Shown one piece after another: positions 1-64,000 of a stretch of 64,000 nt of DNA. The stretch comes from an uncultured virus (IMG/VR IMGVR_UViG_3300029448_000008) (lineage: Duplodnaviria > Heunggongvirae > Uroviricota > Caudoviricetes): IMG/VR virus record IMGVR_UViG_3300029448_000008. One strand, written 5' to 3'. A program made the translations under genes and the position numbers. The notes under the pieces were generated by a model. It did not search any database, was not told where the DNA came from, and worked only from the letters and a program-made list of their open reading frames with translations. The first letter of the stretch is position 1, and each line of letters opens with the position of its first letter.

Positions 1-1130
1 ATACTCTGTTGTGTTGCTAGGTGACTAGCAGAATTACTAGCCATGTTATCTTCATCTTTAATTATAGAACCCGTAAATACACTAACATTACGAAGTCTAA
101 CATCGCCACTTTCGGTTGTATCTGGATCTAAACCTAAATCTACAATAGGCGCATTAATATATAAAGTACCCGCTGTCGTATTAACTAAAGGCTGTCTAAC
201 TTGTATAAAGCTATTAGTGCCATCTTGATATATTTCTAAATTATCATCTCCAGTACCTAATCTTAATTTAGCGTTATCTATAAAATCAATACCACCTGAC
301 GTGTTGTTTACCTCTATTTTAGTACCACCTGTGTTGTTACCTATAGCAAGTATTTCTGATAATGTATCTACTGTATCTACTTGTGAATCAACATATGCTT
401 TTATTGATTGTTGTGTCGCGAGATGCGTTGCTGAATTTGAAGACATGTTATCTTCATCTTTAATCGCTGTACCACTTATGGATGTAGGTGATATTATTAA
501 GTTATTAACTATACTTCCACCTGTTTGTGTTTGTATATAAATATCTTGGTCATTACTTGTTGATCTAATAACTGGATCTGCTGAAACAGTACCAAGAAAA
601 AATACCCCATCAAAATTAGCTGAAGGTAAAGTTAAAGCGCCACTGTTAGGATTATACTCAAAAATACCAGTATCATCTAATAAAGCATTTGATTCATCGT
701 GAAATACCAATGGAAAAGCTGTATTAGCATTCGAATCAGTTACAGTAACTTTAGCTGCAGTACCCGTTGTATCGGCAGCTATACTATCAGTTTGCGTTGT
801 AACAAAAGTATGTATTTGATCTGCTGTAGCTAAGCCTGTACCAGCATTAGCTATAGCACCTGTTACAATAGCAAAGCTAGGTATAGGACCATCTGGGTTT
901 GTTATAGTTAACTGCCCTGTAGTTGTATTTGCTACCCCTGTAATATCTCCAGTAATAGATACAAAGTTACTACCATCGTATATTCTTAATGCTTTTGTTG
1001 AACCGGAAGTATCATAATAAACTCTACCTATTTGTAGATTATTACTAGGAGCTGCTCCTAAAGGCTCAATAGTAGCTCCTTCTATCCTATTCCCTTGTAA
1101 GTTTATATGATTTAAATATTTAATTGACAT
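1..1130 (-). CDS. Tail fibre protein (partial, runs off the left window edge)
   Basis: Not in the ORF track. Open frame from ATG at 1130 (MSIKYLNHINLQGNRIEGATIEPL...) to the window edge; T/G/S/N-rich; carries two copies of IKDEDNMxSNSAxHLATQQS, a motif typical of phage tail fibres. Confidence 0.75.
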   Translation of the reverse strand, partial: MSIKYLNHINLQGNRIEGATIEPLGAAPSNNLQIGRVYYDTSGSTKALRIYDGSNFVSITGDITGVANTTTGQLTITNPDGPIPSFAIVTGAIANAGTGLATADQIHTFVTTQTDSIAADTTGTAAKVTVTDSNANTAFPLVFHDESNALLDDTGIFEYNPNSGALTLPSANFDGVFFLGTVSADPVIRSTSNDQDIYIQTQTGGSIVNNLIISPTSISGTAIKDEDNMSSNSATHLATQQSIKAYVDSQVDTVDTLSEILAIGNNTGGTKIEVNNTSGGIDFIDNAKLRLGTGDDNLEIYQDGTNSFIQVRQPLVNTTAGTLYINAPIVDLGLDPDTTESGDVRLRNVSVFTGSIIKDEDNMASNSASHLATQQS

Positions 1131-1143
1131 AATATTTTATTTT

Positions 1144-1500
1144 TTAATTTAAAAAAGCTTTACCTGCAAATGTTGCGGTAAAAATAATTTGCAACTTAGA
1201 AGTACTAGCTTGATTGTTTGTCCAATCTTCATATAATACTTTCCCGTTTACAAGAGTATTAGCTGTATCTACTACACTAACTGACGGGTACTTTCCTAAA
1301 TTATGTGTTACTTGCCAAGTGGAAGCAGCACTATCTTGTGTATGCACTGTGTTTATATCTCCTGCACCTGCAGGTCCTTGCGTACCTACCGATATTACCT
1401 TAATTGTATTTCCAGAAGCAACTATCTTATTACTTGTAGCTTCGGAAACTTTAACTACATTTCCAGCAGGAGTCGATATAGTAACATATGTATTTGCCAT
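1144..1500 (-). CDS. Tail fibre-associated structural protein
   Basis: GTQGPAG collagen-like stub and WQVTHNLGKYPSVSVVD motif typical of fibre-associated proteins; adjacent to the fibre gene. Confidence 0.55.
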   Translation of the reverse strand: MANTYVTISTPAGNVVKVSEATSNKIVASGNTIKVISVGTQGPAGAGDINTVHTQDSAASTWQVTHNLGKYPSVSVVDTANTLVNGKVLYEDWTNNQASTSKLQIIFTATFAGKAFLN

Positions 1501-1502
1501 AA

Positions 1503-1850
1503 TTATCCACTTACTGATTTAATTACTTGTACTTGTCCCTGTAGTAATCTTGTAACTACTCCAGATAATGTTATATCTAAATCATAGAATGCTCGATTCC
1601 AATCATATGTAGCTGTTGTTGCTGCTGGTATTGCTATAGTAAATTGACCTTGACTAGGATTACTTAATGTAATACCATTTCCTACACTCAAATTTATAAC
1701 AAAATCTGTATCAGACCTATTATCTTTAGCTTTTAATGTAATAGCAGCCCCTGATATGTTGATTTTATTTCCAGAAGCATCTTCATACGTTATAGTATTA
1801 TTAAAATCTGCTCCTTGTTCTACCTTAAAATTATGAGATCCTGCTGCCAT
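1503..1850 (-). CDS. Virion structural beta-sandwich protein (baseplate/fibre adaptor-like)
   Basis: MAAGSHNFKVEQGADF...YDLDITLSGVVTRLLQGQVQV pattern typical of small BppU-like tail adaptor proteins. Confidence 0.55.
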   Translation of the reverse strand: MAAGSHNFKVEQGADFNNTITYEDASGNKINISGAAITLKAKDNRSDTDFVINLSVGNGITLSNPSQGQFTIAIPAATTATYDWNRAFYDLDITLSGVVTRLLQGQVQVIKSVSG

Positions 1851-3070
1851 TATAGTGAATAATCAAATACGTTAGGTTTACCTTTACCATTATTTTCTAT
1901 AAGAGTATACCCAGCTGAACTGGAGAATCCCATAGATTCGCTATAAAAGTTGCCGGTAAACAAAGGAGCAACATCAATAGCTCTATAATCTGCTTGATCT
2001 ACATACGTTTCTTGTAACGTATGAAAAACTTTCTTACTTTTTCTAGAATGCCAATGCCCTCCTAAAAGTACATTATACATTCCTTGCTTACCATACTCAA
2101 ACATTATTTTTCCTAAATCTCTTCTAGATAGTGCGTGATGATTATGTGTCATCACATAATATATTCCGTCTATCGCACTTCCTAATACTAAAGGAGAAAA
2201 CTCTACATTAATTTTGTCTAGAGAATTACGAAGCATATATGCTAGTAATCCTGCTACATCTCCTTCGTTGTCATGTTTAGCATCTGAGGTTGATCTATCA
2301 TGATTACCAGAAACCATGTGTATAGATTTAAGATTATTTATATTTTTTATAAACTCTCTCATTATCTCAAATGCTAAAATCACAACGTGATGCCCGTACA
2401 TTCCTTTACCCATAGATTTCCAAGAATTTATGTGGTTAAGTCCTGTAAACGATTCTATGAAATCTCCTAGAAATATAATTTCTACTTTTTCATATCCTCG
2501 TTGGTTCACCTGATTTGCTATATCTTTTAAATACTGTATAACAGATTTAAAATTAAAATCGGGTGTACGTTGTAAATTTCTAATATCAGCGCCAATATGT
2601 AAATCTGCCAGACATACGACTCCTGTGTTTACACCAGGAATCTTTTTTATATTAACTTTAGATATCGCATAGTCAAGTTGTTTTTTGACTTCTTGATAGT
2701 CTAATTCTTCAGCTCTCGGTTTTAGCGTGAGCTTTACCTGATAATTAGTTTTTTTACCCGTCTTTGTACTTACGTCCCAAGCATTACAAGAATACCCGGT
2801 AACTTCGTACTCGTTGACATCAATATCAAAGAACTTTATAGCTTCCTCTAATGAGGTTATAGGCTGCTCGCCTTTATAATTATACGTTGTAGCTACACCA
2901 GATAAATTTTCTTTCATCTGCTTTGCTACTTTCGCAACCCGTCTTCTTAATGTTCTATGTGAAAATAAATCACATTTTTGTAATATACGGTCTGCTGTTT
3001 TGCTAAAAGATTCTTTTGGATACTTACTTAGGATGTCTTCTATTAATAGTTCTAAACTTTCTATAGTCAC
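1850..3070 (-). CDS. Calcineurin-like metallophosphoesterase with N-terminal extension
   Basis: Motifs ADLHIG, GDFIE, GNHD, THNH and GHWH occur in the canonical order. Confidence 0.85.
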   Translation of the reverse strand: MTIESLELLIEDILSKYPKESFSKTADRILQKCDLFSHRTLRRRVAKVAKQMKENLSGVATTYNYKGEQPITSLEEAIKFFDIDVNEYEVTGYSCNAWDVSTKTGKKTNYQVKLTLKPRAEELDYQEVKKQLDYAISKVNIKKIPGVNTGVVCLADLHIGADIRNLQRTPDFNFKSVIQYLKDIANQVNQRGYEKVEIIFLGDFIESFTGLNHINSWKSMGKGMYGHHVVILAFEIMREFIKNINNLKSIHMVSGNHDRSTSDAKHDNEGDVAGLLAYMLRNSLDKINVEFSPLVLGSAIDGIYYVMTHNHHALSRRDLGKIMFEYGKQGMYNVLLGGHWHSRKSKKVFHTLQETYVDQADYRAIDVAPLFTGNFYSESMGFSSSAGYTLIENNGKGKPNVFDYSL

Positions 3071-3109
3071 GATTCTGTGTTTCTTAAATTTACAATTTTT
3101 CTTTAATAT

Positions 3110-3139
3110 AAAAAAGGCGATGGATTAACACCGCCTTTT
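3110..3139 (-). terminator. Intrinsic terminator after the capsid/neck operon (possibly bidirectional)
   Basis: AAAAGGCG-N12-CGCCTTTT inverted repeat flanked by A/T tracts, just downstream of 3182..3994. Confidence 0.7.
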
Positions 3140-3181
3140 CTACAACTAACTAAATAAACAAAGTAAAGTTTACTTTAAATA

Positions 3182-3994
3182 TTACTTAAGTTTTGTAACT
3201 TGAGTTACAATAGCGGCAGGTGTTACAGTTGAGTTACCGTCTGCAACTGCTAACCAAATTTCGAAATCATCGTAATTTTTAGCAATACCTACTGCTTTAG
3301 AGTTTGAACTTTTTGTTCCTTCAATTAAAATAAGATCATAATTTCCAGAAACAACAGAATCAGGCTGCTTGAAAGTTGCTGCAGATCCAGCTCTTCCAAA
3401 TACACCACTATCAGTATTACCTGATTTTTCTAGTTCTTTTACTTTCTTTTCAGTACCTACTGAAGGAACTGCTGCTGTGCCATATGTAAAGGCAGTAGCA
3501 TCGTTACCAGCTAATCTAAAATGTGAATCAATTGGTGCAGTAATAGTAATAGTTGCACTTGATACACTAGCTCCAAATCCAAAGAAAGGAGAATCAGACT
3601 TAGCAAATTCTACATCCATTAAAGCTTCGATTGCAGCGGCAGCAGCGTTAGCTGATCCTGCACCTACAGATTCAAAAGTTTTAACAGGAAGATTCATTGT
3701 ACCTGCTGTTGTGTTAATAATTTTAACTTCTGCATTTCCGCCATCTAATGCGACAACAGCCGTACTAGATTGTGCAGTACCTGCAGAGTATGAAATTGTT
3801 GTGACTTTTTTAATGTCCCCGTCACTAATAGGACCTACGTTTGCCGTACCATAAAATAATGATACTTCTTCATCACCGTCTGTTAATGTCGCTACTCTTG
3901 TAGCTCCATTTCTAACGTAACCAAATTTAGCTGCTTCGAAAGCACTAGATGCGGCTGCGTCACTGTTGATGATAAGCACTTCTTTTTTTGCCAT
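3182..3994 (-). CDS. Structural protein, probable auxiliary capsid/decoration protein
   Basis: A/G/S/T-rich; in the conserved crAss head block downstream of the MCP; shares its leader sequence with the MCP gene. Confidence 0.55.
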   Translation of the reverse strand: MAKKEVLIINSDAAASSAFEAAKFGYVRNGATRVATLTDGDEEVSLFYGTANVGPISDGDIKKVTTISYSAGTAQSSTAVVALDGGNAEVKIINTTAGTMNLPVKTFESVGAGSANAAAAAIEALMDVEFAKSDSPFFGFGASVSSATITITAPIDSHFRLAGNDATAFTYGTAAVPSVGTEKKVKELEKSGNTDSGVFGRAGSAATFKQPDSVVSGNYDLILIEGTKSSNSKAVGIAKNYDDFEIWLAVADGNSTVTPAAIVTQVTKLK

Positions 3995-4025
3995 GATAAT
4001 AAAAATTTAAAGATTAAAAATAAAG

Positions 4026-5141
4026 TTATTCAGTCTGTGAGCTTTCTGCAATATTCGTCTGGTATCTCTGTGACTCTGTGGCTTCTAATAAGTGCTTGAC
4101 TGTTAGGTCTACTATTTCTTGATGTGTATGATCTGCTAACTCACAATCTACTCCCGAAGATAAAGAAATTTCTACTGGCGTCCTAATGTAATCTACGTTC
4201 AGTCCTTTTAATAGATAACTTTTGTTATTAAAAACTTTAATTTCAGTGTTATTTATTATGCCAATTGCACTACTAGGAGTGGAGGTAGCAAAAGGATTTC
4301 CTAAGATATTATAAGCATCATCGGGTTCAATTATACGTAATGGTATTTCTTTTATACGTTTTACAGATATATTATCTATCTTACCATTAAAGTCCGTACT
4401 AGGATTAATTTGTAATAAAGTATTATCTGCTAACGCATGTAATTCAAACTGTTTAGCTGTTGTAGCATGTGTAGTTTGATATATAGTTGCACCAGCAACT
4501 GTAGCGTGGTCAAATGTATATGATGTATTACCTTCACCTGGTGTTCCTGGAGTTCCTAAAGAAATAGTAAAACTACCATTATAAGCACCAGCATCAGCAC
4601 TAGACCCTTTTACAATAACAGATATAAGATATTTATTGCCTTTCTTAACTCTTACTGAATGTGTAGCTGAATCTGTAGACCCGCTCGTGTGCGTGAGGTA
4701 ACCGCTTGTAACTGACCATCTATATCCGCTAGGATCTCCAGCACCCAATGTCCAATTAGTTGCGTTAGCAAATGTACTATTAGTTACTAGTTCAGGATCA
4801 ATTTGACAGTCATCATATAATATTTTAACTCTACCGTTTATTAAGAACATATAATCAGTAGGTAGATCAAAGTCTTCATGATCCGCATAAAGGTTAGGAG
4901 TTACTACATCATCACTGTTATCTAAAACAGTAAGTATACGTAAATCATCAACTCTTTTTTGCGCACCGTGAAGACCCTGTTGTTTAGGATCTGATAAACT
5001 CCAAAAACGTTGTTTAACAAAACGTTCTTGCATTTTATTCAAAGCAAAATCTAGCTCTTCCGGCAAAAATGTGTCGAATGAGTTAGAGGCTACTTTTTGT
5101 AGACCTTGTTCTACCGCGTGATGCATTTCTTGTACAGTCAT
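4026..5141 (-). CDS. crAss-type neck/ring structural protein with inserted jelly-roll-like domain
   Basis: N-terminal MTVQEMHHAVEQGLQK...PEELDFALNK and C-terminal DYIRTP...CELADHTHQEIVDLTV match crAss ring/head-tail proteins; the central ELVTNSTF...GKIDNISVK segment is CBM-like. Confidence 0.7.
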   Translation of the reverse strand: MTVQEMHHAVEQGLQKVASNSFDTFLPEELDFALNKMQERFVKQRFWSLSDPKQQGLHGAQKRVDDLRILTVLDNSDDVVTPNLYADHEDFDLPTDYMFLINGRVKILYDDCQIDPELVTNSTFANATNWTLGAGDPSGYRWSVTSGYLTHTSGSTDSATHSVRVKKGNKYLISVIVKGSSADAGAYNGSFTISLGTPGTPGEGNTSYTFDHATVAGATIYQTTHATTAKQFELHALADNTLLQINPSTDFNGKIDNISVKRIKEIPLRIIEPDDAYNILGNPFATSTPSSAIGIINNTEIKVFNNKSYLLKGLNVDYIRTPVEISLSSGVDCELADHTHQEIVDLTVKHLLEATESQRYQTNIAESSQTE

Positions 5142-5950
5142 TAACTATATGATTTAAGACGTGCTTTTAAAGTTGTATAAATATTAGAGTTCTTTTTATC
5201 TTTAAGATATAGAACTGCTTCTTCTAAACTATCTCCAATAGCTTCGTCTCCGTTTAAATATGTATTTCCTACCTTACGTAGTACATCATGTGTTAAACAA
5301 TCTTGTACAAACGCTTGGTGCTCAATATTTTTGTCTTGAGCATACATTAAAAATTGTGTAGGATCTGCATCTAATTCAGTCTCTAGAGTTATTTCTCTTT
5401 GAGCTTCGTCCATAGTTTTAGGACTATATCCATACACCATTAACAGCTGATTAACTTTTGATTGATCTGCTGTAAGTTTAATAAACTCTTTGTACGCTTC
5501 TTTACGTTTTTTTACATTAGAAAGCTTTTTCACTTTCTCTATTTCAGTATCGTAAATATAATATTTATACCTACGGTTAGTACTAATAGCTTGCTCATTC
5601 TCTGCAACATAGGGATGAGCACACGCAAATTTGTAACGTACATAATCCATTAAATTATTTGGATCACCTTCTTGGTCTACACCAATTTCTAACTTTGTAC
5701 CTGAGTTTTCTACATTAATTGTTAAGTTCTGAAAGTATTTTTTTACTTCTTTCTGAAAATTAACATCTTTAGAATCTACTCCAATTATTCCTGGTAAAAA
5801 CTTTTTTTGTTCACCAAAACTTAATCCTGTATTTATATCTCCGTTAGCTCCAAAGGTTGATCCTATCTTACGTTTAGCTTCTGCATAAACGTGATCTGGA
5901 AGATTAGTTGCATTTTTTCTTCTCTTAATTACTACTGTTTTTATTGCCAT
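5141..5950 (-). CDS. Conserved crAss-like protein downstream of MCP
   Basis: Position directly after the MCP and its size match the conserved crAss head-gene block. Confidence 0.55.
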   Translation of the reverse strand: MAIKTVVIKRRKNATNLPDHVYAEAKRKIGSTFGANGDINTGLSFGEQKKFLPGIIGVDSKDVNFQKEVKKYFQNLTINVENSGTKLEIGVDQEGDPNNLMDYVRYKFACAHPYVAENEQAISTNRRYKYYIYDTEIEKVKKLSNVKKRKEAYKEFIKLTADQSKVNQLLMVYGYSPKTMDEAQREITLETELDADPTQFLMYAQDKNIEHQAFVQDCLTHDVLRKVGNTYLNGDEAIGDSLEEAVLYLKDKKNSNIYTTLKARLKSYS

Positions 5951-6025
5951 AATTTTAAAATTTACTAGTTAAAAAAATAGTAAACCAGGGGATATAAAAT
6001 ACCCCCTAATTCACTAAGTTAAATA

Positions 6026-7462
6026 TTATGATTTAACACACTCTAAATGCAAACAATTAGTAGCTCGTCTTATTGCAATTCCGCACTCTTTCATAAAGTG
6101 TACAGATGCACCGTCTACGTCATTTGCTCTTAGGGAGTTTCCACCATTGAATCCTGGAGGAACACTTGCTCCGGCTACTGCCCATCTAACAAGTTCTCTT
6201 CCTTTTCTAGAAATCATTTGAACGTTTTTCTGACCGTCATAAGATGACATGTCTAAGAAAATCATTCTGTAAGACTCTAGAGGTAGTCCTGACACTGGGT
6301 GTTTTGGACTGTTTAATGCTCTAGCACCGTGATCAAATAAAGGTAAATGTCTTACCGTAATTACGTGACCATCAATGTGCTTGTAAGAAGTAAAGAAACC
6401 TCCGAATTGTAGAGCGTTGCTTCCACCTGACATAAATGCACTAGGATCTGTGTTCTTAATATAAGAACCTGAAGATAGCTCGTCTTTCATAGCTGTATCG
6501 AATTCTTCCATACCACCTAATCCAGTAAATAGAACAATGTTCATGTCTTGAGCATCAGAAGCTCCATATAGAGCGTCTCTTACTACAGACTTGATTTTTG
6601 CTGCTGTTAAACTAGAGTAAGAATCAACATTAGGAATTTGCTCGATAACACCAGCTCCTAGAGGAATTGGTTTATTGTTGTCATCTTTAAGAGCAATGGT
6701 TCCGTCAGAAGATCTGTTGTACTTAGAATACCATAAAGCATATTCTGTTTCTTCTTTCCATCTTAACATGTGTTGATATTCTTCGAAGTCATACCATAGG
6801 TTAGTCTTCTTACCATCAACATTAAATTCGAAATTAACCACTCTGTCAGGCATATTTCCTTCATATCTGTAGGATTTTCTGATTAGAGAGATTTGGTTTC
6901 TCATTTTAGATGGAGCAACCCAGTTACTTTCGTTACCAACTGATCCGGAAATAGCAGTAGGTGCAAATAATTGTACCCATTTTTTGTCTGCTACGTCGCC
7001 AGATGCTACTGAATCAGTAGAATCAGCTGTAACTAATTGTAGTGTGTATACCCAACCGCCATCTGCTTCATATGGATCTTCCATAATTCTAGCTTGGATT
7101 CCTCCTTCACTTTCAATAATGTATTGCTTGATGAACCATTTTTCATCGAACTTAACTTTAAATCTAGTGGAGTTAACTCCGGAACCGCTAACTAGAGCTG
7201 AAGCTCTTACGGTTTTGTTTAATCTACCCATTACTGGATAGTCGTACTCAATGTCATTGATGTAATTTAACGCGCCTACACCCTCTGTTAGAAAAGATAG
7301 AGGAAACCTCTTGTCTTCTTTTCCAGCTAGATGAGTGATTACCGGTGAAAGTACATCAGGCTGAGTAAGGAGAGCGTTCGCTAACGAGTTTTCGTCAGTC
7401 ATACCCTCAGCGTTGAAAATGTCTTCGTATAAACGAAGTTTTTTAGCGTTATCTGCTGCCAT
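6026..7462 (-). CDS. Major capsid protein (crAss-type)
   Basis: 478 aa; TDENSL, FPLSFLTEG, LFTGLGGMEEFD, FGGFFTSYKHIDGHVITVRHLPLFD and DGASVHF motifs; follows portal and scaffold genes. Confidence 0.9.
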   Translation of the reverse strand: MAADNAKKLRLYEDIFNAEGMTDENSLANALLTQPDVLSPVITHLAGKEDKRFPLSFLTEGVGALNYINDIEYDYPVMGRLNKTVRASALVSGSGVNSTRFKVKFDEKWFIKQYIIESEGGIQARIMEDPYEADGGWVYTLQLVTADSTDSVASGDVADKKWVQLFAPTAISGSVGNESNWVAPSKMRNQISLIRKSYRYEGNMPDRVVNFEFNVDGKKTNLWYDFEEYQHMLRWKEETEYALWYSKYNRSSDGTIALKDDNNKPIPLGAGVIEQIPNVDSYSSLTAAKIKSVVRDALYGASDAQDMNIVLFTGLGGMEEFDTAMKDELSSGSYIKNTDPSAFMSGGSNALQFGGFFTSYKHIDGHVITVRHLPLFDHGARALNSPKHPVSGLPLESYRMIFLDMSSYDGQKNVQMISRKGRELVRWAVAGASVPPGFNGGNSLRANDVDGASVHFMKECGIAIRRATNCLHLECVKS

Positions 7463-7497
7463 GATAAATATAAATTAAAAGATTAAAAAAAATTAAA

Positions 7498-8640
7498 TTA
7501 ACTAAATAGCTTGTCTAAAGAAGGTATACTAGCTCTCTTTTGAGATTTATTATACGATCCTTTATTACCCTTCATTCTTCTACTCGCCGTTTGTGTATTT
7601 GATTTTAATTTATTTTTCAAATTCACAGCCTGCCTTGTGGTTGCTTTGGTGTTTACGAGTTTAGATAAATCAAGCCCCTTATAAATAAGGAATTCCATAG
7701 CTAATATAGACTCTTGATCCATTTTCTCTCTATCTAATAATCTTTGACTTTTTCCCTGTGCGTCCACTGGTTGTGCCATCCAATTATAGAATTTTTTCTT
7801 CTCGCTTTCTGGAATAGTAAAATCTCTAAGTTTACCTTTATTGATAATAGAGTTTATTTCACCCCAGGTTTGCTGAGTTTGTTGAGCAGCTTGCTGAGCA
7901 TCTCTTTGTTGTTGTTCTAACAACTGTTTTTTGTTTTGCTCTTGCGTAACTGCTAATTTATTTACAGCTCTAGATGCATTTTTATATAATAATTTAGCAT
8001 CTTCATAGTCTTGGACAGTATCAGCAATTTCTTCTGGTGTATATCCTTGTTGACCTAAAAAAGTTTCGACAATCTTTTTTTGCATGCCTACATCTTTTTC
8101 ATCTACTTTTAAAGTATTAAAATCGATTTCTTTTGCTGCGACTTTAAAATACTTTTCAGGATCTCCTCCAGATACTCTGTAATTTAAATATTCCTGAATA
8201 TCAGGAAAAGATGAAAATACAGATTCAAATTGCTCTTCTGCCATTTTTGTAGCTGCTGCTTTGGTTAAACCTATGATTCCATCATAGTCATCTCCAAATT
8301 CTCCTTCAATTTTATATCCTAATCTATCTTTTAGATTTTGGATTATTGTAGGCTCAGAATCTTCTTCAGACTCAGAGTTTTCAGCTACTGGTTCATCAGT
8401 GGCATTAATAACAGGCTCTTCAACACTCTCCTCTGATTCTTCAGATTCTTTTGTTTCTTCCTGTACTTCTTGTACATCCTCTTGTACATTTCCTGTTTCA
8501 TCTGTTGCTTCAACAGTTTCTTCTACGTTTTCTTCAACCGGTTCAGGTTGTGGATTTGTAGAATCAGGAATCTTTTTATCATTTAACAAATCACTTACAG
8601 TGACTTTTGATAAATCTAAGTTTTCTTCTTTATTACTCAT
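7498..8640 (-). CDS. Probable capsid scaffolding protein
   Basis: Very acidic, low-complexity N-terminus, Q-rich coiled coil and basic C-terminus; lies between portal and MCP. Confidence 0.65.
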   Translation of the reverse strand: MSNKEENLDLSKVTVSDLLNDKKIPDSTNPQPEPVEENVEETVEATDETGNVQEDVQEVQEETKESEESEESVEEPVINATDEPVAENSESEEDSEPTIIQNLKDRLGYKIEGEFGDDYDGIIGLTKAAATKMAEEQFESVFSSFPDIQEYLNYRVSGGDPEKYFKVAAKEIDFNTLKVDEKDVGMQKKIVETFLGQQGYTPEEIADTVQDYEDAKLLYKNASRAVNKLAVTQEQNKKQLLEQQQRDAQQAAQQTQQTWGEINSIINKGKLRDFTIPESEKKKFYNWMAQPVDAQGKSQRLLDREKMDQESILAMEFLIYKGLDLSKLVNTKATTRQAVNLKNKLKSNTQTASRRMKGNKGSYNKSQKRASIPSLDKLFS

Positions 8641-8647
8641 GTTTTAC

Positions 8648-8655
8648 AAAATTAA
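8648..8655 (-). promoter_or_regulatory. Candidate Bacteroidota sigma-70 -7 element (TAATTTTG) upstream of the scaffold gene
   Basis: The minus strand reads TTAATTAATTTTGTAAAAC before the ATG, matching TAnnTTTG; coordinates approximate. It is very close to the ATG and could be chance in AT-rich DNA. Confidence 0.3.
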
Positions 8656-8722
8656 TTAAATTATACTAGTTTCTATCTAAAATATATATGGTACATGTTT
8701 ACCTTTATATATAGTCTTTTTA

Positions 8723-10984
8723 TTATTTTTTAGCTGCTGTTCTTTTTTGAACGGCTATCTTTTTTTCTTCTATATCTTTTTTATTTCTTATTTCTTCTTT
8801 TTTAACTTGTAGCTTTTCTCTTTCAAGTTGTACTTTAGCTAAATCTACTTGATCATTTACTCCATTATCATTCATATCTTGATCGATAGCTTTAGATGCA
8901 ACTTTTAATTGTTCTATTTCCATTTTACTATCTCTGTCTTTTTGATTTTCAGATGCTTCAAATTGTCTAGCTGCTTCTTGAGCTTGAGCTTGTTGTTGTA
9001 ATTGTTGTGTTTGCATCTGTTGAGCTTGTTGTTGTTGAGCTTGTTGTATTTCTTTTTCAAGCTTGTCAACTTCTTGTAATTTTGTTTTAATTTGTGCAAA
9101 ATTATTTCCTTCTAGAATTTCTGCAATAGTAGAAGGCTGACTTCCATTCTGAGCAAATGATAATGTTAATTGTTTTAATGCTTGAAGTTTATCTTGTTCA
9201 ATTGAATTGTTTTTAACAAACACACCAAATTCTGCTTCTTGGAACATTCCTGGATCTACATCTAATATAGCTTCTCTATAATCACTAGTTATATATTGAG
9301 TTTTCTTTCCGTCTTTCCAAGCAACTTTTGATGTATCTAGTAAACCATTAAACTCTCTTTCAGTAAATTTATCAAATCTTCTAAACAATTCTTCAGTCAT
9401 AACAGAAGATTGAAATACAGCTCTTTCTGTTGCTCCAATACCATCAGATGCTTGCACTTGTCCTTTTCTTTGTCTAGATATTCCTACAAGCTCTTCCCAT
9501 TCTTGTTTTACAGATTGTAATAATTGAAATTGTGCAGCTATGTATTGACCTAAGCTCATATCTAATACTTGAAACTGATTAAATGAAACTCGTTCTCCTC
9601 TTTTACCTTCTGCAGTAGAGTCTATAAATGCATAACCCATTGCATCAGCATAATACATAAACTTTTCTTCATCCCATCCATGTCTTTTAGGAATAGTGTT
9701 CATTTCCATCAACATTATCTTATCCTTATTTTTAGCAATAGATAATTCTAATCTATAATGGAATATGTTATACAAGATCTGGTAGGGTACGCCCATGGAA
9801 ACTATGGATATTTGATCCGAGTGTCTATTTGAGTAGATTCTTCCGTTGTAGGGGAGCTTACAAATTGAAAGATTAGACATTTCGTTTCTCTGTACTTGAT
9901 GGGGTCTGATGTTGACATATATATCACCATCTATTCTGTACCCTTCCCAAACCTGATTAACCCAAAAATATTCTACATTTTCGTTAGATTCTTTATCTAC
10001 TTTATATGTTTCGTCAACAACCATACTTTGTTCTTGACCCATATCATCGTAATAAGTTAGGATACCTACACGTGAAAACGATTTCCACGTTACATGTAAA
10101 ACTTCTGCAAATCTTTCTGCATCTGTTTCTGGATAGTTAGGACTAAAAGGAGAAACATGACCAGTAGATGTTTTTTGAGATGGATTTTCTAAACGATCTA
10201 TTTCAGAATCTTTTAGTACATCATAAAAATTATCTACGATAGCATTAACGCTCATCATCTTACGTCTTACACACCAATCACCATCTTCTATAAACTGAAC
10301 GTCTGGTGATTTTTCATAATCTATATCTAGAGGAGATACAACTTCATATTCTACATCATCCATGCAAATATCTTTATATGTATACACTTCACCTGATACT
10401 AACCAATCAAAAAACGCAGTTTGTAAATTATCTGGTAATTCTAACTTATCTATTAAATAGTCTAAAGATTGTTGACCCATTATTGCTCGAATGTCTTTGT
10501 AGTTTCCTACAATTTCTTCTTGCATTTGTTGTAGTTGAGGTAATTCTTTAGAATCCATACCTGTTTCTACTCCCATTTCATTTAGATCATTAACAAACTT
10601 TTGTTCTAAGTATTTTCGTAATTCATCTTTAAGCAATTCATCTTGCATGTTTTTCATATCGGAATTACGTACGACTACTTGATGTGAAAAAGGTCTTTTA
10701 GCTTTTTCTCCTAATAATAAATCTATAACTGGTTTAATTATATTGTAACTACGGAGTTTAGCAGGAAATCCTTTTGTTTTATGTTTTTCAGAGTTATAAG
10801 GATTAATTACATAATTATAATCTGCTTCGGATAGGTTACCGTTATAAGCATCATAGAATTTATGCATATGAGATTTATGTTGACTAGAAAACTGAGTTCT
10901 GTCAATATATGCATTCATTGAATTTTTCCCCCAATCTTTAGTTTTCCGACTACGAGGAATCTTTTGCTTCGGAATTCTACTCAT
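8723..10984 (-). CDS. Portal protein
   Basis: 753 aa after the terminase; IPKQKIP..K..W start, YNIIKPVIDLLLGE, WVNQVWEGYRI, GISRQRKGQ motifs and a C-terminal Q-rich coiled coil typical of crAss portals. Confidence 0.9.
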   Translation of the reverse strand: MSRIPKQKIPRSRKTKDWGKNSMNAYIDRTQFSSQHKSHMHKFYDAYNGNLSEADYNYVINPYNSEKHKTKGFPAKLRSYNIIKPVIDLLLGEKAKRPFSHQVVVRNSDMKNMQDELLKDELRKYLEQKFVNDLNEMGVETGMDSKELPQLQQMQEEIVGNYKDIRAIMGQQSLDYLIDKLELPDNLQTAFFDWLVSGEVYTYKDICMDDVEYEVVSPLDIDYEKSPDVQFIEDGDWCVRRKMMSVNAIVDNFYDVLKDSEIDRLENPSQKTSTGHVSPFSPNYPETDAERFAEVLHVTWKSFSRVGILTYYDDMGQEQSMVVDETYKVDKESNENVEYFWVNQVWEGYRIDGDIYVNIRPHQVQRNEMSNLSICKLPYNGRIYSNRHSDQISIVSMGVPYQILYNIFHYRLELSIAKNKDKIMLMEMNTIPKRHGWDEEKFMYYADAMGYAFIDSTAEGKRGERVSFNQFQVLDMSLGQYIAAQFQLLQSVKQEWEELVGISRQRKGQVQASDGIGATERAVFQSSVMTEELFRRFDKFTEREFNGLLDTSKVAWKDGKKTQYITSDYREAILDVDPGMFQEAEFGVFVKNNSIEQDKLQALKQLTLSFAQNGSQPSTIAEILEGNNFAQIKTKLQEVDKLEKEIQQAQQQQAQQMQTQQLQQQAQAQEAARQFEASENQKDRDSKMEIEQLKVASKAIDQDMNDNGVNDQVDLAKVQLEREKLQVKKEEIRNKKDIEEKKIAVQKRTAAKK

Positions 10985-10993
10985 AGCTACAAA

Positions 10994-12952
10994 TTACTGA
11001 AAAAATCTTCTATTAAAAAACGAATTATCAGATTCTTCATAATTAGCTTCTATCTCCTTATTATAGAGATCTTTCATATGAAACATTCCTACAAGAAGAG
11101 CAGAAACACGGTCAAAATTGCCTTTTGTGTTGTATTTTATTAATTCATCTATTAAAGCAATGTCATAAATATAATGTAAATTTAGTTTTCTGTCACCATC
11201 TTCTTGTGTTCCTCTTGGTGTTCTTAACCAGTCACGTAAATATATTTCTGCCTGATTCTTTCTATGACTAGATCCCATAGATGTACCATAAGTTCTATTT
11301 AATCTACGTATACGCACACCATCTGTTTTATCAAACAATTCTGCTTCTGGTAATAAATAATTTAAAAGTCTATGTCTTTTAGCATAAGGTATTACTTCAC
11401 CTCTGTCATTTTCAAATCCTATTTGTGCATTATAATATTTAGCTAGTAAAAATAAATTATAATTGTACTCATCTTGAGTTTCAGGTCTACCAACATATGA
11501 TGCTACGATCATATCATCAGGTTTAGAAAAATTATTTATTCTTTTTATAACATAAGCAGCTCCTAATGAAGCACCATAACCATCACTTGCATAAGGGTCA
11601 TGTACTATAAAATATAAATCGTCTGGTATTTTTTCTTGTTTAAATGAGGGTGCTTGATACATGATTATACATCCACGTACATCATCTGATTTATTATGAG
11701 GAAATTTTAAAACAGGTCTTACTTTATCACTAGGTTTAAATTGTATACCTGTTGATGTTTCTACTAATATCCCATTAACTGCCATTTTTTTATCTAATCC
11801 TGTTCTCATTAATTCATTACGCCATGATACTAATGCAGCTCCAGGAAACATATTACCTCTTTGTTGTAAAAACGCTTCTCTAGGCATCCAAGGATATTCT
11901 GTTATATATTTATCTAAAGTACTTGCATCTTTAGCTTCTTTTTTTAGTTGATCTCTTTTAGCATCTTCTTCTTTTTTTGCTTGATCTCCTAAAGAGTTAC
12001 CATCTTTGTCCATGTAACCTATTTTATTTTGAAATGACGGAAAGAAAAAACCACAAGTAGATCCTGTAGATCCTTCATCCCATATATTATCAAATGGATA
12101 TAGATCGTAAGCTTCTGGATTATAAAACATAGATTCAAAGTCAATTGTTCCTCCTTCCATGTCACCACCAGTACCAAACAAAACTATTTGACCAGTAACA
12201 ATACCACCATCTTCAACACAAGGACGTGTTGCTAAATACGATGCTTTTAAATTATCGAATGCACCACACTCTTCAAATATAACTAGTGATGCATCTTTAC
12301 CTCTTGCAGCATCTGGGTTATCTTTAAAAGTAATAGCTTCTACTTCTGATTTATATCCTTTTTCAATTGCTTGTTTATTAATATATTGTAGATAACTAGC
12401 TCTTTTATGATTAATTTTATCAACAACCTGTCTTCTTTTCTGCCAGCCTGTGTGTTCATTAAGAAAATTCATGTAATCAGTTACCATTGTCATAATTCCT
12501 TTTGGATATAGGTATTTTTTATCATGAGCACATAGTAAAGTGTAAGAATTTCGTCTAGTATTAAACAAATTAGCAGCTATGGCAGCATTTTTGTAACTAA
12601 ATCCTTTACGCCTAGCTTTTGCTACAATTAAATGTTTGCCTTGTTCTGCAGATTTTTCTAATGCATGAAAGTATTCGTAGTCACCGTCCCAAAAGTTAGG
12701 AAAGGACACTGTTTTAAGACCGGCTTTACGTTCTTCAGTAGCTTCGGTTAGTTTAATTCTACAAAAATTTAGATAAAAGTAATGATGTCCTGTAATTCTG
12801 GTGTCTCCTACAATGTATCCTTCTGTACATCGTCTTAATTGCTCTGACCAGTACTCATAGTAAGGTGCACTTCCTACAGCATCTCCACAATATACTCCCT
12901 CTTTTATAAATTTTGTAGCTGTTTCGCTAAAAGCCCTTGTGTTTACTAGCAT
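10994..12952 (-). CDS. terL: Terminase large subunit
   Basis: ITGHHYFYLNF, Walker A KARRKGFSY, Walker B IFEECG, FGTGG, nuclease HDPY and NFDRVSAL motifs. Confidence 0.95.
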   Translation of the reverse strand: MLVNTRAFSETATKFIKEGVYCGDAVGSAPYYEYWSEQLRRCTEGYIVGDTRITGHHYFYLNFCRIKLTEATEERKAGLKTVSFPNFWDGDYEYFHALEKSAEQGKHLIVAKARRKGFSYKNAAIAANLFNTRRNSYTLLCAHDKKYLYPKGIMTMVTDYMNFLNEHTGWQKRRQVVDKINHKRASYLQYINKQAIEKGYKSEVEAITFKDNPDAARGKDASLVIFEECGAFDNLKASYLATRPCVEDGGIVTGQIVLFGTGGDMEGGTIDFESMFYNPEAYDLYPFDNIWDEGSTGSTCGFFFPSFQNKIGYMDKDGNSLGDQAKKEEDAKRDQLKKEAKDASTLDKYITEYPWMPREAFLQQRGNMFPGAALVSWRNELMRTGLDKKMAVNGILVETSTGIQFKPSDKVRPVLKFPHNKSDDVRGCIIMYQAPSFKQEKIPDDLYFIVHDPYASDGYGASLGAAYVIKRINNFSKPDDMIVASYVGRPETQDEYNYNLFLLAKYYNAQIGFENDRGEVIPYAKRHRLLNYLLPEAELFDKTDGVRIRRLNRTYGTSMGSSHRKNQAEIYLRDWLRTPRGTQEDGDRKLNLHYIYDIALIDELIKYNTKGNFDRVSALLVGMFHMKDLYNKEIEANYEESDNSFFNRRFFQ

Positions 12953-12953
12953 A

Positions 12954-13343
12954 TTATTTTTCTAATCTCTCTGAACGAGTATAATCTTTTTTAACTACTT
13001 CTACTTGACCGTCTTTATTTACTCTAGATATAACTAAATAAAAACTTTGACCATTCTCATATTGATGGTGACAATATGCTTTTAATCCTTTTAGATCGTT
13101 TTCTTTTTCTATTGTTCCACTAAAGTTTTTACCCTCATCGTTTTCATATACAAAATGTGCGGCTCCATATGGTACAAACTCCCCTCCTGTTTCGTTATTA
13201 TTATAATCTACATGAGTAGTACGTCCGCATTGCGGACAAAATTTTTCAAATTCTACCCCATCAGCTTTTATCTCTGTGATTCTTAATTTATGACCACAGA
13301 CACATTTTAACTTAGAGTTTGTATTAAATTTTATCTTTGCCAT
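12954..13343 (-). CDS. Zn-ribbon hypothetical protein
   Basis: CVCG...CPQCG cysteine pairs. Confidence 0.55.
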   Translation of the reverse strand: MAKIKFNTNSKLKCVCGHKLRITEIKADGVEFEKFCPQCGRTTHVDYNNNETGGEFVPYGAAHFVYENDEGKNFSGTIEKENDLKGLKAYCHHQYENGQSFYLVISRVNKDGQVEVVKKDYTRSERLEK

Positions 13344-13915
13344 TAGTCTTCAAACATTCCTTTAGTTCCACCACCACGAATTTGTGCTTCATTTGCTTGT
13401 TCTTTCTTAACTTTTTCTTCTAATGAGTTTATTGTATCTATAGCTTTTGGTATTTCTGATGATACTTGCAATAGTTTAGTTACATCTTTCATTATAGATC
13501 CAACATCTCTATCTTCATCACTATCAACAAGTTCTAAAGATGTAGATATCTGTTCATTAAGAGCATCAATAACTTTTGCGGATGTAAGTAACCCTTCTTT
13601 AATTGCTTTTAAATTAGTTATGGCAGGAGTACGCTGCAACTCATTGTACTTATCCATCCCATCGAGTACGAATTGGGTGATTGGACATTTATCGTCAATG
13701 TGTAAGTCTTTGAGCAATCTTTGTTTTCTTTCTCCTTCTGGGTATATAGAATAGGGAGATCTGTAGTCGCACATGAAGTAAATGTAGGATAAGTGCTTGT
13801 ACGCGTTTCGTTTTTTTCTGTCTTTGTCATTAGTTATAATTTTTTTAAACTCCGGTATTAGTTTAGCTTCCGGATTTATTACTACTTGAAAATTGTCTTC
13901 TTTGAAAAGCTTCAT
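13343..13915 (-). CDS. Conserved crAss-like protein upstream of terminase (possible terminase small subunit)
   Basis: YIYFMCDYRSPY motif, helical C-terminus ending IRGGGTKGMFED; position near terL. Confidence 0.5.
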   Translation of the reverse strand: MKLFKEDNFQVVINPEAKLIPEFKKIITNDKDRKKRNAYKHLSYIYFMCDYRSPYSIYPEGERKQRLLKDLHIDDKCPITQFVLDGMDKYNELQRTPAITNLKAIKEGLLTSAKVIDALNEQISTSLELVDSDEDRDVGSIMKDVTKLLQVSSEIPKAIDTINSLEEKVKKEQANEAQIRGGGTKGMFED

Positions 13916-14117
13916 CGTTTAATTTTTTTAGTCTATTTGGATTTACATGGAATCTTCCAAAATATGAAAGTCTTATGCTTTCAAAAGCTCCTCTTTTCAT
14001 AATTTTTTCTAAGTATTCAAACTGGGATTCACAAATTTGTTCTATTTCCTGTAAATCTCCTCCCATTTCATCCTGTATCTCTTTATAAATTTCTTGTTTT
14101 AATTTGTTTTTTGCCAT
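13863..14117 (-). CDS. HU/IHF-like DNA-binding protein
   Basis: Two helices followed by SIRLSYFGRFHV, resembling the HU V.L.GFG.F motif; IHF-like genes are conserved in crAss-like phages. Confidence 0.65.
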   Translation of the reverse strand: MAKNKLKQEIYKEIQDEMGGDLQEIEQICESQFEYLEKIMKRGAFESIRLSYFGRFHVNPNRLKKLNDEAFQRRQFSSSNKSGS

Positions 14118-14164
14118 TATTTACTATGTATTCTATTTCTTTTAATAAAGTTACTAAATTATTT

Positions 14165-14560
14165 TTACTCGTTTACTTTGAAAGTTTTCTTTTTACCTCC
14201 TTCATAGTAATAAGCATGTCCTTCCTGTATCAATGTCTCATTAATACTCATTTTTGTCTCATCTTTATCCATAATATGAATTTCTCCAAGCACTCTACCA
14301 TATTTTCCTGTCCCATGAGACACAAGCCTAAAATACTTAGGTTTGTTAGAAACTTTTGTTAATAGTTCTTTATTTCTTGCTTTAGCTGCTAATCCTTTTT
14401 TCTTTTCGTCTAGATTTCTAGTTCTACTTTCCCATGTATCTATTCCTTTATATCTAATTCTTCTTTTAACCCATGTATCAAAGCCAAGATCAATCATTGC
14501 ATCAATAGTATCACCATCAACAACTCTTAATAACTTACCTCTGTATATATATTTATCCAT
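14165..14560 (-). CDS. Thermonuclease (SNase-like)
   Basis: RVVDGDTID, RIRYKGIDTWE, GKYGRVLGEI and INETLIQEGHA motifs. Confidence 0.9.
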   Translation of the reverse strand: MDKYIYRGKLLRVVDGDTIDAMIDLGFDTWVKRRIRYKGIDTWESRTRNLDEKKKGLAAKARNKELLTKVSNKPKYFRLVSHGTGKYGRVLGEIHIMDKDETKMSINETLIQEGHAYYYEGGKKKTFKVNE

Positions 14561-14715
14561 TATAATTTATATAAAAGTTTTCCTCCCATTTCTTTTGCTA
14601 TAATCTCTGCATCTCTTTCAGATGCTGTAGATATAATTATTTTTTTAGGTTGGGAAACTTTCCATGTACTAATTACGTACTTAACGACCTTGCCCTCTGT
14701 ATTTTGTCCCGGCAT
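14560..14715 (-). CDS. Small hypothetical protein (51 aa)
   Basis: Manually translated MPGQNTEGKVVKYVISTWKV...LLYKL; its stop overlaps the thermonuclease start (TAATG). Confidence 0.4.
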   Translation of the reverse strand: MPGQNTEGKVVKYVISTWKVSQPKKIIISTASERDAEIIAKEMGGKLLYKL

Positions 14716-14821
14716 AATATTTTCCATTTTTTTGATTAGTGCTTCTATTTTTAGAATGGACCCCTGGTCTTTTCTTTCTAATTTTTTTGTAATATATCGC
14801 TAGTTTAAGTTTTGCTGCCAT
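14681..14821 (-). CDS. Small basic protein (46 aa)
   Basis: Manually translated MAAKLKLAIYYKKIRKKRPGVHSKNRSTNQKNGKYYAGTKYRGQGR; the KKRPG.HSK...YRGQGR pattern is recurrent in aquatic phages. Confidence 0.6.
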   Translation of the reverse strand: MAAKLKLAIYYKKIRKKRPGVHSKNRSTNQKNGKYYAGTKYRGQGR

Positions 14822-15011
14822 AAAAATCTATATAATCTTGTGGATTCATCCACATTCTTACAGTATAAGTATCTTCTTCTTCTATTTCTGCAAGTATATC
14901 ATGTTCAAATTGCATTCCTTTTATAACAAACTGTTTATTTTGGAAATTTAAAAACTCAAACACATTTTCTAATCCAACAATACGTACATCAATGAAATAA
15001 TCATAACCCAT
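14805..15011 (-). CDS. Hypothetical protein
   Basis: ORF in a tightly overlapping gene string; likely start MGYDYF at 15011. Confidence 0.5.
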   Translation of the reverse strand: MGYDYFIDVRIVGLENVFEFLNFQNKQFVIKGMQFEHDILAEIEEEDTYTVRMWMNPQDYIDFYGSKT

Positions 15012-15342
15012 CTGTGGTTTTAAATTCAAAAGTTAAAACTTTATTTGCTTTATAATTATAAACTAATGGATGAAACGTGTAACGTATTTTTTTATTAGGA
15101 TCATATAGCAAGACATTTTTATCTTTTAAACTTTTAATAGAATTATTTAAAACTGCTCTGCTCCATTTAAGTTGTTTAGCAGCTTCTAGTCTATTATCTT
15201 TAGAACAAGGATTATCTATATCTAATTTAAGAAATACCTCACAAACTTTAATTTCGGTTTGTGTTAGTTTTAATATTCCGTTTATAGTGTTTAAATAATC
15301 TCTAAGGAACCTATCTTTATAAGTTGGTATTTGTACTTTCAT
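15001..15342 (-). CDS. Winged-helix DNA-binding protein
   Basis: LTQTEIKV...RLEAAKQLKWSRAVLNNSIKSLKDKNVL is a MarR/wHTH-like pattern. Confidence 0.65.
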   Translation of the reverse strand: MKVQIPTYKDRFLRDYLNTINGILKLTQTEIKVCEVFLKLDIDNPCSKDNRLEAAKQLKWSRAVLNNSIKSLKDKNVLLYDPNKKIRYTFHPLVYNYKANKVLTFEFKTTDGL

Positions 15343-15616
15343 TATACTTAATTACTTTTTCTATTTTTCTAGAGAGTCTTTTTGCAACCAACTGTCTTAC
15401 ATTCTTTAATAACAGTATGATGCATTGGTTCTCTGCACTAAAATTCTTTTTTTGTAAGCTATAAAATCTATCTATAAGAATATTTATAACTTCTTCATTG
15501 GTAGTTCCGTCTTGAAACTTACCATCCTTTTTTTCGGTAAACTTGATAGTTTGAGATTTTGTATTGTCTGCGAAGTCTGTCGCTTTATACTCTACTCCTG
15601 ATTTTACTACATCCAT
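15317..15616 (-). CDS. Tad1/Acb2-like helical-hairpin protein (candidate anti-defence sponge)
   Basis: GTTNEEVINILIDR...LQKKNFSAENQCII..L...KR aligns by eye with the Tad1-family pattern G..NE.L.....R...FQ...F...EN..A...L...KR. Confidence 0.6.
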   Translation of the reverse strand: MDVVKSGVEYKATDFADNTKSQTIKFTEKKDGKFQDGTTNEEVINILIDRFYSLQKKNFSAENQCIILLLKNVRQLVAKRLSRKIEKVIKYNESTNTNL

Positions 15617-15720
15617 TATTTATTGATTTAATAATTCTTTATTGTATTCTACCCTAAATGTATGGTAAAATAGTATGAAATAAAAGAACTATAAATCTAT
15701 AAGACTATTATAGAGACTTT

Positions 15721-15996
15721 TTACGCAGGATGTCCTTTATATTTTCTTATAAAGTTACCGTCTGTGTTTTTCATTACACTAATGTAGAACTCGGGATCGA
15801 GTTCAAAAATTTTCTGTGCCATTTGCACCCATTTCTTTTGAACTTGTTCTTTAGTCCCAAGATCTAACGGTGTGTTAGTTCCTAAGTTAGCACAGTAGGT
15901 AGCATTCATTTCTAGAATACCGTCTATTTTTTTTCGTACCCTTTTATTGGTGTAATACTTCGATCTTATCCTCATTCTTTTTATTTCCTTTTTCAT
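15721..15996 (-). CDS. Hypothetical protein
   Basis: Open frame; SKYYTNKRVRKKID...NA...NLG...W...LDPEFY pattern; the true start may be MRIRSKYY. Confidence 0.55.
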   Translation of the reverse strand: MKKEIKRMRIRSKYYTNKRVRKKIDGILEMNATYCANLGTNTPLDLGTKEQVQKKWVQMAQKIFELDPEFYISVMKNTDGNFIRKYKGHPA

Positions 15997-16108
15997 AAAC
16001 TACAAAGCCTTGGTCCTTTAATTTCTTTATCCATTTCTTTGTTTCGTTTATTTCTTTTCTACAGTGATCAAAGATTTGATTTTCTATTACATTGTGATTT
16101 GAATTCAT
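15944..16108 (-). CDS. Small hypothetical protein (54 aa), first gene of the leftward block
   Basis: Manually translated MNSNHNVIENQIFDHCRKEINETKKWIKKLKDQGFVVYEK...; AT-rich leader; overlaps the next gene. Confidence 0.5.
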   Translation of the reverse strand: MNSNHNVIENQIFDHCRKEINETKKWIKKLKDQGFVVYEKGNKKNEDKIEVLHQ

Positions 16109-16523
16109 AATATATGTATTAATTATATGTAAATATACAAAGTCTCTATAAAAAATACAAAAAAAATTTTTTGCATACTTATGTAAATAAGATTTTTATT
16201 TGTATCATTGATGCTCTAGTCGCAAATCTAGTTAAGTTGCTACACTTCAGATACACCAACTGTTGGATCGGGCAAATTAAGACATCTGAGAAAAGCGATA
16301 TTATCCTTTGTACCTTTCGAGCACCCAAATATCATACTTACTCACGTGCATTTTTCTAAAATTTAAAGGTTCTGGGGGGTGCTAAAGCAAAAAAAGCGCC
16401 CTTATACATAAAGTATCTAAAGGTGTCGATGTATAGACCACCTATTGTAAACCTCCCCCGCTAAACATTGCGGTGTAACTACCCCCGCTAATAAGTGGTA
16501 GTCTAATTAAAAATCGTAATACA
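16109..16523. promoter_or_regulatory. Divergent control region between late (minus) and early (plus) blocks
   Basis: The coding strand switches here; about 400 bp lack a credible gene; GC-rich hairpins and a CCCCCGCTAA direct repeat at 16455 and 16482. Confidence 0.6.
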
Positions 16524-16775
16524 ATGAAAAAGTTATTAGAATATCTGCAAGAAGCAGGTGCAAAGTTTGTTAGAAAGGTCTCTGGACCTAATGGTGCATT
16601 CATCTCATATACCACAGAATCGTGGGATAATAGTGATAGCATCTTTACATTACCAGTAGGTAAGCGTTCTCAGAATGGTAGTATCAAGGAGTATAATGTC
16701 TTGATAACCGATGAAGGACAGGCAATAGCTACTGTAAATGAGTACGAGACTGTCGAAGAGTTGGCAGTTGCATAG
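16524..16775 (+). CDS. Hypothetical early protein
   Basis: First plus-strand ORF, AT-rich leader, followed by a terminator. Confidence 0.7.
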   Translation: MKKLLEYLQEAGAKFVRKVSGPNGAFISYTTESWDNSDSIFTLPVGKRSQNGSIKEYNVLITDEGQAIATVNEYETVEELAVA

Positions 16776-16779
16776 AGTT

Positions 16780-16802
16780 AGGGGAGAGTCACATCTCCCT
16801 TT
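16780..16802 (+). terminator. Intrinsic terminator
   Basis: GGGAGA-GTCACA-TCTCCC hairpin followed by TTT just after the stop codon. Confidence 0.6.
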
Positions 16803-16984
16803 ACCTAGTGTAACCCTCAACAAGTTAATTCAGGTGTGTTTATGACAACCAGGTCTCTCACCCCACAATTCACCACTATTTACCACCTATGTTATATAGG
16901 TATATTATAGTATATAGACTTAATGTAAGCAAGTCTACGAGTAAAGGCTTACAATAATCCAAACCATTTAATAGTATTTATACA

Positions 16985-17194
16985 ATGAAAACAGTAAAAA
17001 CATTAATAAATAACATTTATTACATCTTAATATTAGAAATAGTACAAGATATTAATAAGAGTTATAAGAACAGAGTAGTTAGATATGTCTTGACTACTTG
17101 GATATTAGGTCTTATGTGTATGGCAGTAATAGGTATAGTGTATATGATATACATGATATTCTTTTCCGATCAGATCATAAGTATGGCATTTTAA
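16985..17194 (+). CDS. Small membrane protein
   Basis: Long hydrophobic C-terminal segment YVLTTWILGLMCMAVIGIVYMIYMIFF. Confidence 0.55.
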   Translation: MKTVKTLINNIYYILILEIVQDINKSYKNRVVRYVLTTWILGLMCMAVIGIVYMIYMIFFSDQIISMAF

Positions 17195-17351
17195 ATTATA
17201 GATAGAGAATCCTGGGTTGTTTAGTTACATCGGACGGTAATTTATTACCTACCAGGCTCTATCTTTTAAATTATAGATAGAGTGTGTATTTCAGTATAAT
17301 CCATGCATGTAAAGGCACCGATTATGTGTTTATCATACCACTCTATCTTTT
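17189..17351 (+). repeat. Tandem stem-loop units sharing AGATAGAG/CTCTATCT closing stems
   Basis: TTTTAAATTATAGATAGAG occurs exactly at 17189 and 17264; CTCTATCTTTTA at 17257 and 17341; the interiors differ. Confidence 0.85.
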
Positions 17352-17394
17352 ATATCAATTAAGTTAAATCAATAGTAATTAAATCAACAAAGTT

Positions 17395-17610
17395 ATGTTT
17401 TATAGTAAATTATCAGACGAGTCTATTCGTCACAACATTAATACTGGACAGTTTAATGTAGTAAAACTAGACACCAATAAAGATTATAACAGTTTAATCA
17501 ACACTTATCCTAAGAGATGGCATGATCATATCAAGCAGGCTTTTATGTTTAATTGTAAAGAAATGATTAATGAGTTAGTAAAATATAAGGTTAAGGAGAC
17601 AGCCTTTTAA
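17395..17610 (+). CDS. Hypothetical early protein
   Basis: ORF with A-rich leader. Confidence 0.55.
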   Translation: MFYSKLSDESIRHNINTGQFNVVKLDTNKDYNSLINTYPKRWHDHIKQAFMFNCKEMINELVKYKVKETAF

Positions 17611-17641
17611 TTTGTCTCCACAATTATAATTATTTATAGAT

Positions 17642-18139
17642 ATGGTAAAAATCCAATCAATTAGTGAACCTGTGAAGGATAGTAACGGGAAGAACTACAA
17701 AGTAATCACACTTGAAGCTCCGGCTTTTAAGGAAGTGGTAGACTTGAGTACAGGCGAGTCAATTTTAGCATTAGCTTCACCTAAGACAGTGAAGAAATGT
17801 GTTTGGGAAGAGTCTTATTTAGACGGTAGCAAACATTTTATGTACGATGCTAAAGCAGGACAAGCTGTGTATGGTACTATCTATACTGCATCAACTGATG
17901 AGTATGAGATAGATGAGAGAACTGTTGACACTTATACAGGTTTTGTTGAAGCATTAGAATCTGATGCAAATTTTAATTCAGCAGTAAACACTATGTTAAG
18001 TGACGCAGGTAGAGAACTAGCTTCAAACGCTTCAGATAAAGATTTCAATGTAGCGAAAGAACATAACAGTGGCGAACAACTATCCATTGAGGATGAGGTT
18101 ACTGTTGAAGCAGAAGAATCTATTGAAGAGCAATTCTAA
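17642..18139 (+). CDS. Hypothetical early protein with acidic tail (possible OB-fold ssDNA-binding protein)
   Basis: Beta-rich N-terminus (KDSNGKNYKVITL) and strongly acidic C-terminus. Confidence 0.5.
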   Translation: MVKIQSISEPVKDSNGKNYKVITLEAPAFKEVVDLSTGESILALASPKTVKKCVWEESYLDGSKHFMYDAKAGQAVYGTIYTASTDEYEIDERTVDTYTGFVEALESDANFNSAVNTMLSDAGRELASNASDKDFNVAKEHNSGEQLSIEDEVTVEAEESIEEQF

Positions 18140-18231
18140 GATAGTTTAGTTTGAAAGATAGGATTGAGCGTGAGTTTATTACGATTCTTGCGCTCCTTCT
18201 TATTAATTTTTAATATCAACAATAATAATAG

Positions 18232-18463
18232 TATGCAAAAATTGACATTTAATCACAGACAAATGAAAGAAATAAAAGTATTAGACACCGGTTTAATATG
18301 CGTACACTATACACACGAACAACATGGTGTAGATGTACATGTATTTGATAACTGGAAAGAGTTTTACGATGCTCATCCTAATTTATTATACCTTCATAAT
18401 GTCGCATGGAGTAAGCTCAAGTCGTTCTTACATTCCATCAATATATTTACAAGAAGACCATAA
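18232..18463 (+). CDS. Hypothetical protein
   Basis: Likely start MQKLTF near 18232 (approximate), after an intergenic hairpin; stop overlaps the next start. Confidence 0.5.
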
Positions 18464-18702
18464 TGGATCTCAATGTAAAGGTGTGGTACCGTCTCAGTTT
18501 TATTACTGAGCATGGTAACCATAGTTCTTTGTACAATAATCGTAGAAAAGCTGAGAAGTATCTCAGTAGGTACAAGAAAAATTTTCAAGGCGATTACATC
18601 GCCGATGACAAGATAACTCAAGTTAAACAAATTCTAACTACAGTCGACTTTGATGATGATGGTATAATAATACCTACATATGCATATGAGGAATTGAAAT
18701 AG
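18463..18702 (+). CDS. Hypothetical protein
   Basis: ORF translationally coupled to the upstream gene. Confidence 0.55.
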   Translation: MDLNVKVWYRLSFITEHGNHSSLYNNRRKAEKYLSRYKKNFQGDYIADDKITQVKQILTTVDFDDDGIIIPTYAYEELK

Positions 18703-18780
18703 TGCGTGTCCGCTATGTTTTCATGACAGTTAGAGATGATTAAGCCTGGCACGGGGCTTTTTCTTAAATTTTATATAATT

Positions 18781-19554
18781 ATGGACAAAATACATTTACG
18801 AGGCTTTAGTATTGCCTTGTTAGCATGCATAATGTGTGCTATCCACGCTTACTCACAAAAGAGTCAGCAAGAAAATACTACAATACAAAATACATTTGAA
18901 ATACCAGAAGGATATGAAAGAGTAGAAGATAGATATGCAGATTTCTTTCGTAACTTTCCTATATTAGTTGAAGAAGGAAGATATCATGATGGCAAGACAT
19001 TACCTGGATTAGGTATAACATATGCTGCTATATTTGACTATGCTATAGGCAGAAGAAACTTACATCAATGTGCTGATGCATCAATTTACATGAGAACTAA
19101 ATACATGTTAGACTCAGGTAGAGAGATAAATGATATAAGATGGCATTACACTGATGGATCATGGTTAAGCTATGGTTCTTTTCTTTCTAAAAGAAGAGCA
19201 AAACCTGGTAAAACAAGTTTTTTAGCTTATATGGAAAACATATGGACTTATGCTGGTACATGGTCAATACAAGAATATGAAACGGAATCTGTTAAAATTA
19301 AAGATGCGAGACCAGGAGATATCTTCGTTGAAGGTGGCTTTCCTGGACATGCTGTGACTATTGTTGATATGGTAGAGAATGATGAGGGTAAGAAATTATA
19401 TATGCTTGCCCAATCATTCATGCCTGCACAGTCACATCACATATTACTTGATATAAATGATTCAGTATGGTTTGACTTTGATAGAAATAAAGAAGTTGTA
19501 GCTACACCTGGATGGGTATTTAGTAAAAGAAGCGTTAAACGATTCAATAATTAA
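18781..19554 (+). CDS. DUF4846-family exported protein (papain/NlpC-P60-like Cys-His)
   Basis: Signal peptide after MDKIHLRG; LHQCADA, YAGTWS, PGDIFVEGGFPGHAVTIVDM and LAQSFMPAQ motifs. Confidence 0.8.
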   Translation: MDKIHLRGFSIALLACIMCAIHAYSQKSQQENTTIQNTFEIPEGYERVEDRYADFFRNFPILVEEGRYHDGKTLPGLGITYAAIFDYAIGRRNLHQCADASIYMRTKYMLDSGREINDIRWHYTDGSWLSYGSFLSKRRAKPGKTSFLAYMENIWTYAGTWSIQEYETESVKIKDARPGDIFVEGGFPGHAVTIVDMVENDEGKKLYMLAQSFMPAQSHHILLDINDSVWFDFDRNKEVVATPGWVFSKRSVKRFNN

Positions 19555-19556
19555 AA

Positions 19557-19739
19557 ATGTATATTATGACAATGTATCAATTTAATGAGAAGAATATCTT
19601 AGATTCTCTTTCGGCTAACAAAGATGACCCGGAAGAGTGTCTTAAGATAATAGAAAAGTTCGAAGAACAGTGTGGAGACTTGCAAGAGTTTCTTATAAGA
19701 CAGAAGAAATTTTTTAAAAACTATAAAAAGAATAAATAA
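19557..19739 (+). CDS. Hypothetical protein
   Basis: Short ORF in the gene string. Confidence 0.5.
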   Translation: MYIMTMYQFNEKNILDSLSANKDDPEECLKIIEKFEEQCGDLQEFLIRQKKFFKNYKKNK

Positions 19740-19740
19740 T

Positions 19741-20349
19741 ATGGGAGTAGACTGTTATGGCTTAAAGCCGCACAATCCTAAACAAATTGTGAAACCAACA
19801 ATAGACTGGGACGACAACCCAAGTGAAGAACAAAGACAGAAGTTCTGGGATGAACAAGATAATTATGATAAACAAGTAAGAGGATCTTATTTCAGAAATA
19901 ACTGGTGGTATTGGAGACCTATGTGGGCATATGCAACAGCTATAGGTTTAGAACATGGTATAATAACCAAAAAACAAGCAGAATACGGTAATGGTAATGA
20001 CGGTAGTAAGATTAATGGAAAAACTGCTAAGGTATGGGGTGAACTTATACTATGGGATATATCTGAAGGCAATGTACGGGATCATGAGACAAAGTATAAG
20101 ATACAGTATGATATAGCAAATGAGCACAATGATGAGCTCGATAAAGCTATGCAAATACTTCGTGAGGTTGTACAAGACGAAACAGGTGTCAAAGATGTTG
20201 TACCTAATGATTATCCAAAAAAACATAAGAAATCATGGCAAGAGCTGTGGGATAAAAGAGATCATAGAGCAAGCTATCCTTTTAGTGAAGAGAATTTAAA
20301 AGAGTTTGCAGAGTTTATGATAGAATCGGGAGGATTCTCGATATGTTAG
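19741..20349 (+). CDS. Conserved phage hypothetical protein
   Basis: MGVDCYG, YFRNNWWYWRPMW and YPFSEENLKEFAEF..ESGGFSIC; I recall this as a recurrent aquatic-phage family of unknown function. Confidence 0.7.
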   Translation: MGVDCYGLKPHNPKQIVKPTIDWDDNPSEEQRQKFWDEQDNYDKQVRGSYFRNNWWYWRPMWAYATAIGLEHGIITKKQAEYGNGNDGSKINGKTAKVWGELILWDISEGNVRDHETKYKIQYDIANEHNDELDKAMQILREVVQDETGVKDVVPNDYPKKHKKSWQELWDKRDHRASYPFSEENLKEFAEFMIESGGFSIC

Positions 20350-20409
20350 GATTAATAACCGGAGGTTTATACTTATTAGTATTATACCTCTACTTAAAAG
20401 CAGAATAAA

Positions 20410-20562
20410 ATGAGAAAAGTAAGAATATTTTTAGCAGTATTAGTAACAGGACTATTTTTAGTAGGATGCAGTTCATACAAAGGGTATTGTAAATCAAAGA
20501 AAAAGATGTACAAAGCACAAAAATGTTGGAATGCAAAGAAACAAAAAATGGTAAGATGTTAA
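20410..20562 (+). CDS. Small basic lipoprotein (50 aa)
   Basis: Manually translated MRKVRIFLAVLVTGLFLVGC-SSYKGYCKSKKKMYKAQKCWNAKKQKMVRC; lipobox LVGC. Confidence 0.65.
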   Translation: MRKVRIFLAVLVTGLFLVGCSSYKGYCKSKKKMYKAQKCWNAKKQKMVRC

Positions 20563-20563
20563 T

Positions 20564-22417
20564 ATGAATTATTTAATAACAAATAATAAAGATCAGGTTG
20601 TTTATGAAAATATGCAATCTATTTCGGTTGACACTGCAATTTCACAGTTACGGAGCTGTGAGGTTGTAGGTGTTGATACCGAAACAACCGGTTTTAACTG
20701 GAATGATAATGATTTATTGTTGTTACAAATATCTACACAAACAGACAATTATGTATTTGACTGTACAACTGTAGATATACTACTACTAAATAAAATGTTC
20801 TTAAGTGATAAGGTTACAAAAATCTTTCACAATGTAAAGTTTGATTACAAGTTTCTGCGTGCAAACGGTATTATGACTGAAAATGTTTATGATACTATGC
20901 TTGCGGAACAGGTTATACACTGTGGTAAAAAGAGTATAAAGTATAGTCTTGACTCATTATTAGATAGATATTTTGAAATATTTATGGATAAAGGTGCAAG
21001 ATCTACATTTGTCACACATAAACCTGGTAATCCATATACTAAGCTACAACTTAGATATGCATTTACTGATACTGAGTTTTTATTACAAATTGTAGAGAAA
21101 CAACAAGAATTAATTAATGAATATGATCTAAATGAGGTTGTAAAGCTTGAAAATCAAGCCGCATTAGCCTTTGCAGACATAGAATACAACGGTATTTACC
21201 TAAATAAGACTAAATGGGAAGAAAACTATAACAAAATCAAGATAGATTTAGAACAATCTATGGAAGAACTCGATAATTTTATAGAATTTGACCCTATGTT
21301 CGATAATTTTAAGCTAAAACAAGTACAAACAGACATGTTTTTACCTATGGAAGAGCTTAGAAAGACTAATATGTTATGGAGTTCACCTTCACAAGTATTA
21401 AAACTTATGCAGTGTGTTAATCCAGAGCTCGAAAGTGTTAATGGTAAAGTATTATTGATGCATAAAAATATGCACCCTATTGTGTCTAAATATATAAAAT
21501 ATAAGGAACAAGCTAAATTATGTAATGCATATGGCTTGGATTTCTATAAATATCTGCATAAGGATGATAAAATACATACATCATTCCAACAGATATTAAA
21601 TACAGGTAGAGTTTCATCAAGAAGCCCTAACATGCAGCAGATCCCTAGTGATAATTCATATAGAAATGCGTTCGTACCTAAAAATGGTGACGATGTGTTT
21701 GTGTCTTCTGACTTTTCCTCTCAGGAGCTTTGTATTATAGCTTTCGGATCTGGTGATCCTGTATGGTTAAATGCATTAGAACAAGGTAAAGATTTACATT
21801 CTATATGTGCTGAACTTATATTTGGAAATACATGGATAGACGCAGAAGGTGATACTAAAGAACGTAAGAGACTACGTACAGCTGTAAAAGCTATTAATTT
21901 TGGTCTTGCTTATGGTATGTCAGAGTTTAAACTATCTGATACTTTAGGAATAACAGTCAAAGAAGCTAAGAAAATGATTAAGAAATACTTTACAGTGTTT
22001 CCTGCCATTAAAAAGTTTCTAGACAATCTAGGAGCATTTGGTAAAGATAATGGATTTATCAGAACTTTTTCTCCTTACAGACGCATACGATGGTTTGAAG
22101 ATTGGTCGCAAGAAATGGAAGACTTTGCTGCATTAGGCAGTATAGAACGTGCTTCTAAAAATACGCCAATACAAGGCACCGGTGCAGACATGACTAAGAT
22201 AGCTTTAGTTATGGTGAGAAAGTCCATTAAACAACAGAATTTACCTGTTAAATTGATTATGACAGTGCATGATCAGATTGATACCATATGCAAAAGTGAT
22301 TTTGCAGAAGAGTGGAGTATATTACTTAAAGGTATCATGGAAAAAGCTGCACTTAAAATCATTACGAATGGACTATTAAAGTCAGATACTAACATTACTA
22401 AACAATGGCAAAAATGA
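20564..22417 (+). CDS. polA: DNA polymerase family A with 3'-5' exonuclease
   Basis: Exonuclease motifs DTETTG, HNVKFD, YAFTD; polymerase motifs TGRVSS..PNMQQIP, DFSSQE, R..VKAINFGLAYG, NTPIQGTGAD, VHDQI. Confidence 0.95.
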   Translation: MNYLITNNKDQVVYENMQSISVDTAISQLRSCEVVGVDTETTGFNWNDNDLLLLQISTQTDNYVFDCTTVDILLLNKMFLSDKVTKIFHNVKFDYKFLRANGIMTENVYDTMLAEQVIHCGKKSIKYSLDSLLDRYFEIFMDKGARSTFVTHKPGNPYTKLQLRYAFTDTEFLLQIVEKQQELINEYDLNEVVKLENQAALAFADIEYNGIYLNKTKWEENYNKIKIDLEQSMEELDNFIEFDPMFDNFKLKQVQTDMFLPMEELRKTNMLWSSPSQVLKLMQCVNPELESVNGKVLLMHKNMHPIVSKYIKYKEQAKLCNAYGLDFYKYLHKDDKIHTSFQQILNTGRVSSRSPNMQQIPSDNSYRNAFVPKNGDDVFVSSDFSSQELCIIAFGSGDPVWLNALEQGKDLHSICAELIFGNTWIDAEGDTKERKRLRTAVKAINFGLAYGMSEFKLSDTLGITVKEAKKMIKKYFTVFPAIKKFLDNLGAFGKDNGFIRTFSPYRRIRWFEDWSQEMEDFAALGSIERASKNTPIQGTGADMTKIALVMVRKSIKQQNLPVKLIMTVHDQIDTICKSDFAEEWSILLKGIMEKAALKIITNGLLKSDTNITKQWQK

Positions 22418-22758
22418 GAATAGATTATAAAATTTTAAAACAAATAGAAAAACAGATAGGTGACTATCAAATTGGAGCTGAAAAAGATAAATTATATTTC
22501 AGGTTTGGTTATTGGCAGCACATAGACAAAGATTTCTTTGCTTCTTTTTTACCTGCTTATCTTTCTATAGAGGAGTTTATTGTTGATGAAGATGATGATA
22601 CCGGTATAGCCTACATATATTATGTGTGGGATGATCGGTTTAGAAAGAAAGAAATATTAAAAAACAAGAAAGAAAGAGACTATAAACTATTTGGATGGTC
22701 TTTATTAGGCTTAGTTCTATGTATTTTATATATAGTCTTAGATGCATACATATTTTAA
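22405..22758 (+). CDS. Hypothetical protein with C-terminal transmembrane helix
   Basis: Hydrophobic tail LFGWSLLGLVLCILYIVL. Confidence 0.55.
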   Translation: MAKMRIDYKILKQIEKQIGDYQIGAEKDKLYFRFGYWQHIDKDFFASFLPAYLSIEEFIVDEDDDTGIAYIYYVWDDRFRKKEILKNKKERDYKLFGWSLLGLVLCILYIVLDAYIF

Positions 22759-22795
22759 TTTGATATGTGTATAATTAATTGTATATTTTATTAAT

Positions 22796-24034
22796 ATGAA
22801 ACTAGATGAAAATAAATTAAAGAGACAGCGTAGAGCTATTGATGTTTGGAAATCAAGTGGCTATAAGGGAACAATTGAAGCGGTAACAGGCTTCGGTAAG
22901 ACCTTTGTAGCTTCCTTGATAATACAAGACATGAATAGTAAGTACCCAGATAATACTACACTAGTTATTGTACCTACAAGATACTTATTAGATCAATGGA
23001 AGAAAGAAATAGAAACTCATGATCTTAAGAATGTAAGTGTAATGGTTATAAACACCGGTGTAAAAGCAATAAGACAAACTGATTTGCTAGTATTAGATGA
23101 GATACATAACTATGCTTCTGATATATTTAAGGGTATATTTACTCTTACACATTATAGTTATATACTTGGTTTAACAGCTACTTTGGAAAGAAGCGACAAG
23201 AAACATTACATAATAGAAAATGAGTGCCCTGTAGTAGATACTATATCTATGAAAGAAGCACTAGCTATGGGATATGTTTCTAACTTCAAGGTATTTAATT
23301 TAGGATTAGACTTACATGCTAAAGAACGTATAAGATATGAGCTTATGCATGATAGTTTTAATAAATATTTTAAATGGTTTGATTTCAATTTTCAAATAGC
23401 TATGAAATGTCTACAAAACCAAGAGTACAGAGAACACTACGCTGCGAGAACAGGATATGATCCTAAAGGTATAATGAGTGCTGCAGTCAATTGGAGTAAA
23501 AATATGAGGAATCGTAAGACTTACTTATATAATCACCCCATGAAGATAGAAGCAGCAAAAGAATTAATAGAAACCTTTGATGTTCCTACAATTACATTCT
23601 CAGAAAGTGTTAACTTTGCTGACGAGCTTACAAAAGCCTGCTTTCCGTGGGCAGTGTCATATCACTCTAAAATAGGTAAGTACAGAAAGATAAAAGCAAT
23701 AGAAGAATTCAATGATAAGAAATCAGATATTAAAGTTATCTCAACTGCTCGTGCCTTAGATGAAGGATTTGATATTCAAGATGTAACTCTTGCTATTGTA
23801 TGCAGCGGTACCTCTACAAGTAGACAGGATCTACAGCGTACAGGTAGAGCTATACGATTTGCACCCGGTAAGATGGGTCTGATTGTGAATCTATATATAA
23901 AAGATACACAAGATGAGAAATGGTTACGTAACCGTCAGAAAAAAACGATAAACGCTACTCACGTTGATTCGATTAAACAAATTAAAGAAGCCTTGAGTCA
24001 AGCTTCGCTTAATTATTTAAATGTAGAACAATGA
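22796..24034 (+). CDS. Superfamily 2 helicase
   Basis: TGFGKT, LDEIH, GLTAT, LDEGFDI and QRTGRAIR motifs. Confidence 0.92.
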   Translation: MKLDENKLKRQRRAIDVWKSSGYKGTIEAVTGFGKTFVASLIIQDMNSKYPDNTTLVIVPTRYLLDQWKKEIETHDLKNVSVMVINTGVKAIRQTDLLVLDEIHNYASDIFKGIFTLTHYSYILGLTATLERSDKKHYIIENECPVVDTISMKEALAMGYVSNFKVFNLGLDLHAKERIRYELMHDSFNKYFKWFDFNFQIAMKCLQNQEYREHYAARTGYDPKGIMSAAVNWSKNMRNRKTYLYNHPMKIEAAKELIETFDVPTITFSESVNFADELTKACFPWAVSYHSKIGKYRKIKAIEEFNDKKSDIKVISTARALDEGFDIQDVTLAIVCSGTSTSRQDLQRTGRAIRFAPGKMGLIVNLYIKDTQDEKWLRNRQKKTINATHVDSIKQIKEALSQASLNYLNVEQ

Positions 24035-24597
24035 TCTTAGAATCTCCAGGACAGTGGGTAGACTTTTTGTGTAAACATAAGTTGTCGCCTACACAATTTT
24101 TATTTTTGTACATAATATATGAAAACGACTATCCAGCTTTATATAAATATGTACATCAAAATGGAGGCTTTGATATGTCAGAACTAAACGATCTTGAGAA
24201 AAGAGGGTACATGACAAATGATAACCCTAATTTAGCCAGCTCTTTAGCAGATTGCTATACAGTTACAAATAAGTTTATTAAGGAACTCTATAATACGGAT
24301 GTTAACACAGCGTATGATGAGTTCTTTGAGGCTTATCCTGTACAGATATATGTAGACGGTCGAAGACTACCAGGCAGAAATGCTACACTTAAAACACGAA
24401 CTTACTATAAGAAGAAAATTGCTACTAAGCGAGCTCTTCATAAAAAAGTAATGGATTGTTTAGATTACGCTAAGCGTAATAATCTTGTCACTATGGGCAT
24501 GGAAAAATGGATAGAGACAGAACAGTATAGAAGTATTTTAGAACTAATGAAAACAAACATAGATGAATTCGAATCCCCAAACGACAAACTTTACTAG
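24031..24597 (+). CDS. Replication-associated protein (initiator/helicase-loader-like)
   Basis: N-terminal wHTH-like region and YDEFFEAYP motif; directly upstream of DnaB. Confidence 0.5.
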   Translation: MILESPGQWVDFLCKHKLSPTQFLFLYIIYENDYPALYKYVHQNGGFDMSELNDLEKRGYMTNDNPNLASSLADCYTVTNKFIKELYNTDVNTAYDEFFEAYPVQIYVDGRRLPGRNATLKTRTYYKKKIATKRALHKKVMDCLDYAKRNNLVTMGMEKWIETEQYRSILELMKTNIDEFESPNDKLY

Positions 24598-25525
24598 TCT
24601 TCAGATAAAAACAGCTGAACAGGCTATTAAAGAAGCAGATATATTTCTAGAACAAGGAGCTAAAGGTGAAAGACCCTTCCTTGCTACTAGATGGCAAAAA
24701 GTTAATACAATGTTATTGGGGGGTTTTCACTTCGGTCAAACTTATTTTCTTGCAGGTGCATCAGGACATGGTAAATCTTTTTTCGTAAACATGTTACACA
24801 CAGACTTTACATCATATTATTTAGGTAACCAAGACGTAAAGATATTACACTTTAGTTTTGAAATGCATGCAAAAGATGAGATGATTAGAAAGATATCACA
24901 GTTAAGTGATATAGATTATAGAAAGCTTGTATCATCAGATAAGCCCTTAACACTTGAAGAACTAGAAATTATAAGAAAGAACTATGCTAGGATGAAAAAC
25001 AAAAATGTATTTTATGTTGAGACTCCTTCTTCTAGAGAGAGAATATACGCAACTATTAATGAATTCTGTAATGAATTTAAAGATAGTAAAGTAGTAGTAT
25101 CTCTAGATCATACTTTGCTTGTAAATCCTAGTCCTGGTGAGAATGAGATACAATCTCTTGCAGAGCTTGGCAAGATGTTTATACAAGTCAGAAAAGAGTT
25201 TAATACTTGTAATATCCTTGTAGGACAAATGAATGATAAAATGGAATCGAAGGAACGTAGAGATCCTACTAATCCTGCTTTACATTATCCTACAAAAACA
25301 GATATACACGGTAGTAAACAAATATATCATGCAGCTGATGTTGTTATGGTATTACACCAACCAGTACTTCTTAACTTAGAGTATTATGGTAAAAAGCGAT
25401 TTCCTACAACAGATCTTGTAGCAATACATTGTCTCAAGAATAGAACAGGAACTGCAGGTTTAACTAGATTAAAGAATAACCTACAAAATGGTCGCTTTGA
25501 CACTTATGAGAGTAAATTATTTTAA
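24563..25525 (+). CDS. dnaB: DnaB-like replicative helicase
   Basis: GASGHGKS Walker A, FSFEM, LDH, GQMN, GSKQIYHAADVV and KNRTG motifs. Confidence 0.9.
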   Translation: MNSNPQTTNFTSLQIKTAEQAIKEADIFLEQGAKGERPFLATRWQKVNTMLLGGFHFGQTYFLAGASGHGKSFFVNMLHTDFTSYYLGNQDVKILHFSFEMHAKDEMIRKISQLSDIDYRKLVSSDKPLTLEELEIIRKNYARMKNKNVFYVETPSSRERIYATINEFCNEFKDSKVVVSLDHTLLVNPSPGENEIQSLAELGKMFIQVRKEFNTCNILVGQMNDKMESKERRDPTNPALHYPTKTDIHGSKQIYHAADVVMVLHQPVLLNLEYYGKKRFPTTDLVAIHCLKNRTGTAGLTRLKNNLQNGRFDTYESKLF

Positions 25526-25549
25526 TAACTTAATAAATTAATAGTAAAT

Positions 25550-26224
25550 ATGGAATTACCAACGAAAGTAATCAAATCAACAACAGTAAACCCTTCACTG
25601 TTAACTGTCTTCGGACAATCAAAAGTGGGTAAAACAACAATGTTATCTAAACTAAAGAATTGTTTAATTTTAGATACAGAAAAAGGTACTAAATATGTGG
25701 ATGCATTGAAAGTACAAGTCAATAGTAGCATAGATTTAAAGAACACAGTTAGAGCATTAAAAGAATCAGGTAGTCAATATGATTACTTAGCTCTTGATAC
25801 CATAGACAATGTAGTATCCTGGTTTGAGAAAGATGTAGCTAGAGATAATAATGTAGATAGCTTTGCTAAAATTCCTTTTGGTGACGGCTATAATCAGGTA
25901 CGTACAAGAGTAATGGCTATGATTAGCGCTCTTATGGAATGCTGTGAACATATAATTATTATAGGTCACAGAAAGAAAACTATTATCGGTAATGATTCAG
26001 TAGAGGTTAATGTAAGCTCTCTTGATTTATCCGGTAAGTTAAAGAACTATGTAATGGCAAAATCAGACGCAATTGGTTTTGTATACAGAGACGAAGAAGG
26101 CGATTTAAAGATATCATTTGAAGCATCTGATGAGATAGAGGCGGGTACTAGATTACAGCATCTTGCAGGTAAAATACTTGATTTTAAATGGTCTGAGATA
26201 TACAAGACTGCAGTAGGTAAGTAA
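25550..26224 (+). CDS. AAA ATPase (Sak4/AAA_24-like recombination protein)
   Basis: GQSKVGKTT, LDTEKG, LDTID, PFGDGY, IIGH and SDAIG motifs. Confidence 0.85.
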   Translation: MELPTKVIKSTTVNPSLLTVFGQSKVGKTTMLSKLKNCLILDTEKGTKYVDALKVQVNSSIDLKNTVRALKESGSQYDYLALDTIDNVVSWFEKDVARDNNVDSFAKIPFGDGYNQVRTRVMAMISALMECCEHIIIIGHRKKTIIGNDSVEVNVSSLDLSGKLKNYVMAKSDAIGFVYRDEEGDLKISFEASDEIEAGTRLQHLAGKILDFKWSEIYKTAVGK

Positions 26225-26276
26225 GGATAAAATTCGTATATTGCAGTAATAGTAAAACAATTTTAAAGTAAATTTT

Positions 26277-26900
26277 ATGTACAAATTAGTAGAAACACAA
26301 AGTAACGCACCAAGCTACACATTAATGAAAGCTGGTGTTAATGAGAATGTTCGTTTAGTAGATGTAACATTCGACGCCTTAAGAAAAGATGGCACAGGAG
26401 GTAATTGCATTAGGTTTTATTTCCAAGACGAGGCAGGTGCTAAATTCACACAAACATACATGGAGGTAACATCTCTTGAGAGATTAAAAGAGTCTGCAAA
26501 GAATGCAGCTCAACAGGGTAGAAGCTGGTCTTCAACTCCTGAACAACTACACGCCGACTTATTGAGGAATGTAGGAGAATCTTTATACCATATGCTATCT
26601 GCGTTTGTACCAAAAGAGAAAGTAAGTATCGGCGGTGCAACTTGGGATGAACTTGGTAAAAATGTATTAGAACTTGTAGGTAATTCATATGAAAACCTAA
26701 AGTTTAAAATCAAATGTGTGTATGACAAACAAGGAAAATATTTACAATTTCCTAATCGTCCATTGCAGCCTTTTATGGCGCCACAAGATAGCGATGTTCA
26801 GCTAACAGTATCTTCTAGAGATAACGTTACAGCTGCAGAGCCTACACCAGAAGCATCTATTAGCACAAAAGAAAGCGCTAGTAGTGGTGACCTATGGTAA
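26277..26900 (+). CDS. Probable single-stranded DNA-binding protein
   Basis: Follows the Sak4-like ATPase; beta-rich, with a flexible tail ending SGDLW similar to SSB tips. Confidence 0.5.
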   Translation: MYKLVETQSNAPSYTLMKAGVNENVRLVDVTFDALRKDGTGGNCIRFYFQDEAGAKFTQTYMEVTSLERLKESAKNAAQQGRSWSSTPEQLHADLLRNVGESLYHMLSAFVPKEKVSIGGATWDELGKNVLELVGNSYENLKFKIKCVYDKQGKYLQFPNRPLQPFMAPQDSDVQLTVSSRDNVTAAEPTPEASISTKESASSGDLW

Positions 26901-26927
26901 CATAGAGTAAAATTTTCATTCATAATT

Positions 26928-26966
26928 AAGGGGTTTAAGGGTATACGTATCTTTGCCCCTTTTTTT
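26928..26966 (+). terminator. Intrinsic terminator overlapping a TATCTTTG promoter-like element
   Basis: AAGGGG...CCCCTT followed by a T-run; TATCTTTG (TAnnTTTG) lies inside the loop, upstream of the primase gene. Confidence 0.55.
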
Positions 26967-26982
26967 ATATAAAATAATAAAT

Positions 26983-27993
26983 ATGTATAATCTAAATCCA
27001 GTAGTAACAAAAGAGTTTATTTTAGGAAATTTAGATCAAGTGCAAATACTAGAACACTATTTAGGAATAAAAGTACAGAAGAAAAAAGTAAGGTCACCCT
27101 TGCGTATGGATAACAACCCTTCTTGTTCTTTTTCTGCTAACGGTAATGGCATTATATATTTCAAAGATTGGGCACAAGGATTTACCGGTGATTGGATAAA
27201 AGTCATACAATACAAGTATGGTCTTACTTATCAACAGTCATTAGATAGATGTGCTGAAGACTTTGGATTAATAAAAATAGGTCTTAGATCTGTTGCGCCT
27301 ATTAACCGTGACTACACAAAAATACAAATTGAACCTACAGAGTCAGTAATACAAATAAAAATTAGACCCTGGGATGTGAACGATAGAGAATATTGGTCAA
27401 CCTATGGTATAAACAGAGGGACTCTAGAGTTATATGATGTATTTCCTTGTGAGATAGTATTCTATAATACTAAGATAGTATACAACAGAACCAAAAATGA
27501 TTTAGCATATGCTTATAGATTTGGTCCAGGTAAGTATAAAATATACATGCCTCAGCGTAGTTCATTTAGATGGTTATCTAATTTTACAAGCTGGCAGGGA
27601 CTAGAGCAGTTACCTAACACTGGTGATTGTGTGGTAATAACAAAATCTATGAAAGATGTTATGTGCTTAAGACAGTTTGGTGTACATGCATGCTCTCCGG
27701 CGAGTGAGGTTGCAGAACCTGAAGAGAAGATTCTAGCGGATCTTACTACAAGGTTTCATGATGTGATTACATTAATGGACTTTGACTATACAGGAATTAA
27801 GATGGCTAATAAACTTTATAAACAATATAATTTCAATCCTCTATTTTTAACTAATGGTAGGTTTGGTACTTATGATTATAAGGCAAAAGACATCTCAGAT
27901 TTCTATGAGTTAAAAGGACATGATCACACACAAGCACTGATTAATAATTCTATAATAACATTAAATAATAAAAAATGGCACAGAAACCCTTAG
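26983..27993 (+). CDS. DNA primase (crAss-type, TOPRIM)
   Basis: SPLRMDNNPSCSF...FKDWA N-terminal domain, ITKSMKDVMCL and MDFDYTG TOPRIM motifs; likely start MYNLNP at 26983. Confidence 0.85.
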   Translation: MYNLNPVVTKEFILGNLDQVQILEHYLGIKVQKKKVRSPLRMDNNPSCSFSANGNGIIYFKDWAQGFTGDWIKVIQYKYGLTYQQSLDRCAEDFGLIKIGLRSVAPINRDYTKIQIEPTESVIQIKIRPWDVNDREYWSTYGINRGTLELYDVFPCEIVFYNTKIVYNRTKNDLAYAYRFGPGKYKIYMPQRSSFRWLSNFTSWQGLEQLPNTGDCVVITKSMKDVMCLRQFGVHACSPASEVAEPEEKILADLTTRFHDVITLMDFDYTGIKMANKLYKQYNFNPLFLTNGRFGTYDYKAKDISDFYELKGHDHTQALINNSIITLNNKKWHRNP

Positions 27994-28586
27994 AAATATC
28001 TATTCCTTTATTTATAAAAAAGGTAATGATATCCAAAGCACGTAGAATAAAATATTACAAAAAAGGTGGTAAAATACCTAAAAAGTATTCATCCTATGGT
28101 TTTGATAATAAAAATAGATTGATTGATAATAATGGTGAATGCGTAGTAGCTAATCCTAGAACAATAGGTAAGCCTAAGTATATTACTATTAACGGTCAAG
28201 CTTTGTATAATGCAAGAATGAGTCCACATATTAGATCTAAAATAGTTAATGCTGTTAAAGATTCTTTTCTGCCTCATATACAAGGTATAGAACCTATAAA
28301 AAATCTACCAGTAAGAATATCATTAAAGTTATATGATACTATAAGACAAGCAAACTGGGACCTTGATAACCAATGGTTATATAACAAGTGTTTCCAAGAT
28401 CTGATTGTTAAACATGGTATTTTACCTGATGATGATATTAAATATATAACAAAAGCAGGAGCACCAGAGTTTTGTCCAGTTGATAATGAACAAGACAGAA
28501 AACTAGTGTTTATTATAACTCCTGAAATAAGAGACGAAGTAATTAAACATAAGTATTATGATGAATTTTATAGCAACGATTCGTGA
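27975..28586 (+). CDS. RusA-like Holliday junction resolvase
   Basis: WDLDN...KCFQD...ILPDDD motif. Confidence 0.75.
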   Translation: MAQKPLEISIPLFIKKVMISKARRIKYYKKGGKIPKKYSSYGFDNKNRLIDNNGECVVANPRTIGKPKYITINGQALYNARMSPHIRSKIVNAVKDSFLPHIQGIEPIKNLPVRISLKLYDTIRQANWDLDNQWLYNKCFQDLIVKHGILPDDDIKYITKAGAPEFCPVDNEQDRKLVFIITPEIRDEVIKHKYYDEFYSNDS

Positions 28587-29034
28587 CGGTAGAGTAATAC
28601 CAGACGAACCACTAGTCGTTAACGACGACCTTAAAACTTTCCATGAAAAAATAGTTAAGATAAGCATAGAGAAAACAAATCAGAGATCAATACCACAAAA
28701 CAGATATTATTGGGGTGTAGTTGTACACACAATAAAAGAAAGATTCACAGAATTAGGGTATACAAGAACTGACGTGTCGGATCATGGCGTGTCTTCACCA
28801 TTAACTAGAGATGATGTACATCAATATCTTAGATCTAATTTTCTAAGAGATGATCTTATTTCTGGTGACGGAGAAGTTTTAGGCACTTTGTCTAAATCTA
28901 CTAAACAGCTGTCAACTGACGAGTTTGTAAAGTATTTAGATAATGTCAAGAACTGGGCTGTAGTGTCTTTAGACTTACAGATACCAGATCCTGAAACTAA
29001 AATAGAGTATAACATAGAAATTAAAGAAAAGTAA
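28558..29034 (+). CDS. NinB/Orf-like recombination protein
   Basis: RSIPQNRYYWG and STKQLSTDEFVKYLD..WA....IPDP motifs. Confidence 0.75.
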   Translation: MMNFIATIRDGRVIPDEPLVVNDDLKTFHEKIVKISIEKTNQRSIPQNRYYWGVVVHTIKERFTELGYTRTDVSDHGVSSPLTRDDVHQYLRSNFLRDDLISGDGEVLGTLSKSTKQLSTDEFVKYLDNVKNWAVVSLDLQIPDPETKIEYNIEIKEK

Positions 29035-29276
29035 TGGGTAAAATGAAACAATTGTTTATTGAAATGCAAGAAGAAGCTGCTCAAGAAGCTAGAGATCAAG
29101 TTGGTATGCATGTACCAGAAGAGCCTATAATGACTAGCAATAAGGTACCGGCAATACCGTGTCCTAATTGTAATAAAGGTTATTTATGGTTCAACTGGAA
29201 AACAAGTGAAGCAAATTGTTCTGAATGCGGGCAAGATTTTGTTCATGTAGAAAATAATACAATAAAATTTAAGTAA
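29034..29276 (+). CDS. Zn-ribbon protein
   Basis: CPNC...CSECG. Confidence 0.6.
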   Translation: MGKMKQLFIEMQEEAAQEARDQVGMHVPEEPIMTSNKVPAIPCPNCNKGYLWFNWKTSEANCSECGQDFVHVENNTIKFK

Positions 29277-29287
29277 AACAATAAATT

Positions 29288-31645
29288 ATGAAATTAGTAA
29301 GTAATGCAGATATACAACATGTTGGTACTATAAATAAAAGTATTGACTTTGGTATAGATAAAGAGAATATAGGTGTACTATTTAGAGGATTTTCAGATAC
29401 TCTATATTCTAATAAAATAGGATCTATTGTACGTGAGTTAACATCTAATTGTTTTGACTCTCATAGAGAAGCTAAAGTAAAAGATGATGTAGTAATCATA
29501 TTACAAAGTGCAGATCCTTTGTCAGGTAAAACTGGTAAGATATGTTTTAAGGATGTAGGTATAGGTCTGAGTCCTAAACGTATTGAAGATATTTATTCTA
29601 AATATTTTTCTTCTACCAAGAGAGAAACTAATAATGAAATTGGTGGTTTTGGTATTGGAGCAAAGAGTCCTCTAGCTTATACTGATGTATTTGAAGTTAA
29701 TACTATATATGATGGTATAGCTTATAATTATATAGTGCACAGAGGTGAGCAAGTTCCTATGATTAAATTAATATCTAAGACAGCTACCGACGAGCATAAT
29801 GGTACATCTGTTATATTACCTGTAAAAGCAGGAGATGAGAAAAAGTTTATCTCAGAGTGCAAACACCAGCTTAGATTCTTTGATAATATTACATATAAGA
29901 ATATGAATATTAACAATAATTATAAAGTTTATAAAGGTAAGCACTGGATTGCTTCTCTTCACGGAGAACGAGAGAATGTTGATTATAGACTGTCTATATG
30001 TCTTGGTGGTGTTAGTTATCCTTTAGATTCTAATCAAGTAGAATTTGATTCGTATTTTTCAGAATATAATACTACTTCAGTAGCGCTTAATTTTGACATA
30101 GGAGAGATAGATGTTACTATGTCTCGTGAGAACATAGAGTATAATGATAGAACTATAGAAGCTATAAAGAAAAAGTATAAATTAGTTTCTGAAGAGCTTT
30201 GTAGTATGTATGATAAGTCTTGGGCTAAAGTTACTGACTTTAGAGAGTATTTTATTAATACAGGAAAACAAAATAGTTATACTGTTAAACTTCCTATTAA
30301 TGATAATTTTATAGACATGTCATTTTGCAAGAAAGATGCAGGACAAGTTACTTTTTCTCCTTGGAATATTCATGTAGATCATAAAATGGTAGATTTAATT
30401 CTTAAGACTTATGTAGTGCATAACGGCAAAAGAGATATGAAAAAGTATGATAACTATGCTACTAGATTGTTGAAGAATTATAATCCAGAAGAGTGCTGGT
30501 TTAGAAAACGTGGTAAATTAAGCATGTTGAAAAGTAATTATATACAAGATGAGTGGATTCCTGAAAATACAGATCTGGATTACACTGATAAATTTGTTTG
30601 TGTAGAATTACAAGATGAACCAGATTGGAGTAGTTATGTATGGAATGAGAAAGACCAAGAGAATTATAAAATAATAAAACCTCTTCTTCTTAAATATATC
30701 ATAGATAAATGTGCAGGTAAATATGATGACATAGAAGTTCCTGATTCTTATAAACCGGTATCTAATAGTGTAACTAAAACTAAAGTGCCTAGAACACAGG
30801 TTTGTGCTAGATACACTAGATATAACGGAGAATATAACAGACATGATCCTACTGATGTAGTTTTTTCTAAGCAAAATTATATGTATGAGGGTATACAAAG
30901 CCTTATTAATCAAGGTCATACCATTGTATATGGTAATATGGAAGAAGAAGAAACTTTACGTCAAATAGCATTTGTTACAACTGCTCTTCCTGAATGGAGA
31001 TCTACTAAACAGTATGATGTTATGCATCAAGATCGTATTCATATTCATAAGATTGCTAATAGTCATATAAAACACTATAAAACATTAGGAGCTTTAACTC
31101 CTAAAGAATTTATAGTAAAACACTATAACCAGCTTATGGGTATTTCTATGTGTGAGTTATTAGGTAGTATGTATAGGAATAATCAAAAGTTATTTGATCC
31201 TATATATGGTGTGTTTCCTGAAAACATGACTTCTATGATGGATCATTGTATGTTATATATGGATACATATAGAGTTTATGGTGAAGAACCCAAATGGAAA
31301 GACTGGCATAAGAGAAGTTCTAGTGCTTATAATTCTACAGAAGTCGATGGTAATCATGTTAAAAATTTGAAGAAGTTATGTGAACAATTTAGTATACCAT
31401 ATAACACAGAAAATCATGTTTTACATTTTGGATTCCATTCACTCCATACAGCTAGTTTCTATAAACTCTTTCAAGAGATAGTAGAAGAGCTTGGATGGAT
31501 TGATAAGTATTTTGACGTTACTACAAAGAGTATTAACGAAGAATATGTCTTAAGTGACAAAGCGTTAGGTATTATTAAAGAAATATCTAGCAGAAATTAT
31601 AGTAAATTAATGTATAAAATCAATAATTATTTTAAAAATGAGTAA
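29288..31645 (+). CDS. rIIA: rIIA-like protein (N-terminal GHKL ATPase)
   Basis: LYSNKIGSIVRELTSNCFDSH, DVGIGLS, STKRETNNEIGGFGIGAKSP, NGTSV and SRENIEY motifs; followed by rIIB. Confidence 0.85.
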   Translation: MKLVSNADIQHVGTINKSIDFGIDKENIGVLFRGFSDTLYSNKIGSIVRELTSNCFDSHREAKVKDDVVIILQSADPLSGKTGKICFKDVGIGLSPKRIEDIYSKYFSSTKRETNNEIGGFGIGAKSPLAYTDVFEVNTIYDGIAYNYIVHRGEQVPMIKLISKTATDEHNGTSVILPVKAGDEKKFISECKHQLRFFDNITYKNMNINNNYKVYKGKHWIASLHGERENVDYRLSICLGGVSYPLDSNQVEFDSYFSEYNTTSVALNFDIGEIDVTMSRENIEYNDRTIEAIKKKYKLVSEELCSMYDKSWAKVTDFREYFINTGKQNSYTVKLPINDNFIDMSFCKKDAGQVTFSPWNIHVDHKMVDLILKTYVVHNGKRDMKKYDNYATRLLKNYNPEECWFRKRGKLSMLKSNYIQDEWIPENTDLDYTDKFVCVELQDEPDWSSYVWNEKDQENYKIIKPLLLKYIIDKCAGKYDDIEVPDSYKPVSNSVTKTKVPRTQVCARYTRYNGEYNRHDPTDVVFSKQNYMYEGIQSLINQGHTIVYGNMEEEETLRQIAFVTTALPEWRSTKQYDVMHQDRIHIHKIANSHIKHYKTLGALTPKEFIVKHYNQLMGISMCELLGSMYRNNQKLFDPIYGVFPENMTSMMDHCMLYMDTYRVYGEEPKWKDWHKRSSSAYNSTEVDGNHVKNLKKLCEQFSIPYNTENHVLHFGFHSLHTASFYKLFQEIVEELGWIDKYFDVTTKSINEEYVLSDKALGIIKEISSRNYSKLMYKINNYFKNE

Positions 31646-32786
31646 AAATCAAGTATTTGCAATTCGTAGTAACAAAGCTGTTACTGCGCTAGTTAACGGT
31701 GTCAGCTATTATAAAAATGAAGCTGACAAAACAAGTGCGCAATCTCTATATGAGAAAATTAAAACTGTAGCACTAAATCCTACTGATGGTCTCGTAAACC
31801 AGCTAGTAGAAGACTTTGACCCAACCCAGAAAGTGTTTGATTCACAGAGTTTGGTTAGAGATGAATTAGGTAATTGGTATTTAAAGGGGTTCACTGAGCC
31901 CCTACCAACTAAACTACTTACAAAGATGAAAGAGTTTATAGACAAAGGATTGCCTTTGACTCCTCTTGTTAATTTCTGGAAGTTGTTGATGTTGAATCCT
32001 GCAGACCATGTTAAGAAAGATCTATATAGTTTTATGGATCAGTATGAGTTTCCTATTACAGACTCTGGTTATTTTATAGCCTATAAATCTGTAAAGAAAA
32101 CTGAGAAAACATATAAAGCAGTAAATATGTGGGTACCAAAGGAGTATATACAATTAAAAGCATCTGGTAAGGATCCAAAAGATTACACAGTTGTAGATAA
32201 GAAAGGTGATTTCTCTATTGTAGAGACCAGTCTTATTACAGACAACAGCGGTAAGTTTATTGCTCCGGATCATGTTGCTGGTAATCTACAAGAAATGTTT
32301 GATTCTATAAACAATCTTACAGATGAAACTGTAGAAGCTCCAGAGTTTACCGACTGGCATGGTGGTAGTACACAGATTAGACTAGGTTCTCCTGTTACAA
32401 TGGATAGATCTCAATGTGATGGAGATCCTAGAAATACCTGTTCTACTGGTTTGCATGTTGGTGCTCCAGGATACGTCAAAGGATTTGGCGGATTTGGCGG
32501 AGGTGGAGGTAACGTTTACCTTGCAACTCTAGTTAATCCTATGAACGTAGTAGCAGTTCCCTCTGATTATTCTTATATGAAGATGAGATGCTGTGAATAC
32601 TATGCATATGGTATTGTAGATTTGACTAATGATGTAACTATTACTACGCCATACTTTGAGTATGACTATAAAACGTGGGAAACAGAGACATTAGAAGAAC
32701 AATTGGCAGAATTCCAAGGTTCTAGAAGTCAAGAAGCTGCAGAGAAAGCAAACATTATGAGAGAAAGACTTGTAATGGTGGCATAA
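31638..32786 (+). CDS. rIIB: rIIB-like protein
   Basis: PLVNFWKLLMLNP, ITDSGYFIAYKSV, CSTGLHVG and VNPMNVVAVPSDY..KMRCCEY motifs. Confidence 0.88.
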   Translation: MSKNQVFAIRSNKAVTALVNGVSYYKNEADKTSAQSLYEKIKTVALNPTDGLVNQLVEDFDPTQKVFDSQSLVRDELGNWYLKGFTEPLPTKLLTKMKEFIDKGLPLTPLVNFWKLLMLNPADHVKKDLYSFMDQYEFPITDSGYFIAYKSVKKTEKTYKAVNMWVPKEYIQLKASGKDPKDYTVVDKKGDFSIVETSLITDNSGKFIAPDHVAGNLQEMFDSINNLTDETVEAPEFTDWHGGSTQIRLGSPVTMDRSQCDGDPRNTCSTGLHVGAPGYVKGFGGFGGGGGNVYLATLVNPMNVVAVPSDYSYMKMRCCEYYAYGIVDLTNDVTITTPYFEYDYKTWETETLEEQLAEFQGSRSQEAAEKANIMRERLVMVA

Positions 32787-32800
32787 GATGGTTTATAATC

Positions 32801-32824
32801 GGGGGGTCTTCGGATCCCCTTTTT
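32801..32824 (+). terminator. Intrinsic terminator with UUCG tetraloop
   Basis: GGGGGTC-TTCG-GATCCCC followed by TTTTT, right after rIIB. Confidence 0.9.
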
Positions 32825-32847
32825 ATATTTAATAATTAATTAGTATA

Positions 32848-33777
32848 TTGTATAAAGACATGGAGTATTTTAAAGATAAAAGAGTAAGTAATTCTTCCTT
32901 AAGTTATATTAACCCAGAACAAGGAGGAAGCGCAAGAAAGTTTAAAGATTATCTAGATGGAAATCTAGCACATTTAGAAACTCCTTCATTATATCACGGA
33001 AGCATGATTCACAAGTTTTTACTAGAGCCTGAAACATTTGCGGTAGCAGATGTAGAAAGACCTAGTGATACTATTGTTAAAATTATGGAGAAAGTATATA
33101 ATATAACAAAAGGAGAACTAGATACAGATATAAACAAGTACCATGAATACATATTTGGTTCTGCAAGAGAACTAAATTATGGACAAACCTGGAAACCGGA
33201 TACTTTAATCAAGAAAGTTATTGATCAAGGTAAAGACTATTATGATTTTTTACTACGTGCTGACGGTAAAGTATGTATAGATCAGAAGATGGCTGGTATG
33301 TTATCAGCTATTAAAGATTCTATAACTACACATAAAGCAGCATCTGACCTGTTATTTACAGGTGAAGGTGAGAATGAGTCAGAGTATTTTTGGGGACCAG
33401 ACCAAGCATATAAATCCAAAATTGACAGGTATCAGAAAACTGGTACTAAAGTCAACCTTATAGATCTCAAGACTACCTCCAAAAGTGTGGAGATGTTTAG
33501 AGATTCCTTTGAGTATTATCATTATGACAGGCAAATGGCATTCTACGTGGATGCATTAGAAGACAATTACATGCTTGTTGACAAAGTATATATAGTTGCA
33601 GTAGAAACAACCGGTTATTATCAAGTAAGAGTGTTCGAGATAGGTAAAAATTTAATAGAAGAAGGTAGAAAAAAATATAAAGATCTACTAGAACGTGTTA
33701 AATGGCATCAAGAACGACAGCTATGGACGGAATCTCGTGAGAGTTTTGAATCCAAAGGTGTAACACTCTTAAATTGA
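32848..33777 (+). CDS. PD-(D/E)xK exonuclease (RecE/exonuclease VIII-like)
   Basis: VSNSSLS, GSMIHKFLLEP, KSKIDRY, IDLKTT and YDRQMAFY motifs. Confidence 0.85.
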   Translation: MYKDMEYFKDKRVSNSSLSYINPEQGGSARKFKDYLDGNLAHLETPSLYHGSMIHKFLLEPETFAVADVERPSDTIVKIMEKVYNITKGELDTDINKYHEYIFGSARELNYGQTWKPDTLIKKVIDQGKDYYDFLLRADGKVCIDQKMAGMLSAIKDSITTHKAASDLLFTGEGENESEYFWGPDQAYKSKIDRYQKTGTKVNLIDLKTTSKSVEMFRDSFEYYHYDRQMAFYVDALEDNYMLVDKVYIVAVETTGYYQVRVFEIGKNLIEEGRKKYKDLLERVKWHQERQLWTESRESFESKGVTLLN

Positions 33778-33783
33778 TAAATT

Positions 33784-33978
33784 ATGATAACAAATGAGGA
33801 AAAAAAACGATACTTAAGCAAATCTAATAAAGTATTAAAAAAGATTAAATCAAGTATTAAAAAACACAGAGACAATGATAATATAGCTGGTCCTTTTTAT
33901 AAGGATGGCTGTATTATTTATTGCAGTAAAAATAGATTAGAAGAAGTAAAAAGTAAATTTAAATTAGATGAACAGTAA
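33784..33978 (+). CDS. Hypothetical protein
   Basis: Short ORF in the gene string. Confidence 0.5.
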   Translation: MITNEEKKRYLSKSNKVLKKIKSSIKKHRDNDNIAGPFYKDGCIIYCSKNRLEEVKSKFKLDEQ

Positions 33979-34450
33979 CGAATTCAAACAAAGTCAGCGA
34001 GAGCTAAGAAAACAAGCTTATCGCATTATGAGCGCCAAACAACCAGAGTACACTAATAATAATACAGATGTACTACACAATTTTAAAAGTACCGCAAAAC
34101 GTCTAGGAATAGATCCTATGACAGTTTGGTCGGTTTTCTTTGATAAACACATACAAGCTATATTTAGTCATGCTTCTGACCCAGACATGGCTCAAGCTGA
34201 ACCTATAGAAAGTAGATACGCTGATGCAATAAACTATTTACACTTAGGTTTTGCTTTGATGAAAGAACGTGATTGTAAAGTAGAAATTATAGGCAGAGCA
34301 GGAAATTCAGTTGGTGAAGCATATGATCCACAATTTGGAACGTATAAAGTAGAACCAGGTGATGCAGGTACTGAAGGAGCTTACTTACGTAAGAATTATC
34401 CTAAAGTTTATGATAAATATAAAAAGTATTTTAAAGATGAAGAAAAATGA
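33968..34450 (+). CDS. Nucleotide-modification-associated (DUF1599/Nmad1-like) helical protein
   Basis: K..EY....DVLHNFK...KH...EPIESRYADAINY pattern. Confidence 0.6.
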   Translation: MNSNEFKQSQRELRKQAYRIMSAKQPEYTNNNTDVLHNFKSTAKRLGIDPMTVWSVFFDKHIQAIFSHASDPDMAQAEPIESRYADAINYLHLGFALMKERDCKVEIIGRAGNSVGEAYDPQFGTYKVEPGDAGTEGAYLRKNYPKVYDKYKKYFKDEEK

Positions 34451-34920
34451 ATTTAAAGCCTATAGAAATAGCAAATAAATTAAAAGAGTTTTCCGGTATT
34501 GATCCTTTTGATAACTCAAGACAGCATCCAGTAATAGAAATAAGATCGTTATTGTGTTACTTGTTAAGAGAAAGAAAAAGAATGAGATGGATGGCAATTA
34601 GTAATTTTTTTGTTGTCAATGGTAAATCTATGAATCATGCAACGGCTATTCATGCAGTAAAAACATACCCATTAAATAAAAAACATAATAAGAAATTAGT
34701 GGAGTATGAAAGAATGTTTAAGTTTAAAAAAGATTTAAATTATAGTGAAATAGATAGAATACATTATCTAGAAGATAAAGTTAGAAATTTAGAAATGAAA
34801 TTAGTTCACCCTTTGTTAGGAATAATAAAAGATATTCCAGAAGATAAATATGATGAAACACTTGAGTTTATAGAAAGACTCAAAAAAGGATGGGCTTGGA
34901 AAGAGAAAGTATTAAAGTAA
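34447..34920 (+). CDS. DnaA C-terminal-like HTH protein
   Basis: SRQHPVIEIRSLLCYLLR...ISNFF...NHATAIHAVK resembles the DnaA domain IV DHTTV.HA motif. Confidence 0.7.
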   Translation: MNLKPIEIANKLKEFSGIDPFDNSRQHPVIEIRSLLCYLLRERKRMRWMAISNFFVVNGKSMNHATAIHAVKTYPLNKKHNKKLVEYERMFKFKKDLNYSEIDRIHYLEDKVRNLEMKLVHPLLGIIKDIPEDKYDETLEFIERLKKGWAWKEKVLK

Positions 34921-34922
34921 TT

Positions 34923-35102
34923 ATGAAAAACAAAACGAGGAAGTATAAATTAATATACACAGAACAATATAATGATAGTCAGCCTCCATCAAAGGACTAT
35001 ATAATATTAGAAACTGAAGACATTCAATGGAGTGTAGATCAGTTTATGAGAAACAGATATATAACAGATTATAAAATAATAGTATTAAATGAAAAAGAAT
35101 AA
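34923..35102 (+). CDS. Hypothetical protein
   Basis: Short ORF; likely start MKNKTR. Confidence 0.5.
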   Translation: MKNKTRKYKLIYTEQYNDSQPPSKDYIILETEDIQWSVDQFMRNRYITDYKIIVLNEKE

Positions 35103-36180
35103 TTTAGAAATAAAAGACCAGCATAAAAATACGTTGGTTATAGAAAAACAATCTCCTTATCAAATATTTATAAAACAAGCCGATGAAGATCGTACCCGTA
35201 TGGTTGGTTATTTAGAACCAAATCAAGATGGGACTTTTACTTATAAAAAACATGAAAAAGAAGAGGATGTATATAGAAAAACAAAAGCATGGAGTATACA
35301 TGCCAGAATTTTAGATTTTGCACAACATATAGAATATACAACTAACAGAGCTGTATATACTATAAATACTGTAGATGCTAAAACTAGATCAGGTAGAATG
35401 CTATACAAAAATGCAAGCTATACAAAAAAGGTTTATGTACCAATTAAATATTGGAACATAGAATTTAAAGAGTCTAGAGATCAAAGATTGTGTGATAAGT
35501 TAGGATACGAATGGTGGTCTGAATTAAGATCTATATTTACTACAGCTAAAATGTTACAACTTAGTATGTTTTTAAAAGATAGATATAAAAAGGAAACAGT
35601 CTATCCGCCACCTGGCGAGATCTTTAATGCATTTAAACATTGTAGTTTATTAGATACTAACGCAGTTATAATAGGACAAGATCCGTATCATGACGGTAGT
35701 GCGCATGGTTTAGCTTTCTCTATAAGAGAAGGGCAAAGTAAAATACCACCTTCTTTAAGGAATATACTTAAGGAAGTGCAAGAGGACGTTTATGCAAACA
35801 ACTTTGCATTTAAATCTGCGCATAGTCCTACTCTTACAAGATGGACTACACAAGGTGTGTTATTATTAAACAAAACTCTTACTGTTGAAGCGGGTAAACC
35901 TAATTCACATAAAAAACAGTGGGATGGTTTTGTAGAAATAATAGTAAATATACTAATACAGTTTAAAAAGAAGAGAAACGAACCTATAGTATTTATTTTG
36001 TGGGGTAAAGATGCTCAAGCTTGTGTACAAAGAGATACTTCAGATCTTGTACATATAATAAAAGCACCACATCCTGCTGCTGAAGGTTACGCAGGAGGCA
36101 AAGCGGGGTTCTTCGGTTCTAAACCGTTTACAAAATGTAATAAATTTTTAGAAAAATACAACCTATCTATAAATTGGTAA
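35089..36180 (+). CDS. ung: Uracil-DNA glycosylase (family 1) with ~140-aa N-terminal extra domain
   Basis: VYPP, GQDPYH, AHGLAFS, IPPSLRNI, QGVLLLN, LWGKDAQ, HPAA and FFGSKPF motifs. Confidence 0.92.
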   Translation: MKKNNLEIKDQHKNTLVIEKQSPYQIFIKQADEDRTRMVGYLEPNQDGTFTYKKHEKEEDVYRKTKAWSIHARILDFAQHIEYTTNRAVYTINTVDAKTRSGRMLYKNASYTKKVYVPIKYWNIEFKESRDQRLCDKLGYEWWSELRSIFTTAKMLQLSMFLKDRYKKETVYPPPGEIFNAFKHCSLLDTNAVIIGQDPYHDGSAHGLAFSIREGQSKIPPSLRNILKEVQEDVYANNFAFKSAHSPTLTRWTTQGVLLLNKTLTVEAGKPNSHKKQWDGFVEIIVNILIQFKKKRNEPIVFILWGKDAQACVQRDTSDLVHIIKAPHPAAEGYAGGKAGFFGSKPFTKCNKFLEKYNLSINW

Positions 36181-36184
36181 TTAT

Positions 36185-36257
36185 AGAGTGAGTAACTAGA
36201 CTGTAACATTGTGGACTAATACATAGGTCGTCGCACACAATGCTGGTTACTCGCTCT
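36185..36257. terminator. Long hairpin at the convergence of the two transcription blocks
   Basis: AGAGTGAGTAACTAG pairs with CTGGTTACTCGCTCT, inner CATTGTG/CACAATG stem, followed by a T-run. Confidence 0.7.
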
Positions 36258-36471
36258 TTTTTATTTTTTCTACAGCAGATATCCCAAAGCAACCTAATGT
36301 AACCCATACAAATGAGTTATATATTACTTCATTAATTTCTAATCCACCATCTACATATATAATACTTGTTACAAGATCCGCCACAGCAAATAAAGTCATC
36401 ACTATAAAAGATGCAAATCCTATTATATTCTTCTCGTTTATTTCGTTCTTATCTTTAAATAATGCCCACAT
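36247..36471 (-). CDS. Two-TM membrane protein (holin-like)
   Basis: Two hydrophobic helices and a charged C-terminus; likely start MWALFK at 36471. Confidence 0.6.
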   Translation of the reverse strand: MWALFKDKNEINEKNIIGFASFIVMTLFAVADLVTSIIYVDGGLEINEVIYNSFVWVTLGCFGISAVEKIKKSE

Positions 36472-36473
36472 AA

Positions 36474-36515
36474 TTAGCAACCATTACAAAAAGGACAGTT
36501 AGGTATTCCACACAT
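36474..36515 (-). CDS. Candidate 13-aa Cys-rich micropeptide MCGIPNCPFCNGC
   Basis: Fills the gap between the vRNAP stop and the holin-like start; leader TTTTAAATTTTAAAATTATG resembles other starts in this genome. Confidence 0.4.
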   Translation of the reverse strand: MCGIPNCPFCNGC

Positions 36516-36533
36516 AATTTTAAAATTTAAAAG

Positions 36534-39500
36534 TTATCGTTCAGTTATCATTAAGAAATTTCTTAATGCAGTTTCTGGATCTGTCTGTAACCCGCTAATT
36601 CCTAGCCACTGTAGTGCTCTTACTTTAAGTTTGTTTTCACCTTTTTCCCATGGACCTGAGTCTCTTTGGTATTCTTCCATAGGTGCTCCTAATTGTTTTA
36701 ACAACTTCATAGTCCTTTCTATACTAGTTGTCATAGCTGTTGGAGATCTTAATATTCTAAGGAATTCTCCAGCTGCTTGTGGTGTAGGAGCAAAAGCCAT
36801 TATCTCTGCTCTAGTAGTAGTTAATAAATATAATAAATAATATGCAGGTACACTAATTTCTTCATCGTCATCATCTTGCATACCCATTAATATACTAACA
36901 AGTGTTGATAATATAGCTAATATTGTAATTTCATGCATAGTTTTCATAACAGCCTCCTTGTCTTGAGGAGTAAGCATGCTTCTTTTTTTAGTATCTAAAG
37001 CTCTTTTTATTAGATCACTCTCTGCACTAGTCTTCCAAGCATTCCACATGTTAGATATAGCTCTTCTATAAAATCCACCATCCGGTTCTCCTTTCTCATG
37101 ATTAACAAAATCAACTCTCCATCTATTCATTACTGTAGGTATAAGGAATTTTCTAAATAATTCTATCATTCTACCTGCAGCTGTCTGTGACAATACAGAT
37201 TTGTCTATAGATTTATAATTACCATTTAATCTTCTGTTCATTTCTGCTATCTCTAATGTAGTAGTTCTAATAATTTCTTGAGCTGTTTTCTTTTCTGCAG
37301 CTGTACCTTTAAATTCAAACTTCCCTGTTTTTTTATTTACTTTAAAAGCATCATATAACCCTACCTCTTCACCATTTACAACCACCTTTCGTTTTTTAAG
37401 CAATGCAATAGCCGCTGCTCCCTGGGCTGCAACCTCTCCTATATGATAATTTATTAATAAGTTATCTGGATTTAATAATGTTTGTCTTAATAAAGTATTA
37501 CCTGTAGTTTGCTTACCAGAAGCAAAATCATCAAACTCTCCTTGTATAGCATCAAAATATAATAACAATTGACCTAGATAACTTTTGTTGCCTAATTTTT
37601 GATATTTATCAACGAACAATGCTTTTATATTAGTAGGACTAACCATAGCTTTGTGTCCATCCAAAAACTCTGTTAATGATATTTTTCCTTTGTTTGCTCG
37701 TGCTGCTCCGGCTTCTATACCTTGTTGCCAGACAGCTGTTAAAAAGTTTCTTGACCCTTTTAAGAAATCTAATCCTAAAGTTGTTATAGCTGTATATCCT
37801 AAAATATTATCGACTATTTTATCTATCTGTATATTTGTACCAGGTAGCATTGTAACGTTTTTAGTTTTACCTAATAACACCATTTCAATATATTTTTCTA
37901 ATCTTTTAGCTACATAACTCTCTCCTTGTTTTATACTTGCTATTTTTCTACCAAGTTTATTAATACCTATAACATCAGGTCTTGTAGGATCTATAATTCT
38001 ATTTTGATTATAAGTATCTCTTAACATGTATGCTAACTTAAGAACTTCATTATTTTGTTCTGTTCTTAGTGCTGCATTAGAAAAAGTCATTAAAGATCCT
38101 TTTACATCTAAAGAAACTTCATTGGCATCTATATCCTCCATAAAATATACAGGCGCATAATTTCTTGTTTGATTTTGCATAGCTGCATATCCATATACAA
38201 ATGCGTCATCTTCATCTACTCTGAATAATCTTTCAGCCTCTTCCTTTATACCTTCAAAAGTTTTCTTATCTAATATTCTATCATAGAAACCTTTTCGTAG
38301 AGATGGTAATGACATATCTACGGTTTGTTTTTTATACACTTTTGCTAGTGCATCTCTATAGATTTCTGTAAACTGAGCATGTGCTTGTCCAATTTTATTT
38401 TTAGGTTTATCTGTTTTATCATATAAGTTAGACCATTTTTTATTTATATACTTATCGTTTGGTTGTGTTACCTGGTATCCAAAGTATACAGGATTGTCGT
38501 TCTTCATACCGGACACAGCTGATTCTACAGACTGCATCATATCAAACTCTGGTTTACCTATAATACCTAACTTATACATTGCAGCTGGATTCATTTGACT
38601 TCTAGCCCAACCTCTTACATCATTCTGTCTTCTCATTATAGTTCTAATCTCATCTTCAGTTTTAGGCTTCATGTTCTTTTTATACCAACCGGTTTTTCTA
38701 AGTTGTAATCTTAACAAGTCTTTTTCTTCTGGTCCTACTTTCTTTTGTGTTTCTAATCTTTGCAGTTGTGTTTCTAAATCACTTATAATATCTGCTACAC
38801 CTTCCTGATCTTCTTGTAGTTTATAACCTTCTAGTTGCGCTTTTACTTTTTTAATACGTCTATCTAGATTAGCAAAATACTCTACTCTTAGCTTTTTCAT
38901 CAGATCGCTGTTAGATGCAATCTTAAGCTCTGCTTCTTCTAGTGCTTTTTCAAATAATGAAATATCATATTTAGTAACAAGAGTCCAAACATCTTTATTA
39001 CCTGTTCCTCTATGATTTATTAACTCTATAATATCTTCATATAATTCTCTAGGATTATTAGACACTTTACCTCCTTGTTCTTTTTTAGCTTCCTTTAATA
39101 AGTTATCTGTGCTTTCTAATTCGTTAGATATATTAATAGCTTCTCGTCTAGCTTCTATTGCTAAAGATGATGTATAATTAACAAGTGCTGCTAACCCTGG
39201 ATCTGATGTAGTACCGGGTGCCATAAGCATATAACCTAACCAATCCATGTCATGTGAACTATATAATAAGAAGTTAGCAAAGTCTGTTTCTGATTGTGGT
39301 GCTTGTTCTGCTAGTTTAGAAAACTTAGCTACACTTCCTTTTAATCTACGAATTTTATCTGCTTTTGCTTTATCATCTAAGTCTGATGCTAGTATTTTAT
39401 CTATCTGTTTATTTACATCATCTAATCTTATATCTACAAACTTTTTAGTTTCTACTCCTGATTTTTTAATCATAGGATATAACTTGTTTGCTAGCACAGG

Positions 39501-42500
39501 TATAAACTCTTTACGTAATGTAGTCTTCATATTCTCTAAAAGAGTAACAGATTCCTGCAGTTTCTTTAACATCTTCTCGCTCTCTTTGTATTTTGTATTT
39601 TTAAGCTTAGATTTAAATGCTTCAGGTAACTCATTAATAAAAGACATATCTTCTAGTAATATTCTATACTTTGTAAGACCATCTATCATTTCTTCTACAG
39701 ATCTATTTTTACTTAAGAATGTATTAAGCAAAGTATGCTGTGCTTTTACATCATCATAGAAATCATCTATACTATTAAATACATCTTGTGCTAGTTCTAT
39801 ATCAGCTATAATTTTAGCAAGCCTTGCAGATCTATTTTTAACAAATGCAGTATTCTTAACATTACCTTTTTGTATTTCTTGCAGCTGTTTATTTAAAAGT
39901 ATAAGTACATTATTTGTAACGTTCCTATCCGGGTCAACGCTTCTCATCTTAACAAGATCTTCAGTAGTCTCTGGCATATATGGTTTTAACTTAAGAACCA
40001 TACCTGCAGATCGTAATCCTTTTATATAATCTTTCTCTTGTTTAGTACCGTTTTTCTTCCAGTCTTCTAGATTTTTGTATCCTAGCTCTTTAGCTAAATC
40101 TTCTTGTTGTGATTTACGTAAGTTTGTAAAAGATCCTAAAGCGGTTTTACCTTGTATGGATGCCATACCTCTATCTTTGTTGCCTTCAAACATTCTTACA
40201 ATAGACTCTAGTATAGGCATTGCTTCTCCGTCAAATACCATCTGAGAAAACTCCTGGTTAGTTAGTAACTTAGATACATTAGAAGCTGTAGTTTTAACTA
40301 CTATATCACTAAACATACTAGAATTACCTGCAGGTAGATTAAACATCTGGTCCTGTGAAAAGCTTGCGTACTCATAGTCTTTACTTAGTAGTCTATCTAC
40401 TGGGGTTAACAATCTAGATAACTCAGCTAATTCTGAGCCTTCTTGTATTTCTATGCCAAATACATTGGCTAATAGTTGTACAAATTTACTCCACATACTT
40501 TGCAATATACCTTGCTCGTTAGGAGATCTTAGTTTGTTTAAGTCATTGACTAGTGCTTCATCTTTATATACTAAGTGTGTTATTAGTTCTTCAGCTGCTT
40601 TCTCTTCGTCTTTATAAAATTTATTATATCTATTAAATATAGCTTGTATGCCTTTTGCATTCTCATCATTACCATGGTTTTCAACAAGCTGCTTATACCA
40701 GGATAATACATCCTTTCTTAGTTTAGTTTTCTCTTCTTTAGGTAACGTGTCTAGACCCGCATGTAGTGCTTCTTCTAAGAATAAAGAAGTGCTAAGATTA
40801 TTTAATGTAATTTTACCTTGCATATAGCTACTACCTTTAGCTTGCGGATCATATATTACTTTAACACCAGCCTTTTCTAAATTATTTATCAAAGGAGTAA
40901 ATTTCTTTATATTAAGTTCTTTTGCTATCTGTGTAGGAGTATACTCTCCAGCTGCAAAAGTCTCTGTAACCTCTTCTATTTGCTCTAATTTAACAGGTCC
41001 TTCTATAAAAGCAGGCTTTGTTTTAGGTATAACACCTGTTTCTTGTGCTTGGTCTAATGCTTTAGAAAACTTCTCAAATGTTTTTGCAGGTAAGTATTTT
41101 ACAAAAGAATTATTTACAAAATCTAACTTACTAGTACCAAACAAGTAACGTAATAAGTCATCTGCTAAGCCTTTATTATCTTCAAATAAATCTTCAAAGT
41201 TACCAATAAGTAATCCTTCTATTTCCGGGCTCATTTTAGTTTGACTATCTGCTATTAACTTACCATCTGCAACTCTTAATAAAGCATGTAGTGCAATGTT
41301 ATTTTTATACTTAGGATTTTTCTTAAGCTCTTGTATTCTTTGTATAATTCTAGCGGCATCTGCTTTTGTAGTATTACCGTATACACTTACAAAAACTTTC
41401 TGTACATCTACATCATTTAAAAATCCTTTATCATATATATTATTTAAGTTATCTAATACATTTTTGCTATTTTCATATACAGGATGAACTTGTCTTAACG
41501 CTTTATTATCATTAAGACTTTTCATAAGGAAGCCTCTTCTTCTATTGTTAGTAGCAAACTGCTGATCTAATCCACTAACTGTAGATAATACTTGAGTTAA
41601 CTCTCTTACATTATCTGCAGCTGGTCCAGTTAATATACTTCCTACAACATCTAAGGCTGCTTTTTGTGTTTGTAAATATTGTGTTTCTGCAGTAGATAAC
41701 TCTTGATTATTATTAAGTTTATCTAATACATCAGTAAATATTAAGTCAGATTTTAAATGTTTATCTAGTTCTTTACTATTCAACTCTACTGCTTTTATAC
41801 CTTTTAGTTGTTGTTGTAACGTTGCAAGATGATAATTGCCTTTGTAACCTTCTGGTGGTGTTACAAGTTCTTGCTGCTCTGTATAATATTTTAAAATAGG
41901 TTGATTAACTATCATAAGAGTTCTCATCTGACCTATACCTAACGCTATAAGATCCGTAGCAGCTACAGTCATATCTGCACTTAAGTTAACTTGCGGTGCT
42001 AGTCCTAACTTAACGTTATCTACAAAAAGTGTAATAATAGAAGACATAGAATCAAACTTACTTCTAGTTCCTTCTTCTAATTCTAGCTTATCATTTATAT
42101 CATCTTCTTTTACTATAGTATAAGTATTATATTCTTTACCGTCTATAGTAATAGCATTTACAGGTATTTGCATTTGTTCTGCAAACTGTGTAATTATAGA
42201 GTAAGCACTGTTAGCATTAGCTCCTATACCTACATTGCCCGCACCTATTTTATTTTGTACATGGTAATCTAATATACCGGTAACAGTAAATATAGATTTT
42301 TTAGTTTCTTTGCCTCCATACTTTTCTACAAAGTCTCTTGCTTTACCTTCGGTAGCAGGTTGGAACATTACCTCTTGTACTTCTGGAGTATTAAATATAG
42401 CAAACATATTATCTAACATGTTATTTTGTAATGCTTGAGGATGTGAGTATGCTGCTTGTCCTTCGTCATTTAGTATACCAAGTCTTTGCATTGTTTCTGT

Positions 42501-45500
42501 AGGTCCTAAACCAAATACTTGCTGTGCAAGTTTAACATATTGATTTTCACCCCAATACTGTTTGTATTGTGCTAACGTTGGTTCTGCAGGTAATACAACT
42601 CTTAGACCTTCTTCGTTTACTATAGATGCATATCTATGTAAGTATAGTTTATCTAAGTCATAATCGGATCCTGCAAGAGCCGGTAACTCTAGTGGTGTTA
42701 CTATAGAGTCTCCTTGTGCATCTGGTAAGAATCCTACAACTTTTAAAGGTATCATAGAGTGATGCGCTTGTACAGGAATACGTACACCAAATGCGGTTAA
42801 TAGTTTAGAAGGCACATCTTTTATGTTTTCAAACTCATTAAGATTAAACATCTTTCTAGATGCTAGTATCTCAGCGTATTCAATAGTTCCATTTACATTT
42901 CTATGTATTCTAAGTGGTTGACCTGTTTGCGGATTTACAAAGTGTGTACCAGATATAAGAGTAGCTTGACCTCCTACAGCTCTACTAGTAAGTGCATCTC
43001 TATTAAACAAGTTTAGTATAGCATTCTTTACTAAATTTCGAACGTGTGGTATGTTATAATTATAATTTTCAAATAAATCCAGAATTGTATCATTTCGTCT
43101 ACCTCTATTATTTTCTAGTATAATAGCCTTTGCTAAATCTCTGTTATTCGGGTCAGATACAATTGTATTAACAAGCTCATTAAATATAGCTTTGTTGTCT
43201 GCATTAGATTGATTTATAACATCTACTATTTGTCTGTTATCTCCTTGTACTACAGATCCTATTAGATCGTGCAGCTGTTTAGCTACTGCAGATTCAGTTT
43301 CTATTCCATATCTAGACTTAGTTTTATTTACTACCTGGTCTCTTTCATATTGCATGCTACCTTCAAAGATTAAATCTTCGTTAATATCTTGTGTTGTATT
43401 AAAGAAGTCAGATGATACACCAGGATCTGATTTTCTTTTACTAGCACTCTGTGCAATAAGGTACATTACTTTATTATTATTAAGTGCATTATATATGTTT
43501 AACAATTGTGGGTTACCTGCTCTATCTTGTTCTTCTGCAAGGGATTGTGTTAAAATAAAATCTGATTTTTTAAAGTATCTATTACCATCTTCATACACAG
43601 TCTTTGTACTGTTAAGATCTAACCTATTCATTTCAGAAGGAGTTAGTCTTATAGACGGATCATCTAAACTCTTTTTTAATTTTTCTAGTATTTGTTTTTG
43701 TTTATCAGATGTATAATTATTAGACTCTAGTTCTCTTACAGCATACATTTTATCTGTAATAATTACCTGAGCATCATTTGTTACACTCTGTACACCAAAA
43801 TCTGTATCGATGACATTGTCATCTATCATAAGATATTTGTAGTTTATAGTACCTTTCTTAAGACCAGCTGCATTAAACCCGGCTAAACGTTTATTAAAAT
43901 CTACATCATTTTTAAAATTAGAATCTCCTAGAGCCAATTGTGTGTAGTTACCACCCATTATTAGGTAGTTTAAAGCCATATTACCTACCTTAGAGTTATA
44001 ATCTCCTACACTAGGACCATCTAACACTAACTTATCTATATCGTCTCTTAGCTTTAATTGTGTTATTCTATTATTTAGATCTGCAATTGTAATTTGTAAT
44101 GCAGGTTTTATAATATTATCTTTTATAAATGACTCTATACCGTCTAATGTTTCTCTACCTTTTAAAAATTCAGGCACAGTTTGCTTCTCACCATTAATAC
44201 CTGTAATCTCCATGTTTTCTAACATAGATAATATACCAAAGTATTGACCTCCATCTAGTTTACCTTCGTCTGTTAAGTTACGTTCAAACTCTCTAACAAA
44301 TAAACTATTGTACATATCGTCTATAGCTAGTTGTGTAACTCCTCCATCATAATATCTTTTCTTAGGCAGTCTTATAGCATATAAAGACTTTTTACTTTCT
44401 ATTACATGTGGTGTGTAGTAAGCATGTCCCTGTATGTCTTCATTTAAGAAGAGCCCGAACATTAACATTAATCTTTGTTTATCAGATATAGTTTTATTAG
44501 TAGCAGTGTCTTGTCCTTGTACAAAGTCTCCTGCCATTTTTATTTCTATGCCTGATACATTATCTTTTAATAAGTTATTAGGTAGTAATGTAAACCTATC
44601 ATTAAGTTTACCTTCTTTTGCAAGTCGTGCAACTTCCATGTATAAGTTTCTAGGTACATATCTATATCTAGATTTACCCTCTGCGTCTCTATAGTTAGCT
44701 TCGTATGTAGACGGATCAAAGATAGCAGCTATTTTTGCCATCTTGTATAGAGGATGATTTTGTTTTAGACTGTTTGGTTTTTTGTTATAGTTACTTAGTT
44801 TACCTAAGAACCCTTTAAAGTTACCAAGCTCGTTATACATTAGTTCAGGATATGCATCTCTAAGTGCTTGATCTCCTAGCATATACGCAGCTGCGGCTGG
44901 TGTTATCTGCCATCCTAACTTATCAAATGCTTTAACTAATAACTCTGTATTACTATATGGAGTTCCTTCTTTCTCTAATATAGTATTGATTAATCTTATA
45001 GCAGCATTCTTAGTCTTTGTGTCTATACCAGCACTATTACTATACCATTTATTTAGTATTAGCTTAGGCGCATCTTGTGATACAGGGTCTACAATATTAG
45101 CTTTGTTATCTTCTACTAACATTTTCACATACCCTAACTCGAATCTGTTAAATGCATTTACAAAACCTGGTATAAAACTAGGATTATTTTTTAGTGCTAG
45201 TCTTACTTGTGCTATTTGCGGATCGTATGCTGCAACAGCATCAAGTCTAGCCATTATGTTACCTTCGTTTGTTTGATTAGATAACATCATCATAAGTTTA
45301 CCTGCTATAGTATGACCATCTAATGTCTTAAGTATTTGTGTAGTACCGTACTTTTCAGATTGCCATGTAGTTCTACCAAAGATATCTGTAGTAGGTGTAG
45401 TTAAATTAGATATAAATTGTTTTATTCTACTAGGAAGAGAATCTATACCTCCTAGTTCTGTAAAATCCATATCCCAATTTGCACTTAATATATCAGCCTC

Positions 45501-48500
45501 TTCTTCTACATATTTGTATTGAGCTTTTACTTTATCAAATAAAGAAGATCTATCAAACTCAGGAGATTGTAATATAACTTTTTGTCTTAAGGCAAACTTA
45601 GCCTGTTCTACTACTTGTTTATACTCTTCTTTAGTATATGTCTTATTAGGATCTACAAAAGATTTAATAGTTATACCTTCTATATATTTATCTAGTATTT
45701 GATTTAATGCATCAGTAACATCCTCTGTAAATACATCTCCATCTTTCAGCTGTGCAAACAACTGCGACTCTAAATCTAATCTTACACCATTGTTAAGATT
45801 TTTAACGTCTAGGTTAGCCATTTCATCACCTAGTTCTTTACGCAATTGTTGTTCTAACTCTTCAGCTGTATAAGATTCTTTGTCTTCTAAAGAGATTTCT
45901 TCTTCTATTACTTCTTCTGTAAATGTAGGTTCTTGTAAAGTGTATATATCATTACTAACCTCAATAGACATAGTAGGATTAACAAAGCTTGCACCTGGTA
46001 GTAAACTACTTTCGAAGTCTGCAGGATTTATTTCTGATCCGTCATTTGGTATACTCTCTTTAAAACTACCATTTGTTATTTGTGACCCTCCTTGTATATT
46101 AGCAAGAGCTCCATTAATAGTATCTATTATAGTCTTAAGAGATGCGTTATTAGCAAGTCTTATATTATTTAAACCATTTATCTTTTGATACTGGTCTTTT
46201 ACTTTACGCTGCCCGTATATACTAAGCTTATAAGAGTTAGTCTTCTTATCAAAGTCTGCTCCTACTTTAATATCTATACCGTCAATTGCTATAAACATGT
46301 TTAGTTTTTTATTTATAGCATCTAGTTCTTGATTATAGTCTAACTCTACTCCGGTTTTTACTAGTTGGTTTAGTCTAGCTATGTCTTTCTTAAGAGTCTG
46401 TAGTCTTTTGTTAGCGGCTTTTTCATCTACCTTTTTAGGAAATATTCTAACCCAGTTAACAACGTTACCTCTTTTAACTAATGCAAAATATCTACCTTTA
46501 AACTCATTACCTGGTAGCATAGACATGTGCTCTTCAGAAGGATTAGTCCCTAATATAACTTTACCTAAGTGTTTGTCATATATAATATAATCTCCGTCAA
46601 ATGTATGAGGGCTAGTAATATTATCAATACTTATTCTTGACTCCTGGTTGTTGTTAGCTAAGCCTCCTTGGAATTTAAAAGAAAATAAACTATCATCTAA
46701 TATTTGTGGGTTTTCTAAACTAGCACTAGGATATAAAGTTTCTAGTTTAGTTAGTGCATCATTTAATATTTTATAATTATTTTGAAACTCTGCCCATGAT
46801 TGATCCGTAAAAGGTTGTCCTGTCTTCTTAAAGTTTTTATAGAAAAACTCTTTGGTCATCTTATCACCAGGTATTAAATTACCTTCTTTATCATAAAATC
46901 TATTACTAGATCTTATAACTCCTAACAAGTTTCCAGATCTCATATCACGTATCTGTAAGAATGATCCGTTCATATTTATCTGCATGTCCCCTTGTTGTAT
47001 AGGATTATTACCAAGCTCTCTAGGTACAGAAACAAATTCTATTTGTATATTTTTAATCAGGTCTGGGTCAGTAAGAATTCTATCTGCTAGTTCTTCTTTT
47101 GTCATAGTGCCCATAGATCCTGCTTCTGATACCACGTGTAACCAGTAGGTAGTTAGGAAGTTATCCATGTGTTTATTGTTATCTATAGTAGGTGCTAAAT
47201 ACTCCCCTTTAACATCCTTCTCTTTAATAACAATATTTTTACCGTCTTTGTCTTTGTTTTTTAGTACGTATTGTTTTTTACCATCTGGTCCTATTTCTAT
47301 TCTTTCTATTTCACTAGTTTCATTATTACCATGTACTATATGTGTAGGTGGTACACTATCTACAGTACCTCCTATAACATCTTCTACAGCTTTAGCTTGT
47401 CTATCTGCTTGCTGTTGTGCTTTAACTTGTGCTTCTTTTTGTTTTCTTTTTCTTTTTTCTGAAAAAGTTTCTTTAGGTGTATTTTCATCCTCTTTTGTCT
47501 TTTCACTTTTTGGAGCTTCTTGTTCTTCTTGCTGTTCTTCATCTGTTTTCATAGACTCAGATATAGCTTGATCGTATTCAGCCCATGTATCAGGAGAAGT
47601 TAAGATTTCATTAATCTTATCATCATGTTGTTTTATATTTTCATCAAGAGTTTGTATAAGAGCATCATATGCTTCTTGTTCTTTACCGGCTTGCGCGGCT
47701 CCTGTTACTTTTAAACTTTCTACTATGTCTTTAAATCTTGGGTCTTTACCTAAAGATTTTAATAGTTGATTAAACTTTCTTTTTTTACCTGGTTGTAAAG
47801 AATTAAACAACTCTTCTATTTTTTGTTTTTGATACTCTGATCTAGTTTTTTGTAATGCTAATTGTTTTAATCCTTGAACTATAGTATTAGGTATATTTTC
47901 TAAATTATATTGTTTTGCTAGATTTGGATCAGCAAAGTATTCAAGCATAGTATCATTAATGCTTTTAAGATTAGTAATACCTAATTCTTCAGCTTTAATT
48001 TTATCTAACCTTTTTTGTTTTTCAACATCAGTTAGCTTATCATTAGATTCTATATCAGCTCTTCTTTTATTTAATCTGTTTAATCTGTCTTTATAATTTA
48101 CATCATGTAGTAAACTTTGACCTACTACATATTGTCCTTTAGGTGATAGATAACTATAAGCTATTTCATTTTGTTTCCATAGTTCATTTAATCCATCTAC
48201 TTTTTTCTTTAATTTATTTCTTTGATACAGACTTAATGTTTTTTCTCCATATAGGTGATCTATCATTTGCGTTACATCTGTATATCTACCTTCAGCAATA
48301 AGAGTCATAAGATCCGGTTCATAAGCACTATCCATTATAGTACGTGCTCCTGCTCCTAATATAAATCCTAAACCTCCTTCTTGTAAAAGTTGACCAGTAT
48401 CAAAGGCTCCTACTCTAAATTTACCTTTACCAAACTGTGCATCTTCTGGTGCAAAATAATTATTATATGTTCGTTCTGTTGCTTGTACAATACTTCCTTG

Positions 48501-51119
48501 TACTATTTCTTCTGACCCTTCTTCAATACCAGAACTTAATCCTCTGCCTACTCTGCCTACTAATTTAGATCCACTTTGTGCTCCTAATCTTTCTAATCCT
48601 TCAAATACCTTTTTTAATATAGGACCAGTTGCTTTATCTAGAAAACCTTTACTATTAACTTTCATACCTGTTTGTTTAGCAACTCCGAATATAGCATTAT
48701 ATATTACAGATTGACCTCTAACTCCCATAGCTCTATTAGCTAATGCGTTTGATCCAACACCATACTCTACAAGAGAATTTACAAATCCTACTACTAATCC
48801 CATGGTAGCGGCAGCATCATCATCTAATCCATCTAGTTTAGCTTTTTTATATATTTCACCTGCATTTATAGGAGTACCTCCTGCAATGTGACCCATAAAA
48901 CTAGCTAATTTTCTAGGAAATTTCTTACCTAATTTTTTAGCTAAGAACAATCCTCCTTTTGTTGTAATTTTAGCAGCAGCTCCACCCATTCCCCAAAACG
49001 ATAGTAAAGATGCAATACCACTACCTAATCCTCCCATTAAAGCTGTACCATTTTCAAACATATTATCTGTTCGTTCCATAGCAGACTTAGCATAATCATG
49101 GAATTCAGAACTTGCTCTTGCACTTGCAGCTACTCTATCAGTCCATCCATTAGGATTACTATCCCAATCTCCAGTACCAGCAAATTTATTATAACTAGCT
49201 TCTCCTAAATCTGTTACCAACTCCGCAAAGTTTACCAGATCAGGACCTAAGCTTCCTAAAGTATGACTAAAATTATCTACAAAAGCTCCTGTAGCTGTTT
49301 TAGCCATAGGTGCTGGACCGTAAGGATTTAATAGTGCTCCTCTTACTCTTCTAAAACTTTCTTCGTCTAAACTTGTTTCTTGTAATACGTATTGTTCTGT
49401 ATCCTCATCCCATACTGGATAATATCCTTTAGATTCATATCCTTGAAACATTTTATCTACTAGTTGAAAAGGAACCATGCTTCTACCTTCAAAAGCATCT
49501 CTTTGTATTACTTCTTCATCTGTAGCATCATCACTCATCCCATACATCTCTCTAAAATTTTCATTATTTGCTTTGGCTTTTCCTTCTTTATCTGTAAATA
49601 AACTTTTAAATATAGGAGCATAATCGTAAGTACGTTTATATAATTTACCTTGTGAATCATCTCCCCACATTCTATCCCACCATGTAGCATTATCAAATTC
49701 AGCTCCTTCTCCATCTCGCATATTAACTAACTCTCCCTGTTCATTTCTAACAATACCTTTTCTTCCTAAATCAAATGCCATCTCTTGAGCTATACTCATA
49801 GATTTAGTTTCTCCTACTGTGCTCATACTAGAAGCACTGGGAAGTTGACCGAAGTTAAAATTTTCAGGGGAAAAGTCTTTAGGAATGTTGTATTCATCTG
49901 GTTCTATACCAGAAAAATCACCAGTACCTTGTAAAAAAGATATGTTTTGTTTAATGTTAGGACTTAGTTTTTCTGCTGCTTGATTAAAAGCTTCCATATC
50001 AAAAGGACCTCCTACAGGACTCATACCTGGAGGTGGGCTTTCTACAAGAGATAAATCTACAGGTTGTTTATCTTTATCTTTAGGAGCTGGTCCACCTGCT
50101 TGCATCTTTTTAACTTGTCCTCCTGTAGCTGCCATACCAATGTTTGTATCTATAGCACCAGTGTCTGATATTGTATTTAACATATTTATAATCCCATCTT
50201 TTGTAAAGTAAGCTTCTAAATCTGTTTTTGTATTTGAAGGTAACTTATCATATATAGCTTCATCTACTTTATCGAATCCCGGGTTATAAATACCTTTATT
50301 TACCCCTTGGAATCTTAATTCCATTAATCTTGCTCTTACTTCTGTTGGTTTAGTAAAATAGTTCATAGCTCCTTCTTCAGGAGTATCTCCATAGTCTTTC
50401 CAAAATTCTATTGGAACATGACCTGGTTGTTGATCTCGAACACCTTCACTATTTTCTTGAGTAGATATTAATGATTCTCGCATTAAGCCTATATCTGAAT
50501 CTGGAATTAAACGTTGCTCTGAATTTAAGTTTGCAAAATTTGAGCCTAGACCATGCAAACCAGCATTAAGGTATCTATTTTTATAGTTTCGTTTTAAAGG
50601 TCTATCTATACTGTGGCTAATTTCATGAGGATATAAGCTATTTTTCATCCAACTTAGTGGTAAATATTCTTGTCCTTCATCATCATAGCTTTTTGCTTGG
50701 TAAATTTGTCCTGTATCATTCATAGAGTATCCACCAGTTCCAGGTCGTTCTTCAGGCTCATAAAATTTAACACTTGAAGGCATAGTGTTAAGATTCTGAA
50801 GTCTAGCATTTTGAAATGCAGTAATTTGTTCATCAGAAAAATTATTCATGCCCTTTAAACTATTATAAAGCATTTGTTTATACATAGGAGAACTCATCCA
50901 ATCTCCTTGTTGTCGAGCAGAAAGTCTAAACTTATTCTGAGCCATGGAAGGTGCTGGAGGAGTGTTTCCTGTTAATTTATCCCACAAAGTAGGTGGTTGA
51001 TAAGGTTGATTAATACTAAAAGAAGGATCAGCAACATAAGAAGGAATTATGTTATTTAAGGTAGAAGGGACTTTTGGAGATGGTCCACCTCCTTGTAGTT
51101 TTTTCTTTTTTTTCTTCAT
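36534..51119 (-). CDS. Giant virion-associated RNA polymerase polyprotein (crAss-type) with zincin-like domains
   Basis: 4861 aa; catalytic-loop motif GVRIPVQAHHSM...AGSDYDLDKLY (DxDxD, ~42650); DFNKRLAGFNAAG; N-terminal HEISH...PTEVRARL zincin; degenerate EEALH. Confidence 0.88.
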   Translation of the reverse strand: MKKKKKKLQGGGPSPKVPSTLNNIIPSYVADPSFSINQPYQPPTLWDKLTGNTPPAPSMAQNKFRLSARQQGDWMSSPMYKQMLYNSLKGMNNFSDEQITAFQNARLQNLNTMPSSVKFYEPEERPGTGGYSMNDTGQIYQAKSYDDEGQEYLPLSWMKNSLYPHEISHSIDRPLKRNYKNRYLNAGLHGLGSNFANLNSEQRLIPDSDIGLMRESLISTQENSEGVRDQQPGHVPIEFWKDYGDTPEEGAMNYFTKPTEVRARLMELRFQGVNKGIYNPGFDKVDEAIYDKLPSNTKTDLEAYFTKDGIINMLNTISDTGAIDTNIGMAATGGQVKKMQAGGPAPKDKDKQPVDLSLVESPPPGMSPVGGPFDMEAFNQAAEKLSPNIKQNISFLQGTGDFSGIEPDEYNIPKDFSPENFNFGQLPSASSMSTVGETKSMSIAQEMAFDLGRKGIVRNEQGELVNMRDGEGAEFDNATWWDRMWGDDSQGKLYKRTYDYAPIFKSLFTDKEGKAKANNENFREMYGMSDDATDEEVIQRDAFEGRSMVPFQLVDKMFQGYESKGYYPVWDEDTEQYVLQETSLDEESFRRVRGALLNPYGPAPMAKTATGAFVDNFSHTLGSLGPDLVNFAELVTDLGEASYNKFAGTGDWDSNPNGWTDRVAASARASSEFHDYAKSAMERTDNMFENGTALMGGLGSGIASLLSFWGMGGAAAKITTKGGLFLAKKLGKKFPRKLASFMGHIAGGTPINAGEIYKKAKLDGLDDDAAATMGLVVGFVNSLVEYGVGSNALANRAMGVRGQSVIYNAIFGVAKQTGMKVNSKGFLDKATGPILKKVFEGLERLGAQSGSKLVGRVGRGLSSGIEEGSEEIVQGSIVQATERTYNNYFAPEDAQFGKGKFRVGAFDTGQLLQEGGLGFILGAGARTIMDSAYEPDLMTLIAEGRYTDVTQMIDHLYGEKTLSLYQRNKLKKKVDGLNELWKQNEIAYSYLSPKGQYVVGQSLLHDVNYKDRLNRLNKRRADIESNDKLTDVEKQKRLDKIKAEELGITNLKSINDTMLEYFADPNLAKQYNLENIPNTIVQGLKQLALQKTRSEYQKQKIEELFNSLQPGKKRKFNQLLKSLGKDPRFKDIVESLKVTGAAQAGKEQEAYDALIQTLDENIKQHDDKINEILTSPDTWAEYDQAISESMKTDEEQQEEQEAPKSEKTKEDENTPKETFSEKRKRKQKEAQVKAQQQADRQAKAVEDVIGGTVDSVPPTHIVHGNNETSEIERIEIGPDGKKQYVLKNKDKDGKNIVIKEKDVKGEYLAPTIDNNKHMDNFLTTYWLHVVSEAGSMGTMTKEELADRILTDPDLIKNIQIEFVSVPRELGNNPIQQGDMQINMNGSFLQIRDMRSGNLLGVIRSSNRFYDKEGNLIPGDKMTKEFFYKNFKKTGQPFTDQSWAEFQNNYKILNDALTKLETLYPSASLENPQILDDSLFSFKFQGGLANNNQESRISIDNITSPHTFDGDYIIYDKHLGKVILGTNPSEEHMSMLPGNEFKGRYFALVKRGNVVNWVRIFPKKVDEKAANKRLQTLKKDIARLNQLVKTGVELDYNQELDAINKKLNMFIAIDGIDIKVGADFDKKTNSYKLSIYGQRKVKDQYQKINGLNNIRLANNASLKTIIDTINGALANIQGGSQITNGSFKESIPNDGSEINPADFESSLLPGASFVNPTMSIEVSNDIYTLQEPTFTEEVIEEEISLEDKESYTAEELEQQLRKELGDEMANLDVKNLNNGVRLDLESQLFAQLKDGDVFTEDVTDALNQILDKYIEGITIKSFVDPNKTYTKEEYKQVVEQAKFALRQKVILQSPEFDRSSLFDKVKAQYKYVEEEADILSANWDMDFTELGGIDSLPSRIKQFISNLTTPTTDIFGRTTWQSEKYGTTQILKTLDGHTIAGKLMMMLSNQTNEGNIMARLDAVAAYDPQIAQVRLALKNNPSFIPGFVNAFNRFELGYVKMLVEDNKANIVDPVSQDAPKLILNKWYSNSAGIDTKTKNAAIRLINTILEKEGTPYSNTELLVKAFDKLGWQITPAAAAYMLGDQALRDAYPELMYNELGNFKGFLGKLSNYNKKPNSLKQNHPLYKMAKIAAIFDPSTYEANYRDAEGKSRYRYVPRNLYMEVARLAKEGKLNDRFTLLPNNLLKDNVSGIEIKMAGDFVQGQDTATNKTISDKQRLMLMFGLFLNEDIQGHAYYTPHVIESKKSLYAIRLPKKRYYDGGVTQLAIDDMYNSLFVREFERNLTDEGKLDGGQYFGILSMLENMEITGINGEKQTVPEFLKGRETLDGIESFIKDNIIKPALQITIADLNNRITQLKLRDDIDKLVLDGPSVGDYNSKVGNMALNYLIMGGNYTQLALGDSNFKNDVDFNKRLAGFNAAGLKKGTINYKYLMIDDNVIDTDFGVQSVTNDAQVIITDKMYAVRELESNNYTSDKQKQILEKLKKSLDDPSIRLTPSEMNRLDLNSTKTVYEDGNRYFKKSDFILTQSLAEEQDRAGNPQLLNIYNALNNNKVMYLIAQSASKRKSDPGVSSDFFNTTQDINEDLIFEGSMQYERDQVVNKTKSRYGIETESAVAKQLHDLIGSVVQGDNRQIVDVINQSNADNKAIFNELVNTIVSDPNNRDLAKAIILENNRGRRNDTILDLFENYNYNIPHVRNLVKNAILNLFNRDALTSRAVGGQATLISGTHFVNPQTGQPLRIHRNVNGTIEYAEILASRKMFNLNEFENIKDVPSKLLTAFGVRIPVQAHHSMIPLKVVGFLPDAQGDSIVTPLELPALAGSDYDLDKLYLHRYASIVNEEGLRVVLPAEPTLAQYKQYWGENQYVKLAQQVFGLGPTETMQRLGILNDEGQAAYSHPQALQNNMLDNMFAIFNTPEVQEVMFQPATEGKARDFVEKYGGKETKKSIFTVTGILDYHVQNKIGAGNVGIGANANSAYSIITQFAEQMQIPVNAITIDGKEYNTYTIVKEDDINDKLELEEGTRSKFDSMSSIITLFVDNVKLGLAPQVNLSADMTVAATDLIALGIGQMRTLMIVNQPILKYYTEQQELVTPPEGYKGNYHLATLQQQLKGIKAVELNSKELDKHLKSDLIFTDVLDKLNNNQELSTAETQYLQTQKAALDVVGSILTGPAADNVRELTQVLSTVSGLDQQFATNNRRRGFLMKSLNDNKALRQVHPVYENSKNVLDNLNNIYDKGFLNDVDVQKVFVSVYGNTTKADAARIIQRIQELKKNPKYKNNIALHALLRVADGKLIADSQTKMSPEIEGLLIGNFEDLFEDNKGLADDLLRYLFGTSKLDFVNNSFVKYLPAKTFEKFSKALDQAQETGVIPKTKPAFIEGPVKLEQIEEVTETFAAGEYTPTQIAKELNIKKFTPLINNLEKAGVKVIYDPQAKGSSYMQGKITLNNLSTSLFLEEALHAGLDTLPKEEKTKLRKDVLSWYKQLVENHGNDENAKGIQAIFNRYNKFYKDEEKAAEELITHLVYKDEALVNDLNKLRSPNEQGILQSMWSKFVQLLANVFGIEIQEGSELAELSRLLTPVDRLLSKDYEYASFSQDQMFNLPAGNSSMFSDIVVKTTASNVSKLLTNQEFSQMVFDGEAMPILESIVRMFEGNKDRGMASIQGKTALGSFTNLRKSQQEDLAKELGYKNLEDWKKNGTKQEKDYIKGLRSAGMVLKLKPYMPETTEDLVKMRSVDPDRNVTNNVLILLNKQLQEIQKGNVKNTAFVKNRSARLAKIIADIELAQDVFNSIDDFYDDVKAQHTLLNTFLSKNRSVEEMIDGLTKYRILLEDMSFINELPEAFKSKLKNTKYKESEKMLKKLQESVTLLENMKTTLRKEFIPVLANKLYPMIKKSGVETKKFVDIRLDDVNKQIDKILASDLDDKAKADKIRRLKGSVAKFSKLAEQAPQSETDFANFLLYSSHDMDWLGYMLMAPGTTSDPGLAALVNYTSSLAIEARREAINISNELESTDNLLKEAKKEQGGKVSNNPRELYEDIIELINHRGTGNKDVWTLVTKYDISLFEKALEEAELKIASNSDLMKKLRVEYFANLDRRIKKVKAQLEGYKLQEDQEGVADIISDLETQLQRLETQKKVGPEEKDLLRLQLRKTGWYKKNMKPKTEDEIRTIMRRQNDVRGWARSQMNPAAMYKLGIIGKPEFDMMQSVESAVSGMKNDNPVYFGYQVTQPNDKYINKKWSNLYDKTDKPKNKIGQAHAQFTEIYRDALAKVYKKQTVDMSLPSLRKGFYDRILDKKTFEGIKEEAERLFRVDEDDAFVYGYAAMQNQTRNYAPVYFMEDIDANEVSLDVKGSLMTFSNAALRTEQNNEVLKLAYMLRDTYNQNRIIDPTRPDVIGINKLGRKIASIKQGESYVAKRLEKYIEMVLLGKTKNVTMLPGTNIQIDKIVDNILGYTAITTLGLDFLKGSRNFLTAVWQQGIEAGAARANKGKISLTEFLDGHKAMVSPTNIKALFVDKYQKLGNKSYLGQLLLYFDAIQGEFDDFASGKQTTGNTLLRQTLLNPDNLLINYHIGEVAAQGAAAIALLKKRKVVVNGEEVGLYDAFKVNKKTGKFEFKGTAAEKKTAQEIIRTTTLEIAEMNRRLNGNYKSIDKSVLSQTAAGRMIELFRKFLIPTVMNRWRVDFVNHEKGEPDGGFYRRAISNMWNAWKTSAESDLIKRALDTKKRSMLTPQDKEAVMKTMHEITILAILSTLVSILMGMQDDDDEEISVPAYYLLYLLTTTRAEIMAFAPTPQAAGEFLRILRSPTAMTTSIERTMKLLKQLGAPMEEYQRDSGPWEKGENKLKVRALQWLGISGLQTDPETALRNFLMITER

Positions 51120-51124
51120 AATGT

Positions 51125-53017
51125 CTAATTAGTTTTCCTTGAAGACAGCTCATCTTTAGGTTTAGCAATATTAGCATTTGTACCTCTTAAAATAGTAGGC
51201 ATTAAAGTTCTATCTACCTGATTTAATAAAGCTATAGATTGAGCATCTAACATACCATTAGCATTTACATCAGCTTGTATACCTTGTAGTCTTACCACTA
51301 CCTCTTCATATCCAGGAACTCTACTTATTTGATTTATAGTATTATTTAATCTAATATTAGTCTGAGTTTTATCTATAACTCCCTGTTCTTGTTTATAAGA
51401 ACTCCATCGTATATCGGGATTAACCATAAAGTGAGAAGCCACTTGTGGAGACATATCTCCTAATACAGTACCTTGTCTTTCTTCTCCTGTAGTATCAAAT
51501 ACTTCATACTCCATTTTAGGTAACATTTCTACTACAATAGGACTATCATTTTCATCTTCTGGCATTAAGTAACTAATAGTATAGTTACCTACTTGTATCT
51601 GTCTAGGCTCAAAGCCTGTATAATTTCTACTAAATCTATTTTGACCTGGACCAAACCCTCCTGTTTTACCTTCATGAGGTAGTTGTCCTGCTAACTTTTT
51701 TTGTTGTTCTGAATTCCATTCTAAATTTAATTGATCTTTAAATGCTTTTTGAATAGCGCTTTGGTTATTACCATACACTCCATTCTTATTAAAGTCTACA
51801 ATTACAGGTAGACTATATACATTACCAGTACGTCTAGCATTATAGGTTTGGTTAGAAGGTTTATTAACAAACTTACCTCCAGTAAACATACCTCCTTCAG
51901 CATTAGTTAAATTTATTATATTACCCATTAATCTTTGTTGTGTAGGATTTTCTTGATTAAATGTAGGATCATATTTAGTGTTTTCAGAATAGAATTTAAA
52001 TGGATCATCAGTACTAGAGCTTCCCCCTGAAAACCAAGAGTCTTGTTCTACTCCTCCTATCATACCAGCACCAAAGTCTTCTACAGTAGTTGTATCAACA
52101 GTAGTAGTAGTTGTATTATTATTTGCCAACATACTATTACGTAGTTGTCTATTAAGATTTATATCGTTTTGTTGGTATACAAACTCTTTACCTACATTTT
52201 GCATTTCCTGCATCCATTGTTTATCAAAAGCAGCTTCATTAAAAGGAACTCCCGAATACTGAGATTGCGCTTTTGCATTCTCTAAAGATTGTTGATACTC
52301 TTTAGTTTGCTTTAGTTGCGGTAATGCATTTGCAGTTATTGCATCTATTCTATCTTGAGATACTCCTGTAGTAGTAAATACATCAAGTAGCTTATTATAT
52401 GTTTCTTTCTTGTTTGCTTTTAGATTATTAAAGTAATCTTCTAGTACAGATCTTCTATTTACTTGAGACCCTATATATGATTGGTATTGTTGTGGTGCAC
52501 CATCTGCACCCATTGTAGTAAAGTTAGAATCTGTTAGATAGATAGGGGCTAAACCTTTTATTCTCATCTCATCTAACATCTTTTGATCCTCATCAAACTT
52601 ATTTTTGTTTTGAATAGCTTGAGCTAACCAAGGACTGGCTACTACATCTTTTGCTAAACCTCTTACAAAGTCATCTCCTTTTTCATAAGCTCCCCCCGTA
52701 TTTTCTACGAATTGGTCTACTCTAGATTGTATATCTTTTACCATTCTTAATTTTTCCGGATCATCTCCAGCCATTACTTGTGCATTAGCTAGTGCTGCTT
52801 GATATTTATCTTGCGCATCTCTATTTTCTTTATACTGAAGGTTAAGACCTTCCATTGCTTTTGTAACTGCATCTACAGGGACGTCTGCATACAACTTTCC
52901 TAGTGATGCTAACTTAATATCTCCAAAAGGAGATCTAGGTCTTCTTCGTCCTCTATAGTATGCTCTACCATAGTCTCCGTAGCCGTTCCCGTAACCGTAT
53001 CTATCTTGTTGACTCAT
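51125..53017 (-). CDS. Virion cargo/ejection protein
   Basis: Q/N-rich helical protein immediately upstream of the vRNAP, as in crAss cargo blocks. Confidence 0.55.
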   Translation of the reverse strand: MSQQDRYGYGNGYGDYGRAYYRGRRRPRSPFGDIKLASLGKLYADVPVDAVTKAMEGLNLQYKENRDAQDKYQAALANAQVMAGDDPEKLRMVKDIQSRVDQFVENTGGAYEKGDDFVRGLAKDVVASPWLAQAIQNKNKFDEDQKMLDEMRIKGLAPIYLTDSNFTTMGADGAPQQYQSYIGSQVNRRSVLEDYFNNLKANKKETYNKLLDVFTTTGVSQDRIDAITANALPQLKQTKEYQQSLENAKAQSQYSGVPFNEAAFDKQWMQEMQNVGKEFVYQQNDINLNRQLRNSMLANNNTTTTTVDTTTVEDFGAGMIGGVEQDSWFSGGSSSTDDPFKFYSENTKYDPTFNQENPTQQRLMGNIINLTNAEGGMFTGGKFVNKPSNQTYNARRTGNVYSLPVIVDFNKNGVYGNNQSAIQKAFKDQLNLEWNSEQQKKLAGQLPHEGKTGGFGPGQNRFSRNYTGFEPRQIQVGNYTISYLMPEDENDSPIVVEMLPKMEYEVFDTTGEERQGTVLGDMSPQVASHFMVNPDIRWSSYKQEQGVIDKTQTNIRLNNTINQISRVPGYEEVVVRLQGIQADVNANGMLDAQSIALLNQVDRTLMPTILRGTNANIAKPKDELSSRKTN

Positions 53018-53018
53018 A

Positions 53019-54662
53019 TTAACTGTTTTTTAATCCTAAGAGCTCTCTCATAAATGGATATTTATTTAAGAAACTTTCATCATAAGCTCTATCATAAACT
53101 CCAAATTGATTTAAGTAAGGCATAAGAGCATTCATCCTTGCCATTTGACTCTCTCTATTAGTATTTTGTGTTGTGTAATCCATAACATCTCCTACTACAC
53201 CAGACATAAAATCTCTTCTGGCTCTAGATTGATCATTTACAAAATCTCTTTGATTCATTGCATTATCATATATTCTCTTTCTATTCTCATCTTCAGTTTT
53301 AAAATTCATTGCTGTTTGTGCATTTTGCAATTGCATTTCTTTATTTCTCTGATCTTGGAAAAGTTTACTCCTTACTTTATTAAAAGCAGCATCTTGTCCC
53401 GCTAAATTAGTTCTAACGTTATTAGCTTTAGTACTAGAATCTGTTAATGCTCTTTCTCTCATAAGACTTGCTTCATTTAATGCATTTAAATCTGCACTTA
53501 TATCTACATTAGTATTAAGATATTGGGGTCTATTAAGAGTAAGATCTGGAGGGGGTAACATATTGTTAAGAGTATTATAAGTATTCATATACTCTAATCC
53601 TTTAGCTAATCCAGGTAACGATTTTAATACCGTATCTTTTAAAAAGGATTTACCTCCACCTATATCTTCTCCACCTTTGTCTTCGCCTGTACTAGTATCT
53701 TGGTCCATTAGTCTTGCTGCGGTTTCTTCTAACCCGGCAGTATTTCCTATTATTTCTGGATTTGGAGATGATTGTAAACTTGGAGTTCTTGTCGGAACAG
53801 CTGAATTTTTCATTTCAGTAAACTGTTTTAATGCAGCAAAGGTATCAGTACCAAACTTACCATCTACTCCTGCTTGATTAACAGATTGTGGACCATCAGG
53901 ACCTATAAACTCTAACTCTGTTCCTGATAACATTCTATCAGCTCCAGGTCCAGTAAAAGCTCCTAACATTCCTTCTTGTAGTTTTTTTACATGCTCAGGA
54001 TTTTTAGGATCAAATTTGTCTCCTAATCCAGATATTATTCCTGCTTCTTCCATGTACTCTTTTATTTGTTCCATGGTAACATCATTATATAATCGACCTC
54101 CTCCTTGCATATAACCCATTCTGTTTCTAACAAACTTTGGTAATTCTGGTAATCCTGTATTACTTGCAGGTATTTCTTTTAACGATCCTCCTTTTTCTTT
54201 TTTAGGTAATGATTTTATTTTACCGTTATGCGTTCTTGCATATCTATGCGTAGATGTTTCTTTACTAGGTATAAGAGTACCACTGTATTTTTTACCTCCA
54301 AACATCCAACTTACACTACCTCCTTTACCAAATACACCTCTACCTTTTAATACATCAGCGTAAGTAGTTTTACCATCTCCTGTTAAGTCAGGGAATGTTT
54401 TACCTCCATTTTTAGCCATTCGCATTGTTCTTTGTTCAATGCTTTGATTTGGAGAATCTATTGCAGTTTCTTGTTGATCTGCAATATTTGCATCATTCTG
54501 ATTAGAGACCATAAGTTGATTTAACCTACTAGATACTCTTTGTAACATCATCATAGCACTATTTCTTTCTGCATCTGTTACAGCGTTTTGCAAGTTTTTA
54601 TCATACTTGTTATATTCTTTATTAAGTTTTTCCGCTATTTTTGCGTATGTCATCTTTGCCAT
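53019..54662 (-). CDS. Virion cargo protein with GG-delimited modules
   Basis: Coiled-coil ends; repeated xxGG motifs; GVDGKFGTDT peptidoglycan-binding-like motif. Confidence 0.55.
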   Translation of the reverse strand: MAKMTYAKIAEKLNKEYNKYDKNLQNAVTDAERNSAMMMLQRVSSRLNQLMVSNQNDANIADQQETAIDSPNQSIEQRTMRMAKNGGKTFPDLTGDGKTTYADVLKGRGVFGKGGSVSWMFGGKKYSGTLIPSKETSTHRYARTHNGKIKSLPKKEKGGSLKEIPASNTGLPELPKFVRNRMGYMQGGGRLYNDVTMEQIKEYMEEAGIISGLGDKFDPKNPEHVKKLQEGMLGAFTGPGADRMLSGTELEFIGPDGPQSVNQAGVDGKFGTDTFAALKQFTEMKNSAVPTRTPSLQSSPNPEIIGNTAGLEETAARLMDQDTSTGEDKGGEDIGGGKSFLKDTVLKSLPGLAKGLEYMNTYNTLNNMLPPPDLTLNRPQYLNTNVDISADLNALNEASLMRERALTDSSTKANNVRTNLAGQDAAFNKVRSKLFQDQRNKEMQLQNAQTAMNFKTEDENRKRIYDNAMNQRDFVNDQSRARRDFMSGVVGDVMDYTTQNTNRESQMARMNALMPYLNQFGVYDRAYDESFLNKYPFMRELLGLKNS

Positions 54663-54664
54663 AA

Positions 54665-57034
54665 TTATATATTTTTAAGGTAATCGTCAGGATTTGCTTT
54701 TAACCTAGCTGAAAATACAAATCCAGAGTCTAATACTTGATTAGTTTGCGAAGCAAATTCTGAATTACCTCCTTCTACTCCGATACCTCCAGAAGGGGCA
54801 TCATGTGTATCTCCATCAAATTTAAACATATTTTTACCAATTTGTGTTACTCTACCGTTATTATCTGTCTTAGGTGGATTATTATTAGGAGCCATCATTA
54901 GTTCTCCTCCTTCAACAACATATTCAGGAGTTTCCATCATACCTCCCATTTTAGCATAATAACTACTAGTTATTCCTTCTGTAGGATATTGACTAAGAAC
55001 TCCTGCAGATCTTACTTCATTATTTGTTTTACCAGCAGCTATGTTAGAAGCTAGCAAGTTTTCTTTATTTTCTTTTCTTTCGTTTTCTGCTTTTTTAGCT
55101 TTTTCTCCTCCCATAATTGCTCCTCCTATACCTCCAAGTACAGCACCTACTGCCATACCTATAGGTCCTAAAGCTGCTCCCATTTGTGCACCCGTGCCTA
55201 GTCCGGATAAAGCTCCTGCTCCTTTTGCTCTTGCTGGATCATAATCTCCATCACCTCCTGCTAATATTAAACCACTTCCTAAGTTACCAAGCATTCCCAT
55301 GTTTCCTGATAATTTTCCCATAGCACTGTTATTAAAGTTTTCCATTCTCTGTGATCTAAGCGCTTGTCTCATACCCTTGACTCCTTTAGCTCCTGCAGAT
55401 GTTATTTGAGTAGGATCCATCCCTTGATTCATCATTCTGTTAGTTAATCTTTGTTGTTGTATACCTGCTTGTCCTGTAAGTGGAGTCATTCCTGATAAAG
55501 ACCCTTGTCCGGGTATAACAGAAGATCTACCTTGCAGTCCTTGTAATCTAAAATTTTGTCTTTCTAAAGCGCTTCCTGGTCCCATACCAAACAAAGATTG
55601 TCTATTCATATATTCAGGAGAAAGAAACCCTCCATCATCCATAGTAGGCGGAGCTATTTCTAAAGGACTAGGTGTTAGAGAATCTCCTGTTAATGGAACT
55701 ATGCCTTGAGGTTGTAGATTAGATAGTACTGGTTGAGGTTGAATATAAAAATCTCCAGAATCTAAACGATTTTGATATCCCGCTAGTTCGTTTGCTAAGT
55801 TTTGTTGGTTTCCAGTGTATCTAGTAACTTTAATACCATCATCTTTATCAAAATCATAGTTTAAAGGAGCTGAAGATATTCCTTGATCGTATTGACCTCC
55901 TCTATTTTGCATTATTATAGGAGTTCCGTTTTCATCATACTGTCCTGAAAATATCATAGTATGTTGTCCTCCATCACGTCCTCCAGTACCATAGTTAGTT
56001 ACAATTCTATCACCTGCTACAAGATCTTGATAACCTTGTGGATCTATTACCTCCATTCCCATTGCAGCTGGATTAGCTTCTATAAAACCATTCATATTAG
56101 CATTACCCCCTATAATAGGATATTTATCTCCAGCTGAATAATCTCTTCCATCAATATTTATATCTCCATGTATTTGTGCTCCTCCTTGTCTTATCATACC
56201 ACATCCATAACTTGTACATCCATAAAAAGACTCACCTTTTTTAGCTCTGGAGTCTAACCAATTATAAGTACCACCTATAGTTTTAGTAGAGTCAATTAGT
56301 TTTTGGTTTCTTTCTCCCGCAGCATTTAAGTTACCTAACTCAGCTCCGGTATTATAATTACCTAATTGATTTTGTACATTTTGTTGAAACTGTGCAATCC
56401 TTTCTGCTTCTGCTGCTTGTAGCGCTTCTATTCTTGCTATTTCTGCATTTATAGCAGATCTAGACATTCTAGGAGTATTTGGATCTGGTTGACCTCCTGG
56501 ATCAAACACACTACCTCCTGTTTCATATACTGCTGCTGTTGTGTTTGCTTTTAATCCTTTATTTGTGGTTTTAGATAATACTTTTGCAGCACTAGGAGAA
56601 AATCCAGCAGCTTTTAACGGTTTAGCAAAAGGTAAAATACTCGCAAAATTTAATGCTGAATCACCGTATTTACCCTCTAAAAGAGATTCGACGCCTTTAA
56701 CTCCAGCTCCAGGTACATTTAACATACCAGCAGCAAAGTCCATAGGTTGTCCTTCCACATGTCCTCCTTCTACTCCTCTATCAAAGTTATAAGGTAAATA
56801 TCCTATTTCATTCATAGTCCTCATAGACTTCATAGGATACTTTACAAAAGATCTTACATCACTTTTTACATTATCCCACCAACTAGGTCCTTGACTTATT
56901 TCTCCTTGATAACCAGGTTCTCCTGGTCCAGGAGGAGCTGCAGGGGGAGGTAAATCAGGATACATGTTTGTTATAGGATCAGTTATTCCTCCGCCTTGAT
57001 ATTTTCTAGGATCGTATGTATATTGTTTTGCCAT
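54665..57034 (-). CDS. Virion cargo protein with NlpC/P60-like hydrolase domain and glycine-zipper TM segment
   Basis: GCTSYGC...GDRIV...HTMIF (Cys/His dyad), GAALGPIGMAVGAVLGGIGGAIMGG, and C-terminal VEGGE...GDTHD..GG...VFS cargo motif. Confidence 0.7.
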   Translation of the reverse strand: MAKQYTYDPRKYQGGGITDPITNMYPDLPPPAAPPGPGEPGYQGEISQGPSWWDNVKSDVRSFVKYPMKSMRTMNEIGYLPYNFDRGVEGGHVEGQPMDFAAGMLNVPGAGVKGVESLLEGKYGDSALNFASILPFAKPLKAAGFSPSAAKVLSKTTNKGLKANTTAAVYETGGSVFDPGGQPDPNTPRMSRSAINAEIARIEALQAAEAERIAQFQQNVQNQLGNYNTGAELGNLNAAGERNQKLIDSTKTIGGTYNWLDSRAKKGESFYGCTSYGCGMIRQGGAQIHGDINIDGRDYSAGDKYPIIGGNANMNGFIEANPAAMGMEVIDPQGYQDLVAGDRIVTNYGTGGRDGGQHTMIFSGQYDENGTPIIMQNRGGQYDQGISSAPLNYDFDKDDGIKVTRYTGNQQNLANELAGYQNRLDSGDFYIQPQPVLSNLQPQGIVPLTGDSLTPSPLEIAPPTMDDGGFLSPEYMNRQSLFGMGPGSALERQNFRLQGLQGRSSVIPGQGSLSGMTPLTGQAGIQQQRLTNRMMNQGMDPTQITSAGAKGVKGMRQALRSQRMENFNNSAMGKLSGNMGMLGNLGSGLILAGGDGDYDPARAKGAGALSGLGTGAQMGAALGPIGMAVGAVLGGIGGAIMGGEKAKKAENERKENKENLLASNIAAGKTNNEVRSAGVLSQYPTEGITSSYYAKMGGMMETPEYVVEGGELMMAPNNNPPKTDNNGRVTQIGKNMFKFDGDTHDAPSGGIGVEGGNSEFASQTNQVLDSGFVFSARLKANPDDYLKNI

Positions 57035-57036
57035 TA

Positions 57037-57189
57037 TTATTTTTTATAAGGAAACATTTTATTTAATGTTTCTCGTCTTTGATTACACCCACATGGTTTA
57101 TCTAATGCTTGAGACATTTTATCTACAGCTGATTTTATACCAGTTGCTTTTGTAAACCTATGTATGCTATCTCCTAAACCCTTATCCAT
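57037..57189 (-). CDS. Small conserved phage protein
   Basis: MDKGLGDSIHRFTKATGIK...PCGCNQRRETLNKMFPY; likely start at 57189. Confidence 0.65.
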   Translation of the reverse strand: MDKGLGDSIHRFTKATGIKSAVDKMSQALDKPCGCNQRRETLNKMFPYKK

Positions 57190-57589
57190 TATTACCTTTT
57201 TTACCCTTTTCATAACTACGCCCACCAAAATAAGCTCCGATCGTAGTCATTAAAATCAATTTTAAAAGATCCTTCCATTCATTATCCACAACAAATGTAA
57301 TAGAACCACTATCAATAAACACCATAAGTACAGTGCTTACAATTAAAAAAACTAAAACTAATGGACGTACTGATCTTGTTAACCAGTTACCATGTTCTAA
57401 GTCCGCTTTCCAACGTTCTGTAACGTTTTTTTGCATTGCAGCCTCAGCATCAATAAAAATCTGAGCCATTTGTTTTTCAAACTCAGCTTTCTCATCTTTA
57501 GTTCTTATAAATCTGTCAGCAACACCTGCTAACTTATCTACTACGCTTCCTCCGGCGTTGCCGAATATTTTAGCTAATAATTTACTCAT
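57182..57589 (-). CDS. Holin (3TM/GTA-holin-like)
   Basis: RWKAD...WLTRSVRPLVL, hydrophobic helices, GAYFGGRSYEK. Confidence 0.8.
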   Translation of the reverse strand: MSKLLAKIFGNAGGSVVDKLAGVADRFIRTKDEKAEFEKQMAQIFIDAEAAMQKNVTERWKADLEHGNWLTRSVRPLVLVFLIVSTVLMVFIDSGSITFVVDNEWKDLLKLILMTTIGAYFGGRSYEKGKKGNNG

Positions 57590-57627
57590 AATATATATTT
57601 AACATTTCCGCCTTCTTCTAGGCATAA

Positions 57628-57810
57628 CTATTTTCTTTTACACATTCCACCATGACGAAACTTTTTTAAAGACATATTGACTTTACCTCCCATTCCGTAG
57701 GCAGCTGCTTTTTTCATGTTAGCAAAAGATGTAGAGCCTCCAGCTCCATACTTCTTTTTTTTCTTGGGTCTTCCCCTTTGTGAACCATAAGTTCCTATTC
57801 CTCTAGGCAT
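57628..57810 (-). CDS. Small basic protein with three xxGG motifs
   Basis: MPRGIGTYGSQRGRPKKKKKYGAGG...YGMGG...FRHGG; possible DNA-condensing or virion protein. Confidence 0.6.
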   Translation of the reverse strand: MPRGIGTYGSQRGRPKKKKKYGAGGSTSFANMKKAAAYGMGGKVNMSLKKFRHGGMCKRK

Positions 57811-57832
57811 AATATTAAATTTAAAAATTAAA

Positions 57833-57991
57833 CTAGTACCATCTTAATGTGATGGCTATAAACAACAAATAAATATTTAACTCGTTCCAATCTTCATGTT
57901 CATATTCTTCTATCCTATCATTTTTACTAAAGTAAGTAAACCCAAATAGAGCACCGTCTCCCAACAATCTGATATGAACCATGCTAAACAT
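57833..57991 (-). CDS. Small hypothetical protein (52 aa)
   Basis: Manually translated MFSMVHIRLLGDGALFGFTYF...WNELNIYLLFIAITLRWY; start overlaps the upstream stop. Confidence 0.55.
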   Translation of the reverse strand: MFSMVHIRLLGDGALFGFTYFSKNDRIEEYEHEDWNELNIYLLFIAITLRWY

Positions 57992-58221
57992 TATTTTTTC
58001 TTTCTACCTTTTCTTTCTTTACCAGCAATCGCATCATCGATATCTCCGATTTGATTACCAACCTCTTTAATAGCTTTTGCAACATCAGCTAATTCCTGTG
58101 TTGTTAACTTATATCTCTTTTTAATTTCTTTTACAGTTGCTACTGCTTTTTCATCTACTGTAGTTTTGCTCCACATGTAATTCCATGCATCCGAGAAAAA
58201 CTCTTTTATTATTTTAATCAT
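57991..58221 (-). CDS. Hypothetical coiled-coil protein
   Basis: Likely start MIKIIKEFFSDAW; amphipathic helices and basic tail. Confidence 0.6.
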   Translation of the reverse strand: MIKIIKEFFSDAWNYMWSKTTVDEKAVATVKEIKKRYKLTTQELADVAKAIKEVGNQIGDIDDAIAGKERKGRKKK

Positions 58222-58225
58222 ATTA

Positions 58226-58636
58226 CTAAAATTTAGAAGCCGCACTGACTTCATTAATTGCTTCTTGAATTTCTTCTAAGCCTGCAGGTAATTCAAGATC
58301 TAACCCTGCTTTAAATACGACTTCTTTAACACCATCTTTAAATATTATTAACGTGGGTGCCATACGTATTCTATATTTTTTCTTAGCTTCCGGAGCTTTA
58401 GCTATGTCTACTCTATAATAAGAAGCATTTTCTAACTCATCCCATTCAGCAAAACAGTTAACTTCATTAAACTTAGCCCAAAACTCTATAACCACAATAG
58501 AAGATTCATCATCTCCAAATGCACTACTGTGTGATATAACTTCATCAAATCTAGAGTCATCTACCCAATACTTATCTGGAACATCTTGCTGTGCAAATGT
58601 TATAATAGGTATTAAGTATAGTAATAAAGTTCTCAT
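58226..58636 (-). CDS. Exported thioredoxin-fold protein lacking CxxC
   Basis: Signal peptide; VVIEFWAKFN, YRVDI, KKYRIRMAPTLIIFKDG are thioredoxin hallmarks (including the cis-Pro) but WCxxC is replaced. Confidence 0.75.
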   Translation of the reverse strand: MRTLLLYLIPIITFAQQDVPDKYWVDDSRFDEVISHSSAFGDDESSIVVIEFWAKFNEVNCFAEWDELENASYYRVDIAKAPEAKKKYRIRMAPTLIIFKDGVKEVVFKAGLDLELPAGLEEIQEAINEVSAASKF

Positions 58637-58917
58637 CTATTTTTTTGCATTTCATATAATCTTTCGTCTATTTTATCTAACTGCTCTCTCATAGCCTCTA
58701 CATCTTCTTGTGTGTCTAAAATAGTTTGACGTATTAATTCATCTTTTAAATCATATTCAATTCTATCAATTACAGGTTCTGGCAGTTCTTTTGCAAGGGC
58801 TATATCTGCCTGCAGTGTAAAATACATTAGAGCAAGAGACACCGCTCCAGCTAACAACATTCCGATCGTTTTAAGATCAAGTGTAACTTTAGTGTCCTCT
58901 CCAATTTGGTTTGCCAT
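58633..58917 (-). CDS. Single-TM coiled-coil membrane protein
   Basis: TIGMLLAGAVSLALMYFTL followed by a heptad-rich C-terminus. Confidence 0.65.
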   Translation of the reverse strand: MANQIGEDTKVTLDLKTIGMLLAGAVSLALMYFTLQADIALAKELPEPVIDRIEYDLKDELIRQTILDTQEDVEAMREQLDKIDERLYEMQKNR

Positions 58918-58919
58918 GA

Positions 58920-59462
58920 TTAATTAATTAAATACCCATAAGGAGTAGATTCTATATCTATTCCAATAGGAAAGTTTTCTAAATTTATTTCTGCTAATTG
59001 TTTTTGTTGTATATAAGGATTATAAAATGTTCCACTTCCATTTAAAGATATTAAACCATCTTTAACTTCTGTTACATTTATTTCAGCCCACTCTACGTAA
59101 TCATTTTCTCCTATTATTTCTAACCCTGCTAGCTTATCATCTGTTCCTAGGTGATCATACGTTCCAGTATCTAATAAATCATTATCCATATCTCCTTCTA
59201 AATCATAAGTATATAAAGCAAAGTGTTGTCTATCTAATCTAGGAGGTCCATCATCTATTTGTAGATATAATACAAATATTTTTCTTCTAAAATTATCTAC
59301 GTCTTTAACAGCTCCATAACTAGTAATTACAGAATATCTTTCGTAAGGATCAAATGAAACACCATCTAATGATATTTCAAACACTTGGTCTAGTGAAATA
59401 TCTTCTTCTTTTTCACATCCTAATATTAAAAGCAAGCTAAATAATAATAATAATTTTTTCAT
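58920..59462 (-). CDS. Lipoprotein
   Basis: MKKLLLLFSLLLILGC lipobox followed by acidic EKEED, like Bacteroidota surface lipoproteins. Confidence 0.75.
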   Translation of the reverse strand: MKKLLLLFSLLLILGCEKEEDISLDQVFEISLDGVSFDPYERYSVITSYGAVKDVDNFRRKIFVLYLQIDDGPPRLDRQHFALYTYDLEGDMDNDLLDTGTYDHLGTDDKLAGLEIIGENDYVEWAEINVTEVKDGLISLNGSGTFYNPYIQQKQLAEINLENFPIGIDIESTPYGYLIN

Positions 59463-59464
59463 TG

Positions 59465-60718
59465 TTATTTAAATGTATAGTTAATTCCAAAAGTGGAGTT
59501 AAAGAATTTAGTAGACCACATTTTATTATACTCTCCTTCTGCAAATAAACCTAAATTTTTTCCTATTTTCCATCCGAAGTTAATTCCAACTTGATAATCT
59601 TCCCATTGCTCAGGTTCAGAATCTTGTACTAATCCTCCTTTACCCCAGTTATTTCTATTTAAATAACTAAAGTCTACATCTCCAGAAACATATTTGTGAT
59701 ACCCTGGTAGGTAGTTAGCATATGTATGTAACCAAAAGTTACCTTTATAATGATAAAAATCTGCTCCTATAATTGGAGATACAACACCAAAGGGATCTAT
59801 AGTGTCCCATATTTCATTATTATACCTGTTAATAAGGTCTCTAAATACTGTATTCCTGAAATCTAAATCTGAGTAAGCTACAATATTTCCTTCTTGATCT
59901 TTCCAAATCCAATCATTAATTACATTTCCAGTATTAACATCTGTATAAGTAGTGTAGTGATCGGTGTATCCATATTCAAATCCTAATGAGTACCAAGGGT
60001 TTGCTGGATATTCTATTTCTTCTCCTGTGGTAGGGTTAGTCCATATTGCAGTTTCATTCAACCATATTTCAATTGGGTTATATCCGTAAGCACGCTCATG
60101 AGTACGGTAGATAGCACCAGCTGATATACTAAATTTCTTTCCAATAGGTAGTCTAGCTCTAACTTCTGCTGATTTATATGAAAAGTTAAATGCTCCTCTT
60201 TCTCTAGACTCTAATTTTACAATATGATACTTGCCTGTATGTCTTATAAAATACCTATAGTTTTCCCATTCTTCACCACGAAGACGTTCTTTTTCAAAAT
60301 GAAATAAATATTCGAATCCATCAACAGCTGAAGTTGGAGAAGATAATGCTTGTTGACTTTCTTTAAATTGATTACCGGTCCAAAAGTTACCAGGCTTTCT
60401 TTCATATCCAAATCTACCAAGCTTACGAATTCCTACACCATATCTATAATCAAATGGATAGTATTCGGTAACATCTATAACACGTGGTATAGAATAAAGA
60501 TCACCCTCTGGTGGTCTTTCTACAAAGTAATCTGTACGTGAGTTTTCATATGCATTAGTTATGTCTCCTGCTGCATAAATAGTAGAGTATTTAAAAAACC
60601 CATCATAGACAGATTTAAAAAAAGATTTTTTTTCGTCTTGAGCATTTGCAGAAAAAGCAAACAATAGAAAGAATAAGGTAAATATGTAAGTACCTTTTTT
60701 AAAATAAGTATAGTCCAT
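59465..60718 (-). CDS. Probable outer-membrane beta-barrel protein
   Basis: Sec signal (FAFSANA-Q), aromatic-rich alternating strands, C-terminal FNSTFGINYTFK beta-signal-like end. Confidence 0.7.
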   Translation of the reverse strand: MDYTYFKKGTYIFTLFFLLFAFSANAQDEKKSFFKSVYDGFFKYSTIYAAGDITNAYENSRTDYFVERPPEGDLYSIPRVIDVTEYYPFDYRYGVGIRKLGRFGYERKPGNFWTGNQFKESQQALSSPTSAVDGFEYLFHFEKERLRGEEWENYRYFIRHTGKYHIVKLESRERGAFNFSYKSAEVRARLPIGKKFSISAGAIYRTHERAYGYNPIEIWLNETAIWTNPTTGEEIEYPANPWYSLGFEYGYTDHYTTYTDVNTGNVINDWIWKDQEGNIVAYSDLDFRNTVFRDLINRYNNEIWDTIDPFGVVSPIIGADFYHYKGNFWLHTYANYLPGYHKYVSGDVDFSYLNRNNWGKGGLVQDSEPEQWEDYQVGINFGWKIGKNLGLFAEGEYNKMWSTKFFNSTFGINYTFK

Positions 60719-60741
60719 TTTTTTATATTTAAGTATTATAA

Positions 60742-60837
60742 CAAAGAGAGTCAGCGCACTAAAATACTATGCAACTGTAGATTCTATACTTAATTTGGAT
60801 ATACTTTGTAACTTAAATACTTCGCTGACTATCTTTG
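60742..60837 (-). other. Intergenic long stem-loop (structured RNA or processing site)
   Basis: CAAAGAGAGTCAGCG (60742) and CGCTGACTATCTTTG (60823) form a 15-bp inverted repeat with one mismatch, enclosing 66 nt. Confidence 0.6.
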
Positions 60838-60853
60838 ATATCTAAAATCAATA

Positions 60854-61639
60854 TTACCTGGCAGATAATCTCATATTAGCACTTACATCATACAAATATA
60901 AACTATTTTGGCTGACATTATCAAATGAAAAACGAGAAATTATAAATTTATCTACAAATCTTTTTTTGTTATACCAAGGTAAACTACTGTTTAAGTTAGT
61001 CGTAACGAGGTTTAAGTCGCTGTCTATGAAGGAGTTATCTGGGTTAATAACTACATCTCTGAACTTATTAACACTCCATGTACCTTCTTTGTTATACATA
61101 TTATAATTAGATATGTTTTCCTCATTTGAGGACGTTTTTAACACTAAATCAATATTTCCTGAACATTGATAGGTATTATATATCATTAAATCTGTAATAG
61201 TTGACTGGTGCAAACTTCCACCAGACGAATTTTTTGTCTTTGAAATCCAGTTAATTGTAGAAAACAATTTTGTTTTATCACTCTCTACATTAAATACTGC
61301 GTCTATATAACTTGCGTATACAGGTTGACTAGATCCACTGTAATAATACTTAGCGTATTTGTTAAGTATATTATGTTTGTAGACTTCATCATAATTAAAC
61401 GAATATAATAAATTTCTTGTATTTACCATACCATATGGTGTATAATCATGGTATGATGCCCAGGATTGTGTGTCTAATGAATATGACAGTGTCCATGAGT
61501 TATCTTCAAAATAAGTATTAAGTTCAGCTTGTGTAAGTAATTGCAGCTGCTTAAAAGGCGTACCTGCAATAACTTTATAGTATTGACCATTGTTCAATAC
61601 TAAAGATCCTACCGCTAAACTATTTATATTCGTTGCCAT
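60854..61639 (-). CDS. Tail stabilisation/muzzle protein, C-terminal part
   Basis: FEDNSWTLSYS...WASYHDYTP, YQCSG and EGTWSVNKFRD are motifs of the C-terminal region of crAss tail stabilisation proteins. Confidence 0.7.
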   Translation of the reverse strand: MATNINSLAVGSLVLNNGQYYKVIAGTPFKQLQLLTQAELNTYFEDNSWTLSYSLDTQSWASYHDYTPYGMVNTRNLLYSFNYDEVYKHNILNKYAKYYYSGSSQPVYASYIDAVFNVESDKTKLFSTINWISKTKNSSGGSLHQSTITDLMIYNTYQCSGNIDLVLKTSSNEENISNYNMYNKEGTWSVNKFRDVVINPDNSFIDSDLNLVTTNLNSSLPWYNKKRFVDKFIISRFSFDNVSQNSLYLYDVSANMRLSAR

Positions 61640-61644
61640 AATTA

Positions 61645-64000
61645 TTAACTAAATGAATAACCTAAGTTTTCCATTGCTGTTTTTATTAAATTTTTATAAT
61701 ATCCTGTAGTTACACTATTATCATTATTAGGTATTACATCGTCTGTATATCCTACAAATGTTTGTTTATCACTTAACCCATTTGTACCAGAGTAAGAACC
61801 AGAACCTGCTCTAACTGCTACAATAAAATTATCAAATGAACCATATTCACCTGTGTTACCTGTAGCTACTCTAAATATATTTGATCTGTAAAAAGTAGTA
61901 TTAGAGCTAAAACCATTTAAAGTGGTTCTCAAAGCGGCAATGTCGGTATCGTACTGTGATGTTTTTTCATTAGTTGCAAAGGTTCCATCATGATAAACAA
62001 CAGAAGCTTCATCTTGAAATACAAACATTACAACTTTAGAAGCATTAGGAAATGCGCCACTGCTTCCTGTAGTAAATCCATTACCTCCATTATTTAACAT
62101 ATGAAAAGTTCTTTCAGTACCTGCAGAACCACCATGACTTGAAAAGTCTGCTATTGTAACTTTAGCTGCGTATTGAGTTGCCCCGTTAGTAGCTGCATCA
62201 GAATTTCCTTGTCCTTCTGTTTGACCTGTAGCATAAAAATCTTGCAGTAATCTTCTAAGCCCATGCGTATTACTGTAAGCCGCATTTTTCATAGCATTTA
62301 AATCATCTTCAGTACTACTCATAGATCCAGAATCATCAAAATATATTTTTATATATGTATTTACATCTACGTTTATTACAGATAAGTTAACTGTAGCATC
62401 ACTACTACAAGGTCCTTTTGTAACTGTATACTGGAATGAACCAGTTAAAGCAGCACTACTAGTATGACTAAACTTAATAGTATTACCACTTAATGTAGAA
62501 CCTACACTAAGAACAGCATCACTGTTATTAGGATCTTTAAGAGTACCTATTACATTATTACTACTATCTTTAGGTAAGGTTTTAATTGTAACTACAGCAT
62601 TAATTCCTGAAACCGTAGATCCCATACTATCATTAGTAATTATATTAAATGTACTGTCTCCTCCATTTGTTATACCTTCTACGCTATCATTAACTAATAC
62701 AGGACAATCTAAAACTGTTAAAGTTTGAGCTCCTGATAAATCTGTACCAGCAGCTGAAACAGTTATAGCATTGCCTTGATTGTTAGTACCAGGTTTAGTT
62801 ATAGCAGTTATAGTAGCTATAATAGTTTCTGTAGGAGATAATTCTATTACAGTATCTGTAGGTATAGCTTGTGATGGTTCTACATAAGCAGAGAGAGCCC
62901 CAGCAGGCACTACAATAGTAGTAGGTGGTACACCGGTTCCTTCATTATAAGTTCCCGTGTACGCTACAGTAATTGTAAAATCTACTATTTGTGCAGATGT
63001 TAATGTAGCTGTAAGTCTAGGTTTTTCTCCTTCCCATACATTACCATTCCAGTTTAAAGAAACTCCCGGTTTTTGCGGACATACAGTAAGATCAATATAA
63101 GGAGCTACATAAAAAGAAGCATATGTGCCACTGTTTTGATTAACAACAGTTTCTATAATTTCTCCATATTGATCTAATATTTCTAAATTAGCATAACCCA
63201 CTTGACCGTTAGGATTACCATCACTTCCTATAATACAATAAGGATCAATAGGTCTAGCATCAGTAGGAACTTGTACATTACTAAACAAAGAAACTTTTAG
63301 TTTTAAATCTTTTTTAGATAGTAAAATTCTATTATTTTCTTCATCAAAAGCAGTGGTAAATCCAGATCCACCTATATTAAACGCTGTATCATTATTTTCT
63401 ACAGCCGTATTTAAGAATGTTAGATTATCTCTAAACCATTTACGCATTCCTTTATTAGATATTTCATTAAGATCTTTACCGACTAAAAATACTTTACCTT
63501 GTTCTACATCTACAAAACTATATCCTACTTTACTAATCAATGTTGAGGATAAGTGTTGTGTACCGGCATACCCGTTTTCTGTAGTTATAAGTTCAGTAGG
63601 AGCAAAATTAAATATATCTCCTGTTCCTAAAGTAGCTGTTGCACTGTCTGTAGCAATAACATCTTTAGTAGTAGTTTTAAAGATTGCATGCTCATGATGT
63701 ATAAGAAGTTCTTTTCCTATACCTTCTACATTTACTAGTTGCCCTCTATTTTTAGGCATTTCATAGTAGTCGTTTGTTTTAAACTCTTTAAGACTCATAG
63801 TTTTATCCTCTGCTCCATATGCTTGACTACGTATAACTCTATAAGGAAAAGAGCCTAAGAACTGATCTCTGTTGTCATATGCTATTACAGTGTTATAATT
63901 ATTAACAGCATTATAATCAGAGTTATAATTTAAAGAATTAGTATTAGTTATATCTACAGCTCTTGCTCTCCAGTTATGTAAAGCTTGTTTCTTCTTATCA
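61645..64000 (-). CDS. Tail stabilisation/muzzle protein, N-terminal part with Ig-like and vWA-like domains (5' partial)
   Basis: The frame stays open from 63798 to the window edge (YNSDY...FPYRVIRS). YYEMPKNRG, GTGDIF, GYAGTQ, EISNKGMRKWF and RILLSKKD motifs are followed by T-rich Ig-like repeats and IYFDDSGSM (MIDAS DxSxS). Confidence 0.72.
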   Translation of the reverse strand, partial: DKKKQALHNWRARAVDITNTNSLNYNSDYNAVNNYNTVIAYDNRDQFLGSFPYRVIRSQAYGAEDKTMSLKEFKTNDYYEMPKNRGQLVNVEGIGKELLIHHEHAIFKTTTKDVIATDSATATLGTGDIFNFAPTELITTENGYAGTQHLSSTLISKVGYSFVDVEQGKVFLVGKDLNEISNKGMRKWFRDNLTFLNTAVENNDTAFNIGGSGFTTAFDEENNRILLSKKDLKLKVSLFSNVQVPTDARPIDPYCIIGSDGNPNGQVGYANLEILDQYGEIIETVVNQNSGTYASFYVAPYIDLTVCPQKPGVSLNWNGNVWEGEKPRLTATLTSAQIVDFTITVAYTGTYNEGTGVPPTTIVVPAGALSAYVEPSQAIPTDTVIELSPTETIIATITAITKPGTNNQGNAITVSAAGTDLSGAQTLTVLDCPVLVNDSVEGITNGGDSTFNIITNDSMGSTVSGINAVVTIKTLPKDSSNNVIGTLKDPNNSDAVLSVGSTLSGNTIKFSHTSSAALTGSFQYTVTKGPCSSDATVNLSVINVDVNTYIKIYFDDSGSMSSTEDDLNAMKNAAYSNTHGLRRLLQDFYATGQTEGQGNSDAATNGATQYAAKVTIADFSSHGGSAGTERTFHMLNNGGNGFTTGSSGAFPNASKVVMFVFQDEASVVYHDGTFATNEKTSQYDTDIAALRTTLNGFSSNTTFYRSNIFRVATGNTGEYGSFDNFIVAVRAGSGSYSGTNGLSDKQTFVGYTDDVIPNNDNSVTTGYYKNLIKTAMENLGYSFS

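Follow-up and report, generated by a model that had tools for sequence, protein, structure and literature searches.

The 99-aa protein encoded by a small gene in an uncultured phage of crAss-like kinship is a genuine member of the Tad1 family. Its function is best read as that of a Tad1-type sponge with pockets at the dimer interface, in which the cyclic-trinucleotide site would be lost and the signal bound would lie outside those already assayed; we put the probability of this reading at about 0.55. The gene lies in a stretch of 64,000 nucleotides (IMG/VR record IMGVR_UViG_3300029448_000008), referred to here as the window. The value of the case is that a well-folded and constrained branch of Tad1 appears to keep the ligand pocket and to lose the trinucleotide site, while its assayed representative inhibits none of seven defence systems. 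The present analysis adds a reading of individual residues, a predicted dimer, the core status of the gene, an overlapping gene for a MarR-like protein and a prophage relative in Flavobacteriaceae. The features are compiled in Table 1.

Table 1. Features of the window, and of the 99-aa protein and its counterparts in solved Tad1 proteins
Feature	Position	Strand	Basis or remark
Tad1-family gene, 99 aa	15317..15616	minus	ATG-to-stop ORF
g113, 113 aa, putative MarR-like winged helix-turn-helix	15001..15342	minus	AF2 and weak Foldseek matches
Near-consensus Bacteroidota-type -7 box TACATTTA	15655..15662	minus	one mismatch to TAnnTTTG
Perfect 7-bp inverted repeat TCTATAA-N5-TTATAGA	15695..15713		read from the sequence
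Large terminase TerL	10994-12952
Portal	8723-10984
Major head protein	6026-7462
N-terminal beta strands, 99-aa protein	residues 2-5, 9-13, 21-26, 28-30, 33-35		AF2 model
Two helices, 99-aa protein	residues 40-57, 61-97		AF2 model
Dimer pocket	L54, N63, R80, K84		counterparts of CbTad1 F82, N92, R109, R113
Trinucleotide site	A61, L68		counterparts of CbTad1 R90, T97
Other hexamer contacts	L69, K71, N72, Q75, L76, K79		counterparts of CmTad1 K96, Q98, E99, M102, W103, K106

A genuine gene of the Tad1 family

The translation of the ORF includes the strings quoted in an earlier sequence-only reading of this DNA (IKF... and DGTTNEEVINILIDRFYSLQKKNFSAENQCIILLLKNVRQLVAKR), which had proposed a divergent Tad1-like protein and candidate immune-signal sponge. 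The ORF is a real gene under strong purifying selection, as seen from 22 homologs with 52-97% identity (word-indexed search), 431 cluster representatives of the family at E<=1e-3, including 63 at E<=1e-10 (exhaustive profile search), pairwise dN/dS values of 0.037-0.122 against nine orthologs (a tenth pair is saturated) and an AlphaFold2 (AF2) model with a mean pLDDT of 96.6, based on an alignment of 128 relatives. A short ORF in an AT-rich genome, whose product has no direct match in Pfam or NCBIfam, might be a chance frame or the remnant of a decaying gene; the size of the family (431 representatives), the model (pLDDT 96.6), the low dN/dS (0.04-0.12) and the conserved synteny refute this idea and reduce its probability to almost nothing.

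Searched against all PDB sequences with phmmer, the single 99-aa sequence matches five distinct chains, all Tad1 (E 0.002-0.003). A profile of 23 close homologs gives six matches, again all Tad1 (E 0.012-0.075), and the 128-sequence family profile reaches Tad1 chains at E 4e-13 to 7e-12. The Pfam family PF24729 (Acb2/Tad1 hairpin) is matched individually by 14 of the 128 relatives; the 99-aa protein alone does not match it at E<=1 in a direct Pfam scan. A Pfam match to ACP53EA (E 0.058) was rejected as due to chance. The NCBIfam search with the protein found nothing, and the PHROGs that it matches, such as phrog_2428 (E 1.9e-4), all lack an assigned function.

A Foldseek search with a predicted structure had been proposed as a check on the assignment. 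With the AF2 model against the PDB, ranks 1-16 among the matches listed are all CbTad1 or CmTad1 chains (probability 1.00, TMq 0.55-0.66), eight of those listed having E<=1e-3, and the first non-Tad1 match listed is unrelated (E 1.0). Acb2 chains are absent from the PDB sequence matches (E<=1) and from the Foldseek matches listed. The Foldseek search of BFVD yields no match at E<=1e-3; its best rows include an 'Acb2/Tad1 hairpin domain-containing protein' and an 'ABC transporter ATPase', the latter being a customary mis-annotation of Tad1. Sequence, fold and an identical published homolog entry thus place the 99-aa protein in the Tad1 family, and the identity originally proposed is upheld both by the PDB sequence matches and by the structural search.

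The finer motif description fares less evenly. The NE/R/Q/F/EN/KR skeleton of the sequence-only reading is approximately right, but L54 takes the place of the F in 'FQ', the stretch before 'EN' is shorter by one residue and two of the spacings differ by one or two positions. The segments 'KLEEA..W' and 'GVEGT' are indeed absent; they are substituted rather than deleted, since helix 2 is modelled as unbroken over residues 61-97, with IILLLKNVRQL in place of the former and KVIKYNEST as the tail.

Ligand-site residues and the predicted homodimer

According to the available text of 10.1101/2023.11.15.567273, the pocket for gcADPR and cyclic dinucleotides lies at the dimer interface of CbTad1 and comprises F82, N92, R109 and R113 together with the lid 116-122. 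The same text assigns the cyclic-trinucleotide site to R90/T97 (R88/T95 in CmTad1), a site that also holds the hexamer together, and gives K96, Q98, E99, M102, W103 and K106 of CmTad1 as further hexamer contacts. CbTad1 numbering was checked on its printed sequence, and counterparts were taken from the phmmer and 128-sequence profile alignments to PDB Tad1 chains.

By these alignments, three of the four pocket residues (N63, R80 and K84) appear to be kept or conservatively replaced, and F82 is replaced by Leu. Among the 128 relatives, 119 have N63 and 121 have R80; position 84 carries K or R in 116, and position 54 carries Leu in 113 and Phe in 4. By an alignment made by eye, Leu also occupies the F82 position in a compact Tad1 from Opitutaceae, which is reported to inhibit Thoeris (available text of 10.1101/2022.05.03.490397), so that this exchange alone does not disqualify the pocket. 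The cyclic-trinucleotide site and most hexamer contacts of Tad1 seem not to be kept in the 99-aa protein, and positions 61 and 68 vary among the 128 relatives. K71 and R74, by contrast, are invariant, and in a hexamer they might line a new site at the three-fold axis in place of the trinucleotide one. The C-terminal tail reads KVIKYNESTNTNL, with K-Y-x-E replacing the VEGT lid motif; Y91 and E93 are invariant in 23/23 close homologs, and in the AF2 model helix 2 runs on through the tail.

Modelling of the oligomer, also proposed at the outset, speaks for a dimer. Predictions with two copies of the protein give ipSAE values of 0.81, 0.83 and 0.81, whereas none of three controls scores above 0.00, with contacts agreeing to at least 96% between runs and partner pLDDT of at least 85, though the prediction may echo a memory of solved Tad1 oligomers. 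The score mark is reached by 20/30 proteins solved as one-chain pairs and by 1/23 solved as single chains, counts that hold only roughly because our own alignment was used. The modelled interface includes residues 10, 50-54, 62-63 and 79-80, with N63 and R80 inside; K84 falls outside the confidently modelled contacts. The protein is predicted to form at least a homodimer. Because Tad1 oligomers have already been solved, the score may reflect what the model remembers, and it speaks for likeness to Tad1 rather than for ligand binding.

The phage and its host

Apart from the terminase, portal and head-protein genes of Table 1, the window encodes a DNA polymerase, a helicase, rIIA/rIIB homologs and a 4861-aa ORF; its GC content is 31-35%. 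When 12 kb of the window were compared with 50,697 phage records, no megablast match was found, and the 99-aa protein has no tblastn match in the same records. TerL matches 151 records, all with <60% identity; Fpv20 and FpV21, two phages of Flavobacterium psychrophilum, come first with 39%, and Bacteroides crAss-like phages and crAssphage come next. From the lack of a near DNA match and the kinship of TerL, the window is assigned to an uncultured crAss-like phage.

Zeaxanthinibacter sp. PT1 has a Tad1-like copy with 56% identity; it lies on a contig of 1.6 Mb, 250 bp past a tRNA-Met, and the same gene array follows it. A capsid gene (73% identity) lies ~8 kb further on and a phage polymerase (46%) ~73 kb away. 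Zeaxanthinibacter sp. PT1 carries an integrated relative of the phage, a prophage in a Flavobacteriaceae genome. The Bacteroidota setting suggested by the sequence-only reading agrees with this prophage and with the kinship of TerL to crAss-like, Bacteroides and Flavobacterium phages. TIR_2 and SMODS have no match in the genome of Zeaxanthinibacter sp. PT1, a single lysogen; of 151 sampled Flavobacteriaceae genomes, 46 have TIR_2, 18 have SMODS and 5 have prok_STING. The host family does possess signalling defences, which is context and not a link to the Tad1-like gene.

The gene array and its predicted winged-helix partner

In 80 IMG/VR loci fetched through the Tad1-like protein, the gene order is Tad1-like gene, g113, a variable slot, an HU-like gene, g190 and TerL. 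Counted within the sequence available per locus, 75 of these protein-ascertained loci have g113, 76 have the HU-like gene, 76 have g190 and 78 have TerL. Bias was checked with 80 loci fetched via TerL (63-98% identity), 45 of which have at least 2.7 kb upstream; the Tad1-like gene is found in 45/45, at 1.5-2.8 kb before TerL. An HMM search of the 12 kb that surround TerL in the cultured relative, Flavobacterium phage Fpv20, detects no copy (best E 0.11). Therefore, the Tad1-like gene is a core gene of this clade only, a clade of marine crAss-like phages with Bacteroidota hosts. At a TerL identity of 67-68%, Tad1-like proteins are 56-58% identical and their array neighbours 39-48%, the Tad1-like gene being the best conserved of the array after TerL.

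The Tad1-like gene sits near the head of a leftward operon that runs into TerL. Its 3' end is overlapped by the start of g113, by 26 nt in the window, and an overlap, mostly of 26 nt, is found in 75/75 of the loci (out of 80) where g113 is detected. The AF2 model of g113 (pLDDT 85.7) has the layout H-H-H-H-b-b of a winged helix. In Foldseek it comes closest to MexR, MarR and BpsR, with weak scores throughout (E>=4.6e-3); NCBIfam gives sub-threshold matches to Sta1/Lrs14 HTH regulators, and the sequence search against the PDB returns nothing significant. By analogy, g113 is a possible Aca-like regulator of the gene pair.

Upstream DNA elements

The -7 box TACATTTA stands 39-46 nt upstream of the start codon of the Tad1-like gene. 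Its exact form, TAnnTTTG, which we take to be the Bacteroidota -7 promoter consensus, occurs at -70..-20 in 24/58 distinct ortholog upstream regions, whereas shuffles give 2.2 on average and 6 at most, a comparison that is not a probability because the ortholog upstream sequences are related. The inverted repeat lies inside a conserved AAAAGT..TATA motif, represented by AAAAGTCTCTATA at 15709-15721 on the minus strand; the upstream motif has three intergenic matches in the window, at 15709-15721(-), 16138-16150(+) and 8708-8720(-). Among the distinct ortholog upstream regions, 19/58 contain a related motif, with a shuffle mean of 0.1. The repeat might serve as an operator or as a promoter element of the phage. 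A sigma-70 scan is uninformative, with 22 sites for 20.2 expected.

Some 500 bp beyond the Tad1-like gene lies an ORF-free divergent region of 415 bp (16109-16523). It contains no Rfam family beyond a chance match and has a fold z-score of -1.06; comparison with the Zeaxanthinibacter prophage at its tRNA-Met junction gives no att-like match. No integrase is found among nine neighbouring small genes.

Published homologs and the assayed ortholog

The Tad1 assignment is already in print, down to the identical sequence, and is not new in itself: the 99-aa sequence is a listed Tad1 homolog in Table S1, rows 2531 and 2532, of a 2025 preprint (PMC12393519). The available text of that preprint gives an HHpred probability >0.9 to 7UAW as the criterion for inclusion, which the identical sequence passed. 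Many orthologs are listed too: 69 rows of the Tad1 sheet contain the motif 'SAENQ' and 350 the motif 'GTTNEE', and a 20-residue stretch of the 99-aa protein recurs in 12 rows. The founding Tad1 preprint, in its available text, counts 799 homologs, all from phages or prophages, and the host phyla named there include Proteobacteria, Firmicutes and Cyanobacteria (10.1101/2022.05.03.490397). Neither 'crAss' nor 'Bacteroid' occurs in the available portions of 10.1101/2022.05.03.490397 and PMC12393519, and among the titles and abstracts listed by a literature search, none reports Tad1 in crAss-like phages or Crassvirales.

Functional data come from Table S2 of PMC12393519, which covers 18 test proteins labelled Tad1 plus two controls and records, for each defence system, transformation, collapse in liquid culture and plaque validation. 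Validated inhibition of at least one system is given for 15/20 Tad1 rows when the two controls are included and for 13/18 non-control rows; the rows without it are #47, 51, 52, 54 and 55. Tad1 #55 (103 aa) is the only member of the present subclade with published functional data. It is identical to the products of loci L038 (373-684) and L041, shares 58% identity with the 99-aa protein (55/95 residues, without gaps) and has the same residue at every pocket-equivalent position. Its locus shows the same gene array, upstream of a TerL 68% identical to that of the window.

The outcome for Tad1 #55 is zero plaque-validated inhibition over three Thoeris, two CBASS and two Pycsar systems (PMC12393519). 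Transformation is recorded as successful for every system. Collapse is scored as absent, with validation not applicable, for type I, type II and type IV Thoeris, for the CBASS systems of Yersinia and E. albertii and for the Bacillus Pycsar system; with the E. coli Pycsar system, collapse is scored as present and validation as negative. In the available text of the same preprint, 19/84 sponges inhibit nothing, for which its authors suggest CBASS variants outside their assays or undiscovered signals.

Proposed function of the 99-aa protein

If the protein is a sponge of the Tad1 type, pockets at its dimer interface would sequester a phosphate-bearing, nucleotide-derived immune signal of the host, and with the signal sequestered, the host effector would never be switched on. 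Cyclic trinucleotides would not be bound, given Ala61/Leu68 in place of the Arg/Thr pair, and the changed C-terminal lid, KYxE for VEGT, would point to another ligand preference. Should the 58% ortholog be representative, the ligand would be none of 3'cADPR, His-ADPR, N7-cADPR, 3'3'-cGAMP, 3'3'-cUA, cCMP and cUMP. The winged-helix partner g113 may repress the promoter of the pair in the manner of Aca proteins. The notion of a different ligand, already voiced on first inspection of the DNA, fits with the cyclic-trinucleotide residues that are not kept and with an ortholog for which inhibition of seven systems was not validated.

This Tad1-type sponge reading draws on Tad1 kinship, the kept pocket residues, the predicted homodimer, a promoter-like box of the gene's own, the overlapping wHTH gene and the signalling hallmarks in genomes of the host family. 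Against it count the negative assays of Tad1 #55, the lack of a direct Pfam or NCBIfam match, the Leu at the F82 position, the lid and most hexamer residues that are not kept and the one lysogen genome without a TIR_2 or SMODS match; moreover, a fixed position and presence in 45/45 loci look like those of a core gene and not of a typical accessory anti-defence gene. A version that takes this core status on board has the protein as an orphan sponge, a Tad1 derivative fixed in a widespread marine lineage of crAss-like phages, which sequesters a Flavobacteriia immune signal outside the seven systems assayed; we hold it to be plausible, though less likely than not. Such a signal might be made by a TIR or by a CD-NTase, c-di-GMP being an example of the latter case, or it might stem from a defence system that is still undescribed.

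Alternatively, the Tad1 fold may have been recruited to a core, non-immune function of the phage, for example the binding of nucleotides or of a partner protein in early regulation or packaging, the conserved Asn, Arg and Lys then being structural or serving another ligand. We regard this main rival as rather unlikely. In its favour, the gene is carried by 45/45 TerL-ascertained loci, within a gene array fixed over 80 loci; it is the best conserved of the array after TerL (~57% versus 39-48% for its neighbours), with a dN/dS of 0.04-0.12; and the assayed ortholog inhibits 0/7 systems. However, purifying selection and core status would be expected of a sponge as well, since its small-molecule target cannot co-evolve, and the gene is not universal to crAss-like phages, as it goes undetected around the TerL of Fpv20 (best E 0.11). 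The conserved positions are also those that contact the ligand in CbTad1, and in the available text of 10.1101/2023.11.15.567273, 10.1101/2022.05.03.490397 and PMC12393519 all members of the fold that have been characterised are signal sponges. Less probable still is an ordinary Tad1 that binds a known signal, 3'cADPR or a common cyclic dinucleotide, the negative assay being due to a protein badly expressed or folded in B. subtilis or E. coli, or else to a difference between orthologs. The pocket N, R and K/R are kept, the Leu at the F82 position is shared with an Opitutaceae Tad1 reported as anti-Thoeris, and 13/18 non-control Tad1 rows of Table S2 inhibit at least one system (PMC12393519), all of which favours such a protein. 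Yet a difference in specificity from Tad1 #55 is not expected, because all pocket-equivalent residues are identical in the two proteins; #55 was transformed into all seven strains, and the lid motif is unlike that of all inhibiting Tad1 rows among those listed in Table S2.

A Tad1-type sponge for a signal beyond those assayed thus remains the preferred reading. Orphan sponges are handles for the discovery of new immune signals, as the authors of PMC12393519 put it in its available text, and core status together with a coupled winged-helix gene sharpens the choice of which orphan, and which hosts, to pursue. If the protein is indeed an orphan sponge, its use as bait could reveal its signal.

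Comparison with known systems

The 99-aa protein shares the fold of Tad1, an antiparallel sheet with a two-helix hairpin, with CbTad1 (7UAV/7UAW/8SMD/8KBE-H) and CmTad1 (8KBB-D) at TM 0.55-0.66. Sequence homology to them is detectable, counterparts of CbTad1 N92, R109 and R113 are kept, and the gene is likewise carried by a phage; a homodimer is predicted for the 99-aa protein. It differs in being ~25 residues shorter at the N-terminus (residue 21 aligns with CbTad1 residue 47-48) and in the replacement of F82 by Leu, of R90/T97 by Ala61/Leu68 and of the Trp of LMW by Leu76. The lid is VEGT or VLGT in Tad1 and KYxE here, and ortholog #55 is without inhibition of type I Thoeris and of two CBASS systems (PMC12393519). 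An equally short N-terminus is seen in a compact 'GTTNEE' Tad1 clade, exemplified by the homolog of Opitutaceae sp. TAV5 (104 aa; Table S1 of PMC12393519). By eye, this homolog and the 99-aa protein have a common signature, M..G..Y.L.NF...Q.I.F.EK...DGTTNEE; they part where the Opitutaceae protein has CREN...IT, LMW and NVEGK and the present subclade SAEN...LL, RQL and KYNE.

Acb2 (anti-CBASS 2, T4 Vs.4 family) has the C-terminal hairpin domain in common with Tad1, and the two are joined in PF24729. Acb2 is all-helical and is not known to have an N-terminal beta sheet, whereas the 99-aa protein is modelled with a five-stranded N-terminal sheet and has no Acb2 chain among its PDB sequence matches (E<=1) or the Foldseek matches listed. 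Membership in Acb2 was rejected on account of this modelled sheet and of the closest solved relatives, which are Tad1 and not Acb2. Acb2 is likewise a homo-oligomeric sponge, according to the available text of 10.1101/2023.11.15.567273 and PMC12393519.

A further likeness concerns the arrangement of the genes. As in acr-aca operons, a small gene of anti-defence type is followed by an overlapping small HTH gene, with an inverted repeat near the promoter. Aca proteins repress the promoters of anti-CRISPR genes; g113, in contrast to them, is a predicted MarR-like winged helix without detectable homology to known Aca families. By its layout, the Tad1-like/g113 pair would nonetheless seem to resemble an acr-aca operon.

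Gene neighbourhood between the Tad1-like gene and the terminase

In relatives of the Tad1-like gene, g113 (a MarR-like winged-helix gene) is followed by a variable slot before the HU-like gene, and in the window this slot is occupied by a staphylococcal-nuclease-like (SNase-like) gene. Among close relatives, the SNase-like gene is present at loci L003-L005, L012 and L013 and absent from L001, L002 and L006-L011; thus, the slot acts like a hot spot for accessory genes. The HU/IHF-like gene and the gene for a conserved 190-aa protein lie immediately upstream of the large terminase gene (TerL) in nearly all relatives, and their products are candidate packaging accessory proteins. The motif AAAAGTCTCTATA, either exact or with one mismatch, also occurs in intergenic regions. 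Two of its three intergenic copies point outward from the ORF-free divergent region, and the whole window holds 23 matches (10.7 expected). This motif may represent a class of phage-specific promoters or operators.

Features of the window and of an apparently integrated relative
Feature	Location	Strand	Match or note
Motif AAAAGTCTCTATA or one-mismatch variant	window 8708-8720	-	intergenic
Conserved 190-aa protein	window 13343-13915	-	C-terminal end IRGGGTKGMFED
HU/IHF-like protein, 84 aa	window 13863-14117	-	Pfam Bac_DNA_binding, E 8.5e-4
SNase-like gene	window 14165-14560	-	Pfam SNase, E 5e-9; phrog_452 endonuclease, E 3e-36
Motif AAAAGTCTCTATA or one-mismatch variant	window 15709-15721	-	intergenic
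Motif AAAAGTCTCTATA or one-mismatch variant	window 16138-16150	+	intergenic
272-aa protein, early or replication arm	window 18736-19554	+	DUF4846 (strong match), E 8e-50
rIIA-like (785 aa) and rIIB-like (382 aa) genes, adjacent	window 29288-32786	+
Single ORF, 4861 aa	window 36534-51119	-
crAss-like element	L082, locus 2674-6294; G001:C1:915623-917047 and 980138-981946		Zeaxanthinibacter sp. PT1 contig

Elsewhere in the window, the crAss-like phage carries a pair of rIIA-like and rIIB-like genes. In crAss-like phages, giant ORFs of the kind listed here encode virion-packaged RNA polymerases, and the 4861-aa ORF is a candidate for one.

Relatives in bacterial assemblies and in another phage protein

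A chromosomal contig of a member of the Flavobacteriaceae (Zeaxanthinibacter sp. PT1) appears to carry an integrated crAss-like element, at least 74 kb long, beside a tRNA-Met. At the junction, the phage genes begin with the Tad1-like gene. To our knowledge, crAss-like phages integrated in cultured hosts have seldom been described. Another copy of the gene, with 54% identity, is found on a contig of 1455 bp (L083) labelled as part of a Gammaproteobacteria MAG. This contig is probably a phage fragment binned in error and not a sign of a gammaproteobacterial host.

The wide family profile, built on 128 relatives of the Tad1-like protein, also matches the last 36 residues of PDB chain 8y6v_I (‘gp184’, 230 aa) with an E-value of 5.8e-4. 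This suggests that gp184 is a larger phage protein with a fused hairpin of the Acb2/Tad1 type.

Follow-up and report, generated by a model that had tools for sequence, protein, structure and literature searches.

A single intergenic slot in the genome of an uncultured marine crAss-like phage holds two tandem hairpin units that carry a sense-strand signature, share a conserved closing helix, vary in number and content among related phages, and have been conserved or transferred module by module. Given that relatives carry one or two hairpins with other interiors at the same slot, we regard these as exchangeable non-coding modules and not as a CRISPR-like array. The account we favor, tentatively and at somewhat less than an even chance, is that the units act as sense-strand RNA punctuation modules (a terminator/attenuator or a processing and stability signal) that are swapped by recombination at their shared borders.

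The hairpin slot and its genomic setting

The window analyzed here, i.e., the whole 64-kb stretch of DNA, represents most of the phage genome. It encodes a Crassvirus major capsid protein at 6026–7462 (Pfam Crass_capsid, E 2.7e-89) and a large terminase with 39% identity to that of the Flavobacterium phage FpV21. Given that a related contig of 43.8 kb was rated 54% complete, we place the genome size at roughly 80 kb, with an estimated ~1/5 lying outside the window. The genes switch strand near 16.1–16.5 kb, at the minimum of the cumulative GC skew, and the + strand carries a family-A DNA polymerase and helicases. A giant ORF of 4861 aa is located at 36534–51119, and the recombination-type proteins of the phage include an AAA_24 ATPase (25550–26224) and a PD-(D/E)XK nuclease (32848–33777). 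The strand switch itself contains a divergent, gene-free stretch of 415 nt (16109–16523) with A/T runs and G-rich patches, which could be the seat of the origin, the genome ends, or an early control region. We also noted an early-block ORF (18736–19554, + strand, 272 aa) that is a member of DUF4846 (E 8.4e-50), a family of unknown function.

The hairpin slot lies ~0.7 kb inside the replicative block on the + strand, the counterpart of the early block in the crAss-like Cellulophaga phage phi14:2 (10.1101/2020.03.07.982082). The array occupies most of the 200-nt gap between ORF69 and ORF71, both early ORFs on the + strand, and is laid out as follows.

16985–17194, + strand: ORF69, a small hydrophobic, predicted membrane protein (TAA stop at 17192–17194)
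17189–17199, + strand: leader TTTTAAATTAT, the last 10 bases of which recur in the linker after unit A
17200–17264, + strand: unit A, 65 nt, AGATAGAG (17200–17207) and CTCTATCT (17257–17264) enclosing a 49-nt interior; −20.7 kcal/mol
17265–17274, + strand: linker TTTAAATTAT, AU-rich, a copy of the leader that also supplies the U-run of unit A
17275–17348, + strand: unit B, 74 nt, AGATAGAG and CTCTATCT enclosing a 58-nt interior; closing helix AGATAGAGTG / CACTCTATCT; −23.5 kcal/mol
17349–17394, + strand: trailer, a U-run (TTTAT) followed by repeated TAAATCAA boxes up to the ORF71 start; conserved in relatives
17395–17610, + strand: ORF71, located immediately after the slot; a small, conserved protein of unknown function

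The stop codon of ORF69, which returned no family match, sits within the leader TTTTAAATTAT, 5 nt upstream of unit A. Both units in the window then read AGATAGAG...CTCTATCT followed by TTTTA. An earlier note, made from the sequence alone, had described two back-to-back units with a constant closing stem and variable interiors, and the sequence reads as claimed; the pattern AGATAGAG-N30-60-CTCTATCT has two matches in the 64-kb window versus none in each of 100 dinucleotide shuffles. The arm pair is confined to this slot within the window, the remaining six single AGATAGAG words being scattered and unpaired, and a 19-nt sequence (TTTTAAATTATAGATAGAG) occurs exactly twice, 75 nt apart. The inner stems named in the earlier note were recovered in the minimum-energy folds (CCTGG/CCAGG and GGTAAT/ATTACC in unit A; TG.GTAT/ATAC.CA in unit B), with the interior of unit B forming a long irregular hairpin inside the closing helix. 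The note had further described the junction as a 26-nt palindrome, which holds for the outer 8+8 bases and fails for the 10-nt center (TTTAAATTAT), as this is not its own reverse complement. On the + strand, whole-unit fold z-scores were −3.2 for unit A and −4.4 for unit B. A 19-codon frame within unit B was considered as a micro-ORF and rejected as non-coding, given that the differences in the related unit B′ comprise four nonsynonymous and no synonymous changes.

Directly 5′ of the ORF71 start (17353–17394, + strand), TTAAATCAA is present in two exact copies (17364 and 17379) and a partial copy at ~17353; these copies are kept in relatives and could be a regulator site or an expression signal. 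A separate hairpin overlaps the ORF71 stop codon (about 17593–17617, within 17593–17641, + strand; L060 670–726 and L061 428–482 in relatives), in which a 7-bp stem is kept despite changes at five positions (GGAGACA/TGTCTCC, GGTACAC/GTGTACC, GGCACAC/GTGTGCC). On its 3′ side, a conserved ACAATT..TTATTTATAGAT box lies against the start codon of ORF165, a protein whose matches in the protein atlas were solely to unnamed clusters. For ORF71 itself, the atlas gave a lead to the HUH nucleases (score 0.90, on just 110 shared features), which we rejected: there was no Pfam match, no conserved Tyr follows the conserved WH(D/N)HI motif, and the predicted structure is an all-helical model (pLDDT 69) without a match in the PDB. 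A profile search with ORF71 returned only 10 proteins at E ≤ 0.001, eight of which are 30–80 aa in length; the two longer matches (328 and 1763 aa) involve short repeated stretches only (E ≥ 3e-4).

Conservation and exchange of units among related phages

Relatives were fetched from IMG/VR and metagenomes, anchored on the DNA polymerase and the conserved ORF165. The slot is visible in 13 related marine contigs counted by name, some of which may be one population sampled twice. Several other contigs end before the slot (L039, L040, L042/43/50, L053, L054, L061, and L062) or lie inside a long insert (L052 and L060). All 13 relatives carry one or two units at the same slot, nine of them a single unit with half sites only; the variable unit number, which the earlier note had proposed looking for in relatives, was seen together with swapped interiors. 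Including the window, the 14 contigs display eight arrangements built from six interior types (A to F).

Window: A + B
L049: A′ (13-nt interior deletion relative to A) + C (106 nt)
L058 and L059: B
L048: B (contig cut upstream)
L063: B, followed by ~680 nt of additional, mostly non-coding sequence
L038/47: B′
L046 and L055: B″
L056: B‴ + E (112 nt)
L057: D
L041/45, L044, and L051: F

The six interior types have no detectable similarity to one another, with only A and A′, and B and B′, being related, and their lengths range from 36 to 96 nt. Every unit in all contigs lies on the + strand, and the B family, found in 9 of the 14 contigs, is the commonest. The linkers between units also vary among relatives (TTTAAATTAT, TTTATATCATAT, and TTTATATCAATAT). 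The A + B and B-only arrangements are separated by a clean indel of 75 nt, with the 19-nt repeat at its borders. When a loose pattern (AGATA...TATCTTTTA) was searched in four related viral contigs, it was found only at the slot in two and at one unpaired chance site in the third; the fourth, which does not reach the slot, had no match. In the cultured phages phi14:2 and FpV21, AGATA...TATCT units are absent, the only matches being unpaired chance occurrences.

The additional sequence in L063 (97–775; also seen in L060 1–290 and L052 1–220) is inserted exactly where the TTTAT after unit B would otherwise meet the TAAATCAAT boxes. The insert opens with a stem-closed unit of its own (AGGAACAGAAGGT...CACCTTTTGTTCCT, then TTTG) and closes with a small hairpin followed by TTTTTT. 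It contains at most one ORF (66 aa, no family match), has no Rfam match, and has an overall fold z-score of −1.1.

The invariant part of the units is AGATA on the 5′ side and TATCT on the 3′ side, and it is pairs 6–8 of the closing helix that differ between types. These are G-C, A-U, and G-C in units A, B, and C (AGATAGAG/CTCTATCT) and C-G, A-U, and A-U in type F (AGATACAA/TTGTATCT), which amounts to two double-sided changes; type D (AGATAGGG/CTCTATCT) has a G.U at pair 7 and type E (AGATAGAG/TTCTATCT) a G.U at pair 8. On the − strand, the G.U pairs of D and E, plus two more in B and B′, become A.C mismatches. Given the double-sided changes in F and the G.U pairs in D and E, the closing helix is selected for pairing. 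The search for stem covariation in relatives that the earlier note had suggested thus came out in its favor, with the closing stem kept by covariation and sense-strand G.U pairs, and this fits an RNA element on the early (+) transcript.

The sequence 3′ of the closing helix points to the same strand. TTTTA follows the 3′ arm in six of the seven unit versions (A, A′, B, C, D, and F), and this T run is specific to the + strand; on the − strand, it is ATAATTTAAAA that comes after the hairpins. Unit E lacks the U-run and has extra outer arms (ATATCAATA / TATTGAT.AT). Among 10 distinct unit sequences, fold stability on the + strand compared to the − strand was higher in six, equal in one, and lower in three. 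Whole-unit folds on the + strand gave z-scores of −1.4 to −6.0 across relatives, and the interiors alone gave +0.67 to −1.78 with none below 5% of the shuffles; the fold signal therefore resides mostly in the shared ends, since the interiors by themselves are no more stable than shuffled sequence. The closing helix is AT-rich, with 3 G-C among its 8 pairs, and encloses 36–96 nt.

In unit B, conservation extends over the entire unit. All 74 of its 74 bases are identical in the window and L059, as part of a run of 92 consecutive identical bases (92/92) comprising the leader, B, and the first trailer bases, and the flanks are 73% (ORF69, left) and 86–89% (downstream, right) identical (unit B versus flanks, Fisher p = 1.4e-6). 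Across 15 pairs of B carriers, the unit is 89–100% identical, even with flanks at 62–67%, and it occurs on four diverged left-flank backgrounds. Unit B can nonetheless vary: B and B′ are separated by seven substitutions, two of which form one compensatory pair (U-A to C-G) and two of which keep pairing via G.U or A-U, the remainder being unpaired. Covariation inside B, with one double-sided pair in five sequences, does not by itself attain significance (the observed score was reached by 51 of 500 shuffles). Because B can vary and yet is 100% identical on diverged backgrounds, recent transfer, strong selection, or both are indicated; its identity between diverged flanks likewise suggests that units move or stay as whole modules.

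Searches beyond these relatives returned little. The 4-kb neighborhood has no DNA similarity to any of 50,697 phage records, and units A+B, C, and E alone gave no match to the same records at E ≤ 1. Rfam 15 yielded no gathering-level match in the window (two chance-level hits, E > 2, within 16700–17700) and none at E ≤ 1 in seven related loci, and no tRNA or tmRNA was found in the window. The interiors share only chance-level words with the rest of the window (best E 0.04). For the array (17189–17360), there was no match in 126 family-level Flavobacteriales genomes, and 400 order-level Flavobacteriales genomes gave seven weak matches, which is about chance, five of them on the AT-rich linker and adjoining arms. 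The comparison of repeat and interiors with host and phage genomes that the earlier note had called for hence gave no match beyond chance in these phage and Flavobacteriales sets, the Flavobacteriales part being a weak test. For mimicry of a CRISPR repeat, there was no convincing match in the same 126 and 400 genomes or in a scan for the arm pattern.

The arms followed by TTTTA were scanned in one genome for each of 185,579 species, giving 66 loci, none with two copies on the same strand; 12 of these sequences were examined and all were unrelated, and the other 54 were judged from the match table. These loci include a Legionella group with one common match length and one Bacteroidota MAG with a (AGATAGAG)n hairpin repeat in five contigs (L132, L134, L175, L188, and L190). 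The MAG hairpins consist of tandem AGATAGAG/CTCTATCT words with short loops and represent a genome-specific palindromic element unrelated to the phage units. In IMG/VR, the arms plus U-run matched 37 loci, one of which is the relative IMGVR_UViG_3300017786_000530; judging by the match table and a rough expectation of ~23, we attributed the remaining 36 to chance. The trailer pattern matched 64 IMG/VR loci, seven of them with an 8-nt stem (four known relatives and three unrelated loci without AGATA arms), the 3′ part of unit B matched two loci, both known, and the leader pattern matched a single unrelated locus. A full-text search of open PMC and bioRxiv articles found no published description of the element.

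Possible roles of the hairpin modules

As punctuation, the units would be non-coding hairpin modules on the sense strand of the early transcript after ORF69, in which the closing helix AGAUA-NNN / NNN-UAUCU directly followed by UUUUA would most likely mark a transcript end. The helix and U-run would act on the polymerase as intrinsic terminators or attenuators do, stopping or pausing it. Cleavage within the AU-rich linker would also leave a hairpin that blocks 3′ exonucleases; the early message upstream would in that case have a stable hairpin at its end, and cleavage on both sides of a module would free an RNA of about 65–110 nt. Whole cassettes would be exchanged among related phages by recombination at the borders (leader plus 5′ arm; 3′ arm plus U-run), which would produce constant ends, unrelated interiors, and a varying number of units.

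The phage carries a comparable signal elsewhere. At 36185–36257 (+ strand), a 73-nt long hairpin with a 15-bp closing stem is followed by UUUUUUAUUUUUU (z −5.2); it sits at the convergent junction that closes the + strand gene block (36185–36270) and is probably the terminator of this block. Large closed hairpins with a U-run thus appear to be used at transcript ends of the phage. Canonical, compact, GC-rich terminators are also present, near 5975–6010 (− strand) and 32800–32830 (+ strand), and the units are therefore not the standard terminator form of the phage. A scan with an intrinsic-terminator consensus did not list the units, and a generic scan for a closed stem plus T run was too noisy for this AT-rich genome. 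Promoter-like sites were not enriched in the scan (33 versus 28.6 ± 5.8 in shuffles), and no promoter was detected for the units.

Four marine metatranscriptome runs from three studies contained contigs covering parts of the locus, which give no strand, ends, or levels. Two of these RNA contigs (from two studies) start in the 3′ half of unit B and run through ORF71 and ORF165, whereas unit A and the 5′ half of B have no contig over them. The contigs hint, if only weakly, at expression of the region downstream of B, with read-through or restart; if the two contigs running from unit B into ORF71 reflect RNA, termination would be incomplete.

Several findings count against punctuation. The closing helix is AT-rich, unlike the canonical GC-rich terminators of the phage, and unit E has no U-run. 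Punctuation signals usually recur along an operon, whereas the units are found at one slot only. Other findings speak against a mere terminator: five interior types share the sequence conservation of both arms, which such a role does not explain, and neither does it explain why unit B keeps at least 89% identity over its full length, with the interior, in 15 of 15 pairs with flanks as low as 62–67%.

The conservation of unit B, along with its spread, makes the strongest case for the main rival to the punctuation reading. This rival, which we consider unlikely, is that the units are free, trans-acting small RNAs. Here, the helix and U-tail would be a scaffold or processing handle and the variable interior a payload (a regulator directed at the host or at defence, a decoy, or a protein sponge), making the slot a small library of exchangeable RNA genes; this retains the core of the earlier note minus CRISPR. 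A unit conserved beyond its coding flanks and found on four left-flank backgrounds would fit a payload that is selected and spreading, and interiors that are weakly self-structured would leave single-stranded sequence free to pair or bind. The G+C content of the units (35–40% versus 29–37% in 2-kb genome windows) and the location of the slot in the early region, where the phi14:2 phage makes abundant stable ncRNAs (10.1101/2020.03.07.982082), point the same way. Against free small RNAs, no target or model was found (the absent target being weak evidence), there is no Rfam family, and no promoter for separate transcription was detected.

In a bolder version, to which we give rather less credence again, the slot would be a library of small RNA genes that phages exchange horizontally. 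The handle AGAUA... / ...UAUCU-UUUUA would be recognized by a single processing or binding factor, and a swappable payload would set the target. The payload would act on, e.g., host defence or host gene expression, and unit B would be a core member spread across diverged marine crAss-like backgrounds. If true, such a library would do with RNA what the hypervariable early cassettes of anti-defence genes in phages do with protein-coding genes.

The slot may instead be a recombination or indel hotspot at the DNA level, devoid of RNA function, where an unstable palindrome after ORF69 gains and loses filler and the arms are points of homology or slippage. We find this improbable, even though unit number and content differ among close relatives, ~680 nt are inserted exactly after the TTTAT of unit B in L063, A′ equals A minus 13 nt of interior, the interiors are not significantly structured, and the phage encodes recombination-type proteins of its own (the AAA_24 ATPase and PD-(D/E)XK nuclease). 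Only the sense RNA can accommodate the G.U pairs found in the closing helices of D and E and within B and B′, the U-run is sense-specific, the compensatory changes in F preserve the helix, and the conservation of unit B is far above that of neutral filler.

In the coliphage N4, early hairpin promoters with a short stem and a 3-nt loop serve the virion RNA polymerase. By analogy, the units might be hairpin promoters for an injected virion RNA polymerase, driving ORF71 and the replication genes, which we judge very improbable. The window does encode a 4861-aa giant ORF, and in crAss-like phages it is in such ORFs that the virion RNA polymerase resides; the units are also upstream of the replication module. 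In the phi14:2 study, the enzyme could use denatured DNA as an in vitro template, and no linear motif was found for early promoters (10.1101/2020.03.07.982082). However, there is a single site in 64 kb and none before the first + strand early ORF, the interiors of 36–96 nt are unlike the short stem and 3-nt loop of N4, the G.U pairs are on the non-template-sense strand, and the placement of the units directly after a stop codon, with a U-run, is end-like and not start-like.

The CRISPR-like reading of the earlier note, along with an RNA anti-CRISPR (a repeat mimic) or a MITE-type transposable element, is the least credible of all, and its array and MITE forms are largely refuted. The junction CTCTATCT-TTTAAATTAT-AGATAGAG does resemble a repeat with half copies at both ends, solitary repeat units mimicking CRISPR repeats are known from phages (PMC10651486), and the arms resemble terminal inverted repeats, with unit A lying between direct repeats (TTTAAATTAT). 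However, the slot holds one full 26-nt junction and two half copies, with three different linkers among relatives, the full repeat is missing from the single-unit genomes (9 of 13 relatives), and the supposed spacers are 49 and 58 nt (36–96 nt across relatives). The remark that no cas gene is visible held for the ORFs scanned: the 39 ORFs of at least 100 aa and the early small ORFs yielded no cas gene, nor any integrase, transposase, or reverse transcriptase. A MITE is likewise contradicted by one slot per genome, a different interior each time, and no consistent target duplication; unit E lies between inverted and not direct repeats, and the direct repeat around unit A is the start of the next unit.

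Comparison with known systems

Few known phages are as abundant as the crAss-like phages, yet little is understood of how their early genes are transcribed. The phi14:2 study found no motif for early promoters (10.1101/2020.03.07.982082). A slot of gene-less hairpin modules that are kept, duplicated, and exchanged offers a compact system for studying how early transcripts are ended or processed, and also for asking whether non-coding modules travel between phages like accessory genes. If the payloads are functional, they would constitute a new class of exchangeable phage small RNAs.

Among known early-region signals, the coliphage T7 has RNase III hairpins between its early genes, which are irregular and ~60 nt in size, and cutting at these yields messages that end in a protective hairpin. 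The units described here are also irregular hairpins of similar size between early genes; however, the T7 sites occur at several junctions and are alike throughout, whereas here there is a single site, and similarity between the units is confined to the stem base. The CRISPR mini-arrays and RNA anti-CRISPRs (Racr) of phages (PMC10651486) share with the units a short repeat with dyad symmetry that borders unique segments in a phage genome. The units differ in having no constant repeat or spacer length, no cas gene, and no matching host repeat among those searched.

The phi14:2 phage has two long early intergenic regions that give rise to abundant ncRNAs, which are stable late in infection and of unknown function (10.1101/2020.03.07.982082). 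Both cases concern a crAss-like phage, the start of the early or replicative block, and rightward non-coding sequence, and we found that the phi14:2 ncRNA region folds into stem-closed units followed by U-rich runs (e.g., L064 4271–4389). There is, however, no sequence similarity, the phi14:2 region extends over ~1.7 kb compared to 0.16 kb here, and the present units are known from sequence. In a separate observation on the phi14:2 phage, a GGGGGTTCGAATCCCCC stretch within its highly transcribed non-coding region (L064 ~4465–4500) resembles a tRNA T-arm, and part of its "long non-coding RNA" may be tRNA- or tmRNA-like.

Intrinsic terminators and 3′ stabilizing hairpins come closer in form. As in these, a sense-strand helix is directly followed by a U-run, a few bases after a stop codon and here in tandem, and the block-end signal of the phage itself (36185–36257) is also a long hairpin with a U-run. 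The closing helix of the units is AT-rich, however, and the interior is large and often branched, unlike the compact G+C-rich stem and short loop of a typical terminator. Moreover, the arms are conserved in sequence and not in pairing alone, E has no U-run, and termination would not require an interior as conserved as that of unit B.

In T4-type phages, the PeSL (promoter-early stem-loop) cassettes are based on a short, conserved, non-coding motif with a terminator stem-loop, located in plastic early regions; breakpoints of insertions, deletions, and replacements between close relatives fall at the motif, which is thus an exchange point between otherwise unrelated sequences (PMC2839356 and PMC4122927). 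For the units, too, the breakpoints of indels and replacements between close relatives coincide with a conserved motif. PeSLs, however, occur in many copies on either side of whole ORFs and include a strong early promoter of the sigma-70 type, whereas here there is one slot per genome and no promoter was detected. The conserved part is also split, with two arms closing 36–96 nt of non-coding payload. Read as punctuation modules, the units would therefore have their nearest functional analog in the PeSL cassettes, but with gene-less payloads and split borders.
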